In this document: positions 1 through 44,188 of the stretch, piece by piece | Position numbering within the stretch: position 1 is the stretch's first letter | Layout of the letters: each line of letters begins with the position of its first letter | Virus record (IMG/VR): IMGVR_UViG_3300045988_019982 | Direction: 5' to 3' (one strand) | DNA: 44,188 nucleotides | Source: a virus | Taxonomy: Duplodnaviria > Heunggongvirae > Uroviricota > Caudoviricetes | Translations under genes and position numbers: made by a program | The notes under the pieces: model-generated | Told to the model about the DNA's origin: nothing | The model's database searches: none | The model's input: only the letters and a program-made list of their open reading frames with translations

Positions 1-141
1 AATTATGGCTATTTTAGCTAAGAAAAGTGGGCTTATGATTTCAGGGCGAGTCATAGAAGAAACAGATAACTTTGTATGCTTCCACGCGGTAGATAATAAA
101 CGCCCTACGTATGTACAAAAGTCGGATAAAACACAAAAAGT
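1..141. repeat. Terminal direct repeat, copy 1 (identical to 44048-44188); window wraps around the genome
   Basis: Bases 1-141 (aattatggctattttagctaag...cacaaaaagt) recur exactly at the 3' end of the window. Confidence 0.9.
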
Positions 142-208
142 TTTCGACGGTGATTTTTCTATGGATGACGTTTTCTCGTGGATTAATTCTGTGAGGGTAA
201 AGAAATGA
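5..208 (+). CDS. hypothetical early protein (67 aa)
   Basis: ATG start; stop overlaps start of next ORF (ATGA), consistent with translational coupling. Confidence 0.55.
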   Translation: MAILAKKSGLMISGRVIEETDNFVCFHAVDNKRPTYVQKSDKTQKVFDGDFSMDDVFSWINSVRVKK

Positions 209-477
209 TTTACCAACTCTACCGCGCCGTAGACAGGCGGGATAACACAGAGGCGTTGTGGCTGTTGCGTGCGCCGTCCGGTGCGCACCAGATGGAAGAG
301 ATGGCGTACTTAGGCAAAGTGCCGCACCCTAAAGATATAGGCCGTCACGTGTCGCAGATTAAGCGCACGACTTTCGCCAAGCCTGACTTTTATGTCTTCG
401 AGTCGATGTACGGGTGGGCTATGCATTGTGACCATAAGACACGACATTTAATTGACCAGTGGGGGAACAGGGTATGA
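205..477 (+). CDS. hypothetical early protein (90 aa)
   Basis: ATGA overlap with upstream ORF; same-strand operon context. Confidence 0.55.
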   Translation: MIYQLYRAVDRRDNTEALWLLRAPSGAHQMEEMAYLGKVPHPKDIGRHVSQIKRTTFAKPDFYVFESMYGWAMHCDHKTRHLIDQWGNRV

Positions 478-731
478 ATTGGGTTAGCGTAAACGAAGCA
501 TTACCGGAGTCAAAAGATGATTCTGTTTTAGTTTGCTCAGTAGACGGTAGTAAATGCGACGATAATGGGTTCCCGGAAGGTGGAATTGATTTTGTGCACA
601 TACAGGACTATTTCGACGACATTACTGCGGGGCTGGATGAAAACGGAAATCAGTTATATACGAAACAGTATATCGAGATGGGTATAACACACTGGATGTA
701 TTTACCAGAACTACCGGAGGAGGCTAAATAA
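474..731 (+). CDS. DUF551-like phage protein
   Basis: N-terminus MNWVSVNEALPESKDDSVLV matches the W-x-S/C-V-x-E-x-LPE signature seen in two other ORFs here; ATG at 474 overlaps upstream stop; track start 459 judged less likely. Confidence 0.5.
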   Translation: MNWVSVNEALPESKDDSVLVCSVDGSKCDDNGFPEGGIDFVHIQDYFDDITAGLDENGNQLYTKQYIEMGITHWMYLPELPEEAK

Positions 732-2005
732 TGATTCTAAAAGAACGCGGCGGCAATAACGATGTGCACGCCCTGCTGTCGCCGTCAGGTGCTAAGAAGT
801 GGCTGACGTGCAGTGCATCACTGGCCTGTGAAAGAGATATCCCTAACACATCGGGTAAAGCCGCCGTATTAGGCACAGCCATGCACACCATAGCTGAGAT
901 GCATCTAAACCAGTACATCAAAGGCACTGCGTTGCCGTTAGAACGTGAAGTCGGTGCTTACGTGCTGGATGAGGGTAAAGGTCAGATTAAGGCGCTAATC
1001 AGTCCGATGAAAGGTGCGGTACTAATTACGGCGGACATGATTGAGCAGGTGCGCAAGTACACCGACTACTGCAAAGCGATTATCGATGTAGCGACTTACG
1101 CCAAGCTGGAAATGCGTGTCAATCTTACTGAGGTATTGCATCCGGGTTATGGAGGCGTTGAGACGTTCGGAACCGCCGACCTTGTTGCCGTTCTTGAAAA
1201 GGCGAACACAGACGAACATATCCTCAATGTTACCGACCTGAAAACCGGGCGGCATCGTGTCGAAGCGAAAGAAAACAAGCAGCTTATGCTTTACGCTCTC
1301 GGTGTTTATCGCCGGCTCAAGAGACGTTATAACATCACCATGGTTCGTCTGGTCATCTTCCAGCCGTACGCGGGTGGCGCGTCGGAGTGGGACATCTCAG
1401 TTGAAGGTCTGGAGCTGTTCGCTAAGTTTGCGCAGAAACGCGCACTGTTAGCCCTCGATGCTTATTCCCGCGGCAAGAAGAACCTGAAGGCATCGGATTT
1501 CAAGCCGTCAGTAGATGGTTGTCAGTGGTGCCGGTTCTCTGAACAGTGCGCCGCGCGTACAAAAACAGTTAACGCGGTACTGGCAGAAGAACTGGAGGAC
1601 GACTTTGCACTGGAACTGACGCCAGAGCAACTAGTAGCTGAATACGAGAAGCTGCCGCTGTTGCGCCAGCACATCGACAAGGTTGAAAAAGCGATGGCTG
1701 CCGCGTTGCATTCCGGTAAGAAAGTGCCGGGGTACAAGCTGGTTGAAGGTCGTCCTGGTAATCGTGCGTGGAAGGATGAAGACGCAGTAAATAAATTCAG
1801 AGAAAACCATGTAAACGGCTACTTATTAGATAAACTAGTGCCAGTTACCCCAACAGAAGCAGAAAAAACCATAGGTAAAATTGACCCAGAACTGTGGGAA
1901 GAATTGGCTAAACTCGTGACACGTAAGCCAGGCGCACCATGTGTCGCAACGGCAGACGACAAACGCCCTGAGTGGAATCAGGTAACAGAGGAGGATTTAG
2001 AATGA
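731..2005 (+). CDS. PD-(D/E)XK exonuclease, Cas4/RecB-like with Cys cluster
   Basis: Motifs GTADLVAV, TDLKTGRH (D-x-K), QLMLYALGVY (QxxxY); cysteines at LTCSASLAC and C-x2-C-x5-C (CQWCRFSEQC); C-terminal tail ...VTEEDLE. Confidence 0.75.
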   Translation: MILKERGGNNDVHALLSPSGAKKWLTCSASLACERDIPNTSGKAAVLGTAMHTIAEMHLNQYIKGTALPLEREVGAYVLDEGKGQIKALISPMKGAVLITADMIEQVRKYTDYCKAIIDVATYAKLEMRVNLTEVLHPGYGGVETFGTADLVAVLEKANTDEHILNVTDLKTGRHRVEAKENKQLMLYALGVYRRLKRRYNITMVRLVIFQPYAGGASEWDISVEGLELFAKFAQKRALLALDAYSRGKKNLKASDFKPSVDGCQWCRFSEQCAARTKTVNAVLAEELEDDFALELTPEQLVAEYEKLPLLRQHIDKVEKAMAAALHSGKKVPGYKLVEGRPGNRAWKDEDAVNKFRENHVNGYLLDKLVPVTPTEAEKTIGKIDPELWEELAKLVTRKPGAPCVATADDKRPEWNQVTEEDLE

Positions 2006-2253
2006 TTCGTAAAATGTTCAGGGTGCTTGGTGGGTTTGTGGCGTGTATTGTTTTCTGGGTTCTTATGCTGCCCCTAACGCTACCGACATTTATCTTAATG
2101 TGCCTTACGGTATGTGTAGCGCAAACTCGCGACATCGAAGCCATCCTGCGTGATAAATCGTGGAAGACACAGGCGCTTCGATTCATAAACAACATGAAAT
2201 GGCCCAACAAGTATATTGAGATAGTTGAGAAAATAACTGGCTGGAAGGGTTGA
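2002..2253 (+). CDS. small membrane protein (83 aa)
   Basis: ATG overlaps exonuclease stop (ATGA) with GAGGAGGA upstream; hydrophobic segments LGGFVACIVFWVLMLPLTLPTFILMCL. Confidence 0.55.
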   Translation: MIRKMFRVLGGFVACIVFWVLMLPLTLPTFILMCLTVCVAQTRDIEAILRDKSWKTQALRFINNMKWPNKYIEIVEKITGWKG

Positions 2254-2278
2254 CACCTGAATAGTTAGCTACTATATT
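2250..2278 (+). promoter_or_regulatory. sigma70-like promoter upstream of SSB gene (TTGACA-N17-TATATT)
   Basis: ttgacacctgaatagttagctactatatt; perfect -35, 17-nt spacer containing GAATAG, -10 overlapping TACTAT. Confidence 0.45.
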
Positions 2279-2337
2279 TCTAATCACTGGCCGGGCAGCC
2301 TCCCGGAGTAAGCGAAACTTAAAAGCGAGAAATCAAG

Positions 2338-2964
2338 ATGGGTATTAAACTGAATCTGCGTAAAGTAAACACTGCATGGGTTAACGTATTCGAACGCGAA
2401 AAAGACCGTGAAAACGATGATGGCTCAATCACTAAAGGCCAGTACAGCGCGACTATCATCCTGCCGTCTGACCACGCGCAAATCGACGCGCTCTACGACA
2501 CAGTTTATGCTGTAGTTGAAGAAGCATTGGGTGCCGCTGCTGCCGAGAAGTGGATGAAATCCAACTACGGAGAAGGTAAGCACATGGATAAATGTGCGAT
2601 TAAGGACATTGCCGAGCGTGACAATCCGTTTGAAGACTTCCCGGAAGGCTTCTACTTCAAAGCTAAGGCACAGAAACAGCCACTGATTGTAACCTCTAAA
2701 AAAGGTGAGACTCAGGTAGAACAGGACTTCAACGTAGACGGCGAACAGATTGAAGGTGAACAGGTTTACAGCGGCTGCGTTGCTAACGTAAGCGTCGAAA
2801 TCTGGTTCAGCCAGAAATACAAAGTCCTCGGTGTTAACCTGCTGGCGATTAAATATGTTGGCGAAGGTAAAGCGTTCGGTGGTTCTAAAGTCGCCGCAAG
2901 TGTAGACGACCTGGAAGACGACGATGAAGATGAAGCACCGCGACGCGAACGTCGCCGTCGCTAA
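2338..2964 (+). CDS. single-stranded DNA-binding protein, T7 gp2.5-like
   Basis: 208 aa; acidic C-terminal tail after FGG (VDDLEDDDEDEAPRRERRRR); block order resembles gp2.5 as recalled; sits before the polymerase gene. Confidence 0.5.
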   Translation: MGIKLNLRKVNTAWVNVFEREKDRENDDGSITKGQYSATIILPSDHAQIDALYDTVYAVVEEALGAAAAEKWMKSNYGEGKHMDKCAIKDIAERDNPFEDFPEGFYFKAKAQKQPLIVTSKKGETQVEQDFNVDGEQIEGEQVYSGCVANVSVEIWFSQKYKVLGVNLLAIKYVGEGKAFGGSKVAASVDDLEDDDEDEAPRRERRRR

Positions 2965-2982
2965 TATCTGAATCAATTTAAC

Positions 2983-3008
2983 TAAGGCCCTTCATTGGGC
3001 CTTTTTAC
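2983..3008 (+). terminator. hairpin plus T-run between SSB and polymerase genes (attenuator/terminator)
   Basis: aaggccc-ttcatt-gggcctt followed by tttact. Confidence 0.4.
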
Positions 3009-3023
3009 TAAGGGTCAAAAATA

Positions 3024-5195
3024 ATGAGTTACCTGTTCTTAGACTTTGAAACATTCTCCGAGGCCGATTTAAAGAAAGTTGGCTCCTACGCTTACGCCGA
3101 ACACCCAACCACCGAAGTGCTCATCTGTACCTATGCTTTTGACGACGAGCCTGTACAGGTATGGGATTGCACCGACGGCAGCGACATGCCGGGAGATTTG
3201 CACCGCGCGTTACGCCGTCTGGTTAAGCCAAACAGCCGCATCAAGATGGTGTGGCACAACGGCTCAATGTTCGATCGTCTTGTCATGAAGCACTGCTGGG
3301 GTTTTGATATTCCGGTAAGCAACACCATTGATACGATGATTTGGGCGTTTCGTCACGCGCTGCCGGGTTCACTTGATGCGTTGTGCGAAGTGCTGGGCGT
3401 ATCTGCGGACAACGCGAAAGACAAACGCGGCAAGGCTCTGATTCAGCGTTTTTCTAAACCGACGCCGAAGAACTACAAAATACGTCGCTACACCGCCGAA
3501 ACACACCCGGACGAGTGGGCGATATTCATCAAGTACGCCGTGAGCGACATCACCGCGATGCGTGAAGTCTTCCATAAGCTGCCGCGTTGGGGTAACTCCG
3601 AGTTCGAGGACCGGGTGCTTGAGCTGGACCAGTTAATCAATGACCGAGGGTTTAAGGTTGACGTAGCGCTGGCAGAAGCCGCAATTGAAGCCGTGGAGAA
3701 ACACAAAGCGCAGTTACAGGAAGAAGCCCAGCGCAAATACGGCGGCTCTCTTACTGGTAAAGACTTCCTTCCGATTCTGCGCGAACTTGCGCCCGCGCAC
3801 CGCATCCACAATGCGCAGAAGTCAACGCTTCATGACCTGCTGGCAGACGATGATTTACCGGACGATGCGCGTACTATTATCGAAATGCGGCTCGGGGCCG
3901 CGTCCACCGCATCAACGAAATATAACCCACTGCTGTTGGGCCGCTCTTCGGACGACCGACGCCGCGGTTGTATCCAGTACGGCGGGGCAAAGCGTACGTT
4001 ACGGTTTGCGGGTAAAGGCTTCCAGCCGCAGAACCTCGCACGCGGGTACTATCATGATGATGAACTGGATAAAGGTATTTCCGCGCTACTTAAAGGCCGT
4101 GCGCATCGCCGTTTTGATGTAGCCAAACTAACGGCATCGACGGTGCGTAGCTGCATCATACCGGAAGCCGGGCATAAGTTTGTCGTTGCCGATTACTCTA
4201 ACGTTGAAGGCCGTGGTTTGGCGTGGCTGGCTGGGGAAGACGATTTAATCGAAGTATTTGTAAACGGGGTTGATGTGTATAAGAAACTCGCATCAACGGT
4301 GTTCAACGTTGCCTATGAGGATGTAACAAAGGACCAAAGACAAATAGCCAAAGCAATGGTTCTGGGCCTCGGCTACGCGGGAGGTGTCGGTGCTTTCGTC
4401 ACGTTTGCTAAAAACTTAGGTCTTGATTTGAACGATATGGCCCGCACTTTAGACGGAACTTTCCCGGACCATATTTGGGCTGCTACCGCACGCGGTTACG
4501 AGTGGGCGCGTATTCAGGAAGCCAAGCGACCACCACGTCCTGGTGAAAAGGATGACAGGCCATCGTATATTCTTGATAAGAAAGTGTGGCGTACCTGCGA
4601 CGCTTTAAAACGCATGTACCGAGAAGCTAATCCTGCAATAGTCAAATTCTGGCGGGATATTGAAGACGCGGCCATGGCGGCTATCCGCAACCCAGGTAAA
4701 GAGTTCACCGCAGGGCCACGCGGCGTTAAGTTTTCGCGTAACGTAGAGACAGACAACAACGGCAACAAAGTCGCCGGTTGGTGGTTGCGCATGACGTTGC
4801 CGTCGGGCCGCGTCATGTCTTACCCGGGCGTCGGGTTGAGCGTGTCGAAAGAGACAGACGAAGACGGGAAGGTGTCTACTAACGTGCGCATCAAGTACCA
4901 GGGTGAAAATCAGCTAACCCGTCAGTGGGGGTTCCAGTACACCTACTCCGGTAAACTGGTGGAAAACTGCACTCAGGCGTTGTGCCGTGATTTGCTGGCC
5001 AACGCGCTGCTGAACGTTGAGGCAAACGGCTACCCGATTGTGCTTCACGTACACGATGAGATTATCTGCGAGACACCAGATTTACCGGAATACAATGTAG
5101 CAGAGCTTGAGCGGTTGATGTGCGAATTACCGGAATGGGCAGAAGGCTTCCCTCTTGTAGCGGAAGGTGCGGAGATGAAGCGTTATGCTAAGTAA
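3024..5195 (+). CDS. DNA polymerase, family A, with 3'-5' exonuclease domain
   Basis: 723 aa; Exo I LFLDFETFS; motif A DYSNVEGR; motif B RQIAKAMVLGLGYAGG; motif C HVHDE. Confidence 0.9.
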   Translation: MSYLFLDFETFSEADLKKVGSYAYAEHPTTEVLICTYAFDDEPVQVWDCTDGSDMPGDLHRALRRLVKPNSRIKMVWHNGSMFDRLVMKHCWGFDIPVSNTIDTMIWAFRHALPGSLDALCEVLGVSADNAKDKRGKALIQRFSKPTPKNYKIRRYTAETHPDEWAIFIKYAVSDITAMREVFHKLPRWGNSEFEDRVLELDQLINDRGFKVDVALAEAAIEAVEKHKAQLQEEAQRKYGGSLTGKDFLPILRELAPAHRIHNAQKSTLHDLLADDDLPDDARTIIEMRLGAASTASTKYNPLLLGRSSDDRRRGCIQYGGAKRTLRFAGKGFQPQNLARGYYHDDELDKGISALLKGRAHRRFDVAKLTASTVRSCIIPEAGHKFVVADYSNVEGRGLAWLAGEDDLIEVFVNGVDVYKKLASTVFNVAYEDVTKDQRQIAKAMVLGLGYAGGVGAFVTFAKNLGLDLNDMARTLDGTFPDHIWAATARGYEWARIQEAKRPPRPGEKDDRPSYILDKKVWRTCDALKRMYREANPAIVKFWRDIEDAAMAAIRNPGKEFTAGPRGVKFSRNVETDNNGNKVAGWWLRMTLPSGRVMSYPGVGLSVSKETDEDGKVSTNVRIKYQGENQLTRQWGFQYTYSGKLVENCTQALCRDLLANALLNVEANGYPIVLHVHDEIICETPDLPEYNVAELERLMCELPEWAEGFPLVAEGAEMKRYAK

Positions 5196-5316
5196 ACTGA
5201 TTATTGCGGTACTGGCGGGATTCGCCGCCGTTGTCTATTGTCACGAGGGTCAATACGGCATGATTGTCGCCGTACTGGGCATGTTCATCGCAATTTATCT
5301 GTGGGTGCTGGAATGA
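5185..5316 (+). CDS. small hydrophobic peptide (43 aa)
   Basis: Not in ORF track (<60 aa); ATG overlaps polymerase 3' end; MLSKLIIAVLAGFAAVVYCHEGQYGMIVAVLGMFIAIYLWVLE; stop overlaps next ATG. Confidence 0.35.
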   Translation: MLSKLIIAVLAGFAAVVYCHEGQYGMIVAVLGMFIAIYLWVLE

Positions 5317-5402
5317 AAATTTACTGGTTACACGAAGAAGACCGCCGAATCTGCCCGCGCTGTGGCATTGAGCATACAAAACGAGAGGGGTGCGTATTAT
5401 GA
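5313..5402 (+). CDS. 29-aa peptide with CPRCG motif
   Basis: ATGA-coupled between two hydrophobic peptide ORFs; MKIYWLHEEDRRICPRCGIEHTKREGCVL. Confidence 0.3.
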   Translation: MKIYWLHEEDRRICPRCGIEHTKREGCVL

Positions 5403-5550
5403 CAATGTTTGCATTTTGGACGATAGTAACCCTGCTCGCACTGTTACTCGGTGCAGGAATAGCCGCGATGTTCTGTTACGGTCTGTTCTTTAAGTTTGTC
5501 GGTATTGCGGTTCTCGGAGGGGCGTTTATAACCTGGACTCTGCGGTCATG
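5398..5550 (+). CDS. small hydrophobic peptide (50 aa)
   Basis: ATGA overlaps at both ends; MTMFAFWTIVTLLALLLGAGIAAMFCYGLFFKFVGIAVLGGAFITWTLRS. Confidence 0.35.
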
Positions 5551-5859
5551 ACTAAAGAGGGCCGCGTACAGAAATACGCAAAAGAGCGATTCGAGGCCAT
5601 TGGTGGCCTCATTCGTAAACTTTCCTACGAGGGGCGCTCCGGCGCTCCCGACCTGCTGGTAATTCTCCCCGGGGGCATCGTCTGGTTCGTCGAGGTGAAG
5701 AAAGACGAAAACACGAAGCCAGACCCGCACCAGCTACGTGAGCACGAGCGGATGCGCAAACGCGGTGCAAATGTTTTTGTCGTTGGGTCGTTTAAACAGG
5801 TTGACGACCTAATAGCGAACTATTATAGTTATCCGTACACCAACAATATAAGGAATTGA
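5548..5859 (+). CDS. VRR-NUC domain nuclease
   Basis: 103 aa; GAPDLLVILPGGIVWFVEVKK (D...E-x-K core) then QLREHERMRKRGANVFVV. Confidence 0.65.
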   Translation: MTKEGRVQKYAKERFEAIGGLIRKLSYEGRSGAPDLLVILPGGIVWFVEVKKDENTKPDPHQLREHERMRKRGANVFVVGSFKQVDDLIANYYSYPYTNNIRN

Positions 5860-5862
5860 GAA

Positions 5863-6054
5863 ATGAAATACGAATATGGCTGCAAACCAGCACGTGACAT
5901 CGTACCGGGCGACATGATTTTCAACGTTAAGACCCGCCAGCCTGTTGCCGTTGATACGGTGTTCGTAGAGTCTAACGGTAAACTGGTAATCGAAGATGTA
6001 ACCGGTAACGTTACGGCGTTCGGACGTAAAGAGTTGGTGCTGGTGGCCAAATGA
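5863..6054 (+). CDS. hypothetical protein (63 aa)
   Basis: ATG with GGAATTGAG upstream; stop overlaps MTase start. Confidence 0.5.
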   Translation: MKYEYGCKPARDIVPGDMIFNVKTRQPVAVDTVFVESNGKLVIEDVTGNVTAFGRKELVLVAK

Positions 6055-6995
6055 ACTATTACAACGAATGGGATAAAGGCGCAGCCGCGTGGCTGCGTGA
6101 ATTAATAAAACAGGGCCACATACCTTTTGGAGTTGTAGATGAAAGAAGCATTACCGAAGTTAAGCCAGAAGACCTTGACGGGTTCACCCAGTGTCATTTT
6201 TTCGCTGGCATCGGCGGCTGGCCTCTCGCGCTCAGACTTGCGGGAGTTTCGGAAGATACGCCTCTCTGGACGGGAAGCCCGCCTTGCCAACCGTTTAGCG
6301 CGGCAGGAAAACAACTCGGACAGTTCGACCCGAGACACCTCGCGCCAGTCTTCCTCGACCTCATCAGCGAGTGCCACCCTCCAGTCCTCTTTGGGGAACA
6401 GGTTGCGCCAGCAATTGCAAAATCGTGGATGTGCGATTTACAAACTCACCTGGAAGGAGAAGACTACGCCGTCGGGTTTGCCGTACTCCCAGCTTGTAGC
6501 GTCGGCGCTCCGCACAAAAGAGAACGACTCTTCTTTGGTGCGTACCAACTGGCCTGCACCGACAGCGAACGATTACAAAGGGAGCGGAGAGACTGTTATC
6601 CGCAAGGACGGGAAGGACAGAACATTCGACAGGCTGGACTACTCAACGGAACAGGGGCTAAAACTGACGAATTGGCCCACCCCTCGCAGTTCGGATGGGG
6701 AAAAGAACGTGAGAACACTAGAGGGGGCGCTATCGGAGATTCAGAGGAAGGGTGGGCCTCAAGACGTGGCACAAGCGGCGGCGATAACACAACTAATTCG
6801 CATCACGGCTTCTGGTCAGATGCTGACTGGCTCGGATGCCGGGATGGAAAGTTCCGGCCAGTTGAACCCGACACATTCCCGCTGGCTAATGGGATACCCG
6901 CCAGAGTGGGACGATTGCGCGGTTACGGCAATGCCATCGTCCCGCAAGTAGCCGCCGAATTTATAAAGGCGTTTATGGGGGCCGTAAATGAGTAA
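6051..6995 (+). CDS. DNA (cytosine-5)-methyltransferase, possibly frame-disrupted
   Basis: Motif I FFAGIGG, IV SPPCQPFSAAGK, VI FGEQV, VIII HKRERLFFG, X GYGNAIVPQVAAEFI in this frame; central third is low-complexity while frame +1 (6541-6951) reads like a real domain. Confidence 0.65.
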   Translation: MNYYNEWDKGAAAWLRELIKQGHIPFGVVDERSITEVKPEDLDGFTQCHFFAGIGGWPLALRLAGVSEDTPLWTGSPPCQPFSAAGKQLGQFDPRHLAPVFLDLISECHPPVLFGEQVAPAIAKSWMCDLQTHLEGEDYAVGFAVLPACSVGAPHKRERLFFGAYQLACTDSERLQRERRDCYPQGREGQNIRQAGLLNGTGAKTDELAHPSQFGWGKERENTRGGAIGDSEEGWASRRGTSGGDNTTNSHHGFWSDADWLGCRDGKFRPVEPDTFPLANGIPARVGRLRGYGNAIVPQVAAEFIKAFMGAVNE

Positions 6996-8412
6996 GTTTC
7001 AAAGGCGCGAATACCAGAAGCTCATGACTTCGTTCATGCTGCAACATCCGCGCTGTAATATTTGGGCGAGCATGGGCGCCGGGAAGACCGGCAGCGTACT
7101 GTGGACATTAAACCGACTGTTCCGCAACGGCCAACTTAATGATGACGACCGCGTGTTAATACTCGCCCCGCTGCGCGTTGCGTCCGGCACATGGCCCGCA
7201 GAACAAGAGAAATGGCAATTCCCATGCCTGAATGTCGTCGATGCTACCGGTTCAGAGAAGCGCCGCATCACGGCGCTGGAGTCAGACGCCAATGTGATTT
7301 GCATCAACTACGAGGTCATAGACTGGCTTATTGACTATTACGGCGTGGATGACTGGCCATTTACTGTAATAGTCAACGATGAAAGCACGAAATTGAAATC
7401 ATATCGTAGCCGTTCCGGGGGGAGCAAGCGGGCTAAGGCACTTAGTAAAGTAGCATTCAGAAATGTTAAGAGGTTGATAAACCTTACTGGTACGCCATCG
7501 CCAAACGGCCTCAAGGATTTGTGGGGCCAGAACTGGTTTATAGACGCTGGCGAGCGACTTGGTTCTTCGTACACGGCATTCACCGACCGCTGGTTTAACT
7601 CGGTACAGAAGGGCAAATCAGCTATGGCGCGCGAGTACCACGCCCGCCCTGGCGCAGATAACGAGATTCACCAGAAGATGAAGGATATTAGTCTCACTAT
7701 TGACGCTGCCGAGTGGTTCGGCTGTGAAGCGCCGATTATCGTTCCTGTTGAAATCGACCTGCCGAAGAAAGCACGTCAGGCGTACATTGATATGGAGGAG
7801 AAGTTATTCGCGGAACTGGAGAGCGGGGAAGTTGAAGCGGCTAATGCAGCAGCGAAGACGTCGAAGTGTTTGCAGATTGCCTCTGGTGCCGTGTATGTAT
7901 CGGGGCCAGACGGTGAAGCAACCAAAGACTGGGAGAAAGTGCACGACACGAAACTGGATGCGCTCGAGTCGATTGTTGAGGAGTTACAGGGCGCTCCGTT
8001 ACTGGTGGCCTATCAGTTTAAGCACGAACTGGAACGTATCCTTAAGCGTTTCCCACAAGCTCAGGCGTTTGCCAAAGGTGCGAAGGGCAATAAGCAGATG
8101 GAGGCGTGGAACCGTGGCGAAATACCTATGCTCCTGATACACCCCGCCTCCGCAGGCCACGGGCTGTCGCTACAACACGGCGGGCACCACATGGCCTTTA
8201 TGAGTCAGGGGTGGAACCTGGAACATTATCTGCAGGTTATCGAGCGTATAGGCCCAGTAAGGCAGATGCAATCTGGGTATAAACGGTCTGTATTCATTTA
8301 TCAAATAATAGCCCGAGATACTCTTGATGAAGTTGTTGCCGCGCGTACCGACGAGAAAAGGTCCGTACAGGACGAACTACTTAATTATATGAAGCGCAGA
8401 GGTAAGAAATGA
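6988..8412 (+). CDS. superfamily 2 ATP-dependent helicase
   Basis: 474 aa; Walker A ASMGAGKTGS; box II VIVNDESTKLK; ATG overlaps MTase stop. Confidence 0.75.
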   Translation: MSKFQRREYQKLMTSFMLQHPRCNIWASMGAGKTGSVLWTLNRLFRNGQLNDDDRVLILAPLRVASGTWPAEQEKWQFPCLNVVDATGSEKRRITALESDANVICINYEVIDWLIDYYGVDDWPFTVIVNDESTKLKSYRSRSGGSKRAKALSKVAFRNVKRLINLTGTPSPNGLKDLWGQNWFIDAGERLGSSYTAFTDRWFNSVQKGKSAMAREYHARPGADNEIHQKMKDISLTIDAAEWFGCEAPIIVPVEIDLPKKARQAYIDMEEKLFAELESGEVEAANAAAKTSKCLQIASGAVYVSGPDGEATKDWEKVHDTKLDALESIVEELQGAPLLVAYQFKHELERILKRFPQAQAFAKGAKGNKQMEAWNRGEIPMLLIHPASAGHGLSLQHGGHHMAFMSQGWNLEHYLQVIERIGPVRQMQSGYKRSVFIYQIIARDTLDEVVAARTDEKRSVQDELLNYMKRRGKK

Positions 8413-8546
8413 ACATCATAGCCCCGATTCCGGCATTGCAAAAACGTATCAAAGAACTTGAGGAGGAGGTTCTACGGCTACGGCAGCAAAGAGACGCCGC
8501 TAATGCGCAACTGGCGTTTGTACTGGAGAAGTTATCAGAAGAGTAG
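8409..8546 (+). CDS. small coiled-coil protein (45 aa)
   Basis: Not in track; ATGA overlap with helicase stop; MNIIAPIPALQKRIKELEEEVLRLRQQRDAANAQLAFVLEKLSEE. Confidence 0.35.
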   Translation: MNIIAPIPALQKRIKELEEEVLRLRQQRDAANAQLAFVLEKLSEE

Positions 8547-8550
8547 AGAA

Positions 8551-8577
8551 AAGGCCCCGTTATGGGGCCTTAGTTTT
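8551..8577. terminator. bidirectional rho-independent terminator between convergent units
   Basis: agaaaaGGCCCCgttaTGGGGCCttagtttt; A-run upstream and T-run downstream. Confidence 0.7.
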
Positions 8578-8584
8578 ATGATGG

Positions 8585-10570
8585 TTATCTAAGCCATTGG
8601 CTTGGTTTTTGTTTCAGTATATGTATCGCCCCTTGCCCAGAAGCTGCGGATTGCGCAGTTGATAACGTCACGATGTAGGTATTCCCTACTGTTCTTGGTT
8701 GAGTAAGGTTAAATTGGAAAGGGGAGCCAGTGCAGGTGATGTATTCAATCCCTGAGTCAGAAGTAACCTGAAATTCTGTTGATACCACACTACCGGAAGA
8801 AATAGATACATGAATCGCTATCTCACCCCCCGTATATACAAAAGGTATGCTTGGCGTATTTGAAAAATCCTTAAAGTTAAGCATTGCCGTTGAACTAATG
8901 ACCTCTTTGCCAACGTCATTAGTTAGCTGAGCAGGTTTAACGTAATCATAAGGGTTGAGAACGTAATAGTTTACGAAATTTACAAAACTTGAAGACGCCT
9001 TTGAAGAACTATGCCATGTTTTTTTATTGTCTATACGGTATATGGATCGGATGTTGAGAAACTCACTTGCCGTTGCTCTTTGCAGTATACCAGTCCCTAT
9101 GCCAAAATGGATATTACCGACGTCAAATACGTGGTCCTCGACATTTCCTGTAGTTGATAATATCGCAATATCAGGCTCTGCACTATCTTCAAGCGCTTCA
9201 CTGCATTTTTCGAAGTACATAGAACCAACAGACCAACTAACAGCGTTAACAGTAGCTAAACCAGCGCCTGCTGTGGTTTCAGCTATTAATGTTCCTATTC
9301 TCGATGCCAGTCCTTGCCCGAGAGTGACACCGGCGCCTATGAGCTGTGGGGTTAAAGATGATGAATACGGGTCATACCCATAGGACAAAGATTTTGATGT
9401 GTTATACGCAGCGACGACACCAAATTCAACACCATTAACGTTTACATCTCCGGTTTCACCGGAGAAACCATGTGCCAAAGATACACCTCTTGCACAATCA
9501 ATCGCCATATATTGGTTTACTTTATGATACCAACTCCCAAGAAGTACAATTCCAACTTCTGTGGCATTATAAGCATATATAATGTCTGTGACAGATTCTG
9601 CAACTACACCAAAACCATAAAAACCGTAAGGCGCAACATTGTTAGCATCAATATTTAATGTGCCAACGTGCCTAATTCCACGAACTTGTTGTTCAGGCAA
9701 TGAAAGGTCTGGGGATGTTCCTACTGGTTTTTTGCTGGCGCGAACTACAGCCTTTCCGCCCCATGAGTAGCCACTCATCGCTTTAATAGTTGCGCCGTTT
9801 GTCTCCATCACTAAATATGACGGGATAACAACTTCATCGCTAACAAAATAAGTAGCACCAGCAGTGAGTCGTAAAAATCCAGTCGCTATTGCCTTGTTAA
9901 TGGCGTCAAGGCAGTCATGCGTACTGTTATTTACAACCGCCCCGAAATTCTCGGGTGTATTCTCGTCAAACCCATTCAGTTTACCTACGTTAGACCAAGC
10001 GGAATCAGGGGCCGAGCCGTAGGAGAACGGCAATACGCCAGTATATCTGTACCAAAAGCCGTCGGCGTCGCCCACAACGTCGTATTTAGTACCTACAGAC
10101 CCGCTGTCGGAAAACTTACCAACTTTTTTGTATAAGGATAAGTTGCCGTTGTCGGGTAGTGAGTACCCGCGCCATGATTGCAAGTCGATGCGTAAATCTG
10201 GGTCTGTCTGCGGTTTCCAGTCAGCGTTTCCTACCGGGTTAAAGCCCGCTGGAACGGTAACAGGTAGTGCACCCGCATACGAGTACCACGTTTTACTCAC
10301 AGGGTCATAAACCACTTTGTCGCGGTCGGCTGTTGTCAGCGTGCCACCGGTGGAAAAGTCCCACGATACAGGAGAAAAGCCAGCATCACGTAACACGGCC
10401 GGGAGTGTCTTCTGCGTCTGTCCGGTAACAGGGTTGGTCGCGTAGTCAATATCAGCATCGCCAGCGACACCGCCGGATTTACCGGTGATAACCTCGGCTT
10501 CAAAAATCTGGTGTTTCTTGGCGGTTTGTAAATCCGCCAGGCTTAAAACGTCACCGCATCCGCTTGACAT
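8585..10570 (-). CDS. tailspike / receptor-binding tail fibre protein
   Basis: 661 aa, last gene of tail operon; ATG with AAGAGGA SD; Gly/Ser/Thr/Asn-rich repetitive central region (beta-helix fold not shown). Confidence 0.7.
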   Translation of the reverse strand: MSSGCGDVLSLADLQTAKKHQIFEAEVITGKSGGVAGDADIDYATNPVTGQTQKTLPAVLRDAGFSPVSWDFSTGGTLTTADRDKVVYDPVSKTWYSYAGALPVTVPAGFNPVGNADWKPQTDPDLRIDLQSWRGYSLPDNGNLSLYKKVGKFSDSGSVGTKYDVVGDADGFWYRYTGVLPFSYGSAPDSAWSNVGKLNGFDENTPENFGAVVNNSTHDCLDAINKAIATGFLRLTAGATYFVSDEVVIPSYLVMETNGATIKAMSGYSWGGKAVVRASKKPVGTSPDLSLPEQQVRGIRHVGTLNIDANNVAPYGFYGFGVVAESVTDIIYAYNATEVGIVLLGSWYHKVNQYMAIDCARGVSLAHGFSGETGDVNVNGVEFGVVAAYNTSKSLSYGYDPYSSSLTPQLIGAGVTLGQGLASRIGTLIAETTAGAGLATVNAVSWSVGSMYFEKCSEALEDSAEPDIAILSTTGNVEDHVFDVGNIHFGIGTGILQRATASEFLNIRSIYRIDNKKTWHSSSKASSSFVNFVNYYVLNPYDYVKPAQLTNDVGKEVISSTAMLNFKDFSNTPSIPFVYTGGEIAIHVSISSGSVVSTEFQVTSDSGIEYITCTGSPFQFNLTQPRTVGNTYIVTLSTAQSAASGQGAIHILKQKPSQWLR

Positions 10571-10582
10571 ATAGAGTCCTCT

Positions 10583-13165
10583 TTAACTAAAACCGTTGCT
10601 GAATCCGCCGGAGAAACCGCTACCGAAAGGCGCGACGCCGTCGTATTTATAGAAATCTGCTTCGTAGTTAATCCCGGTAATCTTAACCGTTCTGTCGTCT
10701 CCGGGGTCAACTGTAGAAACAAGAATCATCTGAGCATTATGCCTTGCTTCGTTGCCGAATGAAAACTCAGTTTTTAGTGCGCTATTCCCTGTGTATATCG
10801 CCTCCTGCGGCGCAGAGAGCATAACCACTTCACGGTCGTGGCTTCCAGGCACAACGGCAACACTTTGAACTCCACCGTCTCGCTTCTTAAGAATAAGTGA
10901 GTGGTCGTCTCCGGGGGTAAATGTAATAGGTTGTGATAGCGTCAGCGCAAGCCCATTAACGGCAACAACATAGCCATCTTGCGGGGCCATACGCGAACCT
11001 TTTACCACACTTACCGCACGCCCAGGCATTGCAAAAATCCCTTCTTCTGTCGCTGTGAATGATACCGTTACCTTCTTCAACAGGTGTTTCTGGTAGCGGC
11101 GGTACGCAGCCCAGTACGCCTGTTGATAATTACGGATACCTTTAGAGTCGTACGTTTCAGTATTAACGCCACCTTCTGCGGGGATGCTGATTGTCTCTTT
11201 GACGTTTGTATTCGGGTCGATGTACGAAAACTTGAGACTATCGTATACCTGGGCGTCATTAAACGTGCGCGTCCATTTCTCAGTAGCTGGGGTCTTGCTG
11301 CGATGGGTAAACACCATCTCAGGGCCGATGCGAGGGCGCTCGAAGTCCAGAAGAATATCGGCGCCTCTGCGGTATGGGGTGCAGAAAATTGCTTCCGCTA
11401 TCGTAGTTACTATGTCCTGCATAGTGGTTTTATAGTCATCAAACGTATAGCAAAACTCTCCTGCGGATGTGCTGCCGAAATAGCTTTCAATTTCGTTCTG
11501 CACGGCCAGCAGTTTATCCATATTTGCCGTTGTCAGGTTCAGTGCGCCAACTTCCGGGTCTCTGGCGAGGCGAATGAGGGACTGGGTGGCCTTCGTGTTC
11601 GGCGTGCGAACTGTGTCGAAAACTCCGTTACCGAGGTACTTAAATACCATCTCCGTCACCACCATGCGCAACTGAGGTTGTTTAACCTCCGCCGCTCGTG
11701 GCGTCTGTTTACGCGCGGAATGCACTGTCGTTCGGTTACCGTAGTGCGGGGTTCGGTCGACTAATTGCCCGTAAAGATTTATATAGGCCACTTCATCGAC
11801 TACTGTACCCTCAAAATCAAGGTCCAGATTGGTGACACGACGCGCTCTCACTCTTACACGTGATACGGACGGCAGGTCCGCATATATAGTAACCCCAGTA
11901 TAATCGGCAGACCTTCCGGAAACTGTCCCTTGTTTAGTGTAAACAGGGCCGTAAGCGCTCCCTGTTTCATCTAAAAGCTGATACTGCAGCTCTACGGTCA
12001 CTGCAGCCCTGGATTTATTGTCCCCATTGTCTTTGTACATACCATTCGTAGCGCCAATGTTGGCCACGATTCTTTCTACTGCAATTCTGTTTATAGCAAC
12101 CCAATCGGTGAGGCTGGCCGAGGTGGTATCTAGCGGGCCTATAGTTGACTCTGGTTCATTAGATTGTATTTTATAGCCGCCCACAGGCAACTTCTGCCAT
12201 TGAGATAGTGCCGGTGTGGCATCTACCCTAATCTCCGTCTCGCTTACAGAAATGCATGTGTAATTCCCATCAAGAATGGCGTCCGTTGCTGGGTTTGGGC
12301 TGCCGGATACCCAGCAATGTATACCGATGAATTTAACGGCCATACCCACTTTGATAAAGTCACTAAACCCGGCGTCCCCAGTTGGGTCGGTTACTGTGCC
12401 AGTTGTTCCCTCCAGTTTCGCAATAGATAGTTCTCTCGTTACAGGCGACGCAAGGTCGTTAGGTGCTTTCAGCACCACACCGTCCACTTCATTGGACGCA
12501 ACAGTGATGTAAAGCCCTTGTGTAATGGGGCTTCCGACCATTAATTGTGGGGCGTTTGTGTTGTTCGGAGAGGTGTACGGAGCGTACACCGCCACAGACG
12601 TGCCGGTTATATCCCGGACCTTAGTATCGCCGTCGGTGATGTCTTCTGCTTTAACGTCAAGATACCCGCGCCCCGCATCATAATAACCGTACTCGATGAT
12701 GCGACCAGCGTCATCGAAGACTTTATATGTAGTCATAAGGTTATTAGGTATTGTCTGCACCCTGCCGCAGATGTCATAAGTTCGCTCGTAAGGGCGAGCC
12801 TTGTTATTTCGGTCTGTCAGACTGTTGTTCGGTGAGTCCGCTTGCTGGTTAGCAAGATTGTTAGACGCGCCCTTCGTTGACGGTGTGAGTAATTTAGCTA
12901 GCGGTTTAAGGATGATGCTGAACACTTTCATCACACCCTTGATAGCACCGCCACCAGCACCTTCCAGGATGTGGAAAACCGCATCCTGTTTTAACGCGTC
13001 GAAATTTTCTGTTACGTCGTTATCCTCCCCTATCTCTTCGAGGAAAACGCGAAACGGCACACCGTCAGGGATATGGTTTACGACGAAATTAAGCGGCGAG
13101 TCGTTATGCCGTTTTTGTGTGAATGTCCCGTCTTCGTTACGGGTGTAGTGGATGACTATCGCCAA
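10583..13165 (-). CDS. tail tip / central fibre protein (lambda J-like)
   Basis: 860 aa directly downstream of K/L/M-like genes; TTG start with GGAG SD (track start). Confidence 0.65.
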   Translation of the reverse strand: MAIVIHYTRNEDGTFTQKRHNDSPLNFVVNHIPDGVPFRVFLEEIGEDNDVTENFDALKQDAVFHILEGAGGGAIKGVMKVFSIILKPLAKLLTPSTKGASNNLANQQADSPNNSLTDRNNKARPYERTYDICGRVQTIPNNLMTTYKVFDDAGRIIEYGYYDAGRGYLDVKAEDITDGDTKVRDITGTSVAVYAPYTSPNNTNAPQLMVGSPITQGLYITVASNEVDGVVLKAPNDLASPVTRELSIAKLEGTTGTVTDPTGDAGFSDFIKVGMAVKFIGIHCWVSGSPNPATDAILDGNYTCISVSETEIRVDATPALSQWQKLPVGGYKIQSNEPESTIGPLDTTSASLTDWVAINRIAVERIVANIGATNGMYKDNGDNKSRAAVTVELQYQLLDETGSAYGPVYTKQGTVSGRSADYTGVTIYADLPSVSRVRVRARRVTNLDLDFEGTVVDEVAYINLYGQLVDRTPHYGNRTTVHSARKQTPRAAEVKQPQLRMVVTEMVFKYLGNGVFDTVRTPNTKATQSLIRLARDPEVGALNLTTANMDKLLAVQNEIESYFGSTSAGEFCYTFDDYKTTMQDIVTTIAEAIFCTPYRRGADILLDFERPRIGPEMVFTHRSKTPATEKWTRTFNDAQVYDSLKFSYIDPNTNVKETISIPAEGGVNTETYDSKGIRNYQQAYWAAYRRYQKHLLKKVTVSFTATEEGIFAMPGRAVSVVKGSRMAPQDGYVVAVNGLALTLSQPITFTPGDDHSLILKKRDGGVQSVAVVPGSHDREVVMLSAPQEAIYTGNSALKTEFSFGNEARHNAQMILVSTVDPGDDRTVKITGINYEADFYKYDGVAPFGSGFSGGFSNGFS

Positions 13166-13521
13166 AATTCAATCTCCGGGTATGTGTCGCGCAAATCGTC
13201 AAGACGGTCAAGGCGCACTTGTCTGGACGCTAACTCGCAGTGGCTTACCATCCCATCATAATACACGCCCGCGTGCCACACTACACGCCCTCTGTGATAA
13301 GTGCCCAGCAACACGGCGTCGTAATTCTGCGGACTGGCAGCGCGTTCCAGGCCTTTCGGGTCAGAGTGCCCTGCGTCAAACGCCGCGTCTATAGCCGTCG
13401 GGGAGGTTACGTCGAAAGTCGGGGTAGATAGGCCAACATCGCCGCGCACCCTGCGCACGTGATGCCAACAATTGTAACGACGGAAGTCATAAGGGGTGCC
13501 CGTATAATCGGTGATACTCAT
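13156..13521 (-). CDS. minor tail protein (lambda K-like position)
   Basis: Start re-called to ATG at 13521 (ATGA overlap with upstream stop); Cys/His motifs YNCWHHV...HAGVYYDG. Confidence 0.45.
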   Translation of the reverse strand: MSITDYTGTPYDFRRYNCWHHVRRVRGDVGLSTPTFDVTSPTAIDAAFDAGHSDPKGLERAASPQNYDAVLLGTYHRGRVVWHAGVYYDGMVSHCELASRQVRLDRLDDLRDTYPEIEFWR

Positions 13522-14033
13522 GACAAGAGTACCCCACGCAACAGCGGTATTTCTTCCGGTGTCATCAGGATTCCGGTCTGCCGTTGGTTGAGCATAGGCG
13601 TTCCGGTCTCTGCGGTGAACACGCCTTTCTCTTGTGTCAACGTCTGCAACTCGTATACCACTGGGCCGTCGCACGGGTACGACAGGTCTGTGCTTACGTA
13701 GCGCCGGAATATGAATTTAGGTAACTCTGTATTGCTATACGGGATGCGGTCCATCTCTTCATCGAGAATGTTAAGAACATCCGGCAGCGAGAATGATGCT
13801 GTTTGGTCCATGTCATTATTGTTTGCGGCATTCTTAGCGTCCATAGGGGTAGCTTCGAACGTAACGGTTTCGCCAGTCTCAAGCGTAGCGGTAAGATCAG
13901 ACGTACCGCGCACAAGCAACCACCGCTTTGAAAGAAGCGGGTGTGTTATTTCAAGAGTAATGTAATCCAGTTCGCCGTCTGGGTTTGATGCCAGTTTACG
14001 ACGATAGGCGGCTTCTACTGATTCCTGGCTCAT
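13518..14033 (-). CDS. minor tail protein (lambda L-like position)
   Basis: Start re-called to ATG at 14033 (ATGA overlap); track start 14048 is TTG. Confidence 0.5.
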   Translation of the reverse strand: MSQESVEAAYRRKLASNPDGELDYITLEITHPLLSKRWLLVRGTSDLTATLETGETVTFEATPMDAKNAANNNDMDQTASFSLPDVLNILDEEMDRIPYSNTELPKFIFRRYVSTDLSYPCDGPVVYELQTLTQEKGVFTAETGTPMLNQRQTGILMTPEEIPLLRGVLLS

Positions 14034-14524
14034 TGCATTGGGTCCCAAATACGTGGAAACGTTGATTGCGCGGTTCCGTATGCTTTAAGGAATCCGCCTA
14101 AGCAATCCCCATAACAGCCGAACAAATCCGGTAGATTCTTAGTAAGGCATGTATCTTCCTGAATAGCTGTTCTCTCTGCCGTGGCGGTGAACGTGATCAC
14201 CCAGTTCTTGCCGTCGTCGGTGCTGTCACTAATAGTCGATGTGATGAGTACCTGGTGGTCCTCGATGCCCATACCTGTATCATGCGGCATGATAAACGAG
14301 GACGCCCCGCCGTCGATGTTGTTCAGGAAGCTATAAAACGCCTGGCGCCCGAGAGAAGACACGACAAGCGTAACGCTAATCGGCACTGGCTCAAAGTATG
14401 TGTCTCGCCCCTGGCGAGGTAAGCCGCCCTGAACCTCGGTGCGCCAGATATTACTCCCCCTGGTCTGAGAGTACCCCTTCGACACTATTGGTCGAAGGGA
14501 CATAGGGAATCTCAAATCGCTCAT
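14030..14524 (-). CDS. minor tail protein (lambda M-like position)
   Basis: 164 aa immediately after tape measure gene; ATG start. Confidence 0.5.
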   Translation of the reverse strand: MSDLRFPMSLRPIVSKGYSQTRGSNIWRTEVQGGLPRQGRDTYFEPVPISVTLVVSSLGRQAFYSFLNNIDGGASSFIMPHDTGMGIEDHQVLITSTISDSTDDGKNWVITFTATAERTAIQEDTCLTKNLPDLFGCYGDCLGGFLKAYGTAQSTFPRIWDPMQ

Positions 14525-14527
14525 TAA

Positions 14528-16837
14528 TTAATACCCCGGCTGACCGCGGGTAGCGCGGCGAGCTTTAGAAATCGGTGAGTTGTTATCCTGTAACTGCGAC
14601 GCTACTGTTTCACTGATTATAATACGTAAACGCCCTTCGTCATCACGTTCTGTTACGGCAGAGTCCACACGGCCGGTGGTATTGTTGACGATTGTCACGC
14701 TGTCGCCACCTGACGGGCTGCCGTTTTGGCCCATAATTTCTTTCATCTGCTGCGCGGTGCGCACACGCGATGCGCCAGCGGGCATGATAACCTCCGGCTT
14801 ACCGCGTTCAGCGATGGTAGACATCTGGCCTGCCGATAGCTGCCCACCCTGTTCACGCGCCGAGCGGATTTTGGCGATATTAGCCAGCCCCGCGGCAACG
14901 GCAGTAGCCGCGGCAACCGGTGCCAGGAATGGGCCGACGACCGGTATCGCCGCAGTAGACTTATATGCTTCGATAGCTGACGTGTATGTTGCGATAGTGG
15001 CCTGGGCAATAGCAAACGCTTTATAAGCGGCGGACGCCTCGCCAAATGCTGTTTTAGCATTAGATGCCATGTCACCAAAGGCGTCCCCGGTGGCTTTGGC
15101 ACGCTTCATTGAATACTGCTCATCCAGGGCTAGGAGCGCCATCTGGTACTGCTCAGCGTTAATTATGCCGTCGGCCATGTATTTTGAGATGATATTCGCT
15201 TTTTGAGACTGTTGTATTTCCAACAACTCAAGCTCAGCGGCATTCTGGCCCATAATCTGGGCCATGAAGTCGTCTCCTTTCTGCTGCTTTTCCTGCTGCT
15301 CTTTTCTTTTCTTATCCAGTTCTTCCTGTCTGGCCTGCTCGGCTGTGAGCATAATTTGAGTTTTGGCGTTTTCGTACTGCTGCTGGCTTATTGTTCCGGC
15401 GCGGTTGAACTCTTCAAGTTTCGCCAGTTTCTGCTCTTCTGCCGCTGTGATACGTGAAATTTCGTCTCCGGTTGTTCGGTCGACAGTAGCGAGGAAATCT
15501 TCCGCCGCTTTTTTCTGTCGTTCAGCTGCGGTTTCTTCGCGTTTGGCTTGTGCCGCCAGACGTTTCTCGTTCGATTTAGCCTCTCGGTCTGCCTTCGCTT
15601 TTTCGGTCGCGTCGATGCGAGCGATGTCTTGCCGTGCTTCCGTGTCACGGGCCGCGTTATACGCGGCTATCTGTTCTTTGGTGACCGCTTCACGTTTAGC
15701 GAACGCCTGTTTATCAAGTTCAGCTTGCGCCCGGATGCGCTCACGGTCGCTTAATATGGCGATTTGCTGATTCTTGACGATAGCTTCGTTCTGTTCCTGG
15801 AATCTCTGCGTTGTTGAGTTGACGTTACGACCAAGATTCTTTTGGGCCTCCGCCGCCGCGTTTGCCGACTTCTCCGCGTTCTCCAGTGCCGTGGCATTCT
15901 TGTTGGCGTTGTCCGTCAGGCGGATAAGTTCCGGGTTCAACTGTTTTGTGTTACCGAGCCAGTCGGTAAACACATCGGCGATGCGACGGGCATTCTCAGC
16001 GGTTGGTTCTTTGTTAAACGCACTCTGTGCCGCTATCATCTCCAGCGCCTGGTCACGGTTAACCCCGAACTTACTGCTAAGCTCCGCGATATTCTGCGCC
16101 AGCATGTTGACGCCTACGATATTACCCTCGTAAGTGCCTCCGAGTTTTTCTAACGTGTCGCCTACATCAGCACCCTTAGATACCAGCGCGTCGTACTGGC
16201 TAATAGCTGATGCAGTGGAGGCTTTCCATGTTTCCCACGATTCGGCATCTTCACGAACAGCTTTAGCGGTTTGCTGCGCGATAAGGTCTGCGTTAGCCTT
16301 AGCCAGAGCAAGCTGAGTCTCCGCCGCTTCTCTGCTGATTTGGGTTAGCTGAATAAGGCCGTCTGTCAGTTCTAGGGAGCCAGATGCCGTTTGCTGGAAG
16401 GTGTCTTTTAACTGTTTCTGGGCTGCTTCCAGGTCTTTTGAACTCCCCTCAGCCTCCGTTAGCGATTTGTACAGGACACCGCCAACAGCCGACGCTAGCG
16501 CGATTACAGCCCCAAGCACCGCACCACCAGGGCCGAAGGCACCTGCAAGCTGTGAACCTTGTTGCCCGATTGCTACGAATGCAGACGTGCCGGACTGCAA
16601 TTGGACAACCATGTCCTGTACCTGGAAGCCAACCTGCCCGGCGGCGTTACGGAACTTAGCGAAACCGTCAGAGGCCGCTTTAGAGGTAGCTGTGTTAACT
16701 TTATTAACATCTGGGGTCAGCTTGTTTACTGCGGTATCCGCACGGTCTGCAGACGACGCCATAGCGTCAAGCTGTTTGGCGGCTACGTCAGCACCTTCTG
16801 TTTTTACTCTGGCAATTAGGGAAGCCGTATCAGCCAT
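14528..16837 (-). CDS. tail tape measure protein
   Basis: ~769 aa, Ala/Gln/Glu-rich coiled-coil composition; Gly/Ala-rich hydrophobic C-terminal segment; ATG at 16837 preferred over TTG 16852. Confidence 0.85.
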   Translation of the reverse strand: MADTASLIARVKTEGADVAAKQLDAMASSADRADTAVNKLTPDVNKVNTATSKAASDGFAKFRNAAGQVGFQVQDMVVQLQSGTSAFVAIGQQGSQLAGAFGPGGAVLGAVIALASAVGGVLYKSLTEAEGSSKDLEAAQKQLKDTFQQTASGSLELTDGLIQLTQISREAAETQLALAKANADLIAQQTAKAVREDAESWETWKASTASAISQYDALVSKGADVGDTLEKLGGTYEGNIVGVNMLAQNIAELSSKFGVNRDQALEMIAAQSAFNKEPTAENARRIADVFTDWLGNTKQLNPELIRLTDNANKNATALENAEKSANAAAEAQKNLGRNVNSTTQRFQEQNEAIVKNQQIAILSDRERIRAQAELDKQAFAKREAVTKEQIAAYNAARDTEARQDIARIDATEKAKADREAKSNEKRLAAQAKREETAAERQKKAAEDFLATVDRTTGDEISRITAAEEQKLAKLEEFNRAGTISQQQYENAKTQIMLTAEQARQEELDKKRKEQQEKQQKGDDFMAQIMGQNAAELELLEIQQSQKANIISKYMADGIINAEQYQMALLALDEQYSMKRAKATGDAFGDMASNAKTAFGEASAAYKAFAIAQATIATYTSAIEAYKSTAAIPVVGPFLAPVAAATAVAAGLANIAKIRSAREQGGQLSAGQMSTIAERGKPEVIMPAGASRVRTAQQMKEIMGQNGSPSGGDSVTIVNNTTGRVDSAVTERDDEGRLRIIISETVASQLQDNNSPISKARRATRGQPGY

Positions 16838-17203
16838 CTTCTCTGCCCTCAAATATTCCGTCTAAGCCCATGATAACCTCGGCTTCGAACAAACTTATGC
16901 CGTAACCGGCGACATCACGAAACGCTACCAAATCTTGCCATTTGAGCGCATCGCGCGGGATTATAACGATAGTATCATCTGTTTCGCGCTGTAGGAATTT
17001 AATGGCACGGTATTTCTCGAACACGTCGATAAGAGAAACGGGGCATTCCGGCCCCGTCGTTTCTTTCATCTGCGGTTCTTTAATCACGCCCATTGCAATC
17101 AAAGCCGCCTGGTGGCCCGCCGCGATGTCGTCGAATTGCTTACGTTTGTGACGGTCAACAAAACACCATTGCGCAAATTCATACAGCGCTTTTACTTTTC
17201 CGA
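16830..17203 (-). CDS. -1 frame extension ORF of tail assembly chaperone (gpT-like part of G-T fusion)
   Basis: Frame is open from inside the 3' end of the 17192-17608 ORF through to 16830; -1 relative to it; slippery cGGAAAAGuaa at the upstream stop. Confidence 0.5.
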
Positions 17204-17608
17204 GAGTTTCTCGCGGCTATCGGTGTGGTGCTTAACTACGGCTTCTGCCAACCCACTATACTGGTCAAACAGGTTAGCCAGCGCCTCTTTGCTGAACGGT
17301 TCGTCGAATGACCAACCGGTGACGATTTCCACGGCGAGCTGCTTGTTCAGGTCCATCACCCGCCAGCCCTTCTCATCGTTATAGCGCGCCCAGTTATTCA
17401 GCGCCTCGCACTCTTTATCTAATGGCGCAAGTTCTTCCGTAAGGCGTCGAATTGCCGTTGTGTAGGCGCGGCCCGCACGAACACCAGCGTCACAATCGGG
17501 GCCGATAACCTGCAACCATTCACCGGAATCTTTACCACTCGGCAGAAGGATAGGCATTTTAGTGCCTACAGCATGGCGGTCAGCAAAATAAAAATCAGAA
17601 AGTTTCAT
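17192..17608 (-). CDS. tail assembly chaperone (gpG-like)
   Basis: 138 aa immediately upstream of the frameshift ORF and tape measure gene. Confidence 0.6.
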   Translation of the reverse strand: MKLSDFYFADRHAVGTKMPILLPSGKDSGEWLQVIGPDCDAGVRAGRAYTTAIRRLTEELAPLDKECEALNNWARYNDEKGWRVMDLNKQLAVEIVTGWSFDEPFSKEALANLFDQYSGLAEAVVKHHTDSREKLSEK

Positions 17609-17715
17609 TCTTTAATCCTTTGGTTAAGAGGTTACCGGTTAAGATTAACGCGCCAGACGGGAACCACCCGCTTTTCGTGTGCGACACTAGGCGCAAACTT
17701 ATTCTAGCACACTAC

Positions 17716-17745
17716 TTGCACACCCCAATATAATAGGGTACTATT
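17716..17745 (+). promoter_or_regulatory. promoter copy A (TTGCAC-N17-TACTAT) with AATAG-ggta-CTATT inverted repeat
   Basis: ttgcacaccccaatataatagggtactattcacc; 19/19 identical core (ataatagggtactattca) with copy B. Confidence 0.6.
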
Positions 17746-17769
17746 CACCTGTAACTTACTGAGGAAATA

Positions 17770-18099
17770 ATGATGCGTAAATTAGTATTAGCTCTGGGGT
17801 TTATGTCTTTTGCTGCTTTTGGGTCCCCGTGTGAACAGGTATTTAGTGAATCGGTTCTTATGACTTCTGGTGTGCTTGAGAAAGCCGACCCTACTATTGT
17901 AAAGGCATTTAAGGACTCTACCGTTCGCGAGTGTGAGGCCGCCGTAGAGGTTGGTAAATCTGGCCTACCTCCGCAAGCCGTAACATACTCGGTAATACGT
18001 TCGGTAGAGAAAAACGGAGACGCGTTTTACAGCCTACTGACCGCCACTCGTCTGCAAATGGTAATGACTGGGTGGGCGATAGGCGCGGAAAGTAAATAG
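17770..18099 (+). CDS. secreted/periplasmic small protein (signal peptide)
   Basis: MMRKLVLALGFMSFAAFGSPCEQ...; GAGGAAATA SD; first gene of the opposite-strand cassette. Confidence 0.55.
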   Translation: MMRKLVLALGFMSFAAFGSPCEQVFSESVLMTSGVLEKADPTIVKAFKDSTVRECEAAVEVGKSGLPPQAVTYSVIRSVEKNGDAFYSLLTATRLQMVMTGWAIGAESK

Positions 18100-18164
18100 T
18101 CGCCTTTATTTAAAGGAATGCACTGTGGTTAAATAGGACAAATCCTAAACACGAGGAAGTAAGC

Positions 18165-19295
18165 ATGGCCCGGAAGAAAATAACCGACGAACAGTTACAG
18201 GAAGAATTGAACGCCGGAATGAAGAATATCGATATAGCCCGTAAATACGGCATCTCAGACCGCGTTATTCGTATCCGTAAAGCGAAGCTGGCTAAGAAAG
18301 GCGTGGGCCACGGGCGCGACGTTAGCCACCTTGTCCCGGACGGCTACAAGATTAAAGGGACGTCGTCTCTGGTAGACGAGTTCGGCAACACTAAGTTGCA
18401 ATGGGTTAAGACAGACACCGACGCTGAACGTCAGGTCGAGTTGATGAAAGCCGTGATTGAAGGCATGAAGTCAGAGATTACGCCAGTTGCGCCGGCTAAA
18501 GCGACTCGAGCCAAACGCGACGACAAGCTACTCAATCTTTACACGGTATCTGATTTCCATCTCGGTATGCTTGCCTGGGCCGACGAGAGCGGCGACGACT
18601 GGGATATAAAGATTGCGGAAGACCTGTTCTCTCGTTGGTTCGACGCGGCGTTTCAGAAAGCACCGGATGCAGGAACAGGAGTTATTAACCTGCTGGGTGA
18701 TTTCGCGCACTTCGATAGCCTGGATGCCGTTACCCCTGAGTCGCGCCATGTGTTAGACGCAGACACTCGCTACCAGAAACTTGTCCGCTACATGATTCGT
18801 ATGGTCCGCCGTGTTGTTGATATGGCGCTGGTTAAACATAAAACCGTCCGCTTGCTTATCGTGCAAGGGAACCACGACCCTGTAGGGTCTGTATGGCTGG
18901 CGGAAATGTTCACGACTTTATACTCAAACGACAGCCGAGTGATTGTTGACACGTCGCCGGATGTTTACAAGATGGTGCAGCACGGCAAAACGACGCTGTT
19001 CTTCCATCACGGGCATAAAGCACGCTTCGACGCTATCGAACCGGTTATGATTGCCAAGTTCCGCAAAGCGTTCGGGGAGAGTGTCTATAGCTACGCCCAC
19101 GTAGGCCACCTGCACCACCAGAAGATTGTAGAAAGCCGTAACATGATTGTTGAGCAACACCGCACCTTAGCGGCTAAAGACGCATACGCCTCCCGCGGCG
19201 GATGGATGTCAGGCCGCAGTGCAAATGTGATTACTTATAGCGCCGAATATGGCGAGGTCGCACGTTTAACCATTTCTCCGGAGATGCTGGGATGA
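18165..19295 (+). CDS. calcineurin-like metallophosphoesterase with basic, possibly DNA-binding, N-terminal segment
   Basis: N-term IDIARKYGISDRVIRIRKAKL; phosphoesterase motifs LGDFAHFD, QGNHD, FHHGH, VGHLHH. Confidence 0.65.
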   Translation: MARKKITDEQLQEELNAGMKNIDIARKYGISDRVIRIRKAKLAKKGVGHGRDVSHLVPDGYKIKGTSSLVDEFGNTKLQWVKTDTDAERQVELMKAVIEGMKSEITPVAPAKATRAKRDDKLLNLYTVSDFHLGMLAWADESGDDWDIKIAEDLFSRWFDAAFQKAPDAGTGVINLLGDFAHFDSLDAVTPESRHVLDADTRYQKLVRYMIRMVRRVVDMALVKHKTVRLLIVQGNHDPVGSVWLAEMFTTLYSNDSRVIVDTSPDVYKMVQHGKTTLFFHHGHKARFDAIEPVMIAKFRKAFGESVYSYAHVGHLHHQKIVESRNMIVEQHRTLAAKDAYASRGGWMSGRSANVITYSAEYGEVARLTISPEMLG

Positions 19296-19777
19296 AAGAT
19301 ATTGTAATTTTCGATTTAGATGGGACATTGGCGGATGGTACACATCGTTTACACCTGCTGCCGAAAGATAACTACAACGAAACATGGGCGTGGAAGCCAT
19401 TTAACATGGCGTGCAAAGATGATGAGCCAATTAGAGATAATATCGAACTATGTAACGCCCTTAATCGGCGATACGCCGTTATTATTTTAACCGGTCGCAG
19501 TGATGACGCAGAAAAAGAAACCAGAATGTGGTTGCAGCGCCACCGCGTCGAATTTTATCAGCTAATCATGCGCAGCAAACACGACAACAGAAAAGACATC
19601 GTAATTAAAGAAGAGGTGTTGCGCGCTATCGGGCTGGAAAGAATCTTGTGTGCGTTCGATGATTCTCCGGCGGTAATTAAGCACTTCCGTGCCCTCGGCC
19701 TAACAACACACGCAGTCACCGAATATGACTGCAACGGGACCTCTACACACGTAAAACCACACGGGAGCGATAAATAA
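19292..19777 (+). CDS. HAD-superfamily phosphatase
   Basis: Motif I IVIFDLDGTL; motif II IILTGR; later FDDS; ATGA overlap with upstream gene. Confidence 0.65.
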   Translation: MKDIVIFDLDGTLADGTHRLHLLPKDNYNETWAWKPFNMACKDDEPIRDNIELCNALNRRYAVIILTGRSDDAEKETRMWLQRHRVEFYQLIMRSKHDNRKDIVIKEEVLRAIGLERILCAFDDSPAVIKHFRALGLTTHAVTEYDCNGTSTHVKPHGSDK

Positions 19778-20331
19778 TGGCTAAGGTAATTATTCTTAAT
19801 GGCCCGGCGGGTTGTGGGAAAGACACACTCGCTATGGCGCTGGTAGAAATGGGCTTTGCGAAGGGAACCGCCAGTTTCAAGAATCCAATGTTCAATATTG
19901 CTTTGGCAGCGTTGGGCCCGGATGCTTACCGCGAATTTCTCGACGGCTACGACGACCGGGCGCGGAAAGAAAGGCCAGAGGGTTTCCTTAATGGGCTGTC
20001 TCGCCGCCAGTTCATGATTGCCATTTCTGAGCAATTCATTAAACCAGTATTCGGCGATGATTATTTCGGTAAGTATCTTGCAGGAAACTTGCCCGACGGC
20101 GACGAAGTTTTTGTAGTGTCCGACGGTGGGTTCGCCAGCGAAGTAGCCCCTATCGTCGCCGCAGGTCATGATGTAAGAATCGTTCGCTTGCACCGAGACG
20201 GCTATACGTTTGACGGGGATAGCCGCGGTTACCTGTACGATGTTGGTGGTGATGAAGATTATGATGTATACATCATACCCGGTGACGTTAAATCTAACGT
20301 TATAGACATTGCTCTAAAATTAGGCTTGTAA
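19777..20331 (+). CDS. P-loop nucleotide/polynucleotide kinase
   Basis: Walker A ILNGPAGCGKDT near N-terminus; 184 aa; start overlaps HAD stop. Confidence 0.65.
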   Translation: MAKVIILNGPAGCGKDTLAMALVEMGFAKGTASFKNPMFNIALAALGPDAYREFLDGYDDRARKERPEGFLNGLSRRQFMIAISEQFIKPVFGDDYFGKYLAGNLPDGDEVFVVSDGGFASEVAPIVAAGHDVRIVRLHRDGYTFDGDSRGYLYDVGGDEDYDVYIIPGDVKSNVIDIALKLGL

Positions 20332-20336
20332 GAAAA

Positions 20337-20361
20337 AGGCCCCGGAAGGGGCCTTAGTTTT
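20337..20361. terminator. bidirectional rho-independent terminator
   Basis: aaaaAGGCCCCggaaGGGGCCTtagtttt; hairpin near-identical to 8551 and 27688. Confidence 0.7.
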
Positions 20362-21526
20362 ATGCGTAGGTGATACGTTGAATTACGATGGACGACTGGT
20401 ACTGATTGCCTGTGGACTGCCCTTCTATACTTTGGGTAATTGATTCCGGGCCAGATATTTCTGGTGTGACCGCCGTGAGTTCTGCACGTTTCAAACTGAA
20501 AGACATAGCCCCGTTTACCCCGGCCAGAATAGAGTTAATCTCTACCTGCTGTTCGTTGATAAACTTCTGAATCATCGCCATGTCGTACAGCTTACCGGAG
20601 ATAGAGAAGGTGTTAGCTGCGCGGCCGCGTTCCACGAACGCAACGCTACTGTTGCCGAGTTCGAACTGTGCGGACGCGCTGTTATCGTTGGTGATGGTCA
20701 GGCTATCACAACGCAACGGCGTAGAACCGTCGAACACAGAAACGTCAACCGAGGAGAACGGCTCATCACCAAACGTAACAGAGGAGAAATCAGAACCAGA
20801 CGGCGGCTCAGTGAGAATCTCCTGGGTCCGCCCGATAAACGGGAAGCTGCCGGTTACCATCGCATTAACAGCCTGCTCGACAGTGAAACCAGAAACTTCC
20901 ACACCTTTGGTCAGCGTGTACGCGTCAGTCCCGCCACATTGGCCTTTGTACCAGGTGAGAATAGAGAACGTCTTACACTGGCTACCGGTTTCCAGTTTGT
21001 CGCCGGTCTTAGCCGCGGTAGTGGCTGTCTCTGTGGTCAGAGTATGTTGGATACCAGCCCCGGTTACTACCAGTGCCGTTACCGCAGTGACGATAAACGG
21101 TTTAGCGTTATCACCCGTTAAGTCAGTAAAAGCAATCAGGTCGCCTACTTCCACACCGTCAGTAATAAAGCTGCCATCAGCACGGGTGAACGTCTTGCCC
21201 GCCGGTGCGACGGTAATCGACAGACTGGACAGGGAGACACCGGATTGCCACGTAGAGCCTAAAGCCCCGGCTAACCAGTCATCCTGGCTTTTCGAACTAA
21301 GCTCGATAGCATATTCTCCGCTAACCTGCTTGTTACCGGTGCGGATGGATGTAGTTTCGCGGCTGCCGTCCAGTTCGTTGGAGGTCAGCGTGTCGCGGGT
21401 AATAGCAGGAACACCGCCTGTGTTGCGCAACGGCGACCATACCGGGTTAGTTGGTGTTACGCCCGGGGTGACTTCCGCCACATAGAATTGCGCGGTAGTC
21501 GCGCCCTTAAAAGGAGTTGTAGCCAT
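20360..21526 (-). CDS. major tail protein
   Basis: ~388 aa Thr/Ser/Gly-rich, upstream of tail completion genes; ATG at 21526 with AAGAGG SD (track start 21532 is GTG). Confidence 0.6.
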   Translation of the reverse strand: MATTPFKGATTAQFYVAEVTPGVTPTNPVWSPLRNTGGVPAITRDTLTSNELDGSRETTSIRTGNKQVSGEYAIELSSKSQDDWLAGALGSTWQSGVSLSSLSITVAPAGKTFTRADGSFITDGVEVGDLIAFTDLTGDNAKPFIVTAVTALVVTGAGIQHTLTTETATTAAKTGDKLETGSQCKTFSILTWYKGQCGGTDAYTLTKGVEVSGFTVEQAVNAMVTGSFPFIGRTQEILTEPPSGSDFSSVTFGDEPFSSVDVSVFDGSTPLRCDSLTITNDNSASAQFELGNSSVAFVERGRAANTFSISGKLYDMAMIQKFINEQQVEINSILAGVNGAMSFSLKRAELTAVTPEISGPESITQSIEGQSTGNQYQSSIVIQRITYA

Positions 21527-21528
21527 AT

Positions 21529-21942
21529 TCACAGCCTCTTGGTGAATGCAATAAAGTTAATTGACAATGGTCGTTTGGCCCATCCGTTTTCTACAATCAG
21601 CGGCCCCAGGCTAACCGATTGAACCTCGGCGCAGATGTCGTTACGTGAAAATGACTTACCTGCTTTAAACGCCGTGTTGAGTAAGTCTGCCATTTTATTG
21701 ATTGGCGCGCTACCTTTCACCGATGCGTAGTTAATGTCGACCTGATAAACACCTGAGCGTTGCTCGGTGAAGAATAGGTCAGCCTGTTCCGTATCCGCAA
21801 GTAGCATGTAACTTGCCAGATACGGTGTATCGGTAGAAGTCGGCGCGTCAATGTTTTCAAGCGCAACCTTGATGCCGTTGGCGGCTCCGAAGGCTACCAG
21901 CGGCACATCAAACGCTTTGGTTAAGTCCTCAAAGTAGCCCAT
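21529..21942 (-). CDS. tail completion / head-tail joining protein (positional)
   Basis: 137 aa in compact - strand structural operon. Confidence 0.45.
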   Translation of the reverse strand: MGYFEDLTKAFDVPLVAFGAANGIKVALENIDAPTSTDTPYLASYMLLADTEQADLFFTEQRSGVYQVDINYASVKGSAPINKMADLLNTAFKAGKSFSRNDICAEVQSVSLGPLIVENGWAKRPLSINFIAFTKRL

Positions 21943-22337
21943 TATTTCACCTTGTTGGCTTCTTCATTAATGAGTTGCTGGAAGCGGGACACGTTAGTCC
22001 TAACCATCCCGGCTGGGGCCTGTTGCGACCAGCCATACTCCAGCCGTTGAGCATACGGCAGATTGTTTGTCAGCGTGAACTCGCGCCAGTCGGTGGCTTT
22101 CAGCACGAAACTTGTAGCGTTTCCGGTTGCCGTGTTTCCTGATTTATCCGTAGCGTCTGTAGTTCCGATAGCAGGAATACCGCCGGACGCCATCCAGTTC
22201 ATACGAAAGCGGCCCGTATCTACCGGACTCGCCTTTATGATAGCGGAAAACAGCTTGATAGACACCTGACGCATAACCTTCTCAGGGTTCTTCTTCGCCT
22301 TTTCTACGAACTTAGAGACATCAAGCGCGAAACTCAT
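21942..22337 (-). CDS. head-tail joining structural protein (positional)
   Basis: 131 aa; overlapping stop/start with neighbours. Confidence 0.45.
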   Translation of the reverse strand: MSFALDVSKFVEKAKKNPEKVMRQVSIKLFSAIIKASPVDTGRFRMNWMASGGIPAIGTTDATDKSGNTATGNATSFVLKATDWREFTLTNNLPYAQRLEYGWSQQAPAGMVRTNVSRFQQLINEEANKVK

Positions 22338-22693
22338 TTTCTCACCTGAATAAAATACGCCACGACATCATCGTTAACCATCTTCTTCTCGATAGCTACG
22401 ACAGACCATTGCTCGCCGCCGAATTGCACCTTGTCTTCCATTTTCGGGACGACGCTGTAATCGGATTTAACAATCATGTCACCCGCCTGAATCGTCGTAC
22501 CGTTCACCACTCCGGCGTTTACCGGAACCGGAACCGCCTTCAACGGCAACACTTCATCCGCTGACCATACGTACTCACCGAGAACTTCATCCCATACTTT
22601 CGAGCCCGCGCGAACCAGAGATACCGTGCTACCGAATTTGGTTAGCAGGCGTGTACCCACGCCTTGCATACGCTTACTAAAGGCGGTGCTCAT
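22334..22693 (-). CDS. head-tail adaptor structural protein (positional)
   Basis: ATG at 22693 preferred (TAATG overlap with upstream stop) over track start 22747. Confidence 0.45.
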   Translation of the reverse strand: MSTAFSKRMQGVGTRLLTKFGSTVSLVRAGSKVWDEVLGEYVWSADEVLPLKAVPVPVNAGVVNGTTIQAGDMIVKSDYSVVPKMEDKVQFGGEQWSVVAIEKKMVNDDVVAYFIQVRK

Positions 22694-23307
22694 TACGCAG
22701 CCTCCAGTCTTGAAATAACCAGTAATGCGGATGGTGCCGTGCCCCATGCGGTTACGGTAGCCGCTTGTGGGTATACACCACCGAAGTCACTCCCGGCGCT
22801 ATCCCGCATAATCTGAACGGCAAACGTCTGGCCTGCTGTTGCGTTAATAACGACGCGGGATTCAATCGGAATTGTTACATCGGCGTTTACCAGTTTTGTA
22901 GCTGCAGGCGAACCGTACTGAGCGCCGTTTACCAGAATGCGTGATAACAAAATAGACGTGCCGCTTGCCCCAGTGCGCCCGGCCTGTAACTTGATGCGAA
23001 CGGCGTAGTTACCTGCAGTGTTGAACGTAACCAGCCCCGCAGCATTAATCATTACAGGGTCAGATGAGCCCCCCTGAGCAGAGCCAAAAGTTAACTGCAA
23101 CGCCGTGTCCACTGCGGTAGGCGCTTGTGCCGCGGTCGACGCGGCGCGGAGAACTTCAACCTCTTTAACACCGGGAGTGGCGTAAATAGGTGAGTCCGCC
23201 ATCTGCGTCATTACCTCGCGTAGCTTCGCGGGTGTAATAGCTCCGGTGGTGTTATCCGGAAGATTCGCACCGATAAGGGTAAACATCTCTGTTTTAGTCT
23301 TCGCCAT
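22693..23307 (-). CDS. virion structural protein (204 aa)
   Basis: ATG start; position between capsid and tail genes. Confidence 0.45.
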   Translation of the reverse strand: MAKTKTEMFTLIGANLPDNTTGAITPAKLREVMTQMADSPIYATPGVKEVEVLRAASTAAQAPTAVDTALQLTFGSAQGGSSDPVMINAAGLVTFNTAGNYAVRIKLQAGRTGASGTSILLSRILVNGAQYGSPAATKLVNADVTIPIESRVVINATAGQTFAVQIMRDSAGSDFGGVYPQAATVTAWGTAPSALLVISRLEAA

Positions 23308-23309
23308 TT

Positions 23310-23822
23310 CTAGCCCCGGTACACGTTAAACGAGAAGCCATTGTTAAGACCACCGCACAGCAACGGGCGCAAGGCGTCATCGGCTGCGGTGATTGATGTA
23401 GTAGCGCCAGAGCTGCCGTTGTTGAAGTAGGTCACGGTCACTGCACCTTCTACGCGCTCGGTCTGCACAGAGCGACCGTCTGAGTTAGCTCGTACCTCGG
23501 TACCCGCACCATACGTGGCGGACGCGATTACCTGCGCAAGAATTACCTGCTTCGGAATGGCATTGTTCGCTACAGGGAACCCGTTTAGCGTTACGCCAGT
23601 GCGCGGGTACGCAAGAGACTGTTCGGCGGATACACGGCGACCGCACATCTGCGGTTCCGCAAGCCCGGCATAAGTAGCGCCGTTGCGCAAGGCCACCTCT
23701 GCTGCGGTATCGTCTTCCGGCAGCTCAAGGCCATAATTAGCCGCTAACGCGCGGGCGTCAGCCAGGCTAACGTAACTGTCAGCGCCGGGTACTATTGACC
23801 CATCTTCCACGATTAGCGGCAT
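23310..23822 (-). CDS. virion structural protein (170 aa)
   Basis: ATG start; structural operon. Confidence 0.45.
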   Translation of the reverse strand: MPLIVEDGSIVPGADSYVSLADARALAANYGLELPEDDTAAEVALRNGATYAGLAEPQMCGRRVSAEQSLAYPRTGVTLNGFPVANNAIPKQVILAQVIASATYGAGTEVRANSDGRSVQTERVEGAVTVTYFNNGSSGATTSITAADDALRPLLCGGLNNGFSFNVYRG

Positions 23823-23825
23823 AAA

Positions 23826-24005
23826 TTATTCCTCTGACTTACGGCGACGACGCTTAGTGCCACCGCCGTTGTTGTGCGCTTCTTCGTTGTCCGGTTGCGT
23901 CGCAACCAGTTCATCCGCTTCTACAACACCGCGAACTGGCATCGCCTGACCGTCAACAATATCAACGTGGGTGTACTTTTCGCGGATTACGTAATTATCT
24001 GCCAT
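23826..24005 (-). CDS. small basic-tailed protein (59 aa)
   Basis: Not in track; AAGGAA SD then ATG; MADNYVIREKYTHVDIVDGQAMPVRGVV...GGGTKRRRRKSEE. Confidence 0.4.
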   Translation of the reverse strand: MADNYVIREKYTHVDIVDGQAMPVRGVVEADELVATQPDNEEAHNNGGGTKRRRRKSEE

Positions 24006-24041
24006 GACATTTCCTTATTACGGCCCCGAAGGGCCGTTGTA

Positions 24042-24383
24042 TTAAGACACAGTTGCTACGGTGCTGCTGGAGATAATATTACCATACACATCGTGAACAA
24101 CCACTTTATACGTGCCGGAATCGGCGGTAGTGGTTGACGCCTTCGCATAGGTAGCTGCGGTAGCCCCGGCGATGGCGTTGTTGTTCTTGAACCACTGGTA
24201 AGAATACGGCTCCAGACCGCCCGTTACGGTTACGGTCAGTGTCATGGTTTCACCTGCGGTAACGGAGGTAGTAGCCGCCAGCGCGGAAGAGAAAGACGCT
24301 GGCGAGATATTTGCCATATCGATTTTAGCACCCACGGTATCGGCGGACACACCGGTAATACGACGTTTAATTACATCAACCAT
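24042..24383 (-). CDS. Ig-like domain protein (possible head decoration)
   Basis: 113 aa; beta-rich TLTVTVTGGLEPYSYQWFKNN...TYKVVVHDVYGN typical of Ig-like folds. Confidence 0.5.
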   Translation of the reverse strand: MVDVIKRRITGVSADTVGAKIDMANISPASFSSALAATTSVTAGETMTLTVTVTGGLEPYSYQWFKNNNAIAGATAATYAKASTTTADSGTYKVVVHDVYGNIISSSTVATVS

Positions 24384-24395
24384 TTTTAAGCTCCT

Positions 24396-24695
24396 TTAGC
24401 TTACGGTTCCTGCGTTTTTAAGCGCAGTCAACAGATTTGCTACGGTAGTGCGCAGCGCGGTAACATCAGTTCGGAGTTTGTTGTACTCCGCTACAAGAGC
24501 ATCGAACTCGGTCTTAGTTGGAGCATCAGCGGACTGCACCCCCGCACCAGCGGTAATGGCCTCAGGCGCTGCTACAGTAGCTGACTTTTTAACGCCACCA
24601 ATTACGCTGGTAGTAGCAGGCGTCACTGGGATATCAAAGTCGCCGAAATCGACATTCTGAAGGCTGCGCGGCAAGCCTTTTCCGGTCTTAGCCAT
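24396..24695 (-). CDS. hypothetical head-associated protein (99 aa)
   Basis: Immediately downstream of major capsid gene; helical C-terminus. Confidence 0.45.
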   Translation of the reverse strand: MAKTGKGLPRSLQNVDFGDFDIPVTPATTSVIGGVKKSATVAAPEAITAGAGVQSADAPTKTEFDALVAEYNKLRTDVTALRTTVANLLTALKNAGTVS

Positions 24696-24754
24696 AATTT
24701 ACCTCTTAGTAAATGAAAAGAGGGACCGAAGTCCCTCTCGATTATATCTTAACC

Positions 24755-25804
24755 TTAAGCCCCGACACCAGTTACCAGGAAGGCAATCGGTACGTGCTTA
24801 CGGTCAACCACACGGTTCCAGTTGGAGGCGTTCGCCAGGTCCTGCCAGGAGGCAGAACGTGCGGCAGTCTCGGTTCCGTTGCCGGTGATTACCGCGCTGG
24901 TGAAGCTGTAGCCCAGTGGGTGCAGCAACCAGGTCTTACGGGTCCACAGGGTTTCGACGCCGCCGCCGTTACCACGGGATGCTTCGCGCTCATATTCCAG
25001 CGGGTTAGACGGGGAACCTTCACCGTAACCGATAGCACCGTTGCCGAAGATGATGGAGATGAACTTACGGCTGCCGCCAGTACCAACTACAGTCATGCTG
25101 TCATCAACAATCACACGGTAGCCCTGGTAGGTGGCGAACAAGGTGTCGTTGTCCGCATCTTTGATGTAGTCAATAAGCTGCTGCTTACGTGCCTGCGCAT
25201 AAACGAAGCTGTGCATAGCAATAGCGCCCAGCACTTCACCGCCGTTGCCCATCAGCGCATCGCCCATAGTCTGGGTAGCGTCGATGAACGCGCCGGGATC
25301 GAAGCCCAGAGTAGCGGACACGTCGATTACCATGTCGTTCTGCTCGTGGTATTCGTCGGTAGCGGCTACGTTGTCGTTGTACAGACCGAGCGCGGTAGCA
25401 ATCAGACGGCGTTGTGCCTGTCGCTGCCAGAAGTTATCCAGACGGGCCGCTACGGATCTCAGAGGGTCTTGGCGGGTAAGTTCAACAGTCAGGTCAGCCT
25501 GACCGAAACCTTCGTTCAGGTACGCAACGCGGGCCATCATCTCACCAGTCTGCACATTACGCGGGGTTGCGATATCCTGATACACATCGTTCGAGTAGTT
25601 CGGCTCGATAGACGTATCAATCGCTTTCCAGAAAGGGATGTTGGCGATGTTAGATGGACCGCGGGCAATCTCGGCAGCGTATGGAGTCTGGGTAAGGATA
25701 CCGGACTGGAAGAACGCAGTTTTTTCCACCGGGTCTTCTGTCATGTAAGACAGAATTACCGATTCTTTACCAGTTACGATATCGCCAATAGTAGTAATTG
25801 CCAT
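24755..25804 (-). CDS. major capsid protein
   Basis: 349 aa directly after scaffold gene; size and position typical of HK97-fold capsid proteins. Confidence 0.75.
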   Translation of the reverse strand: MAITTIGDIVTGKESVILSYMTEDPVEKTAFFQSGILTQTPYAAEIARGPSNIANIPFWKAIDTSIEPNYSNDVYQDIATPRNVQTGEMMARVAYLNEGFGQADLTVELTRQDPLRSVAARLDNFWQRQAQRRLIATALGLYNDNVAATDEYHEQNDMVIDVSATLGFDPGAFIDATQTMGDALMGNGGEVLGAIAMHSFVYAQARKQQLIDYIKDADNDTLFATYQGYRVIVDDSMTVVGTGGSRKFISIIFGNGAIGYGEGSPSNPLEYEREASRGNGGGVETLWTRKTWLLHPLGYSFTSAVITGNGTETAARSASWQDLANASNWNRVVDRKHVPIAFLVTGVGA

Positions 25805-26508
25805 TATTTTTTCCTCAGGGCTTTAAGTTGCCGTTCAAATTCGGCAGGGTTCGATTCGTACAGAGCGATACGCTCCGCTTCACTCATGTCTTTAAACGCT
25901 GGTGCGGCCCCGCCGCCTTTGCTACCGGAAGCCCCGCCGCCGGAAGCTGCATTTGCTTTAATCAAATGCGAAAACGCTTTGTGTTCACGCAGATATTTGC
26001 GGAACTGTTCCGGGTCAGTCGTGATTACGTTGCCGTCTGCACCAACAAACTTAGTAACCACATCATCGCCTTCGAACTCAGTCTTAACGAACGGTGCAAG
26101 AATGTCCACTGCTTCCGGGGTGATGAAGTCACCCGCGAAAGAGCCTAACACTGCCTTACGTTCGCTGCCGAGGATGCGCTCTGCCATTTTAGAGATGCGG
26201 CCGTCTTTCTCGGCTAACACCGGGTCATACTGGCTACGAATCGTTTTTTCGAACTCGTCCATCTTACCAGCAGCTTTTAACGCCTCCTGGTGTGCGCGCT
26301 GCCGTTCTTCTTCGGCCTCTTTTGCTTTACGGGCGGCTTCTTTCTTCTCCGCCAGCAATGCTTCCTGATTGGCCTTAAGCCCGGCTACTTCTTTCTCAAT
26401 AAGCGCCTGAACTTCTTCGGCAGTGAACATTTTCAGCGCGTCACCGCCACCAGCTTTATCTTCTGCCCCAGCTTCTTCCTGGAACGGATAACGTAAAAAA
26501 CGATTCAT
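25804..26508 (-). CDS. capsid scaffolding protein
   Basis: Charged helical sequence (EKEVAGLKANQEALLAEKKEAARKAKEAEEERQRAHQEALKAAGK); ATG at 26508 preferred over TTG 26562. Confidence 0.65.
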   Translation of the reverse strand: MNRFLRYPFQEEAGAEDKAGGGDALKMFTAEEVQALIEKEVAGLKANQEALLAEKKEAARKAKEAEEERQRAHQEALKAAGKMDEFEKTIRSQYDPVLAEKDGRISKMAERILGSERKAVLGSFAGDFITPEAVDILAPFVKTEFEGDDVVTKFVGADGNVITTDPEQFRKYLREHKAFSHLIKANAASGGGASGSKGGGAAPAFKDMSEAERIALYESNPAEFERQLKALRKK

Positions 26509-26590
26509 AGTCAGTATGTCCCCTGGACGTTGGAACCCGGGCCACCCGGATTTACATGTCAAGAATAAATTATTCCAACATGCAAGGCAA

Positions 26591-26854
26591 CTATTCCAGA
26601 ATATTCCTCACGTAATCCTGCAACATGAACACTTTCAGCCTCAGTTGCCGTACACATTCGGCGTTCTGAACGTCGATAGCTAAATCCTCGTCCGCGTCTC
26701 TACTTGGCTGCGCCAGTTTGCAAGGCGGCTGCATCATCGTCGTATCCGGGGATGGAATTGGCGTTTGCGACGGCGCGGGACTTGAGCAGGACGCGAGCAT
26801 CGTCGAAAGTGCACACGCTGCGACCAGGCGTTTTAATATACTTAACGACTTCAC
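26591..26854 (-). CDS. o-spanin (Rz1-like lipoprotein)
   Basis: Lipobox MLASC after ~22-aa signal, Pro-rich mature part; overlaps i-spanin in another frame; GTG start. Confidence 0.55.
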   Translation of the reverse strand: MKSLSILKRLVAACALSTMLASCSSPAPSQTPIPSPDTTMMQPPCKLAQPSRDADEDLAIDVQNAECVRQLRLKVFMLQDYVRNILE

Positions 26855-27086
26855 GGGTAATCACCTCTGATTTCGTCTTACCTTCGTTGTCAGCGGCTGC
26901 GGCCTTTGATTCGTCCTGCTGCTGCCGTTGTGCTTTCTTCGCTAACTCAGTCTGTGCTTTCTGTTGTTGCTGAGAAACGAGATTCGCCCGACCTTCGTTC
27001 CAGCCGCTGCGGTATTGAAAGTAGCCGTGTGCGTATAACAGGATGATGAAACATGCCCCCGCTACGACAGTTGCTTTAAGATTCAT
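26700..27086 (-). CDS. i-spanin (Rz-like)
   Basis: N-terminal TM helix (VVAGACFIILLYAHGYF), Gln-rich coiled coil; AAGGAG SD; o-spanin overlaps it. Confidence 0.65.
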   Translation of the reverse strand: MNLKATVVAGACFIILLYAHGYFQYRSGWNEGRANLVSQQQQKAQTELAKKAQRQQQDESKAAAADNEGKTKSEVITREVVKYIKTPGRSVCTFDDARVLLKSRAVANANSIPGYDDDAAALQTGAAK

Positions 27087-27310
27087 GTTTCTCCTTTCTA
27101 GATAAGTAAAGCCCCGCCGTAAAGCGGGGCGCTAGTCCTTATCATTTAAACATAGAAACGGCGTAATCTCAGTAAACCAGTTACTTTTTACACAAGCAAT
27201 AGAGTATGGCCCTTCCGAACGCGTCAGCGTAACTACACTCAGGACTTACGTCCCGCTCCGTTACCTGCCCGCGCCGCGGTCGCTTGTTCATACTTCACAA
27301 GCTCAGGTGG

Positions 27311-27353
27311 AGCTTAGCACATTTTCAGTGAAAAGTCAACTATTCGAATAGTT
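27311..27353 (-). promoter_or_regulatory. candidate spanin promoter with palindrome AACTATTCGAATAGTT
   Basis: On - strand TTGACT-N17-TAAGCT; 16-bp perfect palindrome at 27338-27353 overlaps the -35. Confidence 0.35.
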
Positions 27354-27405
27354 TATTCCAACATTTACAATTCGGTGGAATAACTGGAATAGGTAAATAA
27401 ATAGT

Positions 27406-27435
27406 TTGCAGACACCAACATAATAGGGTACTATT
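27406..27435 (+). promoter_or_regulatory. promoter copy B (TTGCAG-N17-TACTAT) with AATAG-ggta-CTATT repeat
   Basis: ttgcagacaccaacataatagggtactattca; core identical to copy A. Confidence 0.6.
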
Positions 27436-27469
27436 CATTACATCGAAACGAGAGATGAGGAATTTAAAG

Positions 27470-27682
27470 ATGAAAGAGTTAATTATCGCGGTATTGACGA
27501 CATTGGCAGTTTCACTGGTAATTGCCGCGGGTGTACGTAGCTTAGATAAACATGGGTGCGAGAACTACGGAGATATCACAGGCAGAGAGGTAATGTATAG
27601 TTACGCAACTTGTTATGTAAAAACTGATAGAGGTTTTATCCCTCGTGAAGAACTTAATTTTAGAGCAGCGACACATAAATAA
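27470..27682 (+). CDS. small membrane-anchored protein, single-gene insert in head module
   Basis: MKELIIAVLTTLAVSLVIAAGV (signal/TM) then Cys-containing domain; own promoter and terminator; opposite strand to flanking head genes. Confidence 0.55.
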   Translation: MKELIIAVLTTLAVSLVIAAGVRSLDKHGCENYGDITGREVMYSYATCYVKTDRGFIPREELNFRAATHK

Positions 27683-27687
27683 AACTA

Positions 27688-27705
27688 AGGCCCCGTTTGG
27701 GGCCT
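27688..27705. terminator. bidirectional terminator hairpin
   Basis: AAGGCCCCgtttGGGGCCTT; same hairpin family as 8551 and 20337. Confidence 0.65.
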
Positions 27706-27709
27706 TCTA

Positions 27710-28171
27710 TCATTCTGGCTTAGTAACCTTCGCCGCTTTGCTTACCGCCTCTACGCCGCCGGCATCGGTAACTTTAACGAAGTATTCGCCAACCGCGTTA
27801 ACCGTCAGAGACAAAGCCTCTTCTGGTGCGTTTACAACTTCCTTCCCGTCTTTGTACCAGGTCAGCGCATATGGAGCTTTACCGGCCTTAACTTCGACAG
27901 TGATAGTTGCGCTGCCGTCTGCCAGTTCAGCGTCTTTCGGTTGCACAGAGAAATACACGTCTCCAGCGTCCGCCAGATACGGAATTTCGTAAAGCATACC
28001 CGCCGCGGGGAGCGCAATACCGGTTTTATCCGCAAACGGCATATCGTCTACTGAGGTACCCAGTACACTTTCGTCCTCAATAAACGCCACGTTCTCGCCA
28101 GAGCCAGACACGCGAGCATACTGGACTACGCGACGCGACGGTACATCAGTTACTTTGAAAAAGCCCATCAT
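27710..28171 (-). CDS. head-associated protein with Ig-like C-terminal domain
   Basis: 153 aa; C-terminal ATITVEVKAGKAPYALTWYKDGKEV...EYFVKVTDAGG. Confidence 0.45.
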   Translation of the reverse strand: MMGFFKVTDVPSRRVVQYARVSGSGENVAFIEDESVLGTSVDDMPFADKTGIALPAAGMLYEIPYLADAGDVYFSVQPKDAELADGSATITVEVKAGKAPYALTWYKDGKEVVNAPEEALSLTVNAVGEYFVKVTDAGGVEAVSKAAKVTKPE

Positions 28172-29247
28172 TATTCCCCTTTCAGATAATCAGCAACACG
28201 TTTATCGAGTTCCGCCATCTGCTTAAGCGTGAGCGGATTCCCGAAACCATCTACAGATATTACGCGAAACTCTTCCGGTGATATACCGCTGTTGCGGAAA
28301 ATCTTACCGCGGGTCGGCCCGAGTGCTTCATCCTGAAACCATGCCGGTTGTTGTTTAAGGAACTCGTAATAGGTGGTGTCTGCGCTTACCTGAGTACCAC
28401 CTTCTGCACCCTTAGCTGCGCGTTTCGCGCCTTTATCGAGGAAGTCGAACTCGGAACTGATTACCGGGGCCGTGCACGACCGACAATTCGGATGGGCGGG
28501 GGGCATCGGCCCCTTACCAATTTCCCACGTCATTCCGTCTCTGGCCCTGCAAATCGTACTGGTACGGCTGTCAAGCGTTGACACCCATTCGTACTTCTCG
28601 ATGATGTCGTCGTTCTGGCGGTACGTCTCGTTGCGGGCTTCATTGGACACGTGAGACAGCGCGGTGCGGATTACTGTAGCGGCGTTGCGTTCAGAGATGT
28701 CCGCCAGTCCGCCAGCGCCTACGACATTCTTAACAATCTGCCGTGTGGTTTGGCCTTGAACAAAACCCATCTTAACACCGGTTACAAGGCGCGCTACCTC
28801 CGTTTCCCCCCAACCTGACATCAGCTTGGTGAAGTCGACTGGTTTGTCGCTTAACGATAAGGGTTGAAACTCGGCAGCGGCCCAAACCTGTTCGGCGGTA
28901 GGCGTAACAAATTCCGCGTCTACGTTGGCCGTCAGTGTCTTTACGTTCCACTCAGCCTCGTACGCTGCCAGTTCTTTGAGGTCTTCTGTCAGCTTTGTCT
29001 GCCAGTCGTCCGTAAGCCCAGCCAGTGCTTCTTCCAGGTCGCGTAACAGTTTATTCAGTCGCGCTGTGCTGCGACCGTCGTCACCGAACAACAGCACCTG
29101 CCGTTTGATTTCGTCCCGCATTTCCTGAAGGAACGGTGCGAGTTCTTTCACTTCACCGGATGCGGTGCGTTGCAGCCATATCTGATGGCTGATTAGGGAT
29201 GTAAGTAAGCTCATAGATAAACCCTGTGGCGCTAAAGTTAATAGCAT
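28171..29247 (-). CDS. head morphogenesis protein (Mu F / SPP1 gp7-like)
   Basis: 358 aa directly downstream of portal gene; conserved-looking HPNCRSC motif. Confidence 0.65.
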   Translation of the reverse strand: MLLTLAPQGLSMSLLTSLISHQIWLQRTASGEVKELAPFLQEMRDEIKRQVLLFGDDGRSTARLNKLLRDLEEALAGLTDDWQTKLTEDLKELAAYEAEWNVKTLTANVDAEFVTPTAEQVWAAAEFQPLSLSDKPVDFTKLMSGWGETEVARLVTGVKMGFVQGQTTRQIVKNVVGAGGLADISERNAATVIRTALSHVSNEARNETYRQNDDIIEKYEWVSTLDSRTSTICRARDGMTWEIGKGPMPPAHPNCRSCTAPVISSEFDFLDKGAKRAAKGAEGGTQVSADTTYYEFLKQQPAWFQDEALGPTRGKIFRNSGISPEEFRVISVDGFGNPLTLKQMAELDKRVADYLKGE

Positions 29248-29283
29248 ACTATAAGAAAGCCCCTTTCGGGGCTATATGCGGAC

Positions 29284-30765
29284 TTACTGCTGAGCGGCGT
29301 CTTGTTGCTGCGCCGACTGCGGAATCTCTCCTGCCACCTGAGCAACAGCACCTAACGGTAGGGGTGCGTCCTCAATCGCAGTCTTAATCTCCTCGTCAGT
29401 CCAGTCAGTAACCCCCGCCTTACGCAATGCCGCGTAGTAAGCAGTAGCGGGTAGCAGGCCGGCGTTAATATCCGCCATCCACTGCGCTCGTTCGGGCGCG
29501 GTCATCGGTTGCAGGAAGAACTCCATATTCAGCTTGAACTCAATCTCTGTGCCTTCACGCAGCCCCAGCATCGCCGCTACCCAGCGCAATGCATCTGTAT
29601 AAGCCATGCTTACATTACGTGCGATTGTCGCCATAACAGACGTGTCGGCACCGCGTTGCAGGCGTGCCGATTCAGCGGTGATTTGCTGGGTAGGGGTGAT
29701 AAGCTGTGCGCCAATCTGGATGGCCTGATTCTCTTTATCCAGCATGTTCTGCTTGGCGAGGTTGTTCTCCCCCGCCTGAACCAAGAACGCATTGCCACCG
29801 TAGCCGATGTTGTGACCTGAACGCGACCCCATGCGCACGCCGTGGGGGTTGGCTTCTTTCCACTGTTCCATGCTCATGTTCTCGCCGGGAGCAATGAACA
29901 GAGTGGGCTGGCCTACAACGAAACTGGACTCCTCATTGTCTGCGCTGTTGCGGAAATGTCCGATATTAAGCTCAGCCAACGGCAGCAAAGGCGCATCGTC
30001 AATCGTAGCGTCGTTGTTGCTCGCCCCGATAAACGTGAACGGGATTTTGCCGCGCAACTGTTCGCCGAGTTCCGGGAATATCTCGATTACTTCATCCTGT
30101 GCGCCACCTTCGGCGTCGAAGCGGTAAATACGCTGGCGGTAGCGGCCATCAATCAAATCGAGAACGCGGTATTGTTCACCGAACTTTGTTTCGAACTCTG
30201 CGCCAGGTTCTGAGTATTCCCACACCTCACGCAGCACGACCATAGTCACACGGTTCACTGAACCTACGCGTGTCAGTCGCCAGTTGATGATGTTCTCTGC
30301 GGTATAGAATGCGATGACCGGGTTTAATAACCCTGCGTTCTGTTCGGCTGCCGTTGCAGCAGCAGTCTCCGGGGCGTCAACCAGCAACCCGCCACGGCCC
30401 ACCGAGTCAATCTCCATCAGCGTGTCCTGCGCGTGCTGCCACAGCCCGACACCGGAACCGTCTGCATTGCGTAACAGGTACTCCAGTTCAGGCGGGATAA
30501 TCTGCTCGGGGTCTTTGCGCATGACACTGCCGACCATCCCGGCCAGAGTACGTTTAGTGAAGTTGTAGCAAATAGCGCCGTTCTCATATTCTTCCTGGCG
30601 CCGGGCTGCGTAGGTCTCGTCCGGCTCGTTCTTACCAACGTTGCGCAGATAGCGAATAAGGTCGCCTTCCAGTGCGTGGCGTACTTTCTGCCATTTATTG
30701 AAGTGATGCAGCCATTCCCGGTGTTTTGTCTTAACACCCTGATTCTGACCGTTCATAGTTAACAT
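29284..30765 (-). CDS. portal protein
   Basis: 493 aa immediately downstream of terminase large subunit; ATG with AAGAGGA SD. Confidence 0.8.
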   Translation of the reverse strand: MLTMNGQNQGVKTKHREWLHHFNKWQKVRHALEGDLIRYLRNVGKNEPDETYAARRQEEYENGAICYNFTKRTLAGMVGSVMRKDPEQIIPPELEYLLRNADGSGVGLWQHAQDTLMEIDSVGRGGLLVDAPETAAATAAEQNAGLLNPVIAFYTAENIINWRLTRVGSVNRVTMVVLREVWEYSEPGAEFETKFGEQYRVLDLIDGRYRQRIYRFDAEGGAQDEVIEIFPELGEQLRGKIPFTFIGASNNDATIDDAPLLPLAELNIGHFRNSADNEESSFVVGQPTLFIAPGENMSMEQWKEANPHGVRMGSRSGHNIGYGGNAFLVQAGENNLAKQNMLDKENQAIQIGAQLITPTQQITAESARLQRGADTSVMATIARNVSMAYTDALRWVAAMLGLREGTEIEFKLNMEFFLQPMTAPERAQWMADINAGLLPATAYYAALRKAGVTDWTDEEIKTAIEDAPLPLGAVAQVAGEIPQSAQQQDAAQQ

Positions 30766-30777
30766 TGAATAATCCTC

Positions 30778-32049
30778 TTAAAGTGCGAAAGTCACCGGGA
30801 CGTTAATAACTGGTTTGCGAATCGGCATTTCATATGCAATTGGGTATGTGGTCCCATCATTCTGGTGGTCCACGCCGCCAGATTTATCCGGTTCGCCATT
30901 CTTATCGTAGGCTTGCTGCTCCAGGCATCGCGCCGTAACTGGGCAAGCCCGTTCATTAATCATGACCATACCAGATTCAAGCGCCTTATTCATCGCAGAT
31001 ACGCGGTCTTTAACCGGTGGGTTTGTCGATTTAGCGCGTACTTCGAACCCGGCCTGCTGTAGCTGGGCGATGTCTGAGGTACTGGCGTTGTTGCTTTTAC
31101 GGTTTTTGCCGCTGGCGTCCGGGTACATAACGATATAGTGGCCCTTACTTTTCCATCGCTCGGTTATAGCCCGCACTACATCTGGTGTATCGAACATATC
31201 AACCAACTCGGCAACAGCATGCCATACCTTACCACGTTGCACGTAAACTGTGCTCGCCATGTGACCTACGTTAAAGTCCTGTCCGATATACAGAGTCTCG
31301 CCAGGCTTGATTGTTTCGCGGCTGCTGTTTTTCCTGCGGTCGTAGGCGTAGTAGACCGTTCCAGCCGTGAGGTTTACGAACTTACCGTCAATGTAGGCAT
31401 CAATCAATTGACTGGGGTATGTGTCACGCAATGACTGCACATAATCTTCTGGCAGGAACGGGTTCGACAGGGTGGATGCCTGGATCATCTCATAGCCAGG
31501 ATTCTTGTTAACAACCCAGCGGTCATGTACGAAACGGAATCCTTCCGGCGTGGTGAACACGGAAACGGTATTGGCAGGTTTCGGTGTAATAGGTTTATAT
31601 GTCCGTGGTAACTGGCGGTTACGGGCAATGACTTTGTTCCACGCGTGCTCGGCGTGTTTCATGGTCAGGGTGTCCAACTCGTCGATTTTTGCACGAAACG
31701 ATTCGTAGCCAACGATTCGCGCTGGATTATCAAGTGTACGCAGAACAAAATCCCCAAATTGCCTTGAAGACGTATAGATTATGTTGTCAGACTTGTTGTA
31801 TTTGTACCGGACACCCCAGTCCATCAGCTTCTCTTCCATACGAGGTGCAAGGATAAGCCGTACCAGGTCGTAAGTAGGCTCGTACATGGCGATGACAGAA
31901 TCGCTGCCGCCTTCCATGCTGTCCAGTAGCGCGGAGTTACACATAACTTCGGATTTACCCGTACCGAAGCCAGCTACGAATGCCGGGAACTTGCAATGCA
32001 TACCCAGAAAATCGCCTTGAGGTTCCGTTGCCGTGATATTAACGTTCAC
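30778..32049 (-). CDS. terminase large subunit
   Basis: 423 aa; N-terminal Walker A VAGFGTGKSEV; GTG start with AAGGTGG SD. Confidence 0.85.
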   Translation of the reverse strand: MNVNITATEPQGDFLGMHCKFPAFVAGFGTGKSEVMCNSALLDSMEGGSDSVIAMYEPTYDLVRLILAPRMEEKLMDWGVRYKYNKSDNIIYTSSRQFGDFVLRTLDNPARIVGYESFRAKIDELDTLTMKHAEHAWNKVIARNRQLPRTYKPITPKPANTVSVFTTPEGFRFVHDRWVVNKNPGYEMIQASTLSNPFLPEDYVQSLRDTYPSQLIDAYIDGKFVNLTAGTVYYAYDRRKNSSRETIKPGETLYIGQDFNVGHMASTVYVQRGKVWHAVAELVDMFDTPDVVRAITERWKSKGHYIVMYPDASGKNRKSNNASTSDIAQLQQAGFEVRAKSTNPPVKDRVSAMNKALESGMVMINERACPVTARCLEQQAYDKNGEPDKSGGVDHQNDGTTYPIAYEMPIRKPVINVPVTFAL

Positions 32050-32548
32050 CGGACACCACCTTAATTGTTACTTCACTGATTGGCTCGTCGCGTACTTCTT
32101 CGGTGGCAACAGTTTTATTCAGTCCCAGCTTCGCAGCGGCAAACGTAGCTGAGATACCCGCCGCCCCTGTCTCGGTGAAATATGCCTCTTCCAGTGCCTG
32201 TGCTGTCTCCCAAGCTTCGGCAAATGCAGGAATCTCACGCAGCCACAGTTTGATAATCGGGATAGTGACGCCAATATGCAGGGCGAAGCGGGCCAGTGAC
32301 GGGGGCTTATCCTGAATCAGTGGGCGTTCATCCCCCTTAGACGTAGGCACAAGTTCCCACGACGTGCGGTCGAAGAAACGAATCAATTCGTCGCAATAGT
32401 CCGGGTCCCACAACGCGGCGGAATTACGGGATGATTGATAAAGGCTCTGTTTACCGCGCGGCCGTCTACGGCGACGGTTTGCGCTAACAGCTTCTTCATG
32501 TGCAGCTTGCACCACCTCAGGCGATGGCTGCTTAAGTTTCAGCTTCAT
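32039..32548 (-). CDS. putative terminase small subunit
   Basis: Position just upstream of the large subunit; basic N-terminal region (RRRRRPRGK); ATG at 32548 preferred over GTG 32587. Confidence 0.45.
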   Translation of the reverse strand: MKLKLKQPSPEVVQAAHEEAVSANRRRRRPRGKQSLYQSSRNSAALWDPDYCDELIRFFDRTSWELVPTSKGDERPLIQDKPPSLARFALHIGVTIPIIKLWLREIPAFAEAWETAQALEEAYFTETGAAGISATFAAAKLGLNKTVATEEVRDEPISEVTIKVVSGER

Positions 32549-32646
32549 AGAATCCCCTTGCATATGCGTCTGACCATCAGAGCGCACCAGACGCGCCCTA
32601 CGCGTCTAAAGGGATTATATAAGGGGATTGGGCGGGATGTACAGAA

Positions 32647-32666
32647 AAGCCCTCCGTAGAGGGCTT
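32647..32666. terminator. hairpin terminator between early and late - strand units
   Basis: AAGCCCTCcgtaGAGGGCTT; T-rich tail on - strand; candidate late -10 TATAAT on - strand at 32614-32619. Confidence 0.45.
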
Positions 32667-32767
32667 ATATCAGTTATATAGGCCGTGTCGCGGTGCTCTT
32701 TTACCATCGCCACCGTAGTGGTCGTTAGCTACAGCGATAGCCCATGCGTTATGGATGATTAGCAGTC

Positions 32768-32950
32768 TCATTTGAAAAACCACAACAGGATGCCTGCCAC
32801 TCCCGATACCCCCATGCCTAAAAACATAGGCCACCACAGATGGCGGGGAAGACTGTTAAACAAAGTCGGTTGTTTTATCAGCACAACGAGAAAGGCCAGC
32901 CAAAACACCAGGTCGCCAGCGGCATTGGCAGCCTTCAAAATATCAATCAT
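32768..32950 (-). CDS. small membrane protein (60 aa)
   Basis: Two hydrophobic segments (LVFWLAFLVVLI, MFLGMGVSGVAGILLWFF). Confidence 0.45.
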   Translation of the reverse strand: MIDILKAANAAGDLVFWLAFLVVLIKQPTLFNSLPRHLWWPMFLGMGVSGVAGILLWFFK

Positions 32951-33183
32951 CCCCCACGCTCCTCTTTAGCAATACGTTGCTCTGTTTTAGTCACACCCCG
33001 GCGCGTGAATAACACCGGGCTTGTCTTAACGTGCGTCATCAGACGGTTGTTGTAAATTACATGGCGCTCGCAGTTCACGTCTTTGCTGTACTTGGCAATC
33101 GTCATTTCGTTGATGCCGGTTTGTCGGCATGTCTCCGCCATCGTGCCGAATTCTTTAATCAGGTTCGGAATGCTGGTAATCAT
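32947..33183 (-). CDS. hypothetical early protein (78 aa)
   Basis: ATGA-coupled array of small - strand ORFs. Confidence 0.45.
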   Translation of the reverse strand: MITSIPNLIKEFGTMAETCRQTGINEMTIAKYSKDVNCERHVIYNNRLMTHVKTSPVLFTRRGVTKTEQRIAKEERGG

Positions 33184-33377
33184 TTACCCTCCGGGTTTAC
33201 GTCTAAATCGTAACGTTCCCGCAATTCGGCGTACTTATCCATGTAATCAAGTAACATCCGATACGCGTCTAACTGGAACTCTTCGTTCAGTGTCCTGCCA
33301 AGCCAGAACTCTGGATTACCTTTAGAAGCCAGACGGTCTATCTGTTGGTGCAACGTCTCTTTACATACTCTACTCAT
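33180..33377 (-). CDS. hypothetical early protein (65 aa)
   Basis: ATG start overlaps upstream stop. Confidence 0.45.
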   Translation of the reverse strand: MSRVCKETLHQQIDRLASKGNPEFWLGRTLNEEFQLDAYRMLLDYMDKYAELRERYDLDVNPEGK

Positions 33378-33544
33378 TTCTTAAACCCTCTCGTTGTCCA
33401 CATCGCATTTGGGTATTTATTATCGCGGTCCTGCACTACGGCGATCATGTTTCCACGTTGCACCAGGCAGAAGTGCCGCTGTTGCTCGCCGTTGTAGCGA
33501 CGCCAGATTGCTTCTTCGATTGCTGCGTTAATGCCACTGAACAT
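33374..33544 (-). CDS. hypothetical early protein (56 aa)
   Basis: Not in track; fills gap exactly with stop/start overlap at 33374-33377; MFSGINAAIEEAIWRRYNGEQQRHFCLVQRGNMIAVV... Confidence 0.35.
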   Translation of the reverse strand: MFSGINAAIEEAIWRRYNGEQQRHFCLVQRGNMIAVVQDRDNKYPNAMWTTRGFKK

Positions 33545-33546
33545 AA

Positions 33547-33783
33547 TCAATCCTCAATACTTAATAGCACGTACCCCGGTAGGTAAGCCCCTACGTCAGC
33601 AACATGAATAACGCGGCGGTAAACGATACGGCCTGTGTATTCACCGTTTTCGTATTCTCTCAGGCACAGAGTGTCGTCTTCCTTAAAGTCGCGGTCGTTT
33701 AATCGAAGTTCCGCCAGCTTAATGCCCGCCAGAACAGGCGCAAAATGCTCAGGTAATATCTTTAGCTCATGGAACATAATCAC
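33547..33783 (-). CDS. ASCH/DUF3850-like small protein
   Basis: MIMFHELKILPEHFAPVLAGIKLAELRLNDRDFKEDDTLCLREYENGEYTGRIVYRRV matches DUF3850-type pattern as recalled. Confidence 0.5.
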   Translation of the reverse strand: MIMFHELKILPEHFAPVLAGIKLAELRLNDRDFKEDDTLCLREYENGEYTGRIVYRRVIHVADVGAYLPGYVLLSIED

Positions 33784-34046
33784 CCCACTATCTCATCACC
33801 GAGCCACGCCGTTTCTCGTATATCGTCGACCACACAAGCGGCGTGCTCCCGGCTAATTGCAAAAATGTAGAAGCTGAACTTCTTCCCGTCGGCGTCGATG
33901 TGGTTAACCGAGTAGGGTTTCCACAGGATGCCATCGATAATCACCGGTTTAGGCGACTCCATACGCTTCGCCGCACTTAATGCACGTGGCACGATGTAGC
34001 CCGCCAACCACATGTAGGTAGTAGTCATGCGCACAAGGCTTTTCAC
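33780..34046 (-). CDS. hypothetical early protein (start uncertain)
   Basis: Track start is GTG and overlaps the upstream ORF by ~98 bp; an internal ATG at 33962 is an alternative. Confidence 0.4.
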   Translation of the reverse strand: MKSLVRMTTTYMWLAGYIVPRALSAAKRMESPKPVIIDGILWKPYSVNHIDADGKKFSFYIFAISREHAACVVDDIRETAWLGDEIVG

Positions 34047-34197
34047 CCTCTTTCAACTTATCAAGCAACAACTTAAACGCCTCCAGTTGAAACTCACCGT
34101 TAATTGTCAGTCGCCAACCTGGCGTCTGTTTCTCAGACTCAAGCACCAGAATACGGCGCTCAAGTGATGCAATTGTGATTTTAGGCATTGGTATCAC
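33949..34197 (-). CDS. hypothetical early protein (82 aa), Cys-containing C-terminus
   Basis: ends ...CAHDYYLHVVGGLHRATCIKCGEAYGVA (possible zinc ribbon). Confidence 0.4.
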   Translation of the reverse strand: MIPMPKITIASLERRILVLESEKQTPGWRLTINGEFQLEAFKLLLDKLKEGEKPCAHDYYLHVVGGLHRATCIKCGEAYGVA

Positions 34198-34366
34198 CTT
34201 TGTTCAGGTTGAAGCGGTTAATCAGTTCACGGCGTGTCTCGTAAAGCGACTCGACCATTTGCTCTGCTACCGCGATTTTAGTATTCAGGACGTGCATCAC
34301 GTGGCTGATGTCTACGCCGCCGTTAACGGCCTCCACCATCATCTTTTCGTATTCACGGTCAGTCAT
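34181..34366 (-). CDS. hypothetical early protein (61 aa)
   Basis: ATG start; coupled to neighbours. Confidence 0.45.
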   Translation of the reverse strand: MTDREYEKMMVEAVNGGVDISHVMHVLNTKIAVAEQMVESLYETRRELINRFNLNKGDTNA

Positions 34367-34521
34367 TCTTTACGCTCTCCCCACATGCGATTGAGATACT
34401 TGTTCTTGTCCGGCCCCGGGAAACTGTTGCGTTTCATCAGTTCCTCGCGTGTCGGGAACGGGGTGTGGCTAACTTTACGGCCTACTCGTAATGGCCGGCT
34501 TGCTGGGCCTTGTTCGCTCAT
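34363..34521 (-). CDS. hypothetical early protein (52 aa)
   Basis: Not in track; AGGTGA SD then ATG; stop overlaps next start (ATGA). Confidence 0.35.
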   Translation of the reverse strand: MSEQGPASRPLRVGRKVSHTPFPTREELMKRNSFPGPDKNKYLNRMWGERKE

Positions 34522-34527
34522 TTCTTA

Positions 34528-34731
34528 TCACCTGTAATATGTTGCTTCTAATTCTTCCAGTGCCTGAGCACTATACCCGTGGGCGCATTCGCAATCCCAG
34601 CAGTCCTCAGAGTAGTTATAGACTTTAAGTTGACCGTGCTCCCATCTAAGAGTTGCTGAATAGGGGAAATCCCCTATAAACCACACCGCTACAAATTGGC
34701 CCTCCGACGGCATCTCATAGCTAACAATCAT
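34528..34731 (-). CDS. hypothetical early protein (67 aa)
   Basis: ATG start overlapping upstream stop. Confidence 0.45.
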   Translation of the reverse strand: MIVSYEMPSEGQFVAVWFIGDFPYSATLRWEHGQLKVYNYSEDCWDCECAHGYSAQALEELEATYYR

Positions 34732-34877
34732 TTCTTCTCCTCTGCATAAGCTGCTTTAAGTGCCTTCATCGCTGCGGACCAGAACGCGTCAGCAGGAATA
34801 TTGCTGCTCAGGTTATAAACGGCTATACGTGCCATCAGTTGCGCATCTTCGAATGCTTCGATATCTGTGATTTTCAT
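34728..34877 (-). CDS. hypothetical early protein (49 aa)
   Basis: Not in track; stop/start overlaps at both ends; MKITDIEAFEDAQLMARIAVYNLSSNIPADAFWSAAMKALKAAYAEEKK. Confidence 0.35.
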   Translation of the reverse strand: MKITDIEAFEDAQLMARIAVYNLSSNIPADAFWSAAMKALKAAYAEEKK

Positions 34878-35071
34878 TCGTATCCCTCAAACTTACGTAA
34901 ATCGCCTTTAGTGATATATTTACGGCGGGCCAATATCGTGTCCACGTCATAATCCATTAGTGCGCCTGTTTCACATCCATCCGGCGTCATACTTGGCCCG
35001 TAAACAGAAAGACCCATCTCGTTAAGGTACTCCATAAACTGCTCTACCGTTTTCTTCTGGTAACGCTTCAT
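34874..35071 (-). CDS. hypothetical early protein (65 aa)
   Basis: First ORF downstream of promoter at 35105-35133. Confidence 0.45.
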   Translation of the reverse strand: MKRYQKKTVEQFMEYLNEMGLSVYGPSMTPDGCETGALMDYDVDTILARRKYITKGDLRKFEGYE

Positions 35072-35104
35072 CTTCTCTACTCCGTTCTCGTTGTCGATGG
35101 AGTA

Positions 35105-35133
35105 AATATAGTAGGGTCGATGGTAATAGTCAA
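35105..35133 (-). promoter_or_regulatory. sigma70-like promoter (TTGACT-N17-TATATT), - strand
   Basis: Reverse complement reads ttgactattaccatcgaccctactatatt; contains TACTAT like the other copies. Confidence 0.45.
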
Positions 35134-35164
35134 CTAGTCATTACAGAAAATAGATAAAAAAAAT

Positions 35165-35185
35165 CCCGGCTGGGTCAGGGCCGGG
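35165..35185 (-). terminator. rho-independent terminator downstream of endolysin
   Basis: CCCGGCtgggtcagGGCCGGG preceded on + strand by A8 (T-run on - strand). Confidence 0.6.
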
Positions 35186-35251
35186 ATAAAACTGGAGAGT
35201 AGAGGGATGGAACAGGAGGTGATTTAAGTATCGTCGGATTAGTCTTAGGTG

Positions 35252-35740
35252 TCAACCTTTCACCGCGCGCCCGATAGCCTCAGCCTCTTGCCACGGTTTA
35301 CCGTCGAACAGCGCCAGACGCCCCGCGGTACGGCGACGCAGACCGAGTAATGGTTTGCCGTTCTGGTTGATGAACAGCGCCAGCTTAGCCCGCAGCGTCG
35401 CAATATCACCGGAGCGCAGCGCCTTACCAGTTCCGGTAGTAGTGGCAATCACACCAGCACCTGCGTTGTACACCAGGTCGCACACAGCGTCGAACTGTGC
35501 CTGTGTCAGGGAGTGGTGCGCTGCTGCGTCAACCGCAGCGACGGCCTTAGCCATGTCGCGGTTCAGTAACAGGAGGCCTTGTCCGGGAGTGATGGTCTTA
35601 CCTGGGGTTACGTCGGGTCCGTAGTGACCGTAACCTATCGTCAGGTACTTCTCGTTTGGTGTAGCACGATACGCAGTTCCACGGAACCCCTCAAACGCAG
35701 CACAGAAATGCAATCCATTATCTGAAATGTTTCGAGACAC
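35252..35740 (-). CDS. endolysin, GH24-type lysozyme
   Basis: FEGFRGTAYRATPNEKYLTIGYGHYG and LTQAQFDAVCDLVYNAGAG resemble T4-lysozyme-family motifs; GTG start at 35740 with GGAGGA SD (track start 35791 is TTG). Confidence 0.75.
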   Translation of the reverse strand: MSRNISDNGLHFCAAFEGFRGTAYRATPNEKYLTIGYGHYGPDVTPGKTITPGQGLLLLNRDMAKAVAAVDAAAHHSLTQAQFDAVCDLVYNAGAGVIATTTGTGKALRSGDIATLRAKLALFINQNGKPLLGLRRRTAGRLALFDGKPWQEAEAIGRAVKG

Positions 35741-35990
35741 GCTTATGTCCTCCGTATGACAGCCACGCCTGACGAATCTGACGCAGCGCAACCAATGTGA
35801 TTAATGTCTCAGGCAGCGTGGGTGACATGCTGCCCTGTAACAGGTGGATACATCCGGCGGCGCAGACGATAGCAGTCAGGATATAGAGCACCCGACCAAA
35901 TAGCCCGTCGTCCACGCTGGGATGATACACATTAAACAGCGATGTGCCTCCGATTGCCAGCATACCGCCGAACCAGAATAACTCATTCAT
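35718..35990 (-). CDS. holin-like membrane protein 2 (possible antiholin)
   Basis: ATG at 35990 overlaps holin stop; hydrophobic MNELFWFGGMLAIGGTSLF...VLYILTAIVCAAGCIHLL. Confidence 0.5.
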   Translation of the reverse strand: MNELFWFGGMLAIGGTSLFNVYHPSVDDGLFGRVLYILTAIVCAAGCIHLLQGSMSPTLPETLITLVALRQIRQAWLSYGGHKRVSKHFR

Positions 35991-36291
35991 CTGGGCCTCC
36001 TCGACGTGCGATGTATTCTCCAGCGACGATACCGGAGAGACGGGAATAGATAGGCATCCAGAGAACCGCGATGATGAAGCCCAGACCTGCGATTTCACGG
36101 TCGCCCGTGATACCGAACCATTGAGCCGCAAGAGGCGCACCAAATACGGCGCAGGTGAAGCCAGTTGCGATAAAGCAGAAGCCGTCGATAGGGCCAGAAA
36201 TAACGGACTTATGTTGTCGTAGTCCGATTACCCCTCCGGCTAGCGCGGCGGCGAGAAGCCAGCCTGTCACTGTTTCAGTAAATTTATCCAA
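35983..36291 (-). CDS. holin
   Basis: 102 aa with about three TM segments; TTG start with GGAGGA SD; immediately upstream of endolysin. Confidence 0.6.
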   Translation of the reverse strand: MDKFTETVTGWLLAAALAGGVIGLRQHKSVISGPIDGFCFIATGFTCAVFGAPLAAQWFGITGDREIAGLGFIIAVLWMPIYSRLSGIVAGEYIARRGGPDE

Positions 36292-36366
36292 GATGAATCC
36301 TCCAGGTGCGTATTAAGTATGCAGTAACTGGAGGATACCACGGGTAGGAATTATCTTAATAACGGT

Positions 36367-36660
36367 TTATTTGTGTCTCCAGATGTATTGTCGTCTCTGT
36401 GGTTTCGTCGGAATATCTTCATATCCCAGCGATTTCCAGTAATTAAATAACCGGTTAGCGATATCTGCGCGTTCCTGTGTTTTGAACTCACCGAGATTCA
36501 CGGCCTTCCCGTTCTGGAATCCACAGGCACGGACCGCTTTGCGTCTGGCCGGAATCTCAGGGAACAGCGCGTTACCCCGACGCTTGTATATCTGTGTTTT
36601 AGCTCTCGGTGACAGCGGCGCAAGGCCGCTTCGTTTCAGGATGTCAGTTGCGAGGCTCAT
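36367..36660 (-). CDS. hypothetical protein (97 aa)
   Basis: ORF in tightly packed - strand array. Confidence 0.45.
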   Translation of the reverse strand: MSLATDILKRSGLAPLSPRAKTQIYKRRGNALFPEIPARRKAVRACGFQNGKAVNLGEFKTQERADIANRLFNYWKSLGYEDIPTKPQRRQYIWRHK

Positions 36661-36995
36661 AGGTCGAGAATCTCACGTGCTAATTCATCCGTCTTCCAGT
36701 CGCACGGGCTATCTATTACCCGTTTAGCAAGCCTACGTAACTTAAGCTCAAGTTTTACGTAATCCGGGAACTGTTCTTTGTATTTCTGTAACTCGGCGTT
36801 AACTTCTGCCAGTCTTGACACAAGCCCTTCTATCTCCATGTCCGTAGTTGTTATGTAGTCCTGGAAACTGTCATCCAGTTCCTTGTAGTCTTCGTAACTC
36901 ACCCAATCACCTTCGTCACTCTTCACTAGCTCGTGATACGGGTGGTACGGGTTAGCGCCCACATCTTTAAACTCATATCTCTGTACCATAATCAC
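36657..36995 (-). CDS. hypothetical protein (112 aa)
   Basis: ATGA coupling to downstream gene. Confidence 0.45.
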   Translation of the reverse strand: MIMVQRYEFKDVGANPYHPYHELVKSDEGDWVSYEDYKELDDSFQDYITTTDMEIEGLVSRLAEVNAELQKYKEQFPDYVKLELKLRRLAKRVIDSPCDWKTDELAREILDL

Positions 36996-37195
36996 TTCTC
37001 CTGTTTACCAAGTCGCTTGGGTGAGCAGATAGCGCGTACCTCTGAATCGTTAGGCTTGTCACCCTGAAACAGGAAGTGCGCGTTCTCTGCGGCGCGTGCC
37101 GCTGACTGGCACGCCTCCATAGAGTAAAACGTTTCTGCTGCCGTCAGTTGCATCTGGCCTGCGGACAATACCCAGATAAATAAGATGCTGGTCAT
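36992..37195 (-). CDS. small secreted protein (67 aa)
   Basis: N-terminal signal-like MTSILFIWVLSAGQMQLTAAE. Confidence 0.45.
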   Translation of the reverse strand: MTSILFIWVLSAGQMQLTAAETFYSMEACQSAARAAENAHFLFQGDKPNDSEVRAICSPKRLGKQEK

Positions 37196-37704
37196 TTATT
37201 TAGCCCACATTTCTTGCACATCATCGAAGCCCCTTTATTGTAAAAGCGCCATTCGTGTTCACACTCTGGCTTGACTACACGGTAGCGGGTAATGTCACCA
37301 CGCCATCCGCGATGGTCCCAGCGCAACTCCCCCGCTACTCCAGGTTCGCATGCACTGGTCCCGTCACGCATCCTGATTTGTACAATAGTATCTTTCGGCA
37401 CCGGGCACTCACCACCTTCCCACTTAACCCACGGCTCCGCGACCTGAGTATCTTCTTTACGGCAACCGGATTGCTCCGTGGCGTACCCACCTTTGCGGAT
37501 AAGTTTGTACGCCTCCGCGTCACCCGTAGCTTTAACCAACGCGATATGCAACTCCTTAATCTGCGCCGACGCATCACGTAACTGATTCTTAAGTGACTGC
37601 ACCTCGTGCGCCAGGTCTTCGCACTGTTGCTTGTACGGGTTACTATTTACCTGCTGCCGTAACTGGTCAATCAGGTACTCGAATACTTCGTTTTTGTTAC
37701 TCAT
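37192..37704 (-). CDS. hypothetical protein with Cys-rich C-terminal half
   Basis: ATG at 37704 (MSNKNEVFEYL) overlaps upstream stop; helical N-terminus; C-x2-C at end (CKKCG). Confidence 0.5.
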   Translation of the reverse strand: MSNKNEVFEYLIDQLRQQVNSNPYKQQCEDLAHEVQSLKNQLRDASAQIKELHIALVKATGDAEAYKLIRKGGYATEQSGCRKEDTQVAEPWVKWEGGECPVPKDTIVQIRMRDGTSACEPGVAGELRWDHRGWRGDITRYRVVKPECEHEWRFYNKGASMMCKKCGLNK

Positions 37705-38012
37705 AGTACGTACCCAACCTTTTCTCCGCATTTACTACATGTATACTGCCTGTCGGTCGTATGCTCTGCAAAGTCGACAATCACCCGATGCTCGCATTCT
37801 TCCACTTCCGGGGGTTCCGGAATCTCCATCGACATCCAGTGTGTCGCGTCTTTTACAACAAACTGGCATTCGTCGTCGGAGAAACCTTTTTGACTCCGAG
37901 AATACGCAGCCCCATGCACTACACCGTATGTCGGGGAGTACACCCATAAATCATAATCGTACTCTTCGGGTAATTGCTCGGAGCATTTAACCCACGCACC
38001 ATTAGTGTCCAT
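37701..38012 (-). CDS. DUF551-like phage protein
   Basis: MDTNGAWVKCSEQLPEEYDYDLWV signature; first gene downstream of promoter copy C. Confidence 0.5.
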   Translation of the reverse strand: MDTNGAWVKCSEQLPEEYDYDLWVYSPTYGVVHGAAYSRSQKGFSDDECQFVVKDATHWMSMEIPEPPEVEECEHRVIVDFAEHTTDRQYTCSKCGEKVGYVL

Positions 38013-38040
38013 CTTCTGTCTCTCCTCTCGTTTGTGTAAA

Positions 38041-38072
38041 TGAATAGTAGCCTATTCTATCTTAGTGTGCAA
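38041..38072 (-). promoter_or_regulatory. promoter copy C (TTGCAC-N17-TACTAT), - strand, with GAATAG-tagc-CTATTC repeat
   Basis: Reverse complement ttgcacactaagatagaataggctactattca. Confidence 0.6.
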
Positions 38073-38299
38073 GTAAATTTATTGGTGTGTTATGGAGTCG
38101 AGGAATGCCAGTAACTCCTTCTCCGCTTCTACTTCCCTTTCTTCAAGCGACCAGGTAGCGGATCCCTCTGTTGCCGTTGCTAAATCTGTTTTCACATCAA
38201 TCATCGTGTCGATCAACGCGATTAGTTGTTCAGCCTGTTCTTTAGTAATCATTGTTGCATATCCTGCAATAGTCGCTTCTATTGTTGCGTTTGGTGAAA

Positions 38300-38342
38300 T
38301 AGAACAAAAATGAGAAAAATGATACGCTGCTGTGTAGCAGCG
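38300..38342 (-). terminator. hairpin plus T-rich tract (- strand), adjacent to extra AATAG-taac-CTATT copy at 38358-38371
   Basis: ACGCTGCtgtgtAGCAGCGT; on - strand followed by atcatttttctcatttttgtt. Confidence 0.4.
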
Positions 38343-38410
38343 TAAGACACAAAGACAAATAGTAACCTATTGACCTGTTACACCAGCGACGGCGGCTCGG
38401 GTAACGGCAT

Positions 38411-38584
38411 CTAGTGAGAAAACACTTCCTGCGCGTGTTCCCCGTAGTCAGCACGGAAATCACACCAAGTTACCCCATCCCACTCGTACACATTGTTCTG
38501 TACCACACCGCCCATACTACTGACGACCAAAACTGGTTTGCCTAGCTCTGGCATCCTCTCACTACACTTAATCCACTCACTCAT
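38411..38584 (-). CDS. short DUF551-like protein (57 aa)
   Basis: Not in track; GAGGTGA SD then ATG; MSEWIKCSERMPELGKPVLVVSSMGG... Confidence 0.4.
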   Translation of the reverse strand: MSEWIKCSERMPELGKPVLVVSSMGGVVQNNVYEWDGVTWCDFRADYGEHAQEVFSH

Positions 38585-38587
38585 AAA

Positions 38588-38731
38588 TCACCTCGTATTC
38601 ATCACAGTTTGCACACCAGCTTTCCACGCCCGCCACGCGAGACGCGTCTTAACGTTCAGGTACTCTTTCTTCGAACCCTTGTTAACCGGCAGACCCTCGA
38701 CGACGGCCCACCGTTCGAATGCTTCTCTCAT
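38588..38731 (-). CDS. hypothetical protein (47 aa)
   Basis: Not in track; fills gap between flanking ORFs; MREAFERWAVVEGLPVNKGSKKEYLNVKTRLAWRAWKAGVQTVMNTR. Confidence 0.3.
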   Translation of the reverse strand: MREAFERWAVVEGLPVNKGSKKEYLNVKTRLAWRAWKAGVQTVMNTR

Positions 38732-38734
38732 AAC

Positions 38735-38956
38735 TTAGTCCTCGCTTAACGCCTGAGTCGCGACCAGGATGATAGCGGATAAACACTGTGCGCAAGGCTC
38801 TTGCCTGAATCCGTTTTCTACGGCAATTAAGGCGTGTTGAGCATCCTGGAACAACCATTCACCGTACGATGGAGAAGCCCCGCACCACGTTTCTATTTTA
38901 TTCGTCGGTAATTTAACCCCGTCCCGATGGTCTACCTTGATTATGTGTTTTCTCAT
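38735..38956 (-). CDS. hypothetical protein (73 aa)
   Basis: ATG start; start/stop overlap (ATGA) with the upstream ORF. Confidence 0.45.
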   Translation of the reverse strand: MRKHIIKVDHRDGVKLPTNKIETWCGASPSYGEWLFQDAQHALIAVENGFRQEPCAQCLSAIILVATQALSED

Positions 38957-39225
38957 ACCAACCCCATCTTCTCTTTAACGTGCACCCAAAACTCACCGCA
39001 GTACCAGCACCACATAAGATTAGGTGTCTCGCGAACCCAACCGTAATCCCCGCGGGCGCGAATCGGGATAATGCCTTTAGTGAAATAATAACCTGTCCGC
39101 AGAAACTCAGGGTCGCGCGTCGCGGTGCGCCACATGTTATAAAACTGCGCCAGCCCGGCACCCCGACGCATGACCCGTACCTTATGAAGGGTGTCAGAGA
39201 CTTTTTCCAGTTCAGCGTTATTCAT
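38953..39225 (-). CDS. hypothetical protein (~90 aa)
   Basis: ATG at 39225 (MNNAELEK...) preferred over track start 39234; Trp/Cys-rich C-terminus. Confidence 0.45.
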   Translation of the reverse strand: MNNAELEKVSDTLHKVRVMRRGAGLAQFYNMWRTATRDPEFLRTGYYFTKGIIPIRARGDYGWVRETPNLMWCWYCGEFWVHVKEKMGLV

Positions 39226-39428
39226 TAACGGCAACCTCCCTCAGAGTCGTCGGCACGAGCATCATGATTCGATGCCGTTCGTAGCGCACGTAAAACTTTT
39301 AGCAGGTCCTTCCATACCCCGGAAGAAATAGTTGGGCCGTCGAATAAAATAACTTCGTATCTGTTTACCTGGAAATGCACTTTCTCCAGTCTATGATGTT
39401 TCAGTTCTTCAAATAATTCTTCCATCAC
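39225..39428 (-). CDS. hypothetical protein (67 aa)
   Basis: ATG start, coupled. Confidence 0.45.
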   Translation of the reverse strand: MMEELFEELKHHRLEKVHFQVNRYEVILFDGPTISSGVWKDLLKVLRALRTASNHDARADDSEGGCR

Positions 39429-39607
39429 TTCACCCCTTTGAATTTAAAATTGTTGCCGATGAGACACATATCCTGTGCGTATAAAACGGTGAGATACGAC
39501 CCCGTTAAAGATTCAGCAAAATAGATATTATTTTCTTTATGAAATGCGAATATGACCGCAAGCTCCCCAGTCCCCGTAATTCTCACCAACTGACCCTTCT
39601 TAAACAT
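39425..39607 (-). CDS. hypothetical protein (60 aa)
   Basis: ATG at 39607 with GAGGAG SD; first gene downstream of promoter copy D; track GTG start 39616 has no spacer to the SD. Confidence 0.45.
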   Translation of the reverse strand: MFKKGQLVRITGTGELAVIFAFHKENNIYFAESLTGSYLTVLYAQDMCLIGNNFKFKGVK

Positions 39608-39638
39608 AACTCTCACTCCTCTGTCTCGTTCCGATAAG

Positions 39639-39670
39639 TGAATAGTATCCTATTATGCTGGGGCGTGCAA
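39639..39670 (-). promoter_or_regulatory. promoter copy D (TTGCAC-N17-TACTAT), - strand, with GAATAG-tatc-CTATT repeat
   Basis: Reverse complement ttgcacgccccagcataataggatactattca. Confidence 0.6.
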
Positions 39671-40044
39671 GAGAATAGTTACGTTGCCGTTGTGATTCTT
39701 TCGTTTCTTAAAAGAGTACGCAACGCAGTGGGTGGGCGTTAGCCCACCCCAGCGGAGTGAAGTACTCTCCGCCTTGCTCACGGCAACTGTAGAAACTTTT
39801 AATTATCAGTGACTTAAGAGGTATGATGCCGATGAGAATAGAGCTTACCCAGGGCAACCGGAGATACAAGGAAGGAAAGTTACGGTAATTCTTATGTTCA
39901 GTAATCTGCCGCTTAACACTTCGCTTGCGCTTTGGCGCCGCTGCGTTTCAAGCGGGTATTACAAGGTGAACAGGAATCAAAGTAACTAAGATATAGAAGC
40001 ACCTTAAACGAAGATTTTCATAATGTCAATATGTGCGATTATGT

Positions 40045-40073
40045 TTGATTTCCCATTATTCGCAATGTATACT
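40045..40073 (+). promoter_or_regulatory. sigma70-like promoter (TTGATT-N17-TATACT) for the + strand operon ending with primase
   Basis: ttgatttcccattattcgcaatgtatact. Confidence 0.5.
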
Positions 40074-40105
40074 TGGTTCCTATAACTGATAATGAGGGTT
40101 TGAGA

Positions 40106-40276
40106 ATGACACAGAATGAGGTAGCTGAGCGTATCGGGGTTACTCGTCGCACACTTAATAACTGGTTAAAGAGTGGGAAGTTCCCGGATTGTTGTATCCG
40201 TATTATGGGTCGCCGTCAGCCAGGTACGTTCGACCCGGAGAAAGTGGAAGCGTGGATTAAGGAGAACGTGAAATGA
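40106..40276 (+). CDS. small helix-turn-helix DNA-binding protein
   Basis: MTQNEVAERIGVTRRTLNNWLKSGKFP is a classic HTH; ATG at 40106 with GAGGG SD. Confidence 0.55.
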   Translation: MTQNEVAERIGVTRRTLNNWLKSGKFPDCCIRIMGRRQPGTFDPEKVEAWIKENVK

Positions 40277-40506
40277 CCGAATTTCAGTCGCGCGTATTTA
40301 CGGCGGTCGTTTCGTTAACACGTAAAAAAGGGTCATGCAGTGTTATCGACTTGCGCCGTAGTTATTTTAAGTACTATAGTTCAGCCATTATTGAAGGGTC
40401 GTTGAAAGTGCTGGTTAAATCGGGTGTCGTGAAAAACGTTGGCGGGAAATATAACGCTGTTGCTGAAGTTCGCGGAATGACCGCTACTTTAGAAGACCTG
40501 GAATAA
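40273..40506 (+). CDS. hypothetical protein (77 aa) ending in LEDLE
   Basis: ATGA coupling to upstream gene; C-terminus ...RGMTATLEDLE. Confidence 0.5.
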   Translation: MTEFQSRVFTAVVSLTRKKGSCSVIDLRRSYFKYYSSAIIEGSLKVLVKSGVVKNVGGKYNAVAEVRGMTATLEDLE

Positions 40507-40565
40507 AAGAAAGCCCCGACGCGGTGAACGCCGAGGCCAAATTACTTGCTGAAGGAATATACAAC

Positions 40566-42833
40566 ATGTCCGATGTAATTTTATCCTACTCGTGGTCTCG
40601 TCGCAACGCGCGGGCGGAGAAAAAGGATATAAACGTCAAAACCACACACACGGCAACACTGGACGACCTGAAAGAGCTAATTAAGCCGCTTGATGCTATT
40701 CGTGATGGAATTAACCCGAAGACCGCGCCTGGCTACATCACCGCCGCGTGTGACTCGACGCACAGCACCGTAAAAGACCCGGAAACCGGCGACTTTAAGC
40801 AGGCGCGTAAAGGCTTCTTCTATCGTTGCGACGCGTCTGTAAGCAAATCGTCACTGGCGTATCTGGATTTCGACAGCGCAACGCCGGAAGAGTATCAGGA
40901 AGCGGTGCGCCGGGTTAAGCGCAGTCGTCGCGCGATGTGCCTCTACACCACGGCATCCCATACCGATGAGTCACCGCGCTTTCGCGTCGTCATGCCGCTG
41001 GGTCGCCCTGTCGAAGGGGGTGACATCATCCGCGTACGTCACGGGTTGCTGGAACACTTCTTCAAAGGCATGGGCGCTGACCGCAGCGGGTTCACTCTGT
41101 CGCAGCCGATGTATCTGCCTCCGGTCGGCGCTACCGTTATCTGGTCGCGCCGTAACGACCTGATTGACCCGGACGAGTTGCTTGAAGGCATCCCCGACGT
41201 TGACGTTAGCAGCGCATCCGACTACCAGATACCGGAAGAACTGCGCACCGCGTTTACTGATGCGTTTGAAGCACTGGCATTCGAGTACGGCGGCATCATG
41301 ACACCCCGCGGTCTGAAAATGCCAGCTACGCCGGAACACGCAGAAAACTACAGCGACCCGACGCCGCGTCCGGATGACTTCCTGCTGTGTTTCCCGCGTG
41401 AAGGGTACGAAGCGCCGAACGTAACCATGATTCATGACACCGACATTACGGCGACCGAAGGCATGCCACCGAAAGAGGTGTGGAAGTATGCGTGCGATGC
41501 GACAGGGCTGCCGTTCAGTGAAGTTGCAGAGGCCATCGGATGGGGTGCACGTGAATCTGTTTCATGCAGCCTGGACGACCTGGAAGACGACGAGGATCCA
41601 GAGGAGGACGAGTTACCGGAACCGGTAAAGGCGGATTTCGTCGTTGAGGGGTACATGCCGTCGGATTGCATCTGGGATATCGTCGGGGAATCTGGCACGT
41701 ACAAATCGTTCTATACGCTGGGGATGATGTACCTCAGCGCCGCCGGATACCGGTTTGCGGGAGCCGATACGCAGCGTTGCCACCATTTCTATATCGACGG
41801 CGAGGGTGGTGCAGCTACGCGCACACGTATCGATGCACTCGCGGCTAAATACGGCGAGGAAGGTAAAGATTATGTACATGTCATTGACATGGGTGAAGTC
41901 GGCAAGCTGAAAAACCTGATTAAGTTGATGCGTGAAACTGCTGGCGACGAGCCAATTGGCATGGTTGCGTTCGACACCCTTAACCAGACGCTGGCCCTGA
42001 CGATTGATAAGTTTGACGAGAACAGTTCATCAACGGCAATCGGCATGGGTAAAGTCATCGCCATCCTGAAAGAAGTGCGTGACGCGACTAAAGCTGCGGT
42101 AGGCGTTGTCCACCATACGCCGAAGGGTGGAAAGAAAGCCCGCGGCAGCGGGGCGCTGTATGCGGGCGTCGACGTGGAACTGACAATTGAACGCGCAACC
42201 GACCGCCAGATAAACGTATATCACTCTAAATTTAAGCACGGGCCGCAACAGAAGACGGTCGGCATGGTGCTTGAGTCTGTACAGTTCCGTGAAGCGCCGC
42301 CGCCGAAAGAGTATCGCGCCGTTGAGTTCCTCGGTAGCACGGAGGAATACGGCACAATAGTAAACCTCGACCTGCCGGAGCCGCACAAGGCGCTTGTGCT
42401 GATGCCGTGGGGCTTCGAGCCGTTCAAGACTGACGAGGAGAAAGAGCGGGAAGAAGGTCTGACAAAGGAAGGTAAAGAAAACGTACGTAAAACCGTAGAG
42501 AACGCCGTCAACAGTTCGGAGGCCACGATACTGGCAGCGTTTGAACTGGCAGAAGGAACCTACAGCGGCAACGAAGGTATCACGGTAGCCGCAGCGAATA
42601 AGCTCGCACAGTCCGACCCTAACGCAAAGGCGTTCAACTCTAAAGAAGCCATAGAACGCGGGAAGATTAAGAAAATGGTTGAGGCCGGGTATCTTGTTCC
42701 GGGTACTGACGAAAACAATCAGATAATCCCTGGCCGTTACAGGCTGAACACCCGGATAACGGATAACAAGATTCCGAAGACAATATACGAACCGAATGAA
42801 ATGTTAACAGTGACAGAGGAGGATTTGGAATGA
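40566..42833 (+). CDS. primase-helicase (P-loop NTPase with N-terminal primase-like region)
   Basis: Walker A-like GESGTYKSF, VVHHTPKGG; ATG at 40566 with AAGGAA SD (track GTG start 40524 lacks SD); C-terminus ...VTEEDLE. Confidence 0.75.
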   Translation: MSDVILSYSWSRRNARAEKKDINVKTTHTATLDDLKELIKPLDAIRDGINPKTAPGYITAACDSTHSTVKDPETGDFKQARKGFFYRCDASVSKSSLAYLDFDSATPEEYQEAVRRVKRSRRAMCLYTTASHTDESPRFRVVMPLGRPVEGGDIIRVRHGLLEHFFKGMGADRSGFTLSQPMYLPPVGATVIWSRRNDLIDPDELLEGIPDVDVSSASDYQIPEELRTAFTDAFEALAFEYGGIMTPRGLKMPATPEHAENYSDPTPRPDDFLLCFPREGYEAPNVTMIHDTDITATEGMPPKEVWKYACDATGLPFSEVAEAIGWGARESVSCSLDDLEDDEDPEEDELPEPVKADFVVEGYMPSDCIWDIVGESGTYKSFYTLGMMYLSAAGYRFAGADTQRCHHFYIDGEGGAATRTRIDALAAKYGEEGKDYVHVIDMGEVGKLKNLIKLMRETAGDEPIGMVAFDTLNQTLALTIDKFDENSSSTAIGMGKVIAILKEVRDATKAAVGVVHHTPKGGKKARGSGALYAGVDVELTIERATDRQINVYHSKFKHGPQQKTVGMVLESVQFREAPPPKEYRAVEFLGSTEEYGTIVNLDLPEPHKALVLMPWGFEPFKTDEEKEREEGLTKEGKENVRKTVENAVNSSEATILAAFELAEGTYSGNEGITVAAANKLAQSDPNAKAFNSKEAIERGKIKKMVEAGYLVPGTDENNQIIPGRYRLNTRITDNKIPKTIYEPNEMLTVTEEDLE

Positions 42834-43027
42834 GCGGTAAATTTAAAGAAGTAAGCGACGAACTGAAAGGTAATAAATACACCAACCACAGAGGTGAAAT
42901 AGTAGAAGTTCTTAACGTAGTTCCTTATGGGCGTGGCTACCATGTTGTGTTCAGCTACACGGAGGCTTACAGCGTGTACTGCGGGTTAGGTAAGTTTCGC
43001 AAAAGATACCCGATAAAGGTGCAATAA
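42830..43027 (+). CDS. hypothetical protein (65 aa)
   Basis: ATGA-coupled to primase stop with GAGGAGGA SD (same cassette as exonuclease/2002). Confidence 0.5.
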   Translation: MSGKFKEVSDELKGNKYTNHRGEIVEVLNVVPYGRGYHVVFSYTEAYSVYCGLGKFRKRYPIKVQ

Positions 43028-43032
43028 AAAGA

Positions 43033-43051
43033 AAGGGGCGTTAAGCCCCTT
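43033..43051. terminator. bidirectional terminator between convergent genes
   Basis: aAGGGGCgttaaGCCCCTt flanked by A-run and T-rich tail. Confidence 0.6.
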
Positions 43052-43256
43052 CACCGAACGCCAGCCACTTGGCGTCTACTTGCAGCACTTCCGCCAGTTT
43101 AAACAGCGTTGCCGGTCGGACGTCCTGAGTTACCCCGAGTGCCAGTTGGTTAATCGCGCCCTGAGAAACACCAGCCAGAACAGCCAGACGGCGCTGGGAG
43201 AGGCCTAGCTCTTTACGGCGTTGTTCTACACGGATGCCTAGTTCAGATGGTTGCAT
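43041..43256 (-). CDS. Cro/XRE-family HTH transcriptional regulator
   Basis: 71 aa; LGLSQRRLAVLAGVSQGAINQLALG HTH; AAGGAG SD; own upstream region carries the TACTAT/GAATAG element. Confidence 0.7.
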   Translation of the reverse strand: MQPSELGIRVEQRRKELGLSQRRLAVLAGVSQGAINQLALGVTQDVRPATLFKLAEVLQVDAKWLAFGEGA

Positions 43257-43283
43257 GTCAATTACTCCTTAGTCAGTTGATAT

Positions 43284-43316
43284 GTGAATAGTACCATATT
43301 AATTATTTTAGAAAAG
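43284..43316 (-). promoter_or_regulatory. promoter of the Cro-like gene with operator-like GAATAG-tacc-ATATT
   Basis: - strand TACTAT -10 about 30 nt upstream of the ATG; weak -35. Confidence 0.4.
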
Positions 43317-43320
43317 CCCA

Positions 43321-43350
43321 TTGACAACATGAATAGTTCGCTATTATAGT
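43321..43350 (+). promoter_or_regulatory. divergent rightward promoter (TTGACA-N18-TATAGT) with GAATAG-ttcg-CTATT in spacer
   Basis: ttgacaacatgaatagttcgctattatagt. Confidence 0.5.
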
Positions 43351-43381
43351 TAGCCTATACCAAACGAGAGGAGAGAAACAA

Positions 43382-43531
43382 ATGACCAATAACCGCAAAG
43401 CAAAGATTCTGTTAGGCCTTGATATTGCATTTGGAACTAAAGAAACCGCACGCTATCGCGTAAGCAACAATCGTGTTGGCTTCTTCGACAAAGCGACGGG
43501 CCGGTTAGTTAAAACCGTTAAATACAAATAA
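43382..43531 (+). CDS. small basic protein (49 aa)
   Basis: Not in track; GAGAGGAGAG SD; MTNNRKAKILLGLDIAFGTKETARYRVSNNRVGFFDKATGRLVKTVKYK. Confidence 0.4.
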   Translation: MTNNRKAKILLGLDIAFGTKETARYRVSNNRVGFFDKATGRLVKTVKYK

Positions 43532-43546
43532 ACAGGAGAACAAATA

Positions 43547-44008
43547 ATGTTAGACCAATTCTTAAAATTACTGGAACGTTTCGTAGTTGCCCATGAACTG
43601 ATTGCTGCGAACAGTGTGAAACAGGTTGTCGTTGCTGAAACTGCAACAATCGGGCCTACTGTTGCAACAAAAGAAATCCCGGTTGAAGGAGAAGACGTCG
43701 TCGACACTAAACCTGCAGAAGAAGAGAAGCCGAAACGCAAGCCGCGTAAAGGTAAAGTAGAGGAACCTGCGCCAGAGCCGGAAGAAGAGAAAGAAGAGGT
43801 CGATTACCAGTCCATTCGCGACCAGATTCAGGCTATCGACGACGCGATTAACGAGGGTCCTAGTGATGCCGCGTGCGATGATTCCGATGAACTGCTGGAA
43901 GAGTTCACCGGTAAGAAGATGAAGATTGCCGCGATTAAAGACGAAGACCTTGCGGAGTACCTGGAACGCCTGACGGCAATCAAGAACAAGTATTTCGAAG
44001 AAGAATAA
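43547..44008 (+). CDS. acidic hypothetical early protein (153 aa)
   Basis: ACAGGAGAA SD; Glu/Asp/Pro-rich linker (EEEKPKRKPRKGKVEEPAPEPEEEKEE). Confidence 0.55.
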   Translation: MLDQFLKLLERFVVAHELIAANSVKQVVVAETATIGPTVATKEIPVEGEDVVDTKPAEEEKPKRKPRKGKVEEPAPEPEEEKEEVDYQSIRDQIQAIDDAINEGPSDAACDDSDELLEEFTGKKMKIAAIKDEDLAEYLERLTAIKNKYFEEE

Positions 44009-44015
44009 TTATCCC

Positions 44016-44034
44016 GCGGCCTTCGGGCCGCTTT
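44016..44034 (+). terminator. weak hairpin terminator before the repeat
   Basis: GCGGCCttcgGGCCGC followed by ttt. Confidence 0.3.
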
Positions 44035-44047
44035 AACTGAGGGTCGG

Positions 44048-44188
44048 AATTATGGCTATTTTAGCTAAGAAAAGTGGGCTTATGATTTCAGGGCGAGTCA
44101 TAGAAGAAACAGATAACTTTGTATGCTTCCACGCGGTAGATAATAAACGCCCTACGTATGTACAAAAGTCGGATAAAACACAAAAAGT
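44048..44188. repeat. Terminal direct repeat, copy 2 (identical to 1-141)
   Basis: Exact 141-bp match to the window start, including the first 137 bp of the 5-208 ORF. Confidence 0.9.

Follow-up and report, generated by a model that had tools for sequence, protein, structure and literature searches.

A shared acidic C-terminal motif on replication proteins of a Kagunavirus-like phage: a putative docking peptide that overlaps downstream ribosome-binding sites

The principle by which acidic tails dock replication proteins onto their partners is already known. Within the T7 system, the tail of gp2.5, the SSB (a protein that binds single-stranded DNA), anchors to a basic patch at the front of gp5 (PMC12339929), the C-terminal tails of the helicase attach to positively charged patches of the polymerase (PMC8472574), and stimulation of the gp6 exonuclease requires the gp2.5 tail (PMC4124056). 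As read here, the T7 tails end in ...EDGDF and ...NDTDF. A terminal aromatic residue is essential both in T7 tails and in bacterial SSB tails, the tip of which (DDDIPF) serves as an interaction hub. Specific recognition is also expected between a phage exonuclease and the annealing partner that lies beside it, as for lambda Exo and Red-beta or for RecE and RecT; in lambda the annealase binds the nuclease through a folded domain at its C-terminus. A recognized and conserved module (duf2800-gp2.5-polA) consists of a DUF2800 exonuclease, a gp2.5-like SSB and a family A DNA polymerase, PolA (PMC8093625).

Here such a module is analyzed within a window of 44,188 nucleotides, which corresponds to a Kagunavirus-like (Guernseyvirinae) siphophage, a phage of E. 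coli with a proteome of about 78 genes (Table 1). Three of its proteins end in nearly the same peptide, exactly as the initial annotation had claimed: the exonuclease and the primase-helicase in TEEDLE, and a 77-residue protein (termed here p77) in TLEDLE. The string [DE]DLE occurs five times in the proteome, each time within a replication protein (the exonuclease, the primase-helicase twice, p77 and the SSB), and among 323 six-frame open reading frames (ORFs) of at least 40 residues an acidic-DL-acidic end is found only in the exonuclease, the primase-helicase and p77. The number of C-terminal [DE]DLE strings expected in a crude 78-gene set is 0.0025, giving a probability of about 3e-9 for three or more. 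When 14,446 ORFs from 74 related loci were searched with [DE]DL.{0,5}$ (where $ marks the C-terminus), 158 matched: 150 are orthologs of these same three proteins and 7 represent one further small replication-module protein, so that 157 of the 158 fall into four replication-module families. This restriction, the low probability and the count of 3 among 323 ORFs together rule out a chance origin of the shared tails.

More generally, a peptide with the pattern [ST]-[DE]-x-D-L-x is kept across many phage genera, with 0 to 5 residues following the conserved leucine among orthologs; in the window's clade the last residue of the tail is E, D, S, A or N. Within a group of Klebsiella phages, an ORF of 62/67 residues that is coupled to the polymerase gene ends in ATDEDLE, the C-terminal half of that ORF being divergent. 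No account of the motif was found in the literature on Guernseyvirinae or on DUF2800/DUF2815, and the shared tail is apparently undescribed so far.

Table 1. Coordinates of the motif copies, their host proteins and neighboring features in the window.
Feature	Position	Strand	Remarks
DUF2800 / RecB-type (Fe-S) exonuclease, 424 aa	731..2005	+	Pfam DUF2800 E=1e-70, PDDEXK_1, fold matches
Exonuclease C-terminal motif T-E-E-D-L-E	1985..2002	+	Stop 2003-2005; protein ends ...NQVTEEDLE
SD GAGGAGG (1988-1994) and ATGA overlap (ATG 2002-2004)	1988..2005	+	Serves downstream 83-aa gene
83-aa hydrophobic ORF, coupled to exonuclease	2002..2253	+	No Pfam match
gp2.5-like (Enc34/DUF2815) SSB / annealing protein, 208 aa	2338..2964	+	Pfam PF10991 E=8e-16
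SSB motif copy S-V-D-D-L-E, then acidic run DDDEDE	2899..2934	+	S188-V-D-D-L-E193
SSB conserved basic end APRRERRRR	2935..2961	+	
Family A DNA polymerase, candidate receptor	3024..5195	+	Pfam DNA_pol_A
SNF2-type helicase, alternative receptor candidate	6988..8412	+	Pfam SNF2-rel_dom
77-aa winged-helix protein (p77)	40273..40506	+	AF2 pLDDT 86.6, H-H-H-beta-beta topology
p77 C-terminal motif T-L-E-D-L-E	40486..40503	+	Ends ...ATLEDLE
Primase-helicase, 755 aa from ATG 40566	40566..42833	+	Pfam AAA_25; orthologs annotated 'replicative helicase-primase'
Internal motif copy in primase-helicase interdomain linker, C-S-L-D-D-L-E-DDEDPEEDE	41565..41612	+	
Primase-helicase C-terminal motif T-E-E-D-L-E	42813..42830	+	Stop 42831-42833; ends ...LTVTEEDLE
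SD GAGGAGG (42816-42822) and ATGA overlap (ATG 42830-42832)	42816..42833	+	Serves downstream 65-aa gene
65-aa ORF, coupled to primase-helicase	42830..43027	+	

The locus resembles T7 in several respects: its replisome has a family A polymerase; its SSB has the gp2.5 fold and an acidic segment in the C-terminal region (followed here by a basic end); its SSB and primase-helicase both carry short acidic peptides; and its exonuclease is tied to the tail theme, as is that of the T7 system through its functional dependence on the SSB tail. It differs from T7 in that the motif is S/T-acidic-x-D-L with an invariant leucine at position -2 to -6 and lacks the terminal phenylalanine, in that a recombination exonuclease and a winged-helix protein also carry it, in that the SSB copy is internal with a basic extension, and in that its primase-helicase belongs to an unrelated type, AAA_25. 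As at the bacterial SSB tip, an acidic-hydrophobic linear motif sits on the SSB tail, and the tails of distant relatives (DFDDV...DLI$) are similar. Relative to the bacterial hub, however, the topology is inverted, with many tail carriers and presumably one reading site; moreover, the SSB is of the gp2.5 type rather than a homotetrameric OB fold, ends in RRERRRR without D-D-D-[IL]-P-F, and belongs to a clade without the terminal phenylalanine. Lambda and this phage both place the exonuclease and its annealing partner side by side, but where lambda uses a folded domain, the nuclease and the annealase/SSB here share one linear motif, which implies either a third party or competition.

The exonuclease was recognized by Pfam and by its AF2 model, which matches the nuclease folds of AdnA, AddB, Dna2, MGME1 and Cas4; a sequence search of the PDB gave no match. 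Within an alignment of 15 DUF2800 representatives (33-53% identity; mean column identity 41%), the PD-(D/E)XK core (D150, D169 and K171), the four-cysteine cluster (C27, C264, C267 and C273) and the tail residues D422 and L423 are all invariant, and the tail pattern [ST][DE]xDLx is kept in at least 70 orthologs, down to 44% identity. The primase-helicase, whose longest ORF begins at GTG 40524 but whose likely start is the ATG at 40566, likewise gave no match in a PDB sequence search. Its acidic C-terminal tail is kept in every lineage examined (Kagunavirus, Jerseyvirus, Cornellvirus, Dhillonvirus, Klebsiella 37P2-like phages and others), and even primase-helicases of 25-33% identity that are encoded on the opposite strand still end in D-x-D-L-x(x). 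For p77, which has no Pfam match, the best fold matches are winged-helix domains (the LexA N-terminal domain, MotA and RPA32C); its orthologs in Jerseyvirus end in TPEDLE, and a homolog with 33% identity and a longer linker ends in NIS[RH]DLE. That p77 might be a free-standing copy of the C-terminal 120 residues of the primase-helicase was also considered and rejected, BLASTP giving no alignment between them.

At two of the three C-termini the tail codons also serve the next gene. The exonuclease and primase-helicase tails have 20 of 21 nucleotides in common (ACAGAGGAGGATTTRGAATGA), which bears out the earlier observation that their nucleotide sequence is shared as well: in each, the Shine-Dalgarno (SD) sequence GAGGAGG is followed by 7 nucleotides and then by ATGA. 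Exactly the same architecture, that of translational coupling through an SD within the upstream ORF and an ATGA overlap, is thus present at both junctions. In relatives, at least five different small genes take the place of the 83-residue ORF at this ATGA junction, and the 65-residue ORF is missing from many relatives, in which TAG/TAA and a terminator follow the same primase-helicase tail.

The near-identity of the two tails, the optimal spacing of GAGGAGG and the correlation of SD-forming codons with coupling could be taken to mean that TEEDLE is shared only because an initiation cassette (SD, A/T-rich spacer and ATGA) was reused, its encoded amino acids being incidental. This explanation is hardly credible, and as the sole explanation it is refuted by uncoupled orthologs. 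Of the exonuclease orthologs, 23 uncoupled ones with GAA GAA and TAA keep the peptide, as do 28 uncoupled primase-helicases that end in TAG/TAA with a terminator (TEEDLE being kept where TAG and a terminator come next); exonuclease orthologs that read AGT GAA GAA GAT TTG GAA TAA preserve SEEDLE with neither an SD nor ATGA and with a non-overlapping next gene. The peptide is also present in p77 (ACT TTA GAA GAC CTG GAA TAA), in the SSB and in the primase-helicase linker, where there is no ribosome-binding site (RBS), and lineages with a wholly different nucleotide sequence keep it too. The initial annotation had argued for selection at the peptide level and had named, as the contrary outcome, orthologs that conserve the SD cassette while their terminal residues vary freely. 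The opposite was found: residues are kept where SD and ATGA are absent, with other codons, and in the distant primase-helicases of the other strand.

What survives of the cassette explanation concerns codon choice only. Among exonuclease orthologs from Kagunavirus and Jerseyvirus, 24 of 25 coupled genes contain the SD-forming codon pair, versus 0 of 23 uncoupled ones (Fisher p=1.6e-12, kinship ignored), which confirms that the peptide overlaps the coupling site; motif copies in the window that have no RBS role are written with GAC and CTG, which are preferred codons. In contrast to ordinary translational coupling, the SD codons here also encode a conserved peptide and therefore are under a dual constraint, which is seen in the switch of codons between orthologs with and without coupling. 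When a small ATGA-overlapping gene comes next, E-E-D is written as GAG GAG GAT, which provides the SD and A/T-rich spacer. Because codon choice in the tail follows the downstream RBS, the site is truly dual-coding, combining the conserved peptide with the next gene's RBS, and offers a clean natural example of 18 nucleotides that are shaped by both a putative docking peptide and an RBS.

The SSB, which matched PDB entries 4JG2 and 5ODJ by sequence, had been credited with an acidic C-terminal tail of its own. The acidic segment (SVDDLEDDDEDE, directly after the OB fold) is indeed present, but it is neither peculiar to the SSB nor C-terminal: it contains the same motif, in an internal position, with a basic end after it that is rich in arginine and conserved in all near lineages. 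Every lineage examined has a segment [ST]DxDL[EDG]D+ after the OB fold, and at one locus (L075) it reads ATDSDLDD, identical to the exonuclease tail of the same phage. Given its internal position and basic extension, both the accessibility of the SSB copy and its equivalence to the C-terminal copies are putative. The copy within the primase-helicase linker, which is identical to the SSB copy at 20 of 20 nucleotides and has a conserved cysteine and conserved flanks, could be a structured element instead of a docking motif.

Across 80 distant loci, one and the same bipartite acidic tail is found on both the DUF2815 SSB and the DUF2800 exonuclease; tail classes in this distant group include DLV, DLI, DMI, EFI and SLI. 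The last three residues of the two proteins match within genomes at a mean of 1.52 positions, versus 0.88±0.08 when permuted (0 of 20,000 permutations; kinship ignored). With the motif on the phage's gp2.5-like SSB in every lineage, and with the SSB and exonuclease tails covarying, the analogy that had been drawn with T7 and bacterial SSB tails is strengthened.

The tails might instead act in cis or within homo-oligomers--as an acidic mimic of single-stranded DNA or as a latch on each protein's own DNA-binding surface--and have no common partner; variants of this idea are autoinhibition and, as proposed for T7 gp2.5 dimers, oligomer stabilization. Precedents exist in that the T7 gp2.5 tail competes with single-stranded DNA for its own OB cleft (PMC10359462, citing Marintcheva 2008), and in that, in crystals, the tail of the Enc34 SSB packs against a neighboring molecule (PMC5686142). 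The AF2 models are mixed: the p77 tail (residues 67-77) is of low confidence (pLDDT 59-68), as would suit a short linear motif in a disordered region, whereas the exonuclease tail is not (pLDDT 74-81, with a short helix at 420-423) and therefore may be packed against the exonuclease itself instead of being free. Action in cis is nevertheless unlikely, since RecB nuclease, OB fold, AAA+ helicase and winged helix, four folds with no relation to one another, would each need a matching surface for the same S/T-acidic-x-D-L peptide, since the tails persist despite differing linker lengths, and since covariation of exonuclease and SSB tails within genomes is what a shared receptor predicts.

The reading preferred here, to which a probability of roughly 0.6 is assigned, is that [AV]-[ST]-[DE/L]-x-D-L-[E/x] is an SSB-tail-type docking motif on several clients sharing one receptor. 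The motif would have arisen as the C-terminal tail on the phage's gp2.5-type SSB and would then have come to reside also on the DUF2800 exonuclease, on the primase-helicase (at its C-terminus and possibly in its interdomain linker) and on the small winged-helix protein. It is proposed that, by carrying the tail motif of the SSB itself, these clients can bind the SSB's receptor site, and that they would thereby be concentrated or exchanged at the replication/recombination fork. That the tails bind protein, and which partner they bind, we infer from comparative sequence data and by analogy with T7. By that analogy, the most likely candidate receptor is PolA, which is conserved and always present in the module; alternatives would be the SSB's single-stranded DNA-binding cleft and the SNF2 helicase, which is 65-90% identical across lineages.

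Were the SSB itself the common receptor, with client tails binding its DNA cleft or its basic end, this would load the exonuclease or helicase onto SSB-coated DNA or evict SSB locally. The exonuclease and SSB/annealase are a functional pair encoded by adjacent genes (PMC8093625), the arginine-rich end is conserved as noted above, T7 acidic tails bind OB clefts, and lambda Exo binds its annealase (PDB 6M9K being among the exonuclease fold matches). In distant relatives, however, the SSB ends at the motif without a basic extension and yet the exonuclease tail is still conserved; moreover, the SSB carries the same motif and therefore would compete with its own clients. Hence an SSB receptor is judged improbable.

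Distant relatives also raise the question of whether the tail's target is a host factor: it might, for example, imitate the C-terminus of the host SSB (DDDIPF) and so recruit proteins that interact with that SSB, bind the clamp, or act as a degron. Their tails, DFDD[VI]...DL[IV]$, recall bacterial SSB tails, and their methyltransferases, TerS-like and GapR-like proteins also end in DL[IVLAF]$ (17 observed versus 3.3 expected). Against a host target stand the termini of the window's clade, which include no aromatic or hydrophobic residue, so that mimicry of the host SSB C-terminus is rejected for this clade, and the 0 to 5 residues after the leucine, which poorly fit a pocket that reads a C-terminal carboxylate. 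A beta-clamp-binding motif (Q-L-[SD]-L-F or QLxLxL) is likewise rejected, since none of the tails has a glutamine or a terminal Phe/Leu pattern. A host address is thus very unlikely.

Returning to docking at a common receptor, a broader version can be put forward only tentatively, as possible rather than probable: the SSB-tail motif may be a portable 'fork address tag' that, in the very large family of DUF2800-gp2.5-PolA modules of phages and prophages, has repeatedly been grafted onto unrelated DNA-handling proteins and that co-evolves with one receptor site. Its carriers would be the nuclease, two types of primase-helicase, winged-helix proteins, DNA methyltransferases, and GapR-like and small-terminase-like proteins. 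If true, such a tag would constitute a phage-encoded interaction hub with a topology inverse to that of the SSB-Ct interactome in bacteria, and replisome clients could then be predicted from sequence alone.

The DUF2800-gp2.5-PolA module is among the commonest phage replication/recombination modules (11,997 nuclease-related clusters in a representative library), and we know of no protein-protein contacts within it. The conserved, covarying tail provides a sequence-readable handle on the proteins that cooperate at the fork, and it yields peptides with which the receptor may be found; its carriers include easily handled E. coli and Salmonella phages, members of the BASEL collection among them.

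The three C-terminal tails described in the initial annotation are present as given: the exonuclease ends ...NQVTEEDLE, the primase-helicase ...LTVTEEDLE and p77 ...ATLEDLE, and the first two are encoded by a common ACAGAGGAGGATTTRGAATGA (20 of 21 nucleotides). An acidic-DL-acidic C-terminus occurs in only these three of 323 six-frame ORFs of at least 40 aa, where window amino-acid frequencies predict 0.0025 among about 78 genes (P of three or more ~3e-9), so that chance is dismissed. The whole proteome (13,830 residues) contains [DE]DLE five times, each time in a replication protein; two copies beyond those first reported lie in the gp2.5-like SSB and in the interdomain linker of the primase-helicase. 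The window holds all or nearly all of the genome of a Kagunavirus-like E. coli siphophage (Guernseyvirinae), whose replication-gene DNA is 88-91% identical to that of phages K1G, K1H, ST20 and BASEL Bas70-76 and 60-90% identical to that of ~300 Salmonella Jersey-like phages. The exonuclease, primase-helicase and p77 belong to one replication/recombination module spanning both window ends, within which duf2800-gp2.5-polA is a fixed unit (PMC8093625), a composition also seen in the related loci compared here.

Module genes, motif copies and associated features (window positions unless a related locus is named)
Feature	Position	Remark
HTH protein	40073-40276	first in module gene order
p77, 77 aa	40273-40506	second, after HTH gene
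Primase-helicase	40566-42833	Pfam AAA_25; then several small ORFs
Primase-helicase motif copy	41565-41612	C-S-L-D-D-L-E-DDEDPEEDE, interdomain linker
DUF2800 PD-(D/E)XK exonuclease	731-2005	after small ORFs 3' of primase-helicase
83-aa ORF	2002-2253	between exonuclease and SSB
gp2.5-like SSB	2338-2964	Pfam Enc34_ssDNA-bd
SSB motif copy	residues 188-199	S-V-D-D-L-E-DDDEDE, directly after OB fold
SSB basic end	2935-2961	...APRRERRRR
Family A polymerase	3024-5195	after SSB
Polymerase basic end	5181-5192	...ELKRYAK
VRR-NUC protein, C5 methyltransferase, SNF2 helicase		last genes of module, after polymerase
SNF2 helicase basic end	8398-8409	...YMKR[KR]K-like
153-aa acidic protein	43547-44008	no Pfam match; ends ...KNKYFEEE
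ATGA junctions	2002-2253; 42830-43027	mosaic boundaries
62/67-aa ORF, Klebsiella 37P2-like phages	L052 12417-12605; L056 12553-12756	ATGA overlap with start of pol

The exonuclease belongs with the RecB-family Fe-S nucleases: it matches Pfam DUF2800 (E=1e-70), has four invariant cysteines, and its AF2 model (pLDDT 84) matches the nuclease domains of AdnA, AddB, Dna2, MGME1, Exo5 and Cas4. Its tail, which forms a one-turn helix at EEDL, is modeled with moderate rather than low confidence, and a tail docked in cis is thus a possible state. p77 is predicted to be a small winged-helix domain (AF2 pLDDT 86.6), the last 11 residues of which have low confidence. A PDB sequence search found no solved relative of either the exonuclease or the primase-helicase.

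Both TEEDLE tails carry GAGGAGG 7 bases 5' of an ATG that overlaps the stop codon, and the region is genuinely dual coding, specifying both a peptide and the ribosome binding site (RBS) of the next gene. Where a downstream gene overlaps in this way, SD-forming codons (GAG GAG or GAG GAT) occupy the two acidic positions before Asp in 24 of 25 Kagunavirus and Jerseyvirus exonuclease genes, versus 0 of 23 exonuclease genes without an overlapping gene (Fisher p=1.6e-12, genes being counted without correction for phylogeny). Within the window, the two RBS-bearing copies read GAG GAG GAT TTR GAA--that is, an SD plus an A/T-rich spacer--whereas the three others (p77, SSB and linker), which serve as an internal control for RBS-driven codon choice, use GAC and CTG, the genome's preferred codons. 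Given this contrast, the 20/21 identity most plausibly reflects identical RBS pressure acting on an identical peptide. That the peptide is merely incidental to the RBS is disfavoured, because its residues are conserved both in uncoupled genes and in the non-RBS copies. The SSB copy (2905-2924) and the linker copy (41574-41593) are themselves identical at 20 of 20 nucleotides, GACGACCTGGAAGACGACGA, a match seen in 0 of 100 shuffles and having a probability of ~0.007 of arising as the same codons given the same peptide; in relatives, 1-3 synonymous differences separate these copies. The identity could stem from preferred codon use or from motif copies occasionally undergoing short-patch gene conversion.

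Conservation was examined in 73 IMG/VR loci around exonuclease orthologs, 9 from further lineages and 80 distant ones. The initial annotation, which favored selection on the peptide, had named as contrary evidence an SD conserved while the encoded residues vary freely; the orthologs show the opposite, residues being conserved and nucleotides varying. Virtually all exonuclease orthologs, at identities between 96% and 44%, have the tail [ST]-[DE]-[DE]-D-L-[ES] or a close variant, and when 15 DUF2800 representatives (33-53% identical) are aligned, with a mean column identity of 41%, the D422 and L423 columns are invariant. SEEDLE is kept with no SD, ATGA or overlapping gene in about 20 Kagunavirus orthologs, where AGT GAA GAA GAT TTG GAA TAA precedes promoter-like AGTGTTGACA.... 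At such uncoupled junctions, as in the related locus L009 (~7002-7025), the TAA is followed by AGTGTTGACACCTGAATAG with a -35-like TTGACA, which points to an SSB/pol operon promoter there. Likewise, 28 Kagunavirus and Jerseyvirus primase-helicases end TE[EDG]DLE with TAG or TAA and then a GC-rich terminator hairpin, the next gene lying on the other strand (Bas76, for example). What is decisive for peptide over nucleotide conservation is that primase-helicases of only 25-33% identity, encoded on the strand opposite to the exonuclease, still carry the tail. In these lineages (Dhillonvirus, Klebsiella phage 37P2/VLCpiS11a-like, Cornellvirus FSL SP-031 and further metagenomic lineages) the primase-helicases end ATDDDLKD, ASDEDLNS, SEEDDLEN, AGDEDLEN or AADEDLE, and the exonucleases ATDEDLSNE, ASDEDLS, ATDSDLDD, ASDDDLAN or VSDEDLA. 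Jerseyvirus p77 orthologs (65-70% identity) end ATPEDLE in different codons, and a 33%-identical homolog with a linker 14 residues longer ends NIS[RH]DLE. A fifth carrier, possibly a tagged polymerase accessory protein, is a 62/67-aa ORF translationally coupled to pol in the Klebsiella-phage group; its two versions share an N-terminal half and have otherwise unrelated C-terminal halves, both ending ATDEDLE. Across 14,446 ORFs of related loci, [DE]DL.{0,5}$ matched 158 times, 157 of them in the exonuclease, primase-helicase, p77 and 62/67-aa families.

The linker copy, C-[TQS]-[DL]-x-D-L-x-[DN], is found in all lineages at 25-33% identity, its Cys and downstream residues also being conserved, and may be a structural element; in the Jerseyvirus locus L046 (~7876-7920) it is tandemly duplicated, DEEDLADEEDLADEE. 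In seven Kagunavirus loci (L001, L002, L003, L011, L022, L036 and L038) the N-terminal ~315-350 residues of the primase-helicase cannot be aligned to the window's, which implies a swapped primase domain; the helicase half and TEEDLE tail are kept. Surrounding genes are exchanged too: relatives L001-L049 have at least five different small genes at the exonuclease ATGA and at least four at the primase-helicase ATGA, or else a terminator and no small gene, and these junctions are mosaic boundaries. p77 occupies a cassette slot between the HTH and primase-helicase genes (L001-L048), which in other Kagunaviruses holds unrelated tailless genes--a 96-aa protein (ending LLEELAKR or HLMECLAKR), a 70-aa or a 149-aa protein--or a 91-aa distant p77 homolog keeping ...DLE. 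In single loci, the exonuclease ORF of L044 (10001-11059) stops early, near residue 353, through a frameshift or an assembly error, and a 70-aa ORF following the exonuclease in L020 (11209-11421) itself ends ...KKEDLE.

Throughout the wider clade of the window, the gp2.5-like SSB of each lineage has the motif immediately past the OB fold, whose conserved end reads ...GEAFGG...: ASVDDLEDDDEDE in the window, ANDDDLDDDDEDD in the Klebsiella group, SDEDLGDDDEDE in Dhillonvirus, ATDSDLDDDDD in Cornellvirus (L075), and ATDDDLGDEDE and ATDDDLGDDDD in loci L076 and L080. The Cornellvirus ATDSDLDD equals the end of that genome's own exonuclease. Judged by these comparisons, the motif is most simply the SSB's own tail, C-terminal to which SSBs of the wider clade have gained extensions that are basic or built of basic/acidic repeats. 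In the distant set, which consists mostly of proteobacterial temperate phages whose exonucleases share 30-38% identity with that of the window, the SSB terminates at the motif, and both SSB and exonuclease end in a bipartite tail, [DE][DE]F[DE]D[IVL]...[DE]DL[IV]; in L086/L087, for instance, the exonuclease ends VEDDFEDVTSDENVEDLV and the SSB SEDEFDDIAEGATADDLV. In its first half (DFDD[VI]) this tail is similar to the tip of E. coli SSB. Within a genome the final residues of exonuclease and SSB correspond (DLV/DLV, DMI/DMI, SLI/SLI, EFI/EFV, AIA/SLA): mean identity over the last three is 1.52 versus 0.88±0.08 in permuted genomes (50 dereplicated pairs, shared ancestry uncorrected), a match reached in 0 of 20,000 permutations. 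Such covariation between two non-homologous proteins is what a shared receptor predicts. DL[IVLAF]$ also ends 17 dereplicated other genes in these loci (L084-L163) versus 3.3 expected (~5-fold), control C-terminal patterns being at expectation; the carriers include N6/N4 and C5 methyltransferases, an AEP-PriCT-VapE primase, and GapR-like, Sf6-type small-terminase-like and Rha-like proteins.

The best-supported reading is that the motif would be a short linear docking peptide that stems from the SSB tail and that replisome and recombination clients have in common; several proteins would dock at this machinery through it. The family A polymerase is the foremost candidate receptor, at somewhat under even odds, and is ranked first by analogy to T7 and because of the fixed duf2800-gp2.5-polA module. 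In T7, the gp2.5 acidic tail is anchored to the front basic patch of gp5 polymerase (PMC12339929), gp4 helicase acidic C-tails bind positive polymerase patches and add to processivity (PMC8472574), and gp6 exonuclease stimulation requires the gp2.5 tail (PMC4124056). On the same rough weighting, which presupposes docking, the SSB core or basic end is an unlikely receptor and the SNF2 helicase a distinctly less likely one, the remainder falling to other or host proteins. The polymerase, SNF2 helicase and SSB have conserved basic ends, those of the first two in every lineage (distant forms: Pol GFEAYRYRKD, helicase AMKKRG..), so that acidic-tailed and basic-tailed proteins stand side by side in the module. 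Orthologs of the 153-aa protein end KYYE[IV]E[DE] or YFELED in all lineages, a second, different acidic/aromatic tail conserved in this module.

The acidic tails of T7 gp2.5 and gp4, the closest precedent, end ...EADEDGDF and ...WSNDTDF in NC_001604 and have only D-F in common with each other. The tails of the window's clade would work similarly but lack the terminal aromatic residue that defines T7's: their invariant hydrophobic residue is Leu, followed by 0-5 variable residues, and hence recognition probably does not involve the C-terminal carboxylate. Identity with bacterial SSB-Ct (DDDIPF) or with a clamp-binding motif was rejected. Searches of Guernseyvirinae and DUF2800/DUF2815 papers turned up no description of a recombination nuclease and accessory proteins carrying, with covariation, the SSB's motif. 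What appears to be new is that the SSB's own motif occurs on a nuclease and accessory proteins and covaries across a huge module family; the principle is known from T7, and to a T7 specialist would be unsurprising. The tail nevertheless gives specific, immediately testable access to a phage replication module that is very common yet uncharacterised.

Follow-up and report, generated by a model that had tools for sequence, protein, structure and literature searches.

A nested pair of reading frames that probably encodes the two subunits of a phage C5-cytosine methyltransferase

Can a methyltransferase gene be intact when its conserved motifs are divided between two reading frames? This question is raised by one locus in a viral DNA of 44,188 nucleotides (Caudoviricetes; IMG/VR record IMGVR_UViG_3300045988_019982), the whole stretch that was analyzed and that we call the window. 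A first-pass annotation, made from the letters alone, ascribed the divided motifs to two compensating frameshifts near 6540 and 6910, as in a pseudogene, a recoded gene, or a misassembly with paired indels. We gathered evidence pointing to another explanation: one stretch of DNA quite probably encodes two polypeptides, here termed alpha and beta, which jointly form a phage C5-cytosine methyltransferase. Because the two products most likely assemble, as in M.EcoHK31I, the gene would be neither broken nor frameshifted.

The alpha ORF (frame F1; 6051..6995, on the plus strand like all features below) encodes 314 residues and is assigned as the large catalytic subunit of a C5-cytosine methyltransferase by its matches to PF00145 and phrog_363 and by the match of its family profile to M.HhaI. 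Its start codon overlaps the stop codon of the preceding ORF at 5863-6054 (ATGA). Entirely inside it lies the beta ORF (frame F2, the +1 frame; 6139..6951), which begins with ATG, encodes 270 residues, and is presumably the small specificity subunit. F2 is uninterrupted throughout, which makes it more than the protein-like patch noticed at first; the longest open run in the third frame is 66 codons. The long +1 ORF exceeds chance expectation: a +1 ORF of 270 codons appeared in none of 300 synonymous-codon shuffles of F1 (mean 106, maximum 222). The PHROGs database assigns each frame its own family, phrog_363 to F1 (aa 1-313, E 3.5e-86) and phrog_1008 to F2 (E 5.3e-60). The sole Pfam match of F1 is PF00145 at aa 73-166 (E 3.7e-16), and no Pfam or NCBIfam family was matched by beta. 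Codon usage, taken from the window alone, distinguishes F1 from F2 only partly.

The nested arrangement is widely conserved. All 85 related phage or viral loci preserve the two ORFs intact and nested. Across these loci the +1 ORF covers a median of 88% of the F1 span; the +2 frame reaches 17% and synonymous shuffles reach 37%. Of 80 bacterial loci selected solely for their similarity to F2, about 75 have an open alpha frame surrounding beta, and 62 contain alpha motifs IV, VI, and X together; beta was never found in these loci as a separate non-overlapping gene and always accompanied alpha. More than 8,000 F1 homologues align full-length in a single frame, at least 3,681 F2 homologues align end to end in the +1 frame, and the beta homologues comprise 9,998 cluster representatives at E<=1e-3. 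The check proposed with the first-pass annotation has a split outcome: homologues align with the 6051-6995 frame over its full length, and homologues also strongly match the +1 peptide. The same +1 nesting is found in N15 gp58, Edwardsiella phage eiAU, and Bordetella phage PHB09, and hundreds of phages and prophages, each sequenced independently and with alpha identities as low as about 42%, share the two-ORF structure. Most homologous records annotate F1 alone. In phage K1G, both ORFs had already been annotated, ORF31 as 'C-specific methylase' and ORF30 as 'Mte8-like protein'. No functional link between the nested ORFs was stated in the database records or literature found, and the literature search was uninformative about the origin of the 'Mte8' label.

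Selection acts on different frames in different segments of the locus. The dN/dS ratio of F1 is 0.01-0.31 over 6051-6545 and 0.0-0.07 over 6901-6995. Over 6546-6750, the ratio is 0.37-0.39 for F2 and 1.05-1.11 for F1; in this central region, F2 is under purifying selection and the F1 amino acids are neutral. Both frames have a ratio of about 0.45 over 6841-6900. The selected frame switches near 6546 and near 6900-6912, so the switch points of the first-pass annotation were about right, whereas frameshifts as their cause found no support.

The neutral part of F1 is nevertheless kept open. Across the central region of 75 loci (7,449 codons), F1 has no stop codon and F3 has 400, with about 2.4 F1 stops expected per locus; under F2-synonymous shuffling, the median probability of an open F1 is 0.06. 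The openness holds even in central regions of 224-226 codons (L079 and L077), where 10-11 stops are expected, and extends across an HNH-like insertion of about 200 aa. The F1 linker is preserved stop-free without amino-acid constraint. Conversely, beta coding constrains synonymous sites in alpha. The codon of alpha Phe114 is TTT in 69 of the 75 loci, CTT or ATT in the other six, and TTC in none, so that every variant retains beta Leu85 as TTG, and F1 third-position diversity drops from 0.50-0.67 to 0.38-0.40 over 6364-6507.

The canonical catalytic elements can be located in alpha. Motif I (FFAGIGG, AdoMet binding; aa 50-56, 6198..6218), motif IV (PPCQPFSAAGK with the catalytic Cys79; aa 77-87, 6279..6311), and motif VIII (HKRERLFFG; aa 155-163, 6513..6539) are identified by sequence, the family-profile match to M.HhaI, and hhalign, and motif VI (GEQV; aa 115-118, 6393..6404) by homologue conservation and hhalign. 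The bases of motif VI also encode conserved beta residues, including Leu85. Motif X (GYGNAIVPQVAAEFI; aa 291-305, 6921..6965) is recognized by conservation and aligns with FGNSVV of M.HhaI. P78, C79, and Q80 are invariant across 66 homologues, G293, N294, and I296 are invariant in motif X, and the motif IV Pro-Cys, the motif VI glutamate, and the motif VIII arginines are all present. The five motifs first listed for this frame are thereby all placed.

Between motifs VIII and X, alpha changes character. The stretch at aa 166-252 (6546..6806) is the F1 reading of the beta recognition region and, by dN/dS and stop counts, a linker. It is rich in Gly, Arg, Glu, and Ser, and its residues are unconserved among homologues, which bears out the earlier impression that it is unlike a recognition domain. 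A conserved segment follows, FWSDADWLGCRDGKFR (aa 254-269, 6810..6857), dual-coded with beta ...GQMLTGSDAGMESSG; C263, D265, and R269 are invariant or almost so, and aa 256-270 have codon-position diversity of the F1 type. This segment, missing or altered in variants L019 and L038, is possibly the equivalent of the M.HhaI hairpin that precedes motif IX.

The N-terminus of alpha is unusual as well. The segment YYNEWDKGAAAW...VDERSITEV (aa 3-37, 6057..6161) resembles motifs II-III and is located ahead of motif I. In BLASTP, alpha 3-37 aligns to M.HhaI 37-64 (E 0.002), and hhalign leaves a 35-residue gap in alpha at M.HhaI motifs II-III. Relocating the segment behind motif I increased the PF00145 score from 61.0 bits to 79.7 and gave an unbroken match over profile positions 5-160. 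The position of this motif II-III-like segment suggests a local permutation.

Beta has a start signal of its own at 6129..6141, consisting of the Shine-Dalgarno sequence GGAG (6129-6132), a 6-nt spacer, and the ATG at 6139-6141, directly preceded by a +1-frame TAG. In 71 of 75 related loci a +1-frame ATG falls at alpha aa 30 or 36, frequently with GGAG or AGGAG; among 70 independent bacterial loci, 64 have one at alpha aa 28-40, and 35 of those 64 also have a Shine-Dalgarno sequence. Upstream of the conserved part of beta, F2 contains 2 stops where about 33 are expected. The conserved Shine-Dalgarno sequence and ATG, together with the open upstream F2, support the production of beta by independent internal initiation, which we infer from these features.

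The conserved part of beta begins with a helix and a beta-hairpin, ...LQSSLGNRLRQQL...IYKLTWKEKTTPSGLPYSQLVAS (aa 76-123, 6364..6507), which are dual-coded with alpha motifs VI-VIII. In this element, a candidate for association with alpha, L81, L85, and G97 are invariant and Y101, T110, and P111 almost so. Two WPTP-type modules follow, TNWPAPTANDYKGSGE (6544..6591, F2 dN/dS 0.37) and TNWPTPRSSDGEKN (6667..6708, assigned by sequence), which correspond to the duplicated motif of the first-pass annotation. Relatives carry 0-5 such modules per beta, and 7 in one case (P0267), of recurring types in varied combinations. The beta chains of close relatives differ through clean in-frame indels, with every length difference a multiple of 3. 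One peptide unique to F2 is TNWPAPTANDYK.

Motif IX is encoded in F2 near the end of beta (QLNPTHSRWLMGYPPEWD, 6859..6912; motif IX-like sequence LNPTHSRWLMGYPPEW), as was first suspected, and has F2-type codon-position diversity. The single hhalign match of the beta profile to M.HhaI covers residues 270-290 (KTRKLHPRECARVMGYPDSYK), and a different beta variant, SFHPIMARQIMGFPPEW of L019, aligns with the same residues. The F1 reading PVEPDTFPLANGIP was considered as the true motif IX and rejected; F1 varies there (VEAWTQQMVDGVP in L030 and L033) and the F2 motif is kept, and the profile built from F1 alone gives the poorest match to M.HhaI.

How well does the locus fit the C5-methyltransferase family? 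The alpha family profile matches M.HhaI 73-172 (E 2.4e-17; hhalign probability 98%), covering motifs I and IV-VIII. The definition of a single-chain enzyme does not apply, with motif X in F1 and motif IX plus the conserved variable-region modules in the +1 frame. Judged from these sequence matches, the enzyme appears to fit the PF00145 family only as a two-chain assembly. The F1-only profile is the worst match to M.HhaI (hhalign E 0.28), and frame-spliced artificial constructs reach E 0.0055 and then 6e-5; hhalign E-values for motif matches range from 0.067 to 6e-5, each from a single pairwise comparison. Adding the FWSDADWLGCRDGKFR segment to a chimera raised the hhalign score against M.HhaI from 22.8 to 32.7. 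The PF00145 match was not extended by two-switch and short chimeras; only a four-switch construct brought the coverage to profile position 314, and its score hardly rose. To match a canonical single-chain enzyme best, the frame must alternate four times, a pattern that is odd under any model. No methyltransferase was found when PDB sequences were searched with HMMER profiles of beta, a motif IX + X chimera, and the F1 C-terminus. AlphaFold2 models had low confidence (mean pLDDT 50 for beta and 43 for alpha), the input alignments being too shallow. The linker had the lowest pLDDT in alpha, and beta alone was modelled as mostly disordered, with the helix-hairpin as its sole confidently modelled part (pLDDT 80-89). 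Given these low-confidence models, the domain assignment of beta is based on short motif matches. A single-chain ancestor or relative was sought among 45 long beta-like proteins; the one that carried PF00145 was a frameshift fusion. Alpha-beta fusions are rare.

Could the locus instead be decaying or misassembled? The low-complexity, unconserved central F1 peptide would fit a pseudogene, genuinely frameshifted copies do occur occasionally (L016, L029, and P0241), and a homologue in an E. coli prophage is annotated by the NCBI pipeline PGAP as a pair of pseudogene fragments marked 'incomplete'. However, both ORFs of that E. coli copy are intact, length differences among close relatives are always multiples of 3, and purifying selection is seen in both frames. 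The two-ORF arrangement is shared by hundreds of phages and prophages that were sequenced independently, and neither frame is interrupted in the 85 phage or viral loci or in some 75 of the 80 bacterial ones. The comparative data effectively refute decay and artefact, and we regard their probability as practically nil. In programmed recoding, ribosomes would shift out of F1 into F2 near 6540 and return near 6910 to make a single canonical chain; in its favour, the selected frame does switch at about these points and spliced constructs match canonical enzymes better than F1 does. Yet a slippery heptamer X_XXY_YYZ is present at the first junction in just 11 of 77 loci and at the second in 4 of 77, the local CTC TTC TTT GGT is unconserved in other lineages, and junction sequences vary between lineages. 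Recoding needs neither an open F1 in the center nor an F2 that is open, with its Shine-Dalgarno sequence and ATG, about 400 nt upstream, and both are maintained; moreover, the best canonical match would take four shifts instead of two. M.EcoHK31I functions as two separately expressed polypeptides (PMC2836561). We therefore consider recoding very improbable.

The two ORFs might also be overlapping but functionally separate genes, with a self-sufficient alpha, perhaps of low specificity, and a nested ORF encoding an unrelated regulator or anti-defence factor. Such a separation is compatible with the lack of a Pfam or NCBIfam family for beta, with its mostly disordered model in isolation, and with the shortness of its likeness to motif IX. 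On the other hand, alpha is unconserved between motif VIII and the segment preceding motif X and would thus be without a recognition domain, beta always accompanies alpha and never stands as a separate, non-overlapping gene in the 80 loci chosen by beta alone, and the beta C-terminus aligns specifically to motif IX of M.HhaI in two sequence subtypes. The precedent enzyme M.EcoHK31I requires both chains (PMC2836561). Separate functions are unlikely, though less so than recoding.

In the favoured two-subunit explanation, ribosomes initiating at 6051 would produce alpha, and those initiating at the internal Shine-Dalgarno sequence and ATG (6129-6141) would produce beta in the +1 frame. Alpha would provide the AdoMet-binding and catalytic large domain with the motif II-III-like segment and motifs I, IV, VI, and VIII, followed by a freely evolving linker of about 87 residues, a short hairpin-like segment that is conserved, and the helix of motif X. 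Beta would combine an unconstrained leader with the conserved helix-hairpin, the pair of WPTP-type modules, and motif IX, which together amount to the small domain for DNA recognition. Since alpha is without a conserved recognition region and beta without catalytic motifs, an alpha-beta complex should be the active form. In this complex, the helix-hairpin and motif IX of beta would pack on alpha, with the WPTP modules facing the major groove. This enzyme would methylate the phage DNA, for which we propose protection against host restriction as the consequence. Both ORFs are real and conserved, and the start signal of beta is conserved with them; translation of beta, heteromer formation, DNA recognition by beta, and an anti-restriction role are predicted from such sequence features. 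Methylation might need both chains, the one argument for this being the lack of a conserved recognition region in alpha. The size of the family, the modular repeats of beta, and the putatively permuted N-terminus of alpha are possibly new.

A wider reading joins five parts and, as a whole, is offered tentatively, since we think it somewhat doubtful that all of them hold together. Beta would be an exchangeable specificity subunit with its WPTP-type modules (0-7) as tandem recognition units, through which phages could retune or multiply their methylation specificity versus host restriction systems. Nesting would have reduced the variable region of alpha to a pure tether that is required only to be stop-free. 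The elements would alternate between the frames, with the catalytic core in F1, the modules in F2, the hairpin in F1, motif IX in F2, and motif X in F1, and the alternation would imply that pieces of an ancestral single chain moved between the subunits by paired frameshifts. With its thousands of cluster representatives and a length of about 800 nt, the pair would rank among the largest and longest cases of same-strand gene nesting known from phages and prophages with double-stranded DNA. Finally, the permutation in alpha, with motifs II-III before motif I, would be previously undescribed.

Gene callers and NCBI PGAP omit the nested ORF or call intact copies pseudogene fragments, so that hundreds of genomes, those of therapeutic Kagunavirus and Jersey-like phages among them, are scored wrongly for phage methylation capacity. 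Near-identical phages vary in their modules, which suggests that anti-restriction methylation is retuned fast; K1G, ST20, and L013 are examples of phages that differ from this one in module content alone. The locus is also a clean natural example of long same-strand dual coding in which selection on one frame is reduced to stop avoidance, useful to the theory of overlapping genes and to the design of synthetic ones. Being naturally split, M.EcoHK31I has already served as a platform for targeted methylation, and this toolbox would become far broader with a very large and diverse family of split enzymes whose specificity subunits are possibly modular.

Among the closest known systems are the methyltransferases of K1G (ORF31/ORF30), N15 (gp58), eiAU, and PHB09 (PHROG 363 and 1008), direct homologues with the same nested ORFs that are known from annotation alone. 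The Bacillus phage multispecific C5-methyltransferases (M.SPRI, M.Phi3TI, and M.Rho11sI) are orphan enzymes with tandem exchangeable modules in the variable region; each is a single chain whose recognition domains measure about 40-50 aa and whose specificity is proven. The WPTP modules of beta likewise vary in number and combination, although their role is putative, and no sequence similarity was found between them and the Bacillus phage enzymes. M.AquI of Agmenellum quadruplicatum (CYCGRG) is a natural two-polypeptide C5-methyltransferase split inside the variable region (PMC3404938). Its split is sequential, whereas the beta of the window is wholly nested, with motif X back on alpha. The two M.AquI genes are said in the original papers to overlap only briefly.

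M.EcoHK31I of E. coli (YGGCCR), compared here through its published description, is the nearest precedent in architecture. Its beta is encoded wholly within the alpha gene in a different frame, with motifs I-VIII and X on alpha and motif IX on beta (PMC2836561; PMC3404938), as in the window locus, where the catalytic motifs and motif X are likewise on alpha and motif IX on a nested beta. When the beta starts are eliminated by silent changes, its alpha is inactive, and beta supplied from a second plasmid restores methylation (PMC2836561; PMC3404938). The beta of M.EcoHK31I is initiated internally from more than one usable start codon, and that of the window has its own Shine-Dalgarno sequence and ATG. 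According to the 1995 paper by Lee, Kam and Shaw, the alpha of M.EcoHK31I reportedly has 309 aa, similar to the 314 aa here, and its beta reportedly 176 aa, which makes the beta ORF of the window, with 270 aa, the longer one. The N-terminal part of the M.EcoHK31I beta is needed for association, which fits the conserved helix-hairpin that opens the constrained part of beta in the window. M.EcoHK31I is part of a restriction-modification system, whereas the window gene stands alone within a phage replication module. The published description places the recognition domain of M.EcoHK31I in alpha, whereas in the window the variable region of alpha is neutral and the conserved modules are found in beta.

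The gene at 6051–6995 (+) is, judged from its sequence and by analogy with M.EcoHK31I, a putative C5-methyltransferase gene with a second subunit nested within the gene of the first. The alpha frame (F1, 314 aa) contains FFAGIGG, PPCQPFSAAGK, GEQV, HKRERLFFG, and GYGNAIVPQVAAEFI (motif X) around a centre rich in Gly/Arg/Glu/Ser, both as claimed in the first-pass annotation, and its Pfam match is confined to aa 73–166. The +1 frame had been said to read like real protein, and it does so as an entire ORF (F2, or beta; 6139–6951, 270 aa) starting with ATG and bearing two WPTP-type modules (TNWPAPTANDYKGSGE and TNWPTPRSSDGEKN) and QLNPTHSRWLMGYPPEWD. PHROGs places the two frames in separate 'DNA methyltransferase' families, phrog_363 (F1) and phrog_1008 (F2). 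When the synonymous codons of F1 were shuffled 300 times, no +1 ORF reached the length of the real one.

The nested arrangement is widespread. Searched by tblastn, the F2 peptide matched 242 phage records, some of them from phages as remote as N15, Edwardsiella eiAU, and Bordetella PHB09 and from Rhodobacter, Burkholderia, and Xanthomonas phages. In N15, eiAU, and PHB09, the matched stretch is nested in the +1 frame of the methyltransferase ORF that is annotated there, and neither frame is interrupted. Both overlapping ORFs are annotated in phage K1G (ORF31, 'C-specific methylase'; ORF30, 'Mte8-like protein'). Among 85 related phage and viral loci (alpha identity 42–97%), the median share of F1 open in the +1 frame was 88%, compared with 17% for the +2 frame and 37% for synonymous shuffles. 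A second set of loci, gathered with a beta-only pattern and one genome per bacterial species, guards against F1-based selection bias: 409 of 421 hits, mostly in Proteobacteria, encode a beta relative. Of the best 80 bacterial loci by the beta pattern, about 75 have an alpha frame that stays open around beta, and 62 carry motifs IV, VI, and X in that frame by strict patterns. A large protein collection holds more than 8,000 homologues of F1 and at least 3,681 of F2, and 9,998 representatives of 50%-identity clusters match when the constrained part of F2 (aa 76–270) is the query. Annotation of such loci varies. RefSeq (PGAP) lists the locus of the E. coli Ec1117 prophage (NZ_CP126602.1; 2330–3532 of L086) as two 'incomplete' pseudogene fragments, despite intact alpha (400 aa) and beta (334 aa) ORFs, and in phage ST20 only the beta-frame ORF is annotated, as a hypothetical protein. 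An adenine methyltransferase often adjoins the gene in relatives.

Selection alternates between the frames. With dN/dS estimated by the Nei-Gojobori method from 15 close relatives, F1 is constrained at 6051–6545 (0.01–0.31; F2 at least 0.83), F2 at 6546–6750 (0.37–0.39; F1 1.05–1.11), both at 6841–6900 (about 0.45 each), and F1 again at 6901–6995 (0.0–0.07; F2 above 1). The frame changes proposed earlier near 6540 and 6910 were thus rightly placed. Codon-position diversity in a deep alignment agrees with this assignment, and resolves the C-terminal part by alpha residue into F1 (256–270), F2 (271–285, motif IX), and F1 (286–300, motif X). F1 third-position diversity is 0.50–0.67 where F1 alone matters and falls to 0.38–0.40 at alpha aa 106–150, whose bases also encode a conserved helix and hairpin of beta. 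At alpha Phe114, 69 of 75 loci use the codon TTT and the remainder CTT or ATT; none uses TTC (0/75), which would turn the invariant beta Leu85 into Ser. This bias directly displays dual constraint at one site.

The first-pass annotation was correct that this is more than a simple one-frame gene, but its proposed causes, namely decay, assembly error, or recoding, did not hold. Genuine frameshifted copies exist but are rare, and they may reflect either true decay or faulty assembly: in two viral contigs of metagenome 3300045988 (L016, L029), one extra nucleotide near alpha nt 146 breaks the alpha N-terminus, and P0241 is a frameshift-made alpha(1–94)-beta fusion. We rejected pseudogene decay and assembly error as the cause because nested open frames recur in the 85 loci and in the bacterial set. 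Close relatives differ in length from the window by clean blocks of 105, 30, 120, and 21 nt, exact multiples of three. The central F1 residues (alpha aa 166–252, 6546–6806) show no conservation and no constraint; still, the central regions of 75 loci (7,449 codons) contain 0 stops in F1, 1 in F2, and 400 in the third frame. Under F2-synonymous shuffling, a locus keeps F1 open with a median probability of 0.06, and 2.4 stops per locus are expected. F1 is open even across central regions of 224–226 codons in L079 and L077, where 10–11 stops are expected, and throughout an HNH-like domain of about 200 aa that is inserted in the beta frame of L087 (ENA ERZ27314313 k141_860601, 2565–4349), where it separates alpha motif VI from motif VII and the alpha ORF reaches 594 aa. 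Ribosomes must therefore read F1 to motif X.

Recoding by frameshifting was rejected because no conserved slippery heptamer was found at either frame junction, F1 is kept open, and F2 has its own Shine-Dalgarno sequence and ATG (GGAG, 6 nt, ATG at 6139). Of 75 loci, 71 have a +1-frame ATG at alpha aa 30 or 36, often preceded by GGAG, or by an AGGAG that the codons AGG AGC for alpha Arg-Ser supply; in the independent bacterial set, the beta ATG falls at alpha aa 28–40 in 64 of 70 loci. F2 is also open for about 70 codons 5' of its constrained part, where 75 loci have 2 stops and about 33 would be expected. We consider two polypeptides the highly probable explanation: F1, read to motif X, would yield the alpha chain, F2 from the internal ATG at 6139 the beta chain, and the two would interdigitate into one C5-methyltransferase.

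Comparison with M.HhaI, a canonical single-chain enzyme, suggests how the chains might share the fold. Alpha aligns over motif I and motifs IV–VIII. The sole match of the beta profile is motif IX (beta 238–258 with M.HhaI 270–290), in line with the motif IX-like C-terminus noted earlier in the +1 frame, and a second beta subtype, SFHPIMARQIMGFPPEW, matches the identical residues (270–290). For C-terminal constructs, the hhalign score rose from 12.8 (E 0.28) with F1 only to 22.8 (E 0.0055) with F2 motif IX plus F1 motif X, and to 32.7 (E 6e-5) when F1 CRDGKFR was added; an artificial construct with four switches covers PF00145 positions 66–314. The canonical elements therefore alternate between frames, and an interdigitating two-chain enzyme would be a simpler explanation of this than four ribosomal shifts. 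The structure predictions had low confidence and contributed little. The alpha N-terminus (aa 3–37, 6057–6161; YYNEWDKGAAAW...VDERSITEV) resembles motifs II–III yet precedes motif I; it matches M.HhaI 37–64 (BLASTP E 0.002), and with it relocated behind motif I, the match to PF00145 scored 79.7 bits instead of 61.0. It may represent a local permutation, perhaps undescribed.

The W-P-T-P-x-A-x-D modules of beta (about 30–40 aa; 6544–6708 in the window) number 0–5 per protein across the 85 loci and 7 in P0267, and recurring types are combined differently among beta proteins; together with the clean length blocks that distinguish close relatives, this suggests modular, exchangeable specificity elements. 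Several loci vary in architecture. The beta frame continues stop-free into a downstream ORF in L005 (eiAU), L020, L023, L024, L033, L034, and L037; in eiAU this ORF is a DNA methyltransferase by annotation and by eye. L036 has a Dam-like (DPPY) methyltransferase fused in frame to alpha, L030, L031, and L085 carry an alpha insertion of 170–190 aa that lies between the beta stop codon and motif X, and L019 and L038 combine the SFHPIMARQIMGFPPEW C-terminal type with an alpha without the usual FWSDADW..DGK.R segment.

The window is an essentially complete Kagunavirus-like phage genome (Guernseyvirinae), with 90–93% identity at 5800–7300 to vB_Eco_K-01, phiEc3, K1G, and similar phages. The gene sits within a replication module of a DNA polymerase (3024–5195), a VRR-NUC nuclease (5548–5859), a small ORF (5863–6054), and, after it, an SNF2-type helicase (6988–8412). 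The small ORF's stop overlaps the alpha ATG (ATGA, 6051–6054), and the helicase ATG opens the 8 nt that end with the alpha stop (6988–6995); the module therefore looks translationally coupled. Elsewhere, a 551-aa ORF (24713–26368, +) runs antisense to the genes for the major head and scaffolding proteins, and a 301-aa ORF (20580–21485, +) to a gene for a minor tail protein. Neither had a PHROG match, whereas the opposing minus-strand genes did; they are probably shadow ORFs, the 551-aa one unusually long.

In M.EcoHK31I, the beta coding sequence lies wholly inside the alpha gene in a different reading frame. Loss of the beta start codons through alpha-silent changes abolished activity, which returned once a second plasmid supplied beta (PMC2836561; PMC3404938). 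Our literature search found no paper tying these phage genes to that architecture. At the level of its genes, the window locus shares it and adds a probable member to a known but rarely recognised kind of C5-methyltransferase. It differs in being a solitary phage gene and in carrying its conserved variable-region modules in beta, whereas the recognition domain of M.EcoHK31I is assigned to alpha in the published description.

Follow-up and report, generated by a model that had tools for sequence, protein, structure and literature searches.

An Inverted Repeat on Promoters of a Kagunavirus Genome as a Candidate Operator of a Phage-Encoded Helix-Turn-Helix Protein

Promoters and Inverted Repeats in the Window

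The window, i.e., the whole stretch of DNA analysed here (44,188 nucleotides), is the genome of a Kagunavirus, a lytic E. coli phage. It encodes two small helix-turn-helix (HTH) proteins, a 71-aa Cro-like XRE/HTH_3 protein (43041..43256, minus strand) and a 56-aa HTH_17 protein with a MerR-like winged helix (40106..40276, plus strand; Pfam HTH_17 match), and contains many copies of an inverted repeat of 14–18 bp with the dyad core AATAG-N4-CTATT (extended form, T-R-AATAG-N4-CTATT-Y-A). The repeat sites overlap predicted hexamer pairs of the consensus type with a spacing of 17–18 bp, and the dyad is found in both orientations and occupies, with respect to the −35 and −10 hexamers, three registers (classes I–III).

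At class I promoters, the repeat lies over the −10 hexamer with a predicted centre near −12.5 (17716, 27406, 38072, and 39670; a weakened form is present at the promoter of the Cro-like gene). The promoter at 17716..17747 (plus strand) has a predicted −35 hexamer TTGCAC (17716-17721) and a predicted −10 hexamer TACTAT (17739-17744), and its candidate operator ATAATAGGGTACTATTCA (18 bp, 17730-17747) overlaps the −10 with its right arm; the unit under this promoter (17770-20331) includes a sie-like gene and the genes for a metallophosphoesterase and the HAD phosphatase domain of polynucleotide kinase/phosphatase. ATAATAGGGTACTATTCA recurs at 27420-27437 in the promoter at 27406..27437 (plus strand; TTGCAG-N17-TACTAT), which is predicted to drive 27455-27992; the identical core of these two copies, previously given as 19 bp, is 18 bp long. 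On the minus strand, TTGCAC-N17-TACTAT is found at 38041..38072 with the operator AGAATAGGCTACTATTCA, heading a long leftward unit that starts at 38012, and at 39639..39670 with the operator ATAATAGGATACTATTCA, heading small genes that form a leftward unit (39616 to ~38411); 22 distinct orthologues were compared for each of these two sites. Only 7 of the 12 sigma70 consensus positions are matched by the class I hexamers, and these sites therefore may not be simple constitutive promoters. A sigma54-like match upstream of 17716 (TAGCAC-N5-TTGCA) was dismissed by eye because it is confined to that copy.

An earlier note on this DNA described a −35 hexamer, 17 bp, and TACTAT as the arrangement of all promoter copies. 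This is correct for the four class I promoters (TTGCAS-N17-TACTAT) and not elsewhere, including the divergent region at 43284-43350, to which the same description had been applied. There, the rightward promoter at 43321..43350 (plus strand) is TTGACA-N18-TATAGT, with 11 of 12 consensus matches, and carries the perfect operator TGAATAGTTCGCTATTAT in its spacer; it heads the rightward replication genes, which continue at window position 1, and was compared in 26 distinct orthologues. The same class II register, with a predicted centre near −18.5, is seen at two internal promoters on the plus strand. One, at 5801..5829 (TTGACG-N17-TATAGT), contains AATAGCGAACTATT (5811-5824) in the spacer and lies upstream of a 63-aa gene and the genes for a C5 methylase and an SNF2 helicase (5863-8412); the other, at 2250..2278 (TTGACA-N17-TATATT), contains AATAGTTAGCTACT upstream of the genes for ssDNA-binding protein and DNA polymerase. 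AATAGTTAGCTACT has one mismatch in the window and is perfect in most relatives. The 5801 copy had not been listed in the earlier note.

The leftward promoter of the divergent region (43285..43302, minus strand), upstream of 43256, is that of the Cro-like gene, and was correctly thought to carry a copy of the repeat, which is weakened: the imperfect candidate operator AATATGGTACTATT (43287-43300) lies over the −10 hexamer TACTAT (43293-43288). Contrary to the earlier description, this promoter has no recognisable −35 hexamer; instead, the arm mismatch (G to T at 43296) supplies the TG that makes the −10 an extended one (TGgTACTAT). AATATGGTACTATT is invariant in 25 distinct Kagunavirus sequences.

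Class III consists of imperfect copies placed over predicted −35 hexamers (35133, 27339). The promoter at 35105..35138 (minus strand; TTGACT-N17-TATATT), located downstream of a terminator, has its −35 inside the imperfect copy ACTAGTTGACTATT (35125-35138); among its 22 distinct orthologues, that of phage SE2 is mismatched in the opposite arm. A putative promoter at 27311..27353 (minus strand; TTGACT at 27339-27334, N17, TAAGCT), which has a counterpart at 4987 in phage fFiEco03, would serve the leftward spanin, capsid, and tail genes. The abutted palindrome AACTATTCGAATAGTT reported at 27338-27353 is present, but reading the minus strand gives a better interpretation, the imperfect copy AATAGTTGACTTTT (27344-27331), which contains the TTGACT hexamer and is of the same type as the 35125 copy.

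Two further copies are located beside terminators. The perfect copy AATAGGTTACTATT at 38358..38371 (minus strand) is immediately upstream of an intrinsic terminator (38344-38323), is without a −35 hexamer, and is present in only eight related loci. The one-mismatch copy TATAGTATGCTATT at 29240..29253 (minus strand) closely follows a terminator in the interval that separates the portal and head-morphogenesis genes, and has no evident −35 hexamer. Two promoters, at 40045 and ~32643, are operator-free.

Enrichment and Placement of the Repeat

Seven exact copies of AATAG-N4-CTATT are present in the window (5811, 17732, 27422, 38043, 38358, 39641, and 43332), whereas 0.05 are expected, and this number was reached in none of 100 shuffles. 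In an unbiased scan covering every 5-mer palindrome with a gap of 0–8 bp, this repeat ranks first (7 observed, 0.037 expected). Six further copies have one mismatch (2260, 27331, 29240, 35125, 43287, and 11479), compared with about one expected; the copy at 11479 is probably a chance occurrence, and the others, about five, are located at predicted promoter positions. Every copy cited in the earlier note is present at its coordinates. Intergenic gaps account for less than 10% of the genome and hold 11 of the 13 sites. The 5-4-5 geometry of the dyad places the half-site centres about one helical turn apart. A role of the dyad as a hairpin or cruciform was rejected, because the folding energy of its stems amounts to only −1.8 to −3.7 kcal/mol.

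Conservation of the Repeat in Related Phages

Syntenic promoters carry the motif in 28 Kagunavirus loci and also in Jerseyvirus; the Cornellvirus loci lack it. Across the distinct orthologous sequences compared (68 for class II, 45 for class I), the arms have an information content of 1.6–2.0 bits, even where they lie in the spacer; in the same sets, the central 4 bp and the neighbouring spacer positions have about 1 bit or less. The class II arms exceed the −35 hexamer in conservation, and the four central bases vary freely, with 13 different central tetramers among the orthologues. Spacer conservation at the operator-free promoter at 40045 is uninformative as a control, because that region is invariant within Kagunavirus. 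At a Jerseyvirus (SE2) site, both arms are altered symmetrically (ATAGTAG-N4-CTACTAT).

The near-invariant arms, the variable centre, and the three registers point to the operator of a dimeric protein rather than a conserved promoter alone, and the occurrence of the dyad at three offsets and in both orientations is unlike a pure recognition element for RNA polymerase. The proposal that a dimeric regulator's operator is superimposed on sigma70-type promoters is thereby supported by the pattern of these 45–68 orthologous sequences and by the conservation of the repeat across two genera. It is improbable that the copies represent a duplicated promoter cassette for host RNA polymerase alone, with no dedicated regulator and with the dyad as a by-product of AT-rich, −10-like sequence. 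Such a cassette would fit the resemblance of the arms to −10 hexamers (TAATAG, CTATTA, TACTAT), the promoter overlap at every strong copy, and the sequence that class I copies share beyond the dyad (e.g., TTGCAC-ACCCCAA), as could be expected of duplicated cassettes; however, RNA polymerase does not read the class II arms in the spacer, which nonetheless exceed the −35 in conservation and enclose a freely varying centre, and neither the three registers in both orientations, the orphan perfect copy without a −35 at 38358, nor the symmetric double-arm variant in SE2 is in keeping with it.

A dimeric operator could in principle belong to a host transcription factor common to E. coli and Salmonella, as the same core is present in phages of both hosts and its geometry resembles that of the TrpR operator (ACTAG-N4-CTAGT). 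This is very unlikely: Cornellvirus is without the motif although Salmonella is its host, the phage has a repressor-type protein of its own with a fitting autoregulatory layout, and we know of no enterobacterial factor with an AATAG-N4-CTATT consensus.

Two other palindromes were considered in relatives and rejected. ATTAS-N4-STAAT appeared promising by position as a Cornellvirus-specific operator and is not significant by count, with nine matches against about four expected in Cornellvirus and likewise in the window, which served as the negative control. The GAATAA-N1-TTATTC palindrome of SP-031 was dropped because its sites are not at promoters.

The 71-aa Cro-Like Protein

Both HTH proteins had been named as candidate binders, and this suggestion is supported, the 71-aa protein being the best candidate. 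It matches Pfam HTH_3 with 48.9 bits (cut-off 23; E 6.6e-13) and the PHROG family phrog_4, 'transcriptional repressor' (2.7e-11), and is a full-length relative of 434 Cro, with which it aligns end to end (E 3.6e-7, ~40% identity) and shares its length of 71 aa. Its AF2 monomer model (pLDDT 78.7; helices 5-17, 21-28, 32-39, 48-57, and 62-66) has the five-helix globular fold of 434 Cro, with the helix-turn-helix at helices 2-3, and is matched by Foldseek to 434 Cro (2cro/3cro), 1pra, P22 c2, SinR, and C.AhdI with TM scores of 0.7–0.8. The HTH_3 relatives 434 Cro, P22 c2, SinR, and C.AhdI bind palindromes as dimers.

Comparison with phage 434 shows likenesses in both site and protein. The 434 operators (OR/OL) are 14 bp long, and conservation in them is confined to the outer bases, the centre being variable; like them, the repeat is a 14-bp dyad, here with 5 conserved bp on each outer side of 4 variable central bp, and overlaps predicted sigma70 promoters. 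The candidate keeps Gln at the start of the recognition helix, as in 434 Cro, and operator position 1 is A in both systems; the Gln–adenine contact is established in 434, and by analogy the 71-aa protein may make it too. In both phages, a divergent control region holds two operators, the weaker one on the regulator's own promoter. There are also differences. The half-site is AATAG here and ACAA in 434; the present phage is lytic and has no cI partner, integrase, or lysogeny module; and the operators are scattered over about a dozen promoters genome-wide, whereas those of 434 are clustered as triplets at OR/OL. In addition, the spacing of the two operators in the divergent region (43285-43350) varies from 43 to 45 bp across relatives, which, unlike in 434, indicates no fixed cooperative geometry.

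The controller (C) proteins of restriction-modification systems (C.AhdI, C.BclI) offer a second comparison, as small XRE-type dimers whose dyad 'C-boxes' lie over promoter elements (model match TM ~0.7). Unlike the present sites, which are distributed genome-wide with no restriction-modification context, C proteins control their own operon alone, via two adjacent sites through which they activate at low and repress at high concentration.

A single orphan protein of the dimeric-repressor type is encoded in the genome, alongside a single enriched palindrome that is not a terminator, and parsimony would pair the two, which is counted in favour of the 71-aa protein. Every Kagunavirus homologue of this protein, including those with as little as 78% identity, has the same recognition-helix segment GVSQGAINQLALGVTQDV, and within this genus the operator is likewise invariant. 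Comparison between genera speaks against this binder: the helix is SQGAINQ in Kagunavirus and SQSLITH in Jerseyvirus, differing at four positions, while the operators have the same core and differ in the outer flank base alone; the helices of Jerseyvirus and Cornellvirus are similar, though Cornellvirus is without the motif. A search for Cro-like homologues with the same helix outside the subfamily returned Kagunavirus-like contigs alone.

The 56-aa HTH_17 Protein

The covariation of both recognition helices with the operator across Kagunavirus, Jerseyvirus, and Cornellvirus gives conflicting signals on the binder. In the three genera, the distribution of the motif follows the presence of HTH_17 more closely than that of the Cro-like protein, which makes HTH_17 a serious rival: the operator may be as proposed and be bound instead by two HTH_17 monomers placed head to head, which would repress or modulate other units. 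The protein is 87.5% identical between Kagunavirus and Jerseyvirus, the two motif-bearing genera, with the same helix (TRRTLNNW); its homologues were found by search only in these genera, and none was detected by tblastn in the motif-less Cornellvirus loci. The promoter that heads the helicase-primase operon (TTGATT-N17-TATACT, 40045-40073), from which HTH_17 would be made, carries no operator, as would be expected of an immediate-early master regulator.

Several observations make this binder a possible but clearly less probable one. The helix varies (SPMTLNRW in phage K1H, L025; TRQTINNW in many Kagunaviruses) while the operators are identical. The model shows a MerR-like winged helix alone, lacking any dimerisation element, and resembles winged-helix proteins of the BldC/excisionase type; among standalone proteins, it comes closest to BldC, excisionases (Xis, RdfS), and the RacA DNA-binding domain, all weak matches (E 0.02–0.1). 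BldC and excisionases form head-to-tail multimers on direct repeats, whereas the element here is an inverted repeat. Moreover, assignment of the operator to HTH_17 would leave the strongly conserved Cro-like protein without an enriched target in the genome. The non-coding region at 39670-40073 contains no iterons or other HTH_17 targets that could be found, and has no match in Rfam.

A further possibility, with which the membership of one candidate binder in the HTH_17/AlpA-related clan would be consistent, is that the dyad is the loading site of a processive antiterminator of the Q/AlpA type, acting together with a leader motif for read-through of intrinsic terminators. Class II sites lie between the −35 and −10, as do the QBE and ABE elements; a conserved AACGAGA is found 11–12 nt past the −10 of five promoters; and terminator-like sites are in excess (30, against 17.5 expected). 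AlpA has multiple helices, binds as a monomer to an asymmetric element of 6 bp, and depends on a −10-like pause element in the initially transcribed region whose consensus bases are A in position 2 and T in position 6 (CACGAT; PMC9371919). In contrast, AACGAGA is without T at position 6, the site here is a dyad, and the 56-aa protein is too small for an RNA-exit-channel nozzle; given the pause element, the asymmetric element, and the monomeric factor described there (PMC9371919), the antiterminator loading site was rejected as highly improbable.

A Model for Control by the 71-aa Protein

The reading that we favour, with moderate confidence, is that the repeat serves as operator for a dimeric HTH regulator that the phage encodes and that acts on host sigma70 promoters, and that its binder is most likely the 71-aa 434-Cro-like protein. 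We infer that a dimer bound over the −10, in the spacer, or over the −35 would shut out RNA polymerase. As the protein level rises, the early and replication units would be damped via perfect sites, and at a higher level the regulator's own gene would be damped via the weaker site AATATGGTACTATT, like Cro in lambdoid phages. A counterpoint is that a plain early shut-off model does not account for the imperfect copies that are also present on promoters of the lysis and structural operons.

A bolder version, in which one tiny regulator and one dyad run the whole temporal programme of a lytic siphophage, or in which HTH_17 binds the palindrome head to head, is doubtful. If it were true, a strictly lytic siphophage that has neither an RNA polymerase nor a sigma factor nor a known activator would run its programme through a graded, concentration-timed shut-off set by perfect operators over the −10 or in the spacer (early/replication), weakened operators over the −35 (lysis/structural), and a weak, self-limiting operator on the extended −10 promoter of the regulator's gene; and were HTH_17 the true binder, its binding mode and its role as a global regulator would be ones not described for the family.

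Published PHIRE Elements and Implications

The repeat itself has already been published. The genome notes of the Kagunaviruses fBC-Eco01 and Golestan list 'phage promoters' found by PHIRE (consensus, tgAATAGTa-ccTATTat-T), which coincide in sequence and in syntenic position with the repeat described here; the fBC-Eco01 genome paper labels them promoters of a phage RNA polymerase. Dyad symmetry, operator function, and a link to an HTH protein are unmentioned in both papers. The operator reading most likely describes ordinary phage gene control by a familiar Cro-style circuit. A literature search found no transcription mapping in Guernseyvirinae, and no binding, expression, or start-site data for the subfamily.

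The label of phage RNA polymerase promoters derives from the selection of these elements by PHIRE as repeated 20-mers in fBC-Eco01 and Golestan, but PHIRE finds repeated words and nothing more, and the elements are embedded in sigma70-type −35/−10 pairs with the optimal spacing of 17–18 bp. No RNA polymerase or sigma gene is annotated among the 77 CDS of the close relative fFiEco03, nor was one found among the window ORFs scanned, and by this gene content the label is effectively refuted.

Kagunaviruses and Jerseyviruses are among the most often isolated coliphages and Salmonella phages, and are widely proposed for therapy and biocontrol. The operator reading would correct an annotation error ('phage promoters') that is spreading through genome notes, and would provide a regulatory map that separates the controlled units from the two uncontrolled promoters (40045, ~32643). 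A compact repressor/operator pair with a graded set of promoters could also serve the engineering of Kagunavirus and Jerseyvirus phages. The PHIRE list for Golestan includes the copy at 29240..29253 as well.

Genome Organization

The window (44.2 kb) is essentially the whole genome of a lytic E. coli siphophage, a Kagunavirus (Guernseyvirinae), and has about 90% identity to K1H, K1G, and many further isolates. Its gene map was drawn from the annotation of the relative fFiEco03 and from ORF-by-ORF comparison. The replication module runs rightward from about 43382 and then on from position 1 to 8412, as do the genes for a superinfection-immunity-like protein, a metallophosphoesterase, and the phosphatase domain of polynucleotide kinase/phosphatase (17770-20331) and the operon for the 56-aa HTH protein, a 77-aa protein, and helicase-primase (40106-43027). 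The tail genes (17608-8585), the head, lysis, and packaging genes (about 38012 to 20360), a group of small genes (39616-38411), and the monocistronic gene for the 71-aa HTH protein (43256-43041) are leftward. Integrase, cI, RNA polymerase, and sigma genes were not found in the relative's annotation or among the scanned ORFs of the window.

The 314-aa ORF at 6051-6995 (+) encodes a C-5 cytosine DNA methyltransferase (Pfam 3.7e-16) and has no counterpart in fFiEco03, Salmonella phage SE2 (Jerseyvirus), or Salmonella phage FSL SP-031 (Cornellvirus). It is a strain-specific insertion just 3′ of the 5801 promoter; a homing endonuclease occupies this place in fFiEco03. About 400 bp between the 39670 and 40045 promoters (39670-40073) are non-coding and include a GC-rich hairpin (GGGTGGGC-N4-GCCCACCC, 39730-39749) and a 24-nt imperfect direct repeat. 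This stretch, in which no Rfam match and no iteron array were found, could serve as an origin region or encode a non-coding RNA.

Inverted Repeat and Promoter Registers

The dyad AATAG-N4-CTATT has seven exact copies in the window (0.05 expected) and six with one mismatch (about one expected). Among all 5-mer palindromes with gaps of 0-8, scanned without bias, it ranks first (7 vs. 0.037 expected), followed by terminator stems, and it is also first in fFiEco03 (seven copies). Eleven of the 13 sites are intergenic, in a genome with less than 10% intergenic gaps; the site at 5811 is an internal promoter at a gene end, and that at 11479 is probably due to chance. Every repeat copy cited in the earlier note is present, although its list left out the perfect copy at 5811, and the palindrome at 27338 is better read on the opposite strand.

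The dyad occupies three registers. In class I promoters (17716+, 27406+, 38072-, 39670-; TTGCAC/G-N17-TACTAT), its center is at about -12.5, with the right arm within the -10 hexamer and the left arm in the spacer. The TTGCAC-N17-TACTAT arrangement, previously assigned to every cited start, is confined to these four (as TTGCAS-N17-TACTAT), and the 19-bp core said to be identical in the first two is identical over 18 bp. Class I hexamers match only 7 of 12 consensus positions, keeping TTG, TAnnnT, and optimal spacing. In class II promoters (43321+, 5801+, 2250+; TTGACN-N17/18-TATAGT/TATATT), the dyad lies wholly in the spacer, centered at about -18.5, in the opposite orientation as judged by its slightly asymmetric flanks (TG...AT against AT...CA). 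Class III promoters (35133-, 27339-), which head lysis and structural operons, have imperfect copies (ACTAGTTGACTATT and AATAGTTGACTTTT) enclosing the TTGACT -35 hexamer. The promoter of the 71-aa protein gene has no -35 hexamer, and the sole arm mismatch (G to T) in its dyad copy, AATATGGTACTATT, yields the TG of an extended -10 (TGgTACTAT).

At two copies, no promoter is evident. One of them, at 29240 and with one mismatch, directly follows a terminator. The other, the perfect copy at 38358-38371 (-), has TACTAT but lacks a -35 hexamer and stands just 5′ of an intrinsic terminator (38344-38323), about 315 bp upstream of the operator of the 38072 promoter. Only eight of some 29 related loci have this copy, which might be a relic or serve as an auxiliary site. 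Conversely, two plausible promoters are free of the dyad: 40045-40073 (TTGATT-N17-TATACT), ahead of the 56-aa HTH/helicase-primase operon, and 32643-32614 (TGTACA-N18-TATAAT), ahead of the terminase genes. A lone AATAG half-site upstream of the -35 of the otherwise operator-free 40045 promoter (40035-40045 region; TCAATATGTG in the window, TCAATAGGTG in most relatives) is kept also in SE2.

Conservation among Relatives

The sample comprised 54 loci around homologs of the 71-aa protein and three whole genomes. Sites were grouped by flanking context into orthologous sets, and distinct sequences were pooled (class I, n=45; class II, n=68). In each of the 28 Kagunavirus loci and almost every Jerseyvirus locus, the dyad is the top palindrome; it is absent from all four Cornellvirus-type loci. 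Each arm position carries 1.6-2.0 bits, spacer-located arms included, and the four central and adjoining spacer positions about 1 bit or less; class II sites have 13 different central tetramers. At the 35133 promoter, the dyad, -35, and -10 are fixed and the spacer 3′ of the dyad varies; at the operator-free 40045 promoter, the hexamers are kept between genera and half of the spacer has changed.

The SE2 element is TAATAG-N4-CTATTA (three exact copies; 0.003 expected). At the SE2 counterpart of the 35125 site, the mismatch falls in the opposite arm, and at 12334-12351 of SE2 both arms have changed symmetrically (ATAGTAG-AGTA-CTACTAT) within a promoter of class I type (TTGAGT-N17-TACTAC). The operators of the two genera also show a subtle difference: the base at the outer flank, always T in Jerseyvirus (29 of 29 half-sites), can be G or T in Kagunavirus. 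Because its arms are conserved, its center is free, its registers are several, and its variation is symmetric, the dyad has the hallmarks of recognition by a dimeric protein, not by RNA polymerase alone. The earlier reading of it as a regulator's operator superimposed on promoters holds in outline. That the dyad is instead a promoter cassette without any regulator is improbable: its arms are conserved within spacers, its registers are multiple, and one perfect copy is an orphan. A hairpin role was rejected, as hairpin formation is negligible (-1.8 to -3.7 kcal/mol).

SE2 33752-33765, the ortholog of window 17732-17745, is flanked on either side by a -35-like hexamer, TTGACG upstream and TTGCAT on the opposite strand, which suggests two face-to-face divergent promoters with one common operator. 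The minus-strand candidate near this site in the window (TTACAG-N16-TATATT) is weaker and could serve the tail operon. Cornellvirus has neither the AATAG dyad nor an HTH_17 gene, and there the Cro-like gene immediately precedes the helicase-primase gene, both being on one strand. In FSL SP-031, several promoters (10989, 14067, 14682, 26545, 33281) have ATTAS-N4-STAAT-like dyads over a TAATAT -10, in numbers statistically indistinguishable from background.

Published Descriptions of the Element

The element's sequence has already been published under a wrong label. The papers on the Kagunaviruses Golestan (PMC7203180, Suppl. Table S4) and fBC-Eco01 (PMC9825357) each list seven sites predicted by PHIRE as conserved promoters, the latter with the consensus tgAATAGTa-ccTATTat-T; these are exactly the present elements at syntenic positions. 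Neither paper notes the dyad symmetry or a link to HTH proteins. The fBC-Eco01 paper ascribes the sites to 'the phage-encoded RNA polymerase', a reading that is almost inconceivable for a genome without such a polymerase gene. No transcription mapping or binding study was found in a search of the Guernseyvirinae literature. The element is a real, well-conserved regulatory one, a putative set of Cro-style operators placed on host-type promoters in a lytic phage.

Candidate Regulators

Only two recognizable sequence-specific DNA-binding proteins are encoded, the 71-aa and 56-aa proteins; no DNA-binding domain was found in the other small conserved proteins, and it is very unlikely that a host factor binds the dyad instead. 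The Cro-like 71-aa protein is ranked first. It matches Pfam HTH_3 (6.6e-13) and a PHROG 'transcriptional repressor', and among relatives of solved structure the best is phage 434 Cro, likewise of 71 aa (residues 6-68 aligned, E 3.6e-7). Its AF2 model (pLDDT 78.7) has five helices and matches 434 Cro and repressor, P22 c2, SinR, HipB, and C proteins (TM 0.7-0.8), all of them dimeric binders of dyad operators. The operators of 434 span 14 bp, with conserved outer bases and an uncontacted, variable center, the same 5-4-5 layout as the dyad here. In 434, the Gln opening the recognition helix contacts adenine 1; this Gln is conserved in the 71-aa protein and operator position 1 is A, so by analogy the same contact may form. 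The GVSQGAINQLALGVTQDV segment is invariant across Kagunavirus homologs down to 78% overall identity. The weakened operator copy at the gene's own promoter is a classic autoregulatory layout, and in this genome a single orphan repressor-type protein stands beside a single enriched palindrome that is not a terminator.

The 56-aa protein (Pfam HTH_17, 31.6 bits; PHROG 'excisionase and transcriptional regulator') is a serious second, although rather unlikely to be the binder. Across genera, its distribution fits the motif better than that of the Cro-like protein: its Kagunavirus and Jerseyvirus forms share 87.5% identity and the same putative recognition helix, and a tblastn search of Cornellvirus found none, whereas the Cro-like helix is SQGAINQ in Kagunavirus and SQSLITH in Jerseyvirus, with Jerseyvirus and Cornellvirus helices alike. 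However, its model is a bare MerR-like winged helix with no dimerization element and only weak matches (RacA DNA-binding domain, BldC, MerR N-terminal domains, excisionases), and its helix is SPMTLNRW in K1H and TRQTINNW in many Kagunaviruses with unchanged operators.

Model for Promoter Regulation

In the proposed mechanism, whose binder, repression, start sites, and timing are predicted, host sigma70 RNA polymerase would initiate on infection at all dyad-bearing promoters, and the small regulator would build up from its own extended -10 promoter. It would then fill the perfect operators that cover the -10 or spacer in early and replication units, shutting out polymerase, and at higher levels the weaker operator of its own gene; it may also fill the imperfect sites over the -35 of lysis/structural promoters. 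Relatives differ in how far apart the two operators of the divergent cro region lie (43 to 45 bp), and a fixed cooperative geometry is therefore unlikely. The actual logic may be richer than plain early shut-off, because class I hexamers depart from consensus and late promoters have imperfect copies.

AACGAGA Leader

The conserved leader motif AACGAGA lies 11-12 nt downstream of the -10 in five promoters (27447-27453+, 43363-43369+, 39630-39624-, 38032-38026-, 35092-35086-), 5′ of the Shine-Dalgarno sequence and distinct from it. The motif might act in translation or in processing, or it might simply be initially transcribed sequence that is conserved. That dyad and leader together form a Q/AlpA-like antiterminator loading site is extremely unlikely, as the features that define such sites (PMC9371919) were not found here. 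The window has 17 copies of AACGAGA (5.9 expected), a number reached by none of 100 shuffles, and the leader also follows class I promoters in SE2.

Follow-up and report, generated by a model that had tools for sequence, protein, structure and literature searches.

The window analysed here, a 44,188-nucleotide stretch of DNA from a Kagunavirus (a K1H-like E. coli phage with ~90% identity to phages M01 and K1H), carries a four-gene cassette that points more to DNA turnover and the supply of nucleotides than to the tRNA repair system proposed in a first-pass annotation. Judging from the sequence, we give a probability of roughly 45% to the reading that the cassette, lodged inside the late tail operon in Guernseyvirinae, acts early to break down DNA and supply dNTPs. 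Its supports are the family membership of a kinase and a HAD phosphatase, the structural clade of a metallophosphoesterase (MPE), intact active sites, translational coupling, an early-type promoter, and the recurrence of the trio in other phages.

Under the proposed scheme, host RNA polymerase would read the cassette from a standard early promoter and stop at a terminator hairpin, so that expression would be independent of the tail genes. The HTH-tethered, Mre11/DP1-like MPE would cut or resect DNA, most plausibly that of the host, to yield 5'-dNMPs; the Pnkp-type HAD would strip 3'-phosphates, on DNA ends or on 3'-dNMPs, that block exonucleolytic digestion or priming; and the gp1/Dnk-like kinase would convert dNMPs to dNDPs, from which host NDP kinase would produce dNTPs for phage replication. 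The window contains no other nucleotide-metabolism gene that a dNMP kinase would duplicate. The weakest step of the scheme is the HAD: among characterised proteins, those nearest to it work on the ends of polynucleotides. Nucleotide salvage had been named in the first-pass annotation as an alternative, and it lies closer to the evidence than end healing does, although the HAD is no recognisable 5'-nucleotidase, as that alternative had supposed.

Organization of the cassette

Four plus-strand ORFs, all at the positions mapped previously, occupy 17770-20331 between minus-strand tail genes: two tail assembly chaperone ORFs on one side (17192-17608, Pfam Phage_TAC_4, and 16830-17102, Pfam Phage_TAC_18) and the tail tube gene on the other (20360-21532, Pfam Phage_tube_2). 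The first, orfA (17770-18099), encodes a predicted secreted (periplasmic) protein of 109 aa. It is followed by MPE (18165-19295), a 376-aa HTH-fused binuclear metallophosphoesterase of phrog_704 ('DNA repair exonuclease'); HAD (19292-19777), a 161-aa stand-alone DxDxT phosphatase of the T4 Pnkp phosphatase family; and kinase (19777-20331), a compact 184-aa P-loop kinase of the T4 gp1/T5 Dnk dNMP-kinase family. MPE and HAD overlap by ATGA, HAD and kinase by TAATG, and the three genes are, by this arrangement of their codons, translationally coupled.

The promoter and bidirectional terminator that had been placed at the two ends of the cassette were both recovered. An early-type sigma-70 promoter on the plus strand (17716-17747; TTGCAC, 17-nt spacer, TACTAT) precedes the cassette and contains the near-palindrome AATAGGGTACTATT. 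The element is repeated, with five copies in the genome (repeat family D9/D4): besides this one there are a 91% identical copy at 27406-27437 and reverse-complemented copies near 38035, 39633 and 43279; when the five were aligned, the core AATAGG.TACTATTCA was invariant. At the far end, an intrinsic terminator hairpin (20336-20355; AAGGCCCC-GGAA-GGGGCCTT, flanked by an A-run and, on the opposite side, a T-run) sits where the kinase and tail tube genes converge and was scored on both strands in a terminator scan; a related copy is found at 8547-8580 (repeat family D8).

The cassette itself is not new, having already been annotated in more than 200 phage records: 205 records match the region, and the individual families are wider still, with 1,533 phage records matched for kinase, 1,827 for HAD and 2,037 for MPE. 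In a comparison with K1H, MPE (95 versus 20), HAD (37 versus 9) and kinase (34 versus 16) all show more synonymous than non-synonymous codon differences. This excess, together with the 205 matching records, indicates that the cassette ORFs are real genes and not chance reading frames. In an NCBIfam search, none of the four proteins scored above a family cut-off.

As had been recognized, orfA starts with a signal-peptide-like N-terminus, MMRKLVLALGFMSFAAFG; the protein contains two cysteines. It belongs to phrog_14165, of unknown function, with 99 records confined to Guernseyvirinae. A lipoprotein or a Cor-like exclusion protein was considered for orfA and rejected, there being no lipobox; FGSP precedes Cys21. 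The first slot of the cassette is variable: an example Kagunavirus relative has a 63-aa 'superinfection immunity' gene in place of orfA, as many others appear to, and in many of the best-matching Kagunavirus records 86% of the region is covered, in two pieces. As part of the nucleotide-supply reading, we regard orfA as a probable exchangeable passenger, unrelated to the enzyme trio.

Family and fold of the three enzymes

The GPAGCGKDT P-loop of kinase is present as described, the pattern GxxxxGK[ST] being generic to all P-loop kinases, and the sequence search of the PDB returned P-loop matches only. Kinase matched phrog_139 (E 6.9e-46), the same PHROG as T4 gp1 (E 1.8e-65), and its predicted structure gave a best Foldseek TM-score of 0.67, to gp1 (PDB 1dek), with 169 of 184 residues aligned; no polynucleotide kinase was among its top 50 Foldseek matches. 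The model reproduces the gp1 fold, with its NMP-binding and lid regions. A collinear alignment pairs K15, R61, R77, D116, E122 and R140 of kinase with K14, R68, R132, D175, E181 and R197 of gp1, respectively, and an equivalent of gp1 D15 is also present. Kinase differs from gp1 (~20% identity) in being 57 residues shorter, without a gp1 insertion of ~36 residues, and in having Gly118 (DGGF) where gp1 has the arginine of its DTR motif, R177, so that its acceptor specificity may differ. A GKDT P-loop and an SF-x-x-P-x-[FY] motif are common to kinase, T4 gp1 and T5 Dnk; hhalign of kinase against T5 Dnk gave a probability of 95%, with GSGKDT…SFxxPxY in both. Comparisons of the kinase family with single sequences by hhalign were weakly informative (T4 gp1, probability 74% over 72 columns; T4 Pnkp, 25 columns aligned, P-loop only), and placement was decided by the PHROG comparison and fold searches instead.

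In the kinase of T4 Pnkp, the helix that follows strand β2 has near its start an Asp general base, D35, and an Arg, R38. The corresponding segment of kinase reads SF-K35-x-P-M-F; all 60 homologues keep K35 there, and they have no conserved acidic residue in common. By sequence family and modelled fold, kinase is a member of the T4 gp1/T5 Dnk family and not of the Pnk type; its best homologue is a dNMP kinase, an outcome that the first-pass annotation had itself named as counting against end healing.

The HAD phosphatase was correctly linked to T4 Pnkp. The protein has the DLDGTL motif and matched Pfam HAD_PNKP (PF25109) with E 1.2e-19 and 71.3 bits, against a gathering cut-off of 27.6 bits, over profile positions 2-140 of 143. 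Its best PDB matches were T4 Pnkp and Pnkp1 (4xrp), the latter from a bacterial RNA-repair complex; it shares the DxDxT HAD fold with T4 Pnkp/PseT and Capnocytophaga Pnkp1. Residues D8, D10, R19, T67, R69, D102, K106, D123 and D124 correspond to T4 Pnkp D165, D167, R176, S211, R213, D254, K258, D277 and D278, respectively, so that all of the catalytic residues assigned in T4 Pnkp (PMC3592404) are kept, among them the nucleophile and the acid-base residue of DxDxT, the Ser/Thr and Lys that contact phosphate, and the DD pair that binds Mg2+. By family, HAD is a genuine T4-Pnkp-type DxDxT phosphatase, as far as its sequence can assign it. Identity to T4 Pnkp is ~26%, and the two differ in that HAD stands alone: its 161 aa comprise the HAD domain with no fused Pnk kinase domain, it falls in phrog_415 (the stand-alone form) and not in phrog_505 (full-length), and it is paired with a gp1-type, not a Pnk-type, kinase.

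In MPE, residues 1-45 form an HTH and 46-118 a β-hairpin/helix linker, and the catalytic domain follows from 119 to 376. The original call of a metallophosphoesterase was sound, whereas the 'basic N-terminal segment' described with it is a sigma-70 region 4/GerE-type helix-turn-helix (HTH) domain. Across 56 diverse homologues the signature is D130xH132, G178D179, G235N236H237D238, H282 and G314H315xH317, in which D130, H132, D179, N236, H237, H282 and H317 are invariant and H315 is kept in at least 90%; binuclear MPE motifs I-VI are intact. Motif II reads LGDFAHFD (family consensus LGDFLHxD). Mre11 has GDFxH as its motif II, and GDxxDRG marks the λ-phosphatase/PPP family. Searched as a single sequence against the PDB, MPE gave no match, and as a profile only marginal matches to SbcD, Mre11 and MPE proteins; PDB sequence searches being insufficient, the placement of both MPE and kinase depended on structure prediction. 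The best fold matches of the predicted structure were the nucleases PolD-DP1, Mre11 and SbcD, to which identity is 12-18%, and on this model MPE belongs to the DP1/Mre11/SbcD nuclease clade of metallophosphoesterases. It differs from Mre11, SbcD and DP1 (including T4 gp47 and T5 D12) in that no Rad50/SbcC ATPase or PolD DP2 partner was found in the window or in annotated relatives, and the capping-domain architecture of Mre11 is replaced by the sigma-70-r4/GerE-like HTH and β-hairpin linker. The HTH-MPE family, phrog_704, comprises 4,549 clusters at 50% identity; in the searched literature, no characterised member of it or of the stand-alone HAD family was found.

These placements bear directly on the first-pass proposal, in which RNA (tRNA) end healing was split over three ORFs and would mend cuts of the PrrC/RloC type or similar. 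In its favour, the phosphatase domains of Pnkp1 and T4 Pnkp are the nearest matches to HAD, and that of T4 Pnkp heals RNA 2',3'-cyclic phosphate ends (PMC3592404), and the kinase, phosphatase and phosphoesterase genes are co-transcribed as well as coupled. Like the Pnkp-Hen1 system of Clostridium thermocellum, the cassette encodes a kinase and a metallophosphoesterase together, with active-site motifs intact. The proposal had rested, however, on a Pnk partner kinase and a CthPnkp-type phosphoesterase, and neither leg held when tested: kinase is of the gp1/Dnk type, and MPE groups by fold with the nucleases and carries GDFxH, not GDxxDRG, nor is it embedded with kinase and ligase alongside a Hen1 partner as in bacterial Pnkp. 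Sealing in T4 needs an RNA ligase, and the window genome contains no RNA ligase, DNA ligase or tRNA gene. In addition, kinase and HAD each occur alone in many phages. One Krischvirus encodes a stand-alone HAD of this clade (38% identical), beside nrdAB and overlapping the end of nrdB, even though its genome also specifies a full Pnkp together with RNA ligase A, which argues that HAD is not a Pnkp substitute there. We consider tRNA repair very improbable.

The trio in other phages

Outside Guernseyvirinae, the trio is located in DNA-metabolism blocks of Drexlerviridae and Autographiviridae phages. In Webervirus it lies at the end of the replication block, and in the Autographiviridae phage PP99 (~52% aa identity) the MPE-HAD-kinase order is found between endonuclease VII and a DNA ligase, the ligase following directly in PP99-like loci. 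The order and the overlapping stop/start codons are kept across three phage families, which argues for a functional unit. The genes are not obligately linked, however, and the trio may thus represent two or three independent functions: all three occur at only 24 of 84 kinase loci, each is found alone elsewhere in phages, Jerseyviruses have MPE in the same slot and lack HAD and kinase, and T1 has HAD and kinase with no adjacent MPE. Where kinase occurs alone, its neighbours include RuvC and RNaseH-like 5'-3' exonuclease genes; in Drulisvirus, HAD adjoins endonuclease VII and a 5'-3' exonuclease.

The settings in PP99 and Webervirus, the neighbours of lone kinase and the nrdB overlap in the Krischvirus favour the nucleotide-supply reading. 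The ligase of PP99-like loci and the Drulisvirus setting, along with the intact Pnkp-type 3'-phosphatase and the likeness of the HTH-bearing MPE to end-processing nucleases, would also suit DNA end processing or repair. HAD would here remove 3'-phosphates and MPE trim damaged or blocked ends, the gp1-fold kinase would phosphorylate 5'-OH DNA ends or merely supply dNTPs for gap filling, and host LigA, or the phage ligase in PP99-like phages, would seal; the purpose would be to mend nuclease-cut phage DNA or to process replication or recombination intermediates. Set against this are the lack of Pnk-type features in kinase and of a Rad50/SbcC partner for MPE or a ligase in the genome. Kagunaviruses also proved highly sensitive to restriction-modification systems in BASEL phenotyping (PMC11990801), which does not suggest that they withstand DNA cleavage unusually well. 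We regard this reading as possible yet doubtful.

A related idea, in which the trio is an analogue of Pnkp divided over three proteins, appears improbable to us: the gp1-fold kinase would act as 5'-kinase partner to a stand-alone 3'-phosphatase, and the HTH-tethered nuclease would trim the ends. The cassette would then be a portable counter-defence that mends phage DNA or RNA cut to 3'-P/5'-OH ends and, were this true, would represent a previously unrecognised type of split end healing.

The variability of the slot raises the prospect that the three are unrelated accessory genes sharing a permissive site, or that one or more are counter-defence enzymes acting on small molecules, with MPE degrading cyclic or signalling nucleotides, for example, or HAD and kinase together altering a signal or toxin derived from a nucleotide. 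Small-molecule phosphodiesterases such as LpxH, YfcE and Rv0805 also have MPE folds. The exchange of orfA for a 'superinfection immunity' gene, the slot content of Jerseyvirus f18SE (MPE, a hypothetical gene and Ant) and the moron-like layout, in which the cassette has a promoter and a terminator to itself, agree with this; the conservation of gene order and overlaps does not, PADLOC defence models gave no match, and the DNA-binding HTH on MPE points, as far as the sequence goes, to a nucleic-acid substrate. Taken together, we think this explanation unlikely.

The preferred reading, DNA breakdown coupled to nucleotide supply, may have a functional parallel in T7, whose host-DNA recycling set comprises the gp3 endonuclease, the gp6 exonuclease and the gp1.7 nucleotide kinase. 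The proposed logic would be the same, early nucleases and a nucleotide kinase feeding host dNMPs into phage DNA, and in the T7-like PP99 the trio adjoins exonuclease and endonuclease genes. The protein families are unrelated and the trio has an extra phosphatase, so that any likeness would be one of function only. A literature search for experimental work on the trio, on the Kagunavirus/Jerseyvirus cassette genes and on T1 host-DNA degradation returned only genome descriptions and a single 2026 paper with a speculation on nucleotide supply.

Annotation of the trio

The practical value of these assignments lies mainly in annotation. Placing the three proteins correctly, with kinase as a dNMP kinase of the gp1 type, HAD as a Pnkp-type phosphatase that stands alone and MPE as a member of the nuclease clade with a fused HTH, would stop an 'RNA repair' inference from spreading. 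Biochemistry of the trio would show what an early module common among phages does, and would bear on how replication is supplied in small siphophages and podophages. In GenBank, the 161-aa HAD is often labelled 'polynucleotide kinase' or '3'-phosphatase, 5'-polynucleotide kinase' despite having no kinase domain; the adjacent kinase is labelled variously as an ATPase, RFC subunit, Era GTPase or phosphomevalonate kinase, and MPE sometimes as 'DNA polymerase II small subunit'.

Genome context and cassette layout

By nucleotide comparison, 205 phage records matched the region 17600-20400, the best of them (Escherichia phages AMO_3701M, M01, CR01 and K1H) at approximately 90% identity over its full length. 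Since these matches include K1H, which is classified in the genus Kagunavirus of the Guernseyvirinae, the window is a Kagunavirus genome, and a complete one. Identical direct repeats of 141 bases stand at its two ends (1-141 and 44048-44188), most likely an overlap produced by circular assembly of the complete genome and not a terminal repeat of biological origin. The early region codes for a PD-(D/E)XK nuclease, an ssDNA-binding protein, a family A polymerase, a C5 methyltransferase, an SNF2 helicase and a primase-helicase; no tRNA genes were found in the window, and no nucleotide-metabolism enzyme besides those of the cassette was found among its ORFs.

The first-pass annotation had described four + strand genes interrupting the − strand tail operon, and all four were recovered: orfA (17770-18099), a metallophosphoesterase (MPE, 18165-19295), a HAD phosphatase (19292-19777) and a P-loop kinase (19777-20331). 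Pfam likewise confirmed the − strand flanking genes as tail assembly chaperones and the tail tube protein. The MPE and HAD ORFs overlap in ATGA, and the HAD and kinase ORFs in TAATG. In all three enzymes synonymous codon changes relative to K1H far exceed non-synonymous ones; they are therefore genes under purifying selection.

Families of the three enzymes

Pfam and NCBIfam recognized only a P-loop in the kinase, and a sequence search against the PDB gave nothing specific. When compared with PHROGs, the kinase matched phrog_139, 'deoxynucleoside monophosphate kinase' (E 6.9e-46), as did T4 gp1 (E 1.8e-65; query sequence identical to PDB 1DEK), whereas T4 Pnkp matched phrog_505 and phrog_2071, neither of which was matched by the window kinase. 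An AlphaFold model built from 60 homologues (pLDDT 94) was searched against the full PDB with Foldseek; the highest TM-score belonged to 1DEK, and no polynucleotide kinase appeared among the top 50. Added to the alignment of the kinase family, gp1 was collinear, with matched residues (kinase/gp1) at GKDT, R61/R68, R77/R132, D116/D175, E122/E181 and R140/R197, although gp1 carries an insertion of about 36 residues that is absent from the window kinase, and its DTR arginine is replaced there by glycine. T5 Dnk matched the family profile with 95% probability, in an alignment that takes in both the P-loop and SFxxPxY. Where T4 Pnk and other hydroxyl kinases have their catalytic aspartate, the kinase family has an invariant lysine with no conserved acidic neighbour. 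The kinase therefore belongs, as a compact form, to the gp1/Dnk family and is not a Pnk kinase; the role of Pnk partner originally given to it failed direct tests.

Pfam matches of the MPE were below threshold. Its six motifs are nevertheless conserved over 56 diverse homologues, five of them invariantly and H315 in at least 90%, and the family extends to 4,549 clusters at 50% identity, in many members of which an N-terminal HTH of the sigma-70-region-4 / GerE type is recognizable. The structural model had a pLDDT of 92. Motif II reads GDFxH, which is motif II of Mre11, and not GDxxDRG, the motif of the λ-phosphatase/CthPnkp clade; the earlier assignment as a CthPnkp-type phosphoesterase was thus not borne out. 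No Rad50/SbcC-like partner was found among the ORFs of the window or its annotated relatives.

The HAD phosphatase scored 71.3 bits on Pfam HAD_PNKP (cut-off 27.6), and its best solved relatives were the phosphatase domains of Pnkp1 (4xrp) and T4 Pnkp. All active-site residues of the T4 phosphatase, the roles of which have been described (PMC3592404), are conserved in a pairwise alignment. The protein does belong to the Pnkp phosphatase family, as had been proposed, but it stands alone, with 161 aa (phrog_415) and no kinase domain.

The products belong to known enzyme families, with nothing categorically new among them, and the cassette already appears in hundreds of GenBank records, under annotations that are inconsistent and often wrong. 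For the HAD-only protein these records give 'polynucleotide kinase' or '3'-phosphatase, 5'-polynucleotide kinase'. Names in use for the kinase are ATPase, RFC large subunit, Era GTPase and phosphomevalonate kinase, and those for the MPE are 'serine/threonine phosphatase' and 'DNA polymerase II small subunit'.

Possible function and occurrence in other phages

The best-supported reading, which we propose with a probability of roughly 0.45, is that the cassette forms an early-expressed module for DNA turnover and dNTP supply: the MPE, acting as a nuclease, would yield dNMPs, the HAD phosphatase would clear 3'-phosphates, and the gp1-like kinase would convert dNMPs to dNDPs. Parallel strategies are used by T7 and T5. 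Our confidence is held at this level because the families and contexts fit, yet the role of the HAD phosphatase is the weakest element and the genes are separable in evolution. Repair of tRNA, the original proposal, retains the Pnkp-type HAD phosphatase, but both of the analogies on which it also drew, to the Pnk kinase and to the CthPnkp phosphoesterase, failed direct tests, and the window lacks a sealing enzyme (neither a DNA ligase nor an RNA ligase was found among its ORFs); we regard it as highly improbable.

PP99 (Autographiviridae) has the same trio in the same order, with an amino-acid identity of about 52%; there it lies within a DNA-metabolism block, flanked by endonuclease VII on one side and DNA ligase on the other. 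Repair of DNA ends, with sealing left to the host ligase, is an alternative that we consider unlikely, though less so than tRNA repair. In SlimeyKevin (Webervirus) the trio is found at the end of the replication genes. The recurrence of the arrangement has already been remarked on in a Drexlerviridae paper of 2026, which guessed at nucleotide supply (PMC13164509).

Linkage of the three genes is not obligatory. A HAD gene lies upstream of the kinase on the same strand in 37 of 84 kinase loci, mostly abutting it and in a few cases with one gene between, and an MPE is present in 24 of the 84. T1 is one of these few cases, a homing endonuclease gene separating HAD from the kinase, and no MPE adjoins them; Drulisvirus has HAD alone, adjoining endonuclease VII; and the neighbours of the kinase in kinase-only environmental loci are RuvC and RNaseH-like genes. 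Jerseyviruses, with Salmonella phage f18SE (locus L086, 3501-5643) as the example, have an HTH-MPE at the corresponding opposite-strand position in the tail operon, where the genes after it are a small hypothetical one and one for an Ant-like anti-repressor, in place of HAD and kinase. That the genes merely share a common permissive slot, their functions being unrelated or directed at small molecules, seems to us improbable, more so than DNA end repair. A nucleotide-metabolism association of the HAD clade is indicated by the T4-like Krischvirus Escherichia phage Ec_Makalu_001 (locus L087), whose stand-alone HAD (3998-4474; 38% identical) overlaps the stop codon of nrdB. A full Pnkp and RNA ligase A are encoded by this phage as well, which gives it two different Pnkp-type phosphatases, so that the stand-alone HAD is no Pnkp substitute there. 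The set of HTH-MPE, stand-alone Pnkp phosphatase and gp1-like kinase is very widespread, and its biochemistry is the point of interest.

Control elements and neighbouring features

The promoter proposed upstream of the cassette corresponds to a promoter-like element, TTGCAC-17-TACTAT, at 17716-17747 (+), one of five conserved copies; the others lie at 27406 (+) and at 38035, 39633 and 43279 (−), the − strand copies lying in the small-ORF region at 36-44 kb and oriented against the + strand replication genes. From its sequence, this element is probably the early promoter type of the phage. A near-palindromic core, AATAGG.TACTATTCA, is invariant in all five copies, and AACGAGAGG usually comes about 20 nt after it; the element may serve as joint promoter and operator of early genes.

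The bidirectional terminator was likewise upheld, as a GC-rich hairpin (20336-20355) between A- and T-runs that scored on both strands. It adjoins the 3' end of the − strand tail tube gene, so the chaperone, tape-measure and distal tail genes need read-through or a promoter of their own; such read-through would cross the 2.6-kb cassette antisense, and a weak − strand promoter-like site, GTTACA-17-TATATT, is present at 17755-17727. With their flanks, the hairpins at 8547-8580 and 20331-20364 are 82% identical (AGAAAAAGGCCCC…GGGGCCTTAGTTTTATG), which suggests a terminator module used more than once to close + strand early units.

A second opposite-strand mini-cassette (27406-27706) lies within the − strand lysis and head genes. 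Its putative promoter (27406-27437, +) is 91% identical to the early promoter copy of the cassette, its ORF (27455-27682; phrog_26710) encodes 75 aa with an N-terminal transmembrane helix and two cysteines, and it finishes with a GC hairpin terminator near 27706.

In the replication block, Pfam recognized a C-5 cytosine DNA methyltransferase domain (DNA_methylase, E 3.7e-16) in the + strand ORF at 6051-6995; no methyltransferase gene is listed at the corresponding place in the annotated relative vB_VIPECOTH07. About 30 of the kinase-only environmental loci (L045-L084) have a group-1 glycosyltransferase and a DUF6433 protein approximately 1.4 kb downstream of the gp1-like kinase, with the RuvC-like gene upstream and the RNaseH-like one downstream, surroundings that could represent a DNA-modification context. 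In Kagunaviruses the content of the first cassette slot varies: it is either the 109-aa predicted secreted protein of orfA (17770-18099), which 99 records carry, all from Guernseyvirinae, or a protein of 63 aa labelled 'superinfection immunity' (phrog_1039; for example, locus L085, 30377-30568).

Follow-up and report, generated by a model that had tools for sequence, protein, structure and literature searches.

The window, by which we mean the whole 44,188-nt stretch of DNA analyzed, is a near-complete genome of a Kagunavirus-like (Guernseyvirinae) siphophage, a virulent phage of E. coli. Its large ORFs encode a DNA polymerase, a primase-helicase, a helicase, an exonuclease, a methyltransferase, and a tailspike, and a 71-aa HTH protein is encoded at 43041 to 43256; no tRNA or tmRNA genes were found in it. 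The unit studied here occupies positions 27406 to 27706 of the + strand, antisense to the spanin and head genes, and consists of a promoter-like motif (TTGCAG-17-TACTAT), a leader with GAGGAA, a 70-aa ORF, and a GC-rich hairpin. It is flanked by the i-spanin gene (26700 to 27086, − strand; PHROG 2536, E 1e-54) and a gene encoding a Hoc-like head decoration protein (27710 to 28171, − strand; PHROG 3945, E 6e-85), confirming an initial annotation, made from the sequence alone, that described a single-gene insert lying on the opposite strand between spanin and head genes. Every element which that annotation had placed between 27406 and 27706 is present there, and chance explains none of them.

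Upstream of the unit, a conserved left flank ends in GGAATAACTGGAATA (27377 to 27391, + strand), common to relatives in which the site is empty and those in which it is occupied: in either case the relatives are alike up to GGAATAACTGGAATA and diverge directly beyond it. The window contains a single exact copy of GGAATAACTGGAATA. Folding of the conserved left flank gave no significant indication of a structured RNA (z-score −1.68), and we dismissed a noncoding RNA in the region from 26900 to 27900 because an Rfam search at E values up to 1 returned two sub-threshold chance matches only.

Promoter-like element, leader, and terminator

The promoter-like element (27406 to 27434, + strand) has a −35 hexamer, TTGCAG (27406 to 27411), and a −10 hexamer, TACTAT (27429 to 27434), separated by a 17-nt spacer; a 5-bp inverted repeat, AATAG-N4-CTATT, overlaps the −10. 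The motif resembles the sigma-70 consensus only weakly (score of ∼7-8/12), and a generic promoter scan made no call at it; we infer promoter activity from repetition and position. The 29-mer at 27406 to 27434 matches that at 17716 to 17744 at 26 of 29 positions (0 expected by chance), and its 18-nt core, ATAATAGGGTACTATTCA (27420 to 27437), has an identical copy at 17730, as expected from the earlier claim that this promoter copy shares its core with the one at 17716. Four further copies of ATAATAGGGTACTATTCA, with at most 2 mismatches, bring the total to six, where again none is expected by chance; core search and alignment place the family members at 17716 and 27406 on the + strand and at 38058, 39656, 43302, and 43347 on the − strand. 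The fBC-Eco01 paper suggested a phage-RNA-polymerase promoter for the same motif, a reading that we do not adopt because no RNA polymerase is found among the large ORFs of the window. We propose that host RNA polymerase would start at this phage-typical, sigma-70-type promoter, one of the six-copy family, and produce a ∼270-nt monocistronic mRNA ending at the GC-rich hairpin.

The sister promoter copy (17716 to 17747, + strand) heads a four-gene + strand cassette (17770 to 20331) within the tail genes, which encodes a 109-aa protein (PHROG 14165, unknown function), an exonuclease, a polynucleotide kinase, and a dNMP kinase. The N terminus of the 109-aa protein resembles a signal peptide.

Between the promoter-like element and the gene lies a 5′ leader (27438 to 27469, + strand), whose Shine-Dalgarno sequence, GAGGAA (27457 to 27462), is 7 nt ahead of the ATG; related AACGAGAG leaders sit behind the promoter copies at 38058 and 39656. 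The coding sequence of 70 aa, taken from the ORF list, runs from 27470 to 27682 on the + strand (PHROG 26710). We place the start codon at 27470 because an upstream in-frame ATG, at 27455, reads ATA in the closest relatives. Pairwise dN/dS between this ORF and four homologues is 0.10 to 0.38, indicative of purifying selection; judged by these ratios and by the existence of 102 clusters of distant relatives, the 70-aa protein is a real gene product. The cassette has a GC content of 39.7%, ∼13 points lower than that of the spanin, Hoc-like, and head-morphogenesis genes (52.6 to 53.6%), and GC3 is 32.9% in the ORF compared with 51.9% in the Hoc-like gene.

The unit closes with the hairpin AAGGCCCC-GTTT-GGGGCCTT (27687 to 27706, both strands), which has an 8-bp stem and was identified by a − strand terminator scan and by fold energy: ΔG is −15.5 kcal/mol (z −3.3) for the + strand and −16.1 kcal/mol (z −3.6) for the − strand. 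Of its two T-tracts, that of the − strand (AGTTTTATTT) is the better one; on the + strand (CTATCATT), the tract 3′ of the hairpin is poor or imperfect (TTCTATCATT). The hairpin therefore appears to be a bidirectional terminator, common to the cassette and the Hoc-like gene, and may also stop the oncoming head-gene transcript. A sister hairpin, AAGGCCCC-GGAA-GGGGCCTT (20336 to 20355; ΔG −19.8 kcal/mol, z −4.25), closes the 17716 cassette. The AAGGCCCC/GGGGCCTT stem thus recurs in the window, at 20336 and at 8551, in keeping with the initial annotation of a terminator belonging to a shared family.

Cargo exchange at fixed slots

We compared the interval between the spanin and Hoc-like genes (slot 1) in 37 relatives, a presence/absence check that had been proposed together with the annotation. 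Slot 1 is empty in 10 of them, where it measures 317 to 343 bp and contains the conserved flank and a hairpin without the promoter, and occupied in the other 27. Across the occupied slots, promoter and terminator stay the same and the cargo varies: there are at least 11 unrelated types, among them a DNA methyltransferase, an Endo VII-like nuclease, a clamp-like protein, a lipoprotein, and several small uncharacterized proteins. Of the 27 occupied relatives, 26 have the promoter motif, at slot position ∼320, and all 10 empty ones lack it; the AAGGCCCC stem closes nearly all of the occupied slots sampled, and a hairpin of the AGCCCCTTTCGGGGCT type marks slot 1 where it is empty. The 70-aa cargo is present in only 3 of the 37 slots and, at the DNA level, in 1 of 181 GenBank relatives (EC3-1).

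A second slot, between the head-morphogenesis gene and the portal gene, is empty in the window, with only the hairpin AGCCCCTTTCGGGGCT (29258 to 29273). Slot 2 was measurable in 29 relatives: 23 have it empty and 6 expanded, 5 of the latter with the promoter core. The relatives L056 and L057 carry in slot 2 a 76%-identical homologue of the 70-aa protein (P0005) with the same promoter, leader, and terminator; the leader, ATCGAAACGAGAG...AAGGAATTTAAAG, accompanies the gene into this slot. Two further cargoes (57 aa and 173 aa) were found in both slots 1 and 2. Between the window gene and its L056 counterpart, dS is 0.70, whereas promoter and leader are nearly identical: the regulatory ends have changed far less than the synonymous sites within the ORF. 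Salmonella phages have a 52%-identical homologue, located between their scaffold and spanin genes.

Cargoes are thus exchanged at these slots. That the same ends enclose different cargoes, and that the same cargo occurs in two slots, points to recombination at short shared sequences as the mechanism of exchange; the promoter-plus-leader and the hairpin would be the portable ends at which cargo is swapped. Taken together, the mix of empty and occupied slots, the at least 11 cargoes, and the copy in slot 2 argue for an exchanged, moron-type cassette resembling the promoter-early stem-loop (PeSL) cassettes described below. From its architecture, we assign the unit with great confidence to the horizontally acquired, moron-type cassettes, and we consider it very likely that the slot between the spanin and Hoc-like genes is exchangeable. 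The moron arrangement postulated at the outset is therefore borne out, by the 10 empty slots among 37, the foreign GC content, the alternative cargoes, and the use of a second slot in other phages.

An ancestral gene at slot 1, with the empty and refilled slots produced by deletion and replacement and a cassette that is not mobile as a unit, seems to us very unlikely. In the distant Guernseyvirinae phage phiEap-2, a 48.6%-identical homologue occupies this position, which could mean long residence, but the promoter sequence there differs. The ancestral reading also sits poorly with a gene whose GC content is 13 points below that of its neighbors, with the presence of the promoter-leader-ORF-terminator unit in another slot in L056 and L057, and with a cargo confined to 3 of 37 slots and 1 of 181 GenBank relatives.

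Our preferred reading, an acquired and exchanged cassette, has precedents in two systems. In the passages of PMC3594210 that summarize Juhala et al. (2000), gene 15 of the HK97 tail operon is the moron prototype, and its product, gp15, is an inner-membrane superinfection-exclusion protein. As in the lambdoid morons, we find an extra gene with a putative promoter of its own upstream and a terminator downstream, inserted between structural genes that are adjacent in relatives, with deviant base composition and a product that appears to be a small inner-membrane protein (HK97 gp15 was compared by description). Unlike those morons, the cassette belongs to a virulent phage, and so cannot serve expression from a repressed prophage; its promoter is a copy from the phage's own family rather than a foreign one, and its slot is multiallelic (at least 11 cargoes). 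For the relative fBC-Eco01, the paper on that phage likewise lists neither an integrase nor lysogeny genes.

The second precedent is the PeSL cassettes of T4-type phages (Arbiol et al. 2010, PMC2839356; Comeau et al. 2014, PMC4122927). There, too, repeated sigma-70-like promoters and GC-rich stem-loops flank small nonessential ORFs, and, between regulatory motifs that are conserved, the ORF has been inserted, deleted, or replaced in one close relative compared with another. PeSL stem-loops shield neighboring late genes from read-through (PMC2839356, PMC4122927), a further likeness to the hairpin described here. In our phage, a 44-kb siphovirus, we find the repeated promoter motif and the swapped ORF but not the fused promoter/stem-loop motif: the cargo stands between the promoter and the hairpin, the latter 250 nt downstream, and the two do not form a composite intergenic motif. 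Moreover, the present slots are few, fixed, and antisense inside a structural operon, whereas PeSL cassettes form hyperplastic regions.

The 70-aa protein and its family

The 70-aa protein has an N-terminal transmembrane helix (residues ∼5 to 22) followed by a domain containing C30 and C48 and the motif YGDITGREV...CYVKTDRGFIP...RAATH. It matches PHROG 26710 (E 2e-11, residues 6 to 66), PHROG 18961 (E 7e-8), and PHROG 27356 (E 1.5e-7), all without an assigned function, so that these matches provide a family name, not an explanation. A word-indexed homologue search reached 21 proteins; a profile search found 102 related clusters at 50% identity, all of 67 to 112 aa. Pfam (E up to 1), NCBIfam, and PADLOC each yielded 0 families, and a PDB sequence profile search gave nothing below E 0.09; in the Pfam, NCBIfam, PADLOC, and PDB searches, we saw no similarity to known exclusion, lysis, or defense proteins or folds. 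By eye, 'CE..G.REV' bears a likeness to Hok; a Hok/Gef-like toxin was dropped as a candidate because there are 0 Pfam matches.

An AF2 model built on a 101-sequence alignment (pLDDT 94) predicts helix at residues 2 to 37, strands at 41 to 44, 47 to 52, and 55 to 58, and a second helix at 59 to 68, that is, a small alpha-beta3-alpha domain. No fold match was found among solved structures, and the structural neighbors in BFVD are uncharacterized members of the family only (from phiEap-2, Acinetobacter ZZ1, Salmonella 9NA, Titan-X, and others).

The initial annotation described an N-terminal hydrophobic anchor or signal and a Cys-containing domain, which we can sharpen to an uncleaved anchor. The hydrophobic helix is found family-wide (mean Kyte-Doolittle 2.7 over the best 18-residue window). 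A cleaved signal peptide is unlikely: residues 2 to 37 form one continuous helix in the model, the AAG/VRS region that might provide a signal peptidase site (AAG|V) lacks conservation among homologues, and N-terminal tails that are long and charged occur in many of them. The charge bias around the helix is neutral in the 70-aa protein itself (1 K/R before, 2 after); in the 31 family members with N-terminal tails of at least 12 aa, the tail has more K+R than the linker after the transmembrane segment in 24 and never fewer. We think it quite probable that the protein is anchored uncleaved in the inner membrane, N-in/C-out, with a periplasmic domain.

C30 is conserved in 100 of 101 family members and C48 in all 101, with exactly two domain cysteines in 99 of 101, and from this conservation alone the two probably form a disulfide. 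The product would then be an inner-membrane protein of 70 aa whose uncleaved anchor carries a ∼45-residue periplasmic alpha-beta3-alpha domain stapled by C30-C48. A motif comprising TGRE, CYVKT, G[FW]IP, and RAxTNE is nearly invariant among phages of Escherichia, Salmonella, Enterobacter, and Acinetobacter, and all homologue-bearing phage records that name a host name a Gram-negative one.

Homologues occur in early or replication settings: they are found in a lambdoid nin region, beside RecT, behind a primase, and in the early region of Dhillonvirus; in a T4-type phage, the gene lies between regA and gene 43. A search for family context with a 9-sequence subset led to 4 IMG/VR loci. No conserved partner gene was found in the neighborhoods of family members. 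The lambdoid homologue, as a nin-region gene, would be expressed lytically and not from the prophage, unlike classical moron-encoded exclusion genes.

Possible roles and significance

Recurrence of the motif across phages of four host genera suggests that the protein binds a conserved envelope component; this would take place through the conserved surface motif, on the periplasmic side of the inner membrane, while the phage grows lytically. It is likely that the protein acts in the periplasm on the cell envelope. Our best specific guess, a reasonable but doubtful one, is superinfection exclusion, with DNA entry or cell-wall penetration blocked in the manner of T4 Imm or Sp, put forward by analogy: like T4 Imm (Imm_superinfect, PF14373) and Sp, which are small envelope proteins made during lytic growth by virulent phages, the 70-aa protein is small and presumably envelope bound, but it is without a Pfam match and combines one transmembrane helix with a beta-containing periplasmic domain.

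Circumstantial support for exclusion or host modification comes from the sister Kagunaviruses Golestan and EC3-1, in which a Pfam Imm_superinfect gene (51 bits; cutoff 27.9) lies behind the same promoter type. No Imm homologue was found in the window, and we considered whether the 70-aa gene substitutes for Imm functionally; since EC3-1 carries both genes, they do not replace each other. A Kagunavirus time-course paper (PMC12645636) places the Imm-type gene in the latest-peaking class, so expression of the cassette may not be early.

The protein might instead serve the phage's own cycle as a periplasmic regulator, through antiholin-like lysis timing or peptidoglycan/envelope remodeling, and act by binding a conserved envelope protein of host or phage. 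The gene adjoins spanin genes in the window, in phiEap-2, and in the Salmonella phages, three lineages of Guernseyvirinae; its nin-region location in lambdoid phages implies lytic-phase expression; and a periplasmic motif conserved across phage genera points to a target that is itself conserved and not to a rapidly evolving protein of a rival phage. We nonetheless find this role unlikely: in slot 2, Dhillonvirus, T4-type phages, and marine phages, the gene is not near lysis genes; in the window, the endolysin gene (35252 to 35791) is 8 kb off; neither a Pfam or PHROG family annotated as lysis nor the fold of a solved structure was matched; and the gene can be dispensed with, as most relatives lack it.

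Such variable, strain-specific presence is also the usual pattern for counter-defense genes, and the other cargoes of the slot include a DNA methyltransferase (typical of counter-defense) and DNA-handling enzymes. A factor directed against a membrane-associated immunity system of the host or a prophage is nevertheless improbable in our judgment, given that neither PADLOC nor any other library returned a match and that the data hold no linkage to a particular host background. Known anti-defense proteins are mostly cytoplasmic, and a conserved periplasmic domain would be unusual among them.

On balance, we lean toward a composite explanation in which a self-contained, acquired cassette with portable ends encodes an anchored periplasmic product whose role we guess to be exclusion. 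A broader reading is offered as a tentative suggestion that falls short of a favored conclusion: the Guernseyvirinae may run their own PeSL-like gene shuffling, and the 70-aa cargo may be the first noticed member of a widespread class of mini-proteins. The handles would be a portable promoter-plus-leader and a GC-rich hairpin, which move accessory genes by recombination among at least three fixed antisense slots (spanin/Hoc-like, head morphogenesis/portal, and tail chaperone/minor tail). The class would consist of uncharacterized, disulfide-stapled periplasmic mini-proteins that act on a conserved envelope target and are made in lytic growth by Guernseyvirinae, Dhillonvirus, T4-type Acinetobacter phages, and lambdoid phages with such genes in their nin regions.

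Morons and promoter/stem-loop cassettes are already known, and no new principle is involved here. The cargo family, about a hundred protein clusters, spans several unrelated phage groups and has a confidently predicted fold. According to the BASEL paper, Kagunaviruses are small, common, glycan-dependent coliphages that are now being adopted as candidates for therapy and as chassis for engineering. For such engineering, the slots are useful as natural, bounded insertion sites with promoter, leader, and terminator, which accept cargo from 33 aa to several genes; for the biology of the group, they show where Kagunaviruses keep their strain-specific accessory genes.

The cassette and its regulatory ends

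The 70-aa ORF (27470-27682, + strand) is flanked by the i-spanin gene (26700-27086, − strand) and the Hoc-like head-decoration gene (27710-28171, − strand), with GAGGAA 7 nt 5′ of its ATG at 27470. A longer frame from ATG 27455 lacks support because the same codon reads ATA in the nearest relatives. The promoter-like motif upstream (27406-27434, + strand; TTGCAG-17 nt-TACTAT) is identical to the copy at 17716 at 26 of 29 positions, and the two share an 18-nt core, ATAATAGGGTACTATTCA. Four further core copies with ≤2 mismatches lie on the − strand at 38058, 39656, 43302, and 43347, giving a six-copy family (17730-17747, 27420-27437, 38041-38058, 39639-39656, 43285-43302, and 43330-43347); shuffled sequence yielded no comparable match to the 29-mer or core. 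The motif agrees with the σ70 consensus at only 7 to 8 of 12 positions and was missed by a generic promoter scan. A.AATAG...ACTATTCA is invariant in all six copies, and AATAG-N4-CTATT forms a short inverted repeat over the −10 hexamer; a tandem pair of copies lies upstream of a gene for a 71-aa helix-turn-helix regulator (43041-43256, − strand), for which the motif could double as operator. PHIRE had found the same repeated motif in phage fBC-Eco01, in a paper that credited it to a phage RNA polymerase. Because the window's large ORFs (DNA polymerase, primase-helicase, helicase, exonuclease, methyltransferase, tailspike, and endolysin) include no RNA polymerase, we read the motif as a putative host-polymerase promoter.

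At the other end of the cassette, the hairpin AAGGCCCC-GTTT-GGGGCCTT (27687-27706, both strands) has folding energies of −15.5 kcal/mol (+ strand) and −16.1 kcal/mol (− strand), both far below those of shuffles. Its T-tract is stronger on the − strand than on the + strand, so it terminates the Hoc-like gene at least as much as the cassette. The stem recurs at 20336, closing the cassette that begins at 17716, and at 8551; the latter hairpin (8551-8571) separates the convergent helicase (6988-8412, + strand) and tailspike (8585-10570, − strand) genes, which shows that the phage uses the AAGGCCCC-loop-GGGGCCTT family generally as its bidirectional terminator. The initial annotation had given the gene its own promoter copy, shared with 17716, and a terminator of the same family, and both elements are present.

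Empty and occupied slots in related phages

The window has about the length of a complete genome of the Kagunavirus-like group (44,188 bp; Escherichia phage EC3-1, 44,405 bp) and contains no tRNA genes. The 651 bases around the cassette match 181 GenBank phage records, nearly all of them from Escherichia and Salmonella siphophages of the Guernseyvirinae (Kagunavirus and Jerseyvirus). Only one, EC3-1, spans these bases from end to end (94.6% identity); in the remaining records both flanks align and the middle does not. We fetched 36 IMG/VR loci via the spanin protein, added EC3-1, fBC-Eco01, and the window, and excised the spanin-to-Hoc interval (slot 1) from the 37 loci with both genes.

Slot 1 is empty in 10 of 37 loci (317 to 343 bp): a conserved flank ending in GGAATAACTGGAATA is followed at once by a hairpin, which is AAAAAGCCCC-loop-GGGGCTT in nine and of the AAGGCCCC type in the most distant locus, L040. 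The promoter motif is absent from all 10 empty slots. Of the 27 occupied slots, 26 carry it after the flank, at slot position ∼320, and L031 has a diverged copy. In the 13 occupied slots that we read, a leader of ∼30 nt with a ribosome-binding site and the cargo follow, and then AAACTAAGGCCCC-loop-GGGGCCTT. At least 11 unrelated kinds of cargo were found: a 33-aa transmembrane (TM) peptide; ORFs of 57, 67, 70 (the window gene), 81, 83, and 94 aa; a 114-aa lipoprotein with a TM peptide on each side; a 173-aa clamp-like protein; a 179-aa Endo VII-like nuclease; and a 242-aa DNA methyltransferase. The 70-aa cargo occupies three of these 37 slots (window, EC3-1, and L032). The empty slots, together with a cassette GC content of 39.7% (GC3, 32.9%) versus 52.6 to 53.6% in the neighbours, bear out the earlier description of the gene as an insert.

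The lipoprotein set, found in fBC-Eco01 and an IMG/VR relative (L005, 1861-2385, and L018), consists of three ORFs: a 33-aa TM peptide, the 114-aa protein (PHROG 13472, unknown function), which has a lipobox (LSGC) and hydrophobic segments in its C-terminal part, and a 25-aa TM peptide. The set is a further candidate for an envelope or exclusion module in slot 1. In phage phiEap-2, a 24-nt inverted repeat, TTATTCGTGGAATAACTGGAATAA/TTATTCCAGTTATTCCTGGTATAA (locus L002, 2917-2940 and 3242-3265; 88% complementary, 301 nt apart), brackets the homologous cassette and contains the GGAATAACTGGAATA junction motif; the window has no right-hand copy of this repeat type.

The 305-nt noncoding stretch from the spanin start to the cassette (27087-27391) is 91 to 98% identical in 35 of 36 relatives, including those with empty slots. 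Within it are GGAATAA repeats, a perfect palindrome, ACTATTCGAATAGT (27339-27352), and, just ∼25 nt upstream of the start codon of the i-spanin gene, a terminator hairpin on the − strand (27111-27130). In the fBC-Eco01 record, the corresponding stretch is annotated with two host promoters predicted on the − strand. The flank may serve the spanin-scaffold-capsid genes as an internal promoter or as a regulatory leader; its z-score for RNA folding is only −1.68.

A homologue with 76% identity, P0005, lies elsewhere in L056 and L057, between a Mu-F-like head-morphogenesis gene and the portal gene (slot 2), and its unit shares promoter (TTGCAGACACCAATATAATAGGGTACTATTCA), leader (ATCGAAACGAGAGATAAGGAATTTAAAG-ATG), and hairpin type with the window cassette; slot 1 is empty in L056 and holds a different ORF in L057. 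Slot 2 is empty in the window (29248-29283), with a hairpin, AGCCCCTTTCGGGGCT (29258-29273), of the type seen in empty slot 1 elsewhere. In 23 of 29 measurable relatives slot 2 is likewise empty; in the other 6 it is expanded, 5 of them with the promoter core. Its cargoes include members of the 70-aa ORF family, ORFs of 59 and 61 aa, and a unit of three genes. Both the 57-aa and the 173-aa cargoes occur in either slot. Salmonella phages carry a 52%-identical homologue between the scaffold and spanin genes, with a near-consensus TTGACA-17-TAATAT promoter, and slot 1 of phiEap-2 contains one with 48.6% identity and yet another promoter. By these sequence comparisons, the cassette travels as one unit. 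The window gene has diverged from its L056 counterpart to dS = 0.70, but the promoters and leaders of the two units remain almost identical, pointing either to strong selection on the regulatory ends or to uniformity through recombination with other copies.

A second cassette (17716-20355, + strand), with the same promoter and terminator types, lies inside the − strand tail genes. It encodes a 109-aa protein (PHROG 14165, unknown function) with a signal-peptide-like N terminus, a DNA repair exonuclease, a polynucleotide kinase, and a dNMP kinase; EC3-1 has an HNH endonuclease and a hypothetical ORF instead of the two kinases.

A family of small, probably anchored proteins

The 70-aa gene is under clear purifying selection (dN/dS, 0.10 to 0.38). 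Among close homologues, changes cluster in the hydrophobic segment and residues 30 to 70 are almost invariant. An exhaustive profile search yielded 102 clusters at 50% identity, all of 67 to 112 aa, built as a hydrophobic helix followed by C-x2-Y-[GS]-x2-T-G-R-E-[TV]-x-[YF]-x4-C-Y-V-K-T-x2-G-[FW]-[IV]-P-x2-E-x3-R-A-x-T-N-E. The two domain cysteines are conserved in 100/101 and 101/101 members, and 99 of 101 have exactly two in the domain, in keeping with the proposed Cys-containing domain. AlphaFold2 on the 101-sequence alignment predicted a helix (2-37), strands (41-44, 47-52, and 55-58), and a second helix (59-68) with a pLDDT of 94. The protein has no match in the curated families of Pfam, NCBIfam, and PADLOC, nor among solved structures by sequence or fold; structurally it neighbours only members of its own family, all of them uncharacterised phage proteins, and it matches PHROGs 26710, 18961, and 27356, whose functions are unknown.

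The window protein shows a neutral charge balance around the helix; among the 31 homologues whose N-terminal tail has ≥12 aa, K+R in the tail exceed those in the post-helix linker in 24 and are fewer in none. From this tail excess, the conserved pair of cysteines, and the fact that all named carriers infect Gram-negative bacteria, we infer that the anchor is uncleaved, in an N-in/C-out orientation, and that the domain is periplasmic and probably disulfide bonded. The putative periplasmic surface is conserved in phages of several genera, which argues for a conserved component of the envelope as its target.

In other lineages homologues lie among early or replication genes, not in prophage-expressed positions: in the early/replication block of Dhillonvirus, after helicase, methyltransferase, and HNH endonuclease genes; between regA and gene 43 in T4-type Acinetobacter phages; in the nin region of lambdoid phages, after replication genes (O and P in L045; a DnaB-like helicase in L061 and L062) and upstream of NinF/NinG-type genes; between a DUF3799 gene and RecT in a marine phage; and directly after primase in another phage. 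No conserved partner gene was found beside family members, although nonhomologous small membrane proteins often follow them.

Possible function and relation to known systems

Superinfection exclusion, suggested in the initial annotation, ranks first among the functions considered, as a tentative reading. Its support is circumstantial: sister Kagunaviruses use the same type of promoter for a gene whose product matches Pfam Imm_superinfect (51 bits), and other cargoes of slot 1 include a lipoprotein and TM peptides. EC3-1 carries the Imm-type and 70-aa genes together, which counts against simple equivalence, and we found no likeness of the 70-aa protein to known exclusion proteins. A phage-intrinsic role in the envelope or in lysis timing ranks second and is rather unlikely; a counter-defence role, third, appears more doubtful still. 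In Golestan and EC3-1 the Imm_superinfect gene is the first gene of the cassette equivalent to that at 17716; the window has no Imm homologue. The single Kagunavirus time-course found placed the Imm-type gene in the latest-peaking class, with a sampling (5 to 120 min, in three broad periods) too coarse to fix its timing (PMC12645636).

Like morons, the cassette has its own promoter, its own terminator, an insertion between genes adjacent in relatives, and deviant composition, which are all the testable features of that class; prophage expression does not apply to this virulent phage. It also works like the promoter-early stem-loop (PeSL) cassettes of T4-type phages, but its promoter and hairpin lie at opposite ends of the cargo rather than forming a composite promoter/stem-loop, and we therefore do not file it as a PeSL; its slots also differ, being a few fixed sites inside a structural operon. 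The 70-aa gene (annotated as a hypothetical protein in EC3-1) and the repeated motif (in fBC-Eco01) were already known. We consider the cassette finding real and tidy, and of moderate interest: what is new is the delineation of the 70-aa protein family and, for the Kagunavirus-like phages, the picture of a multi-allelic, multi-slot cassette.
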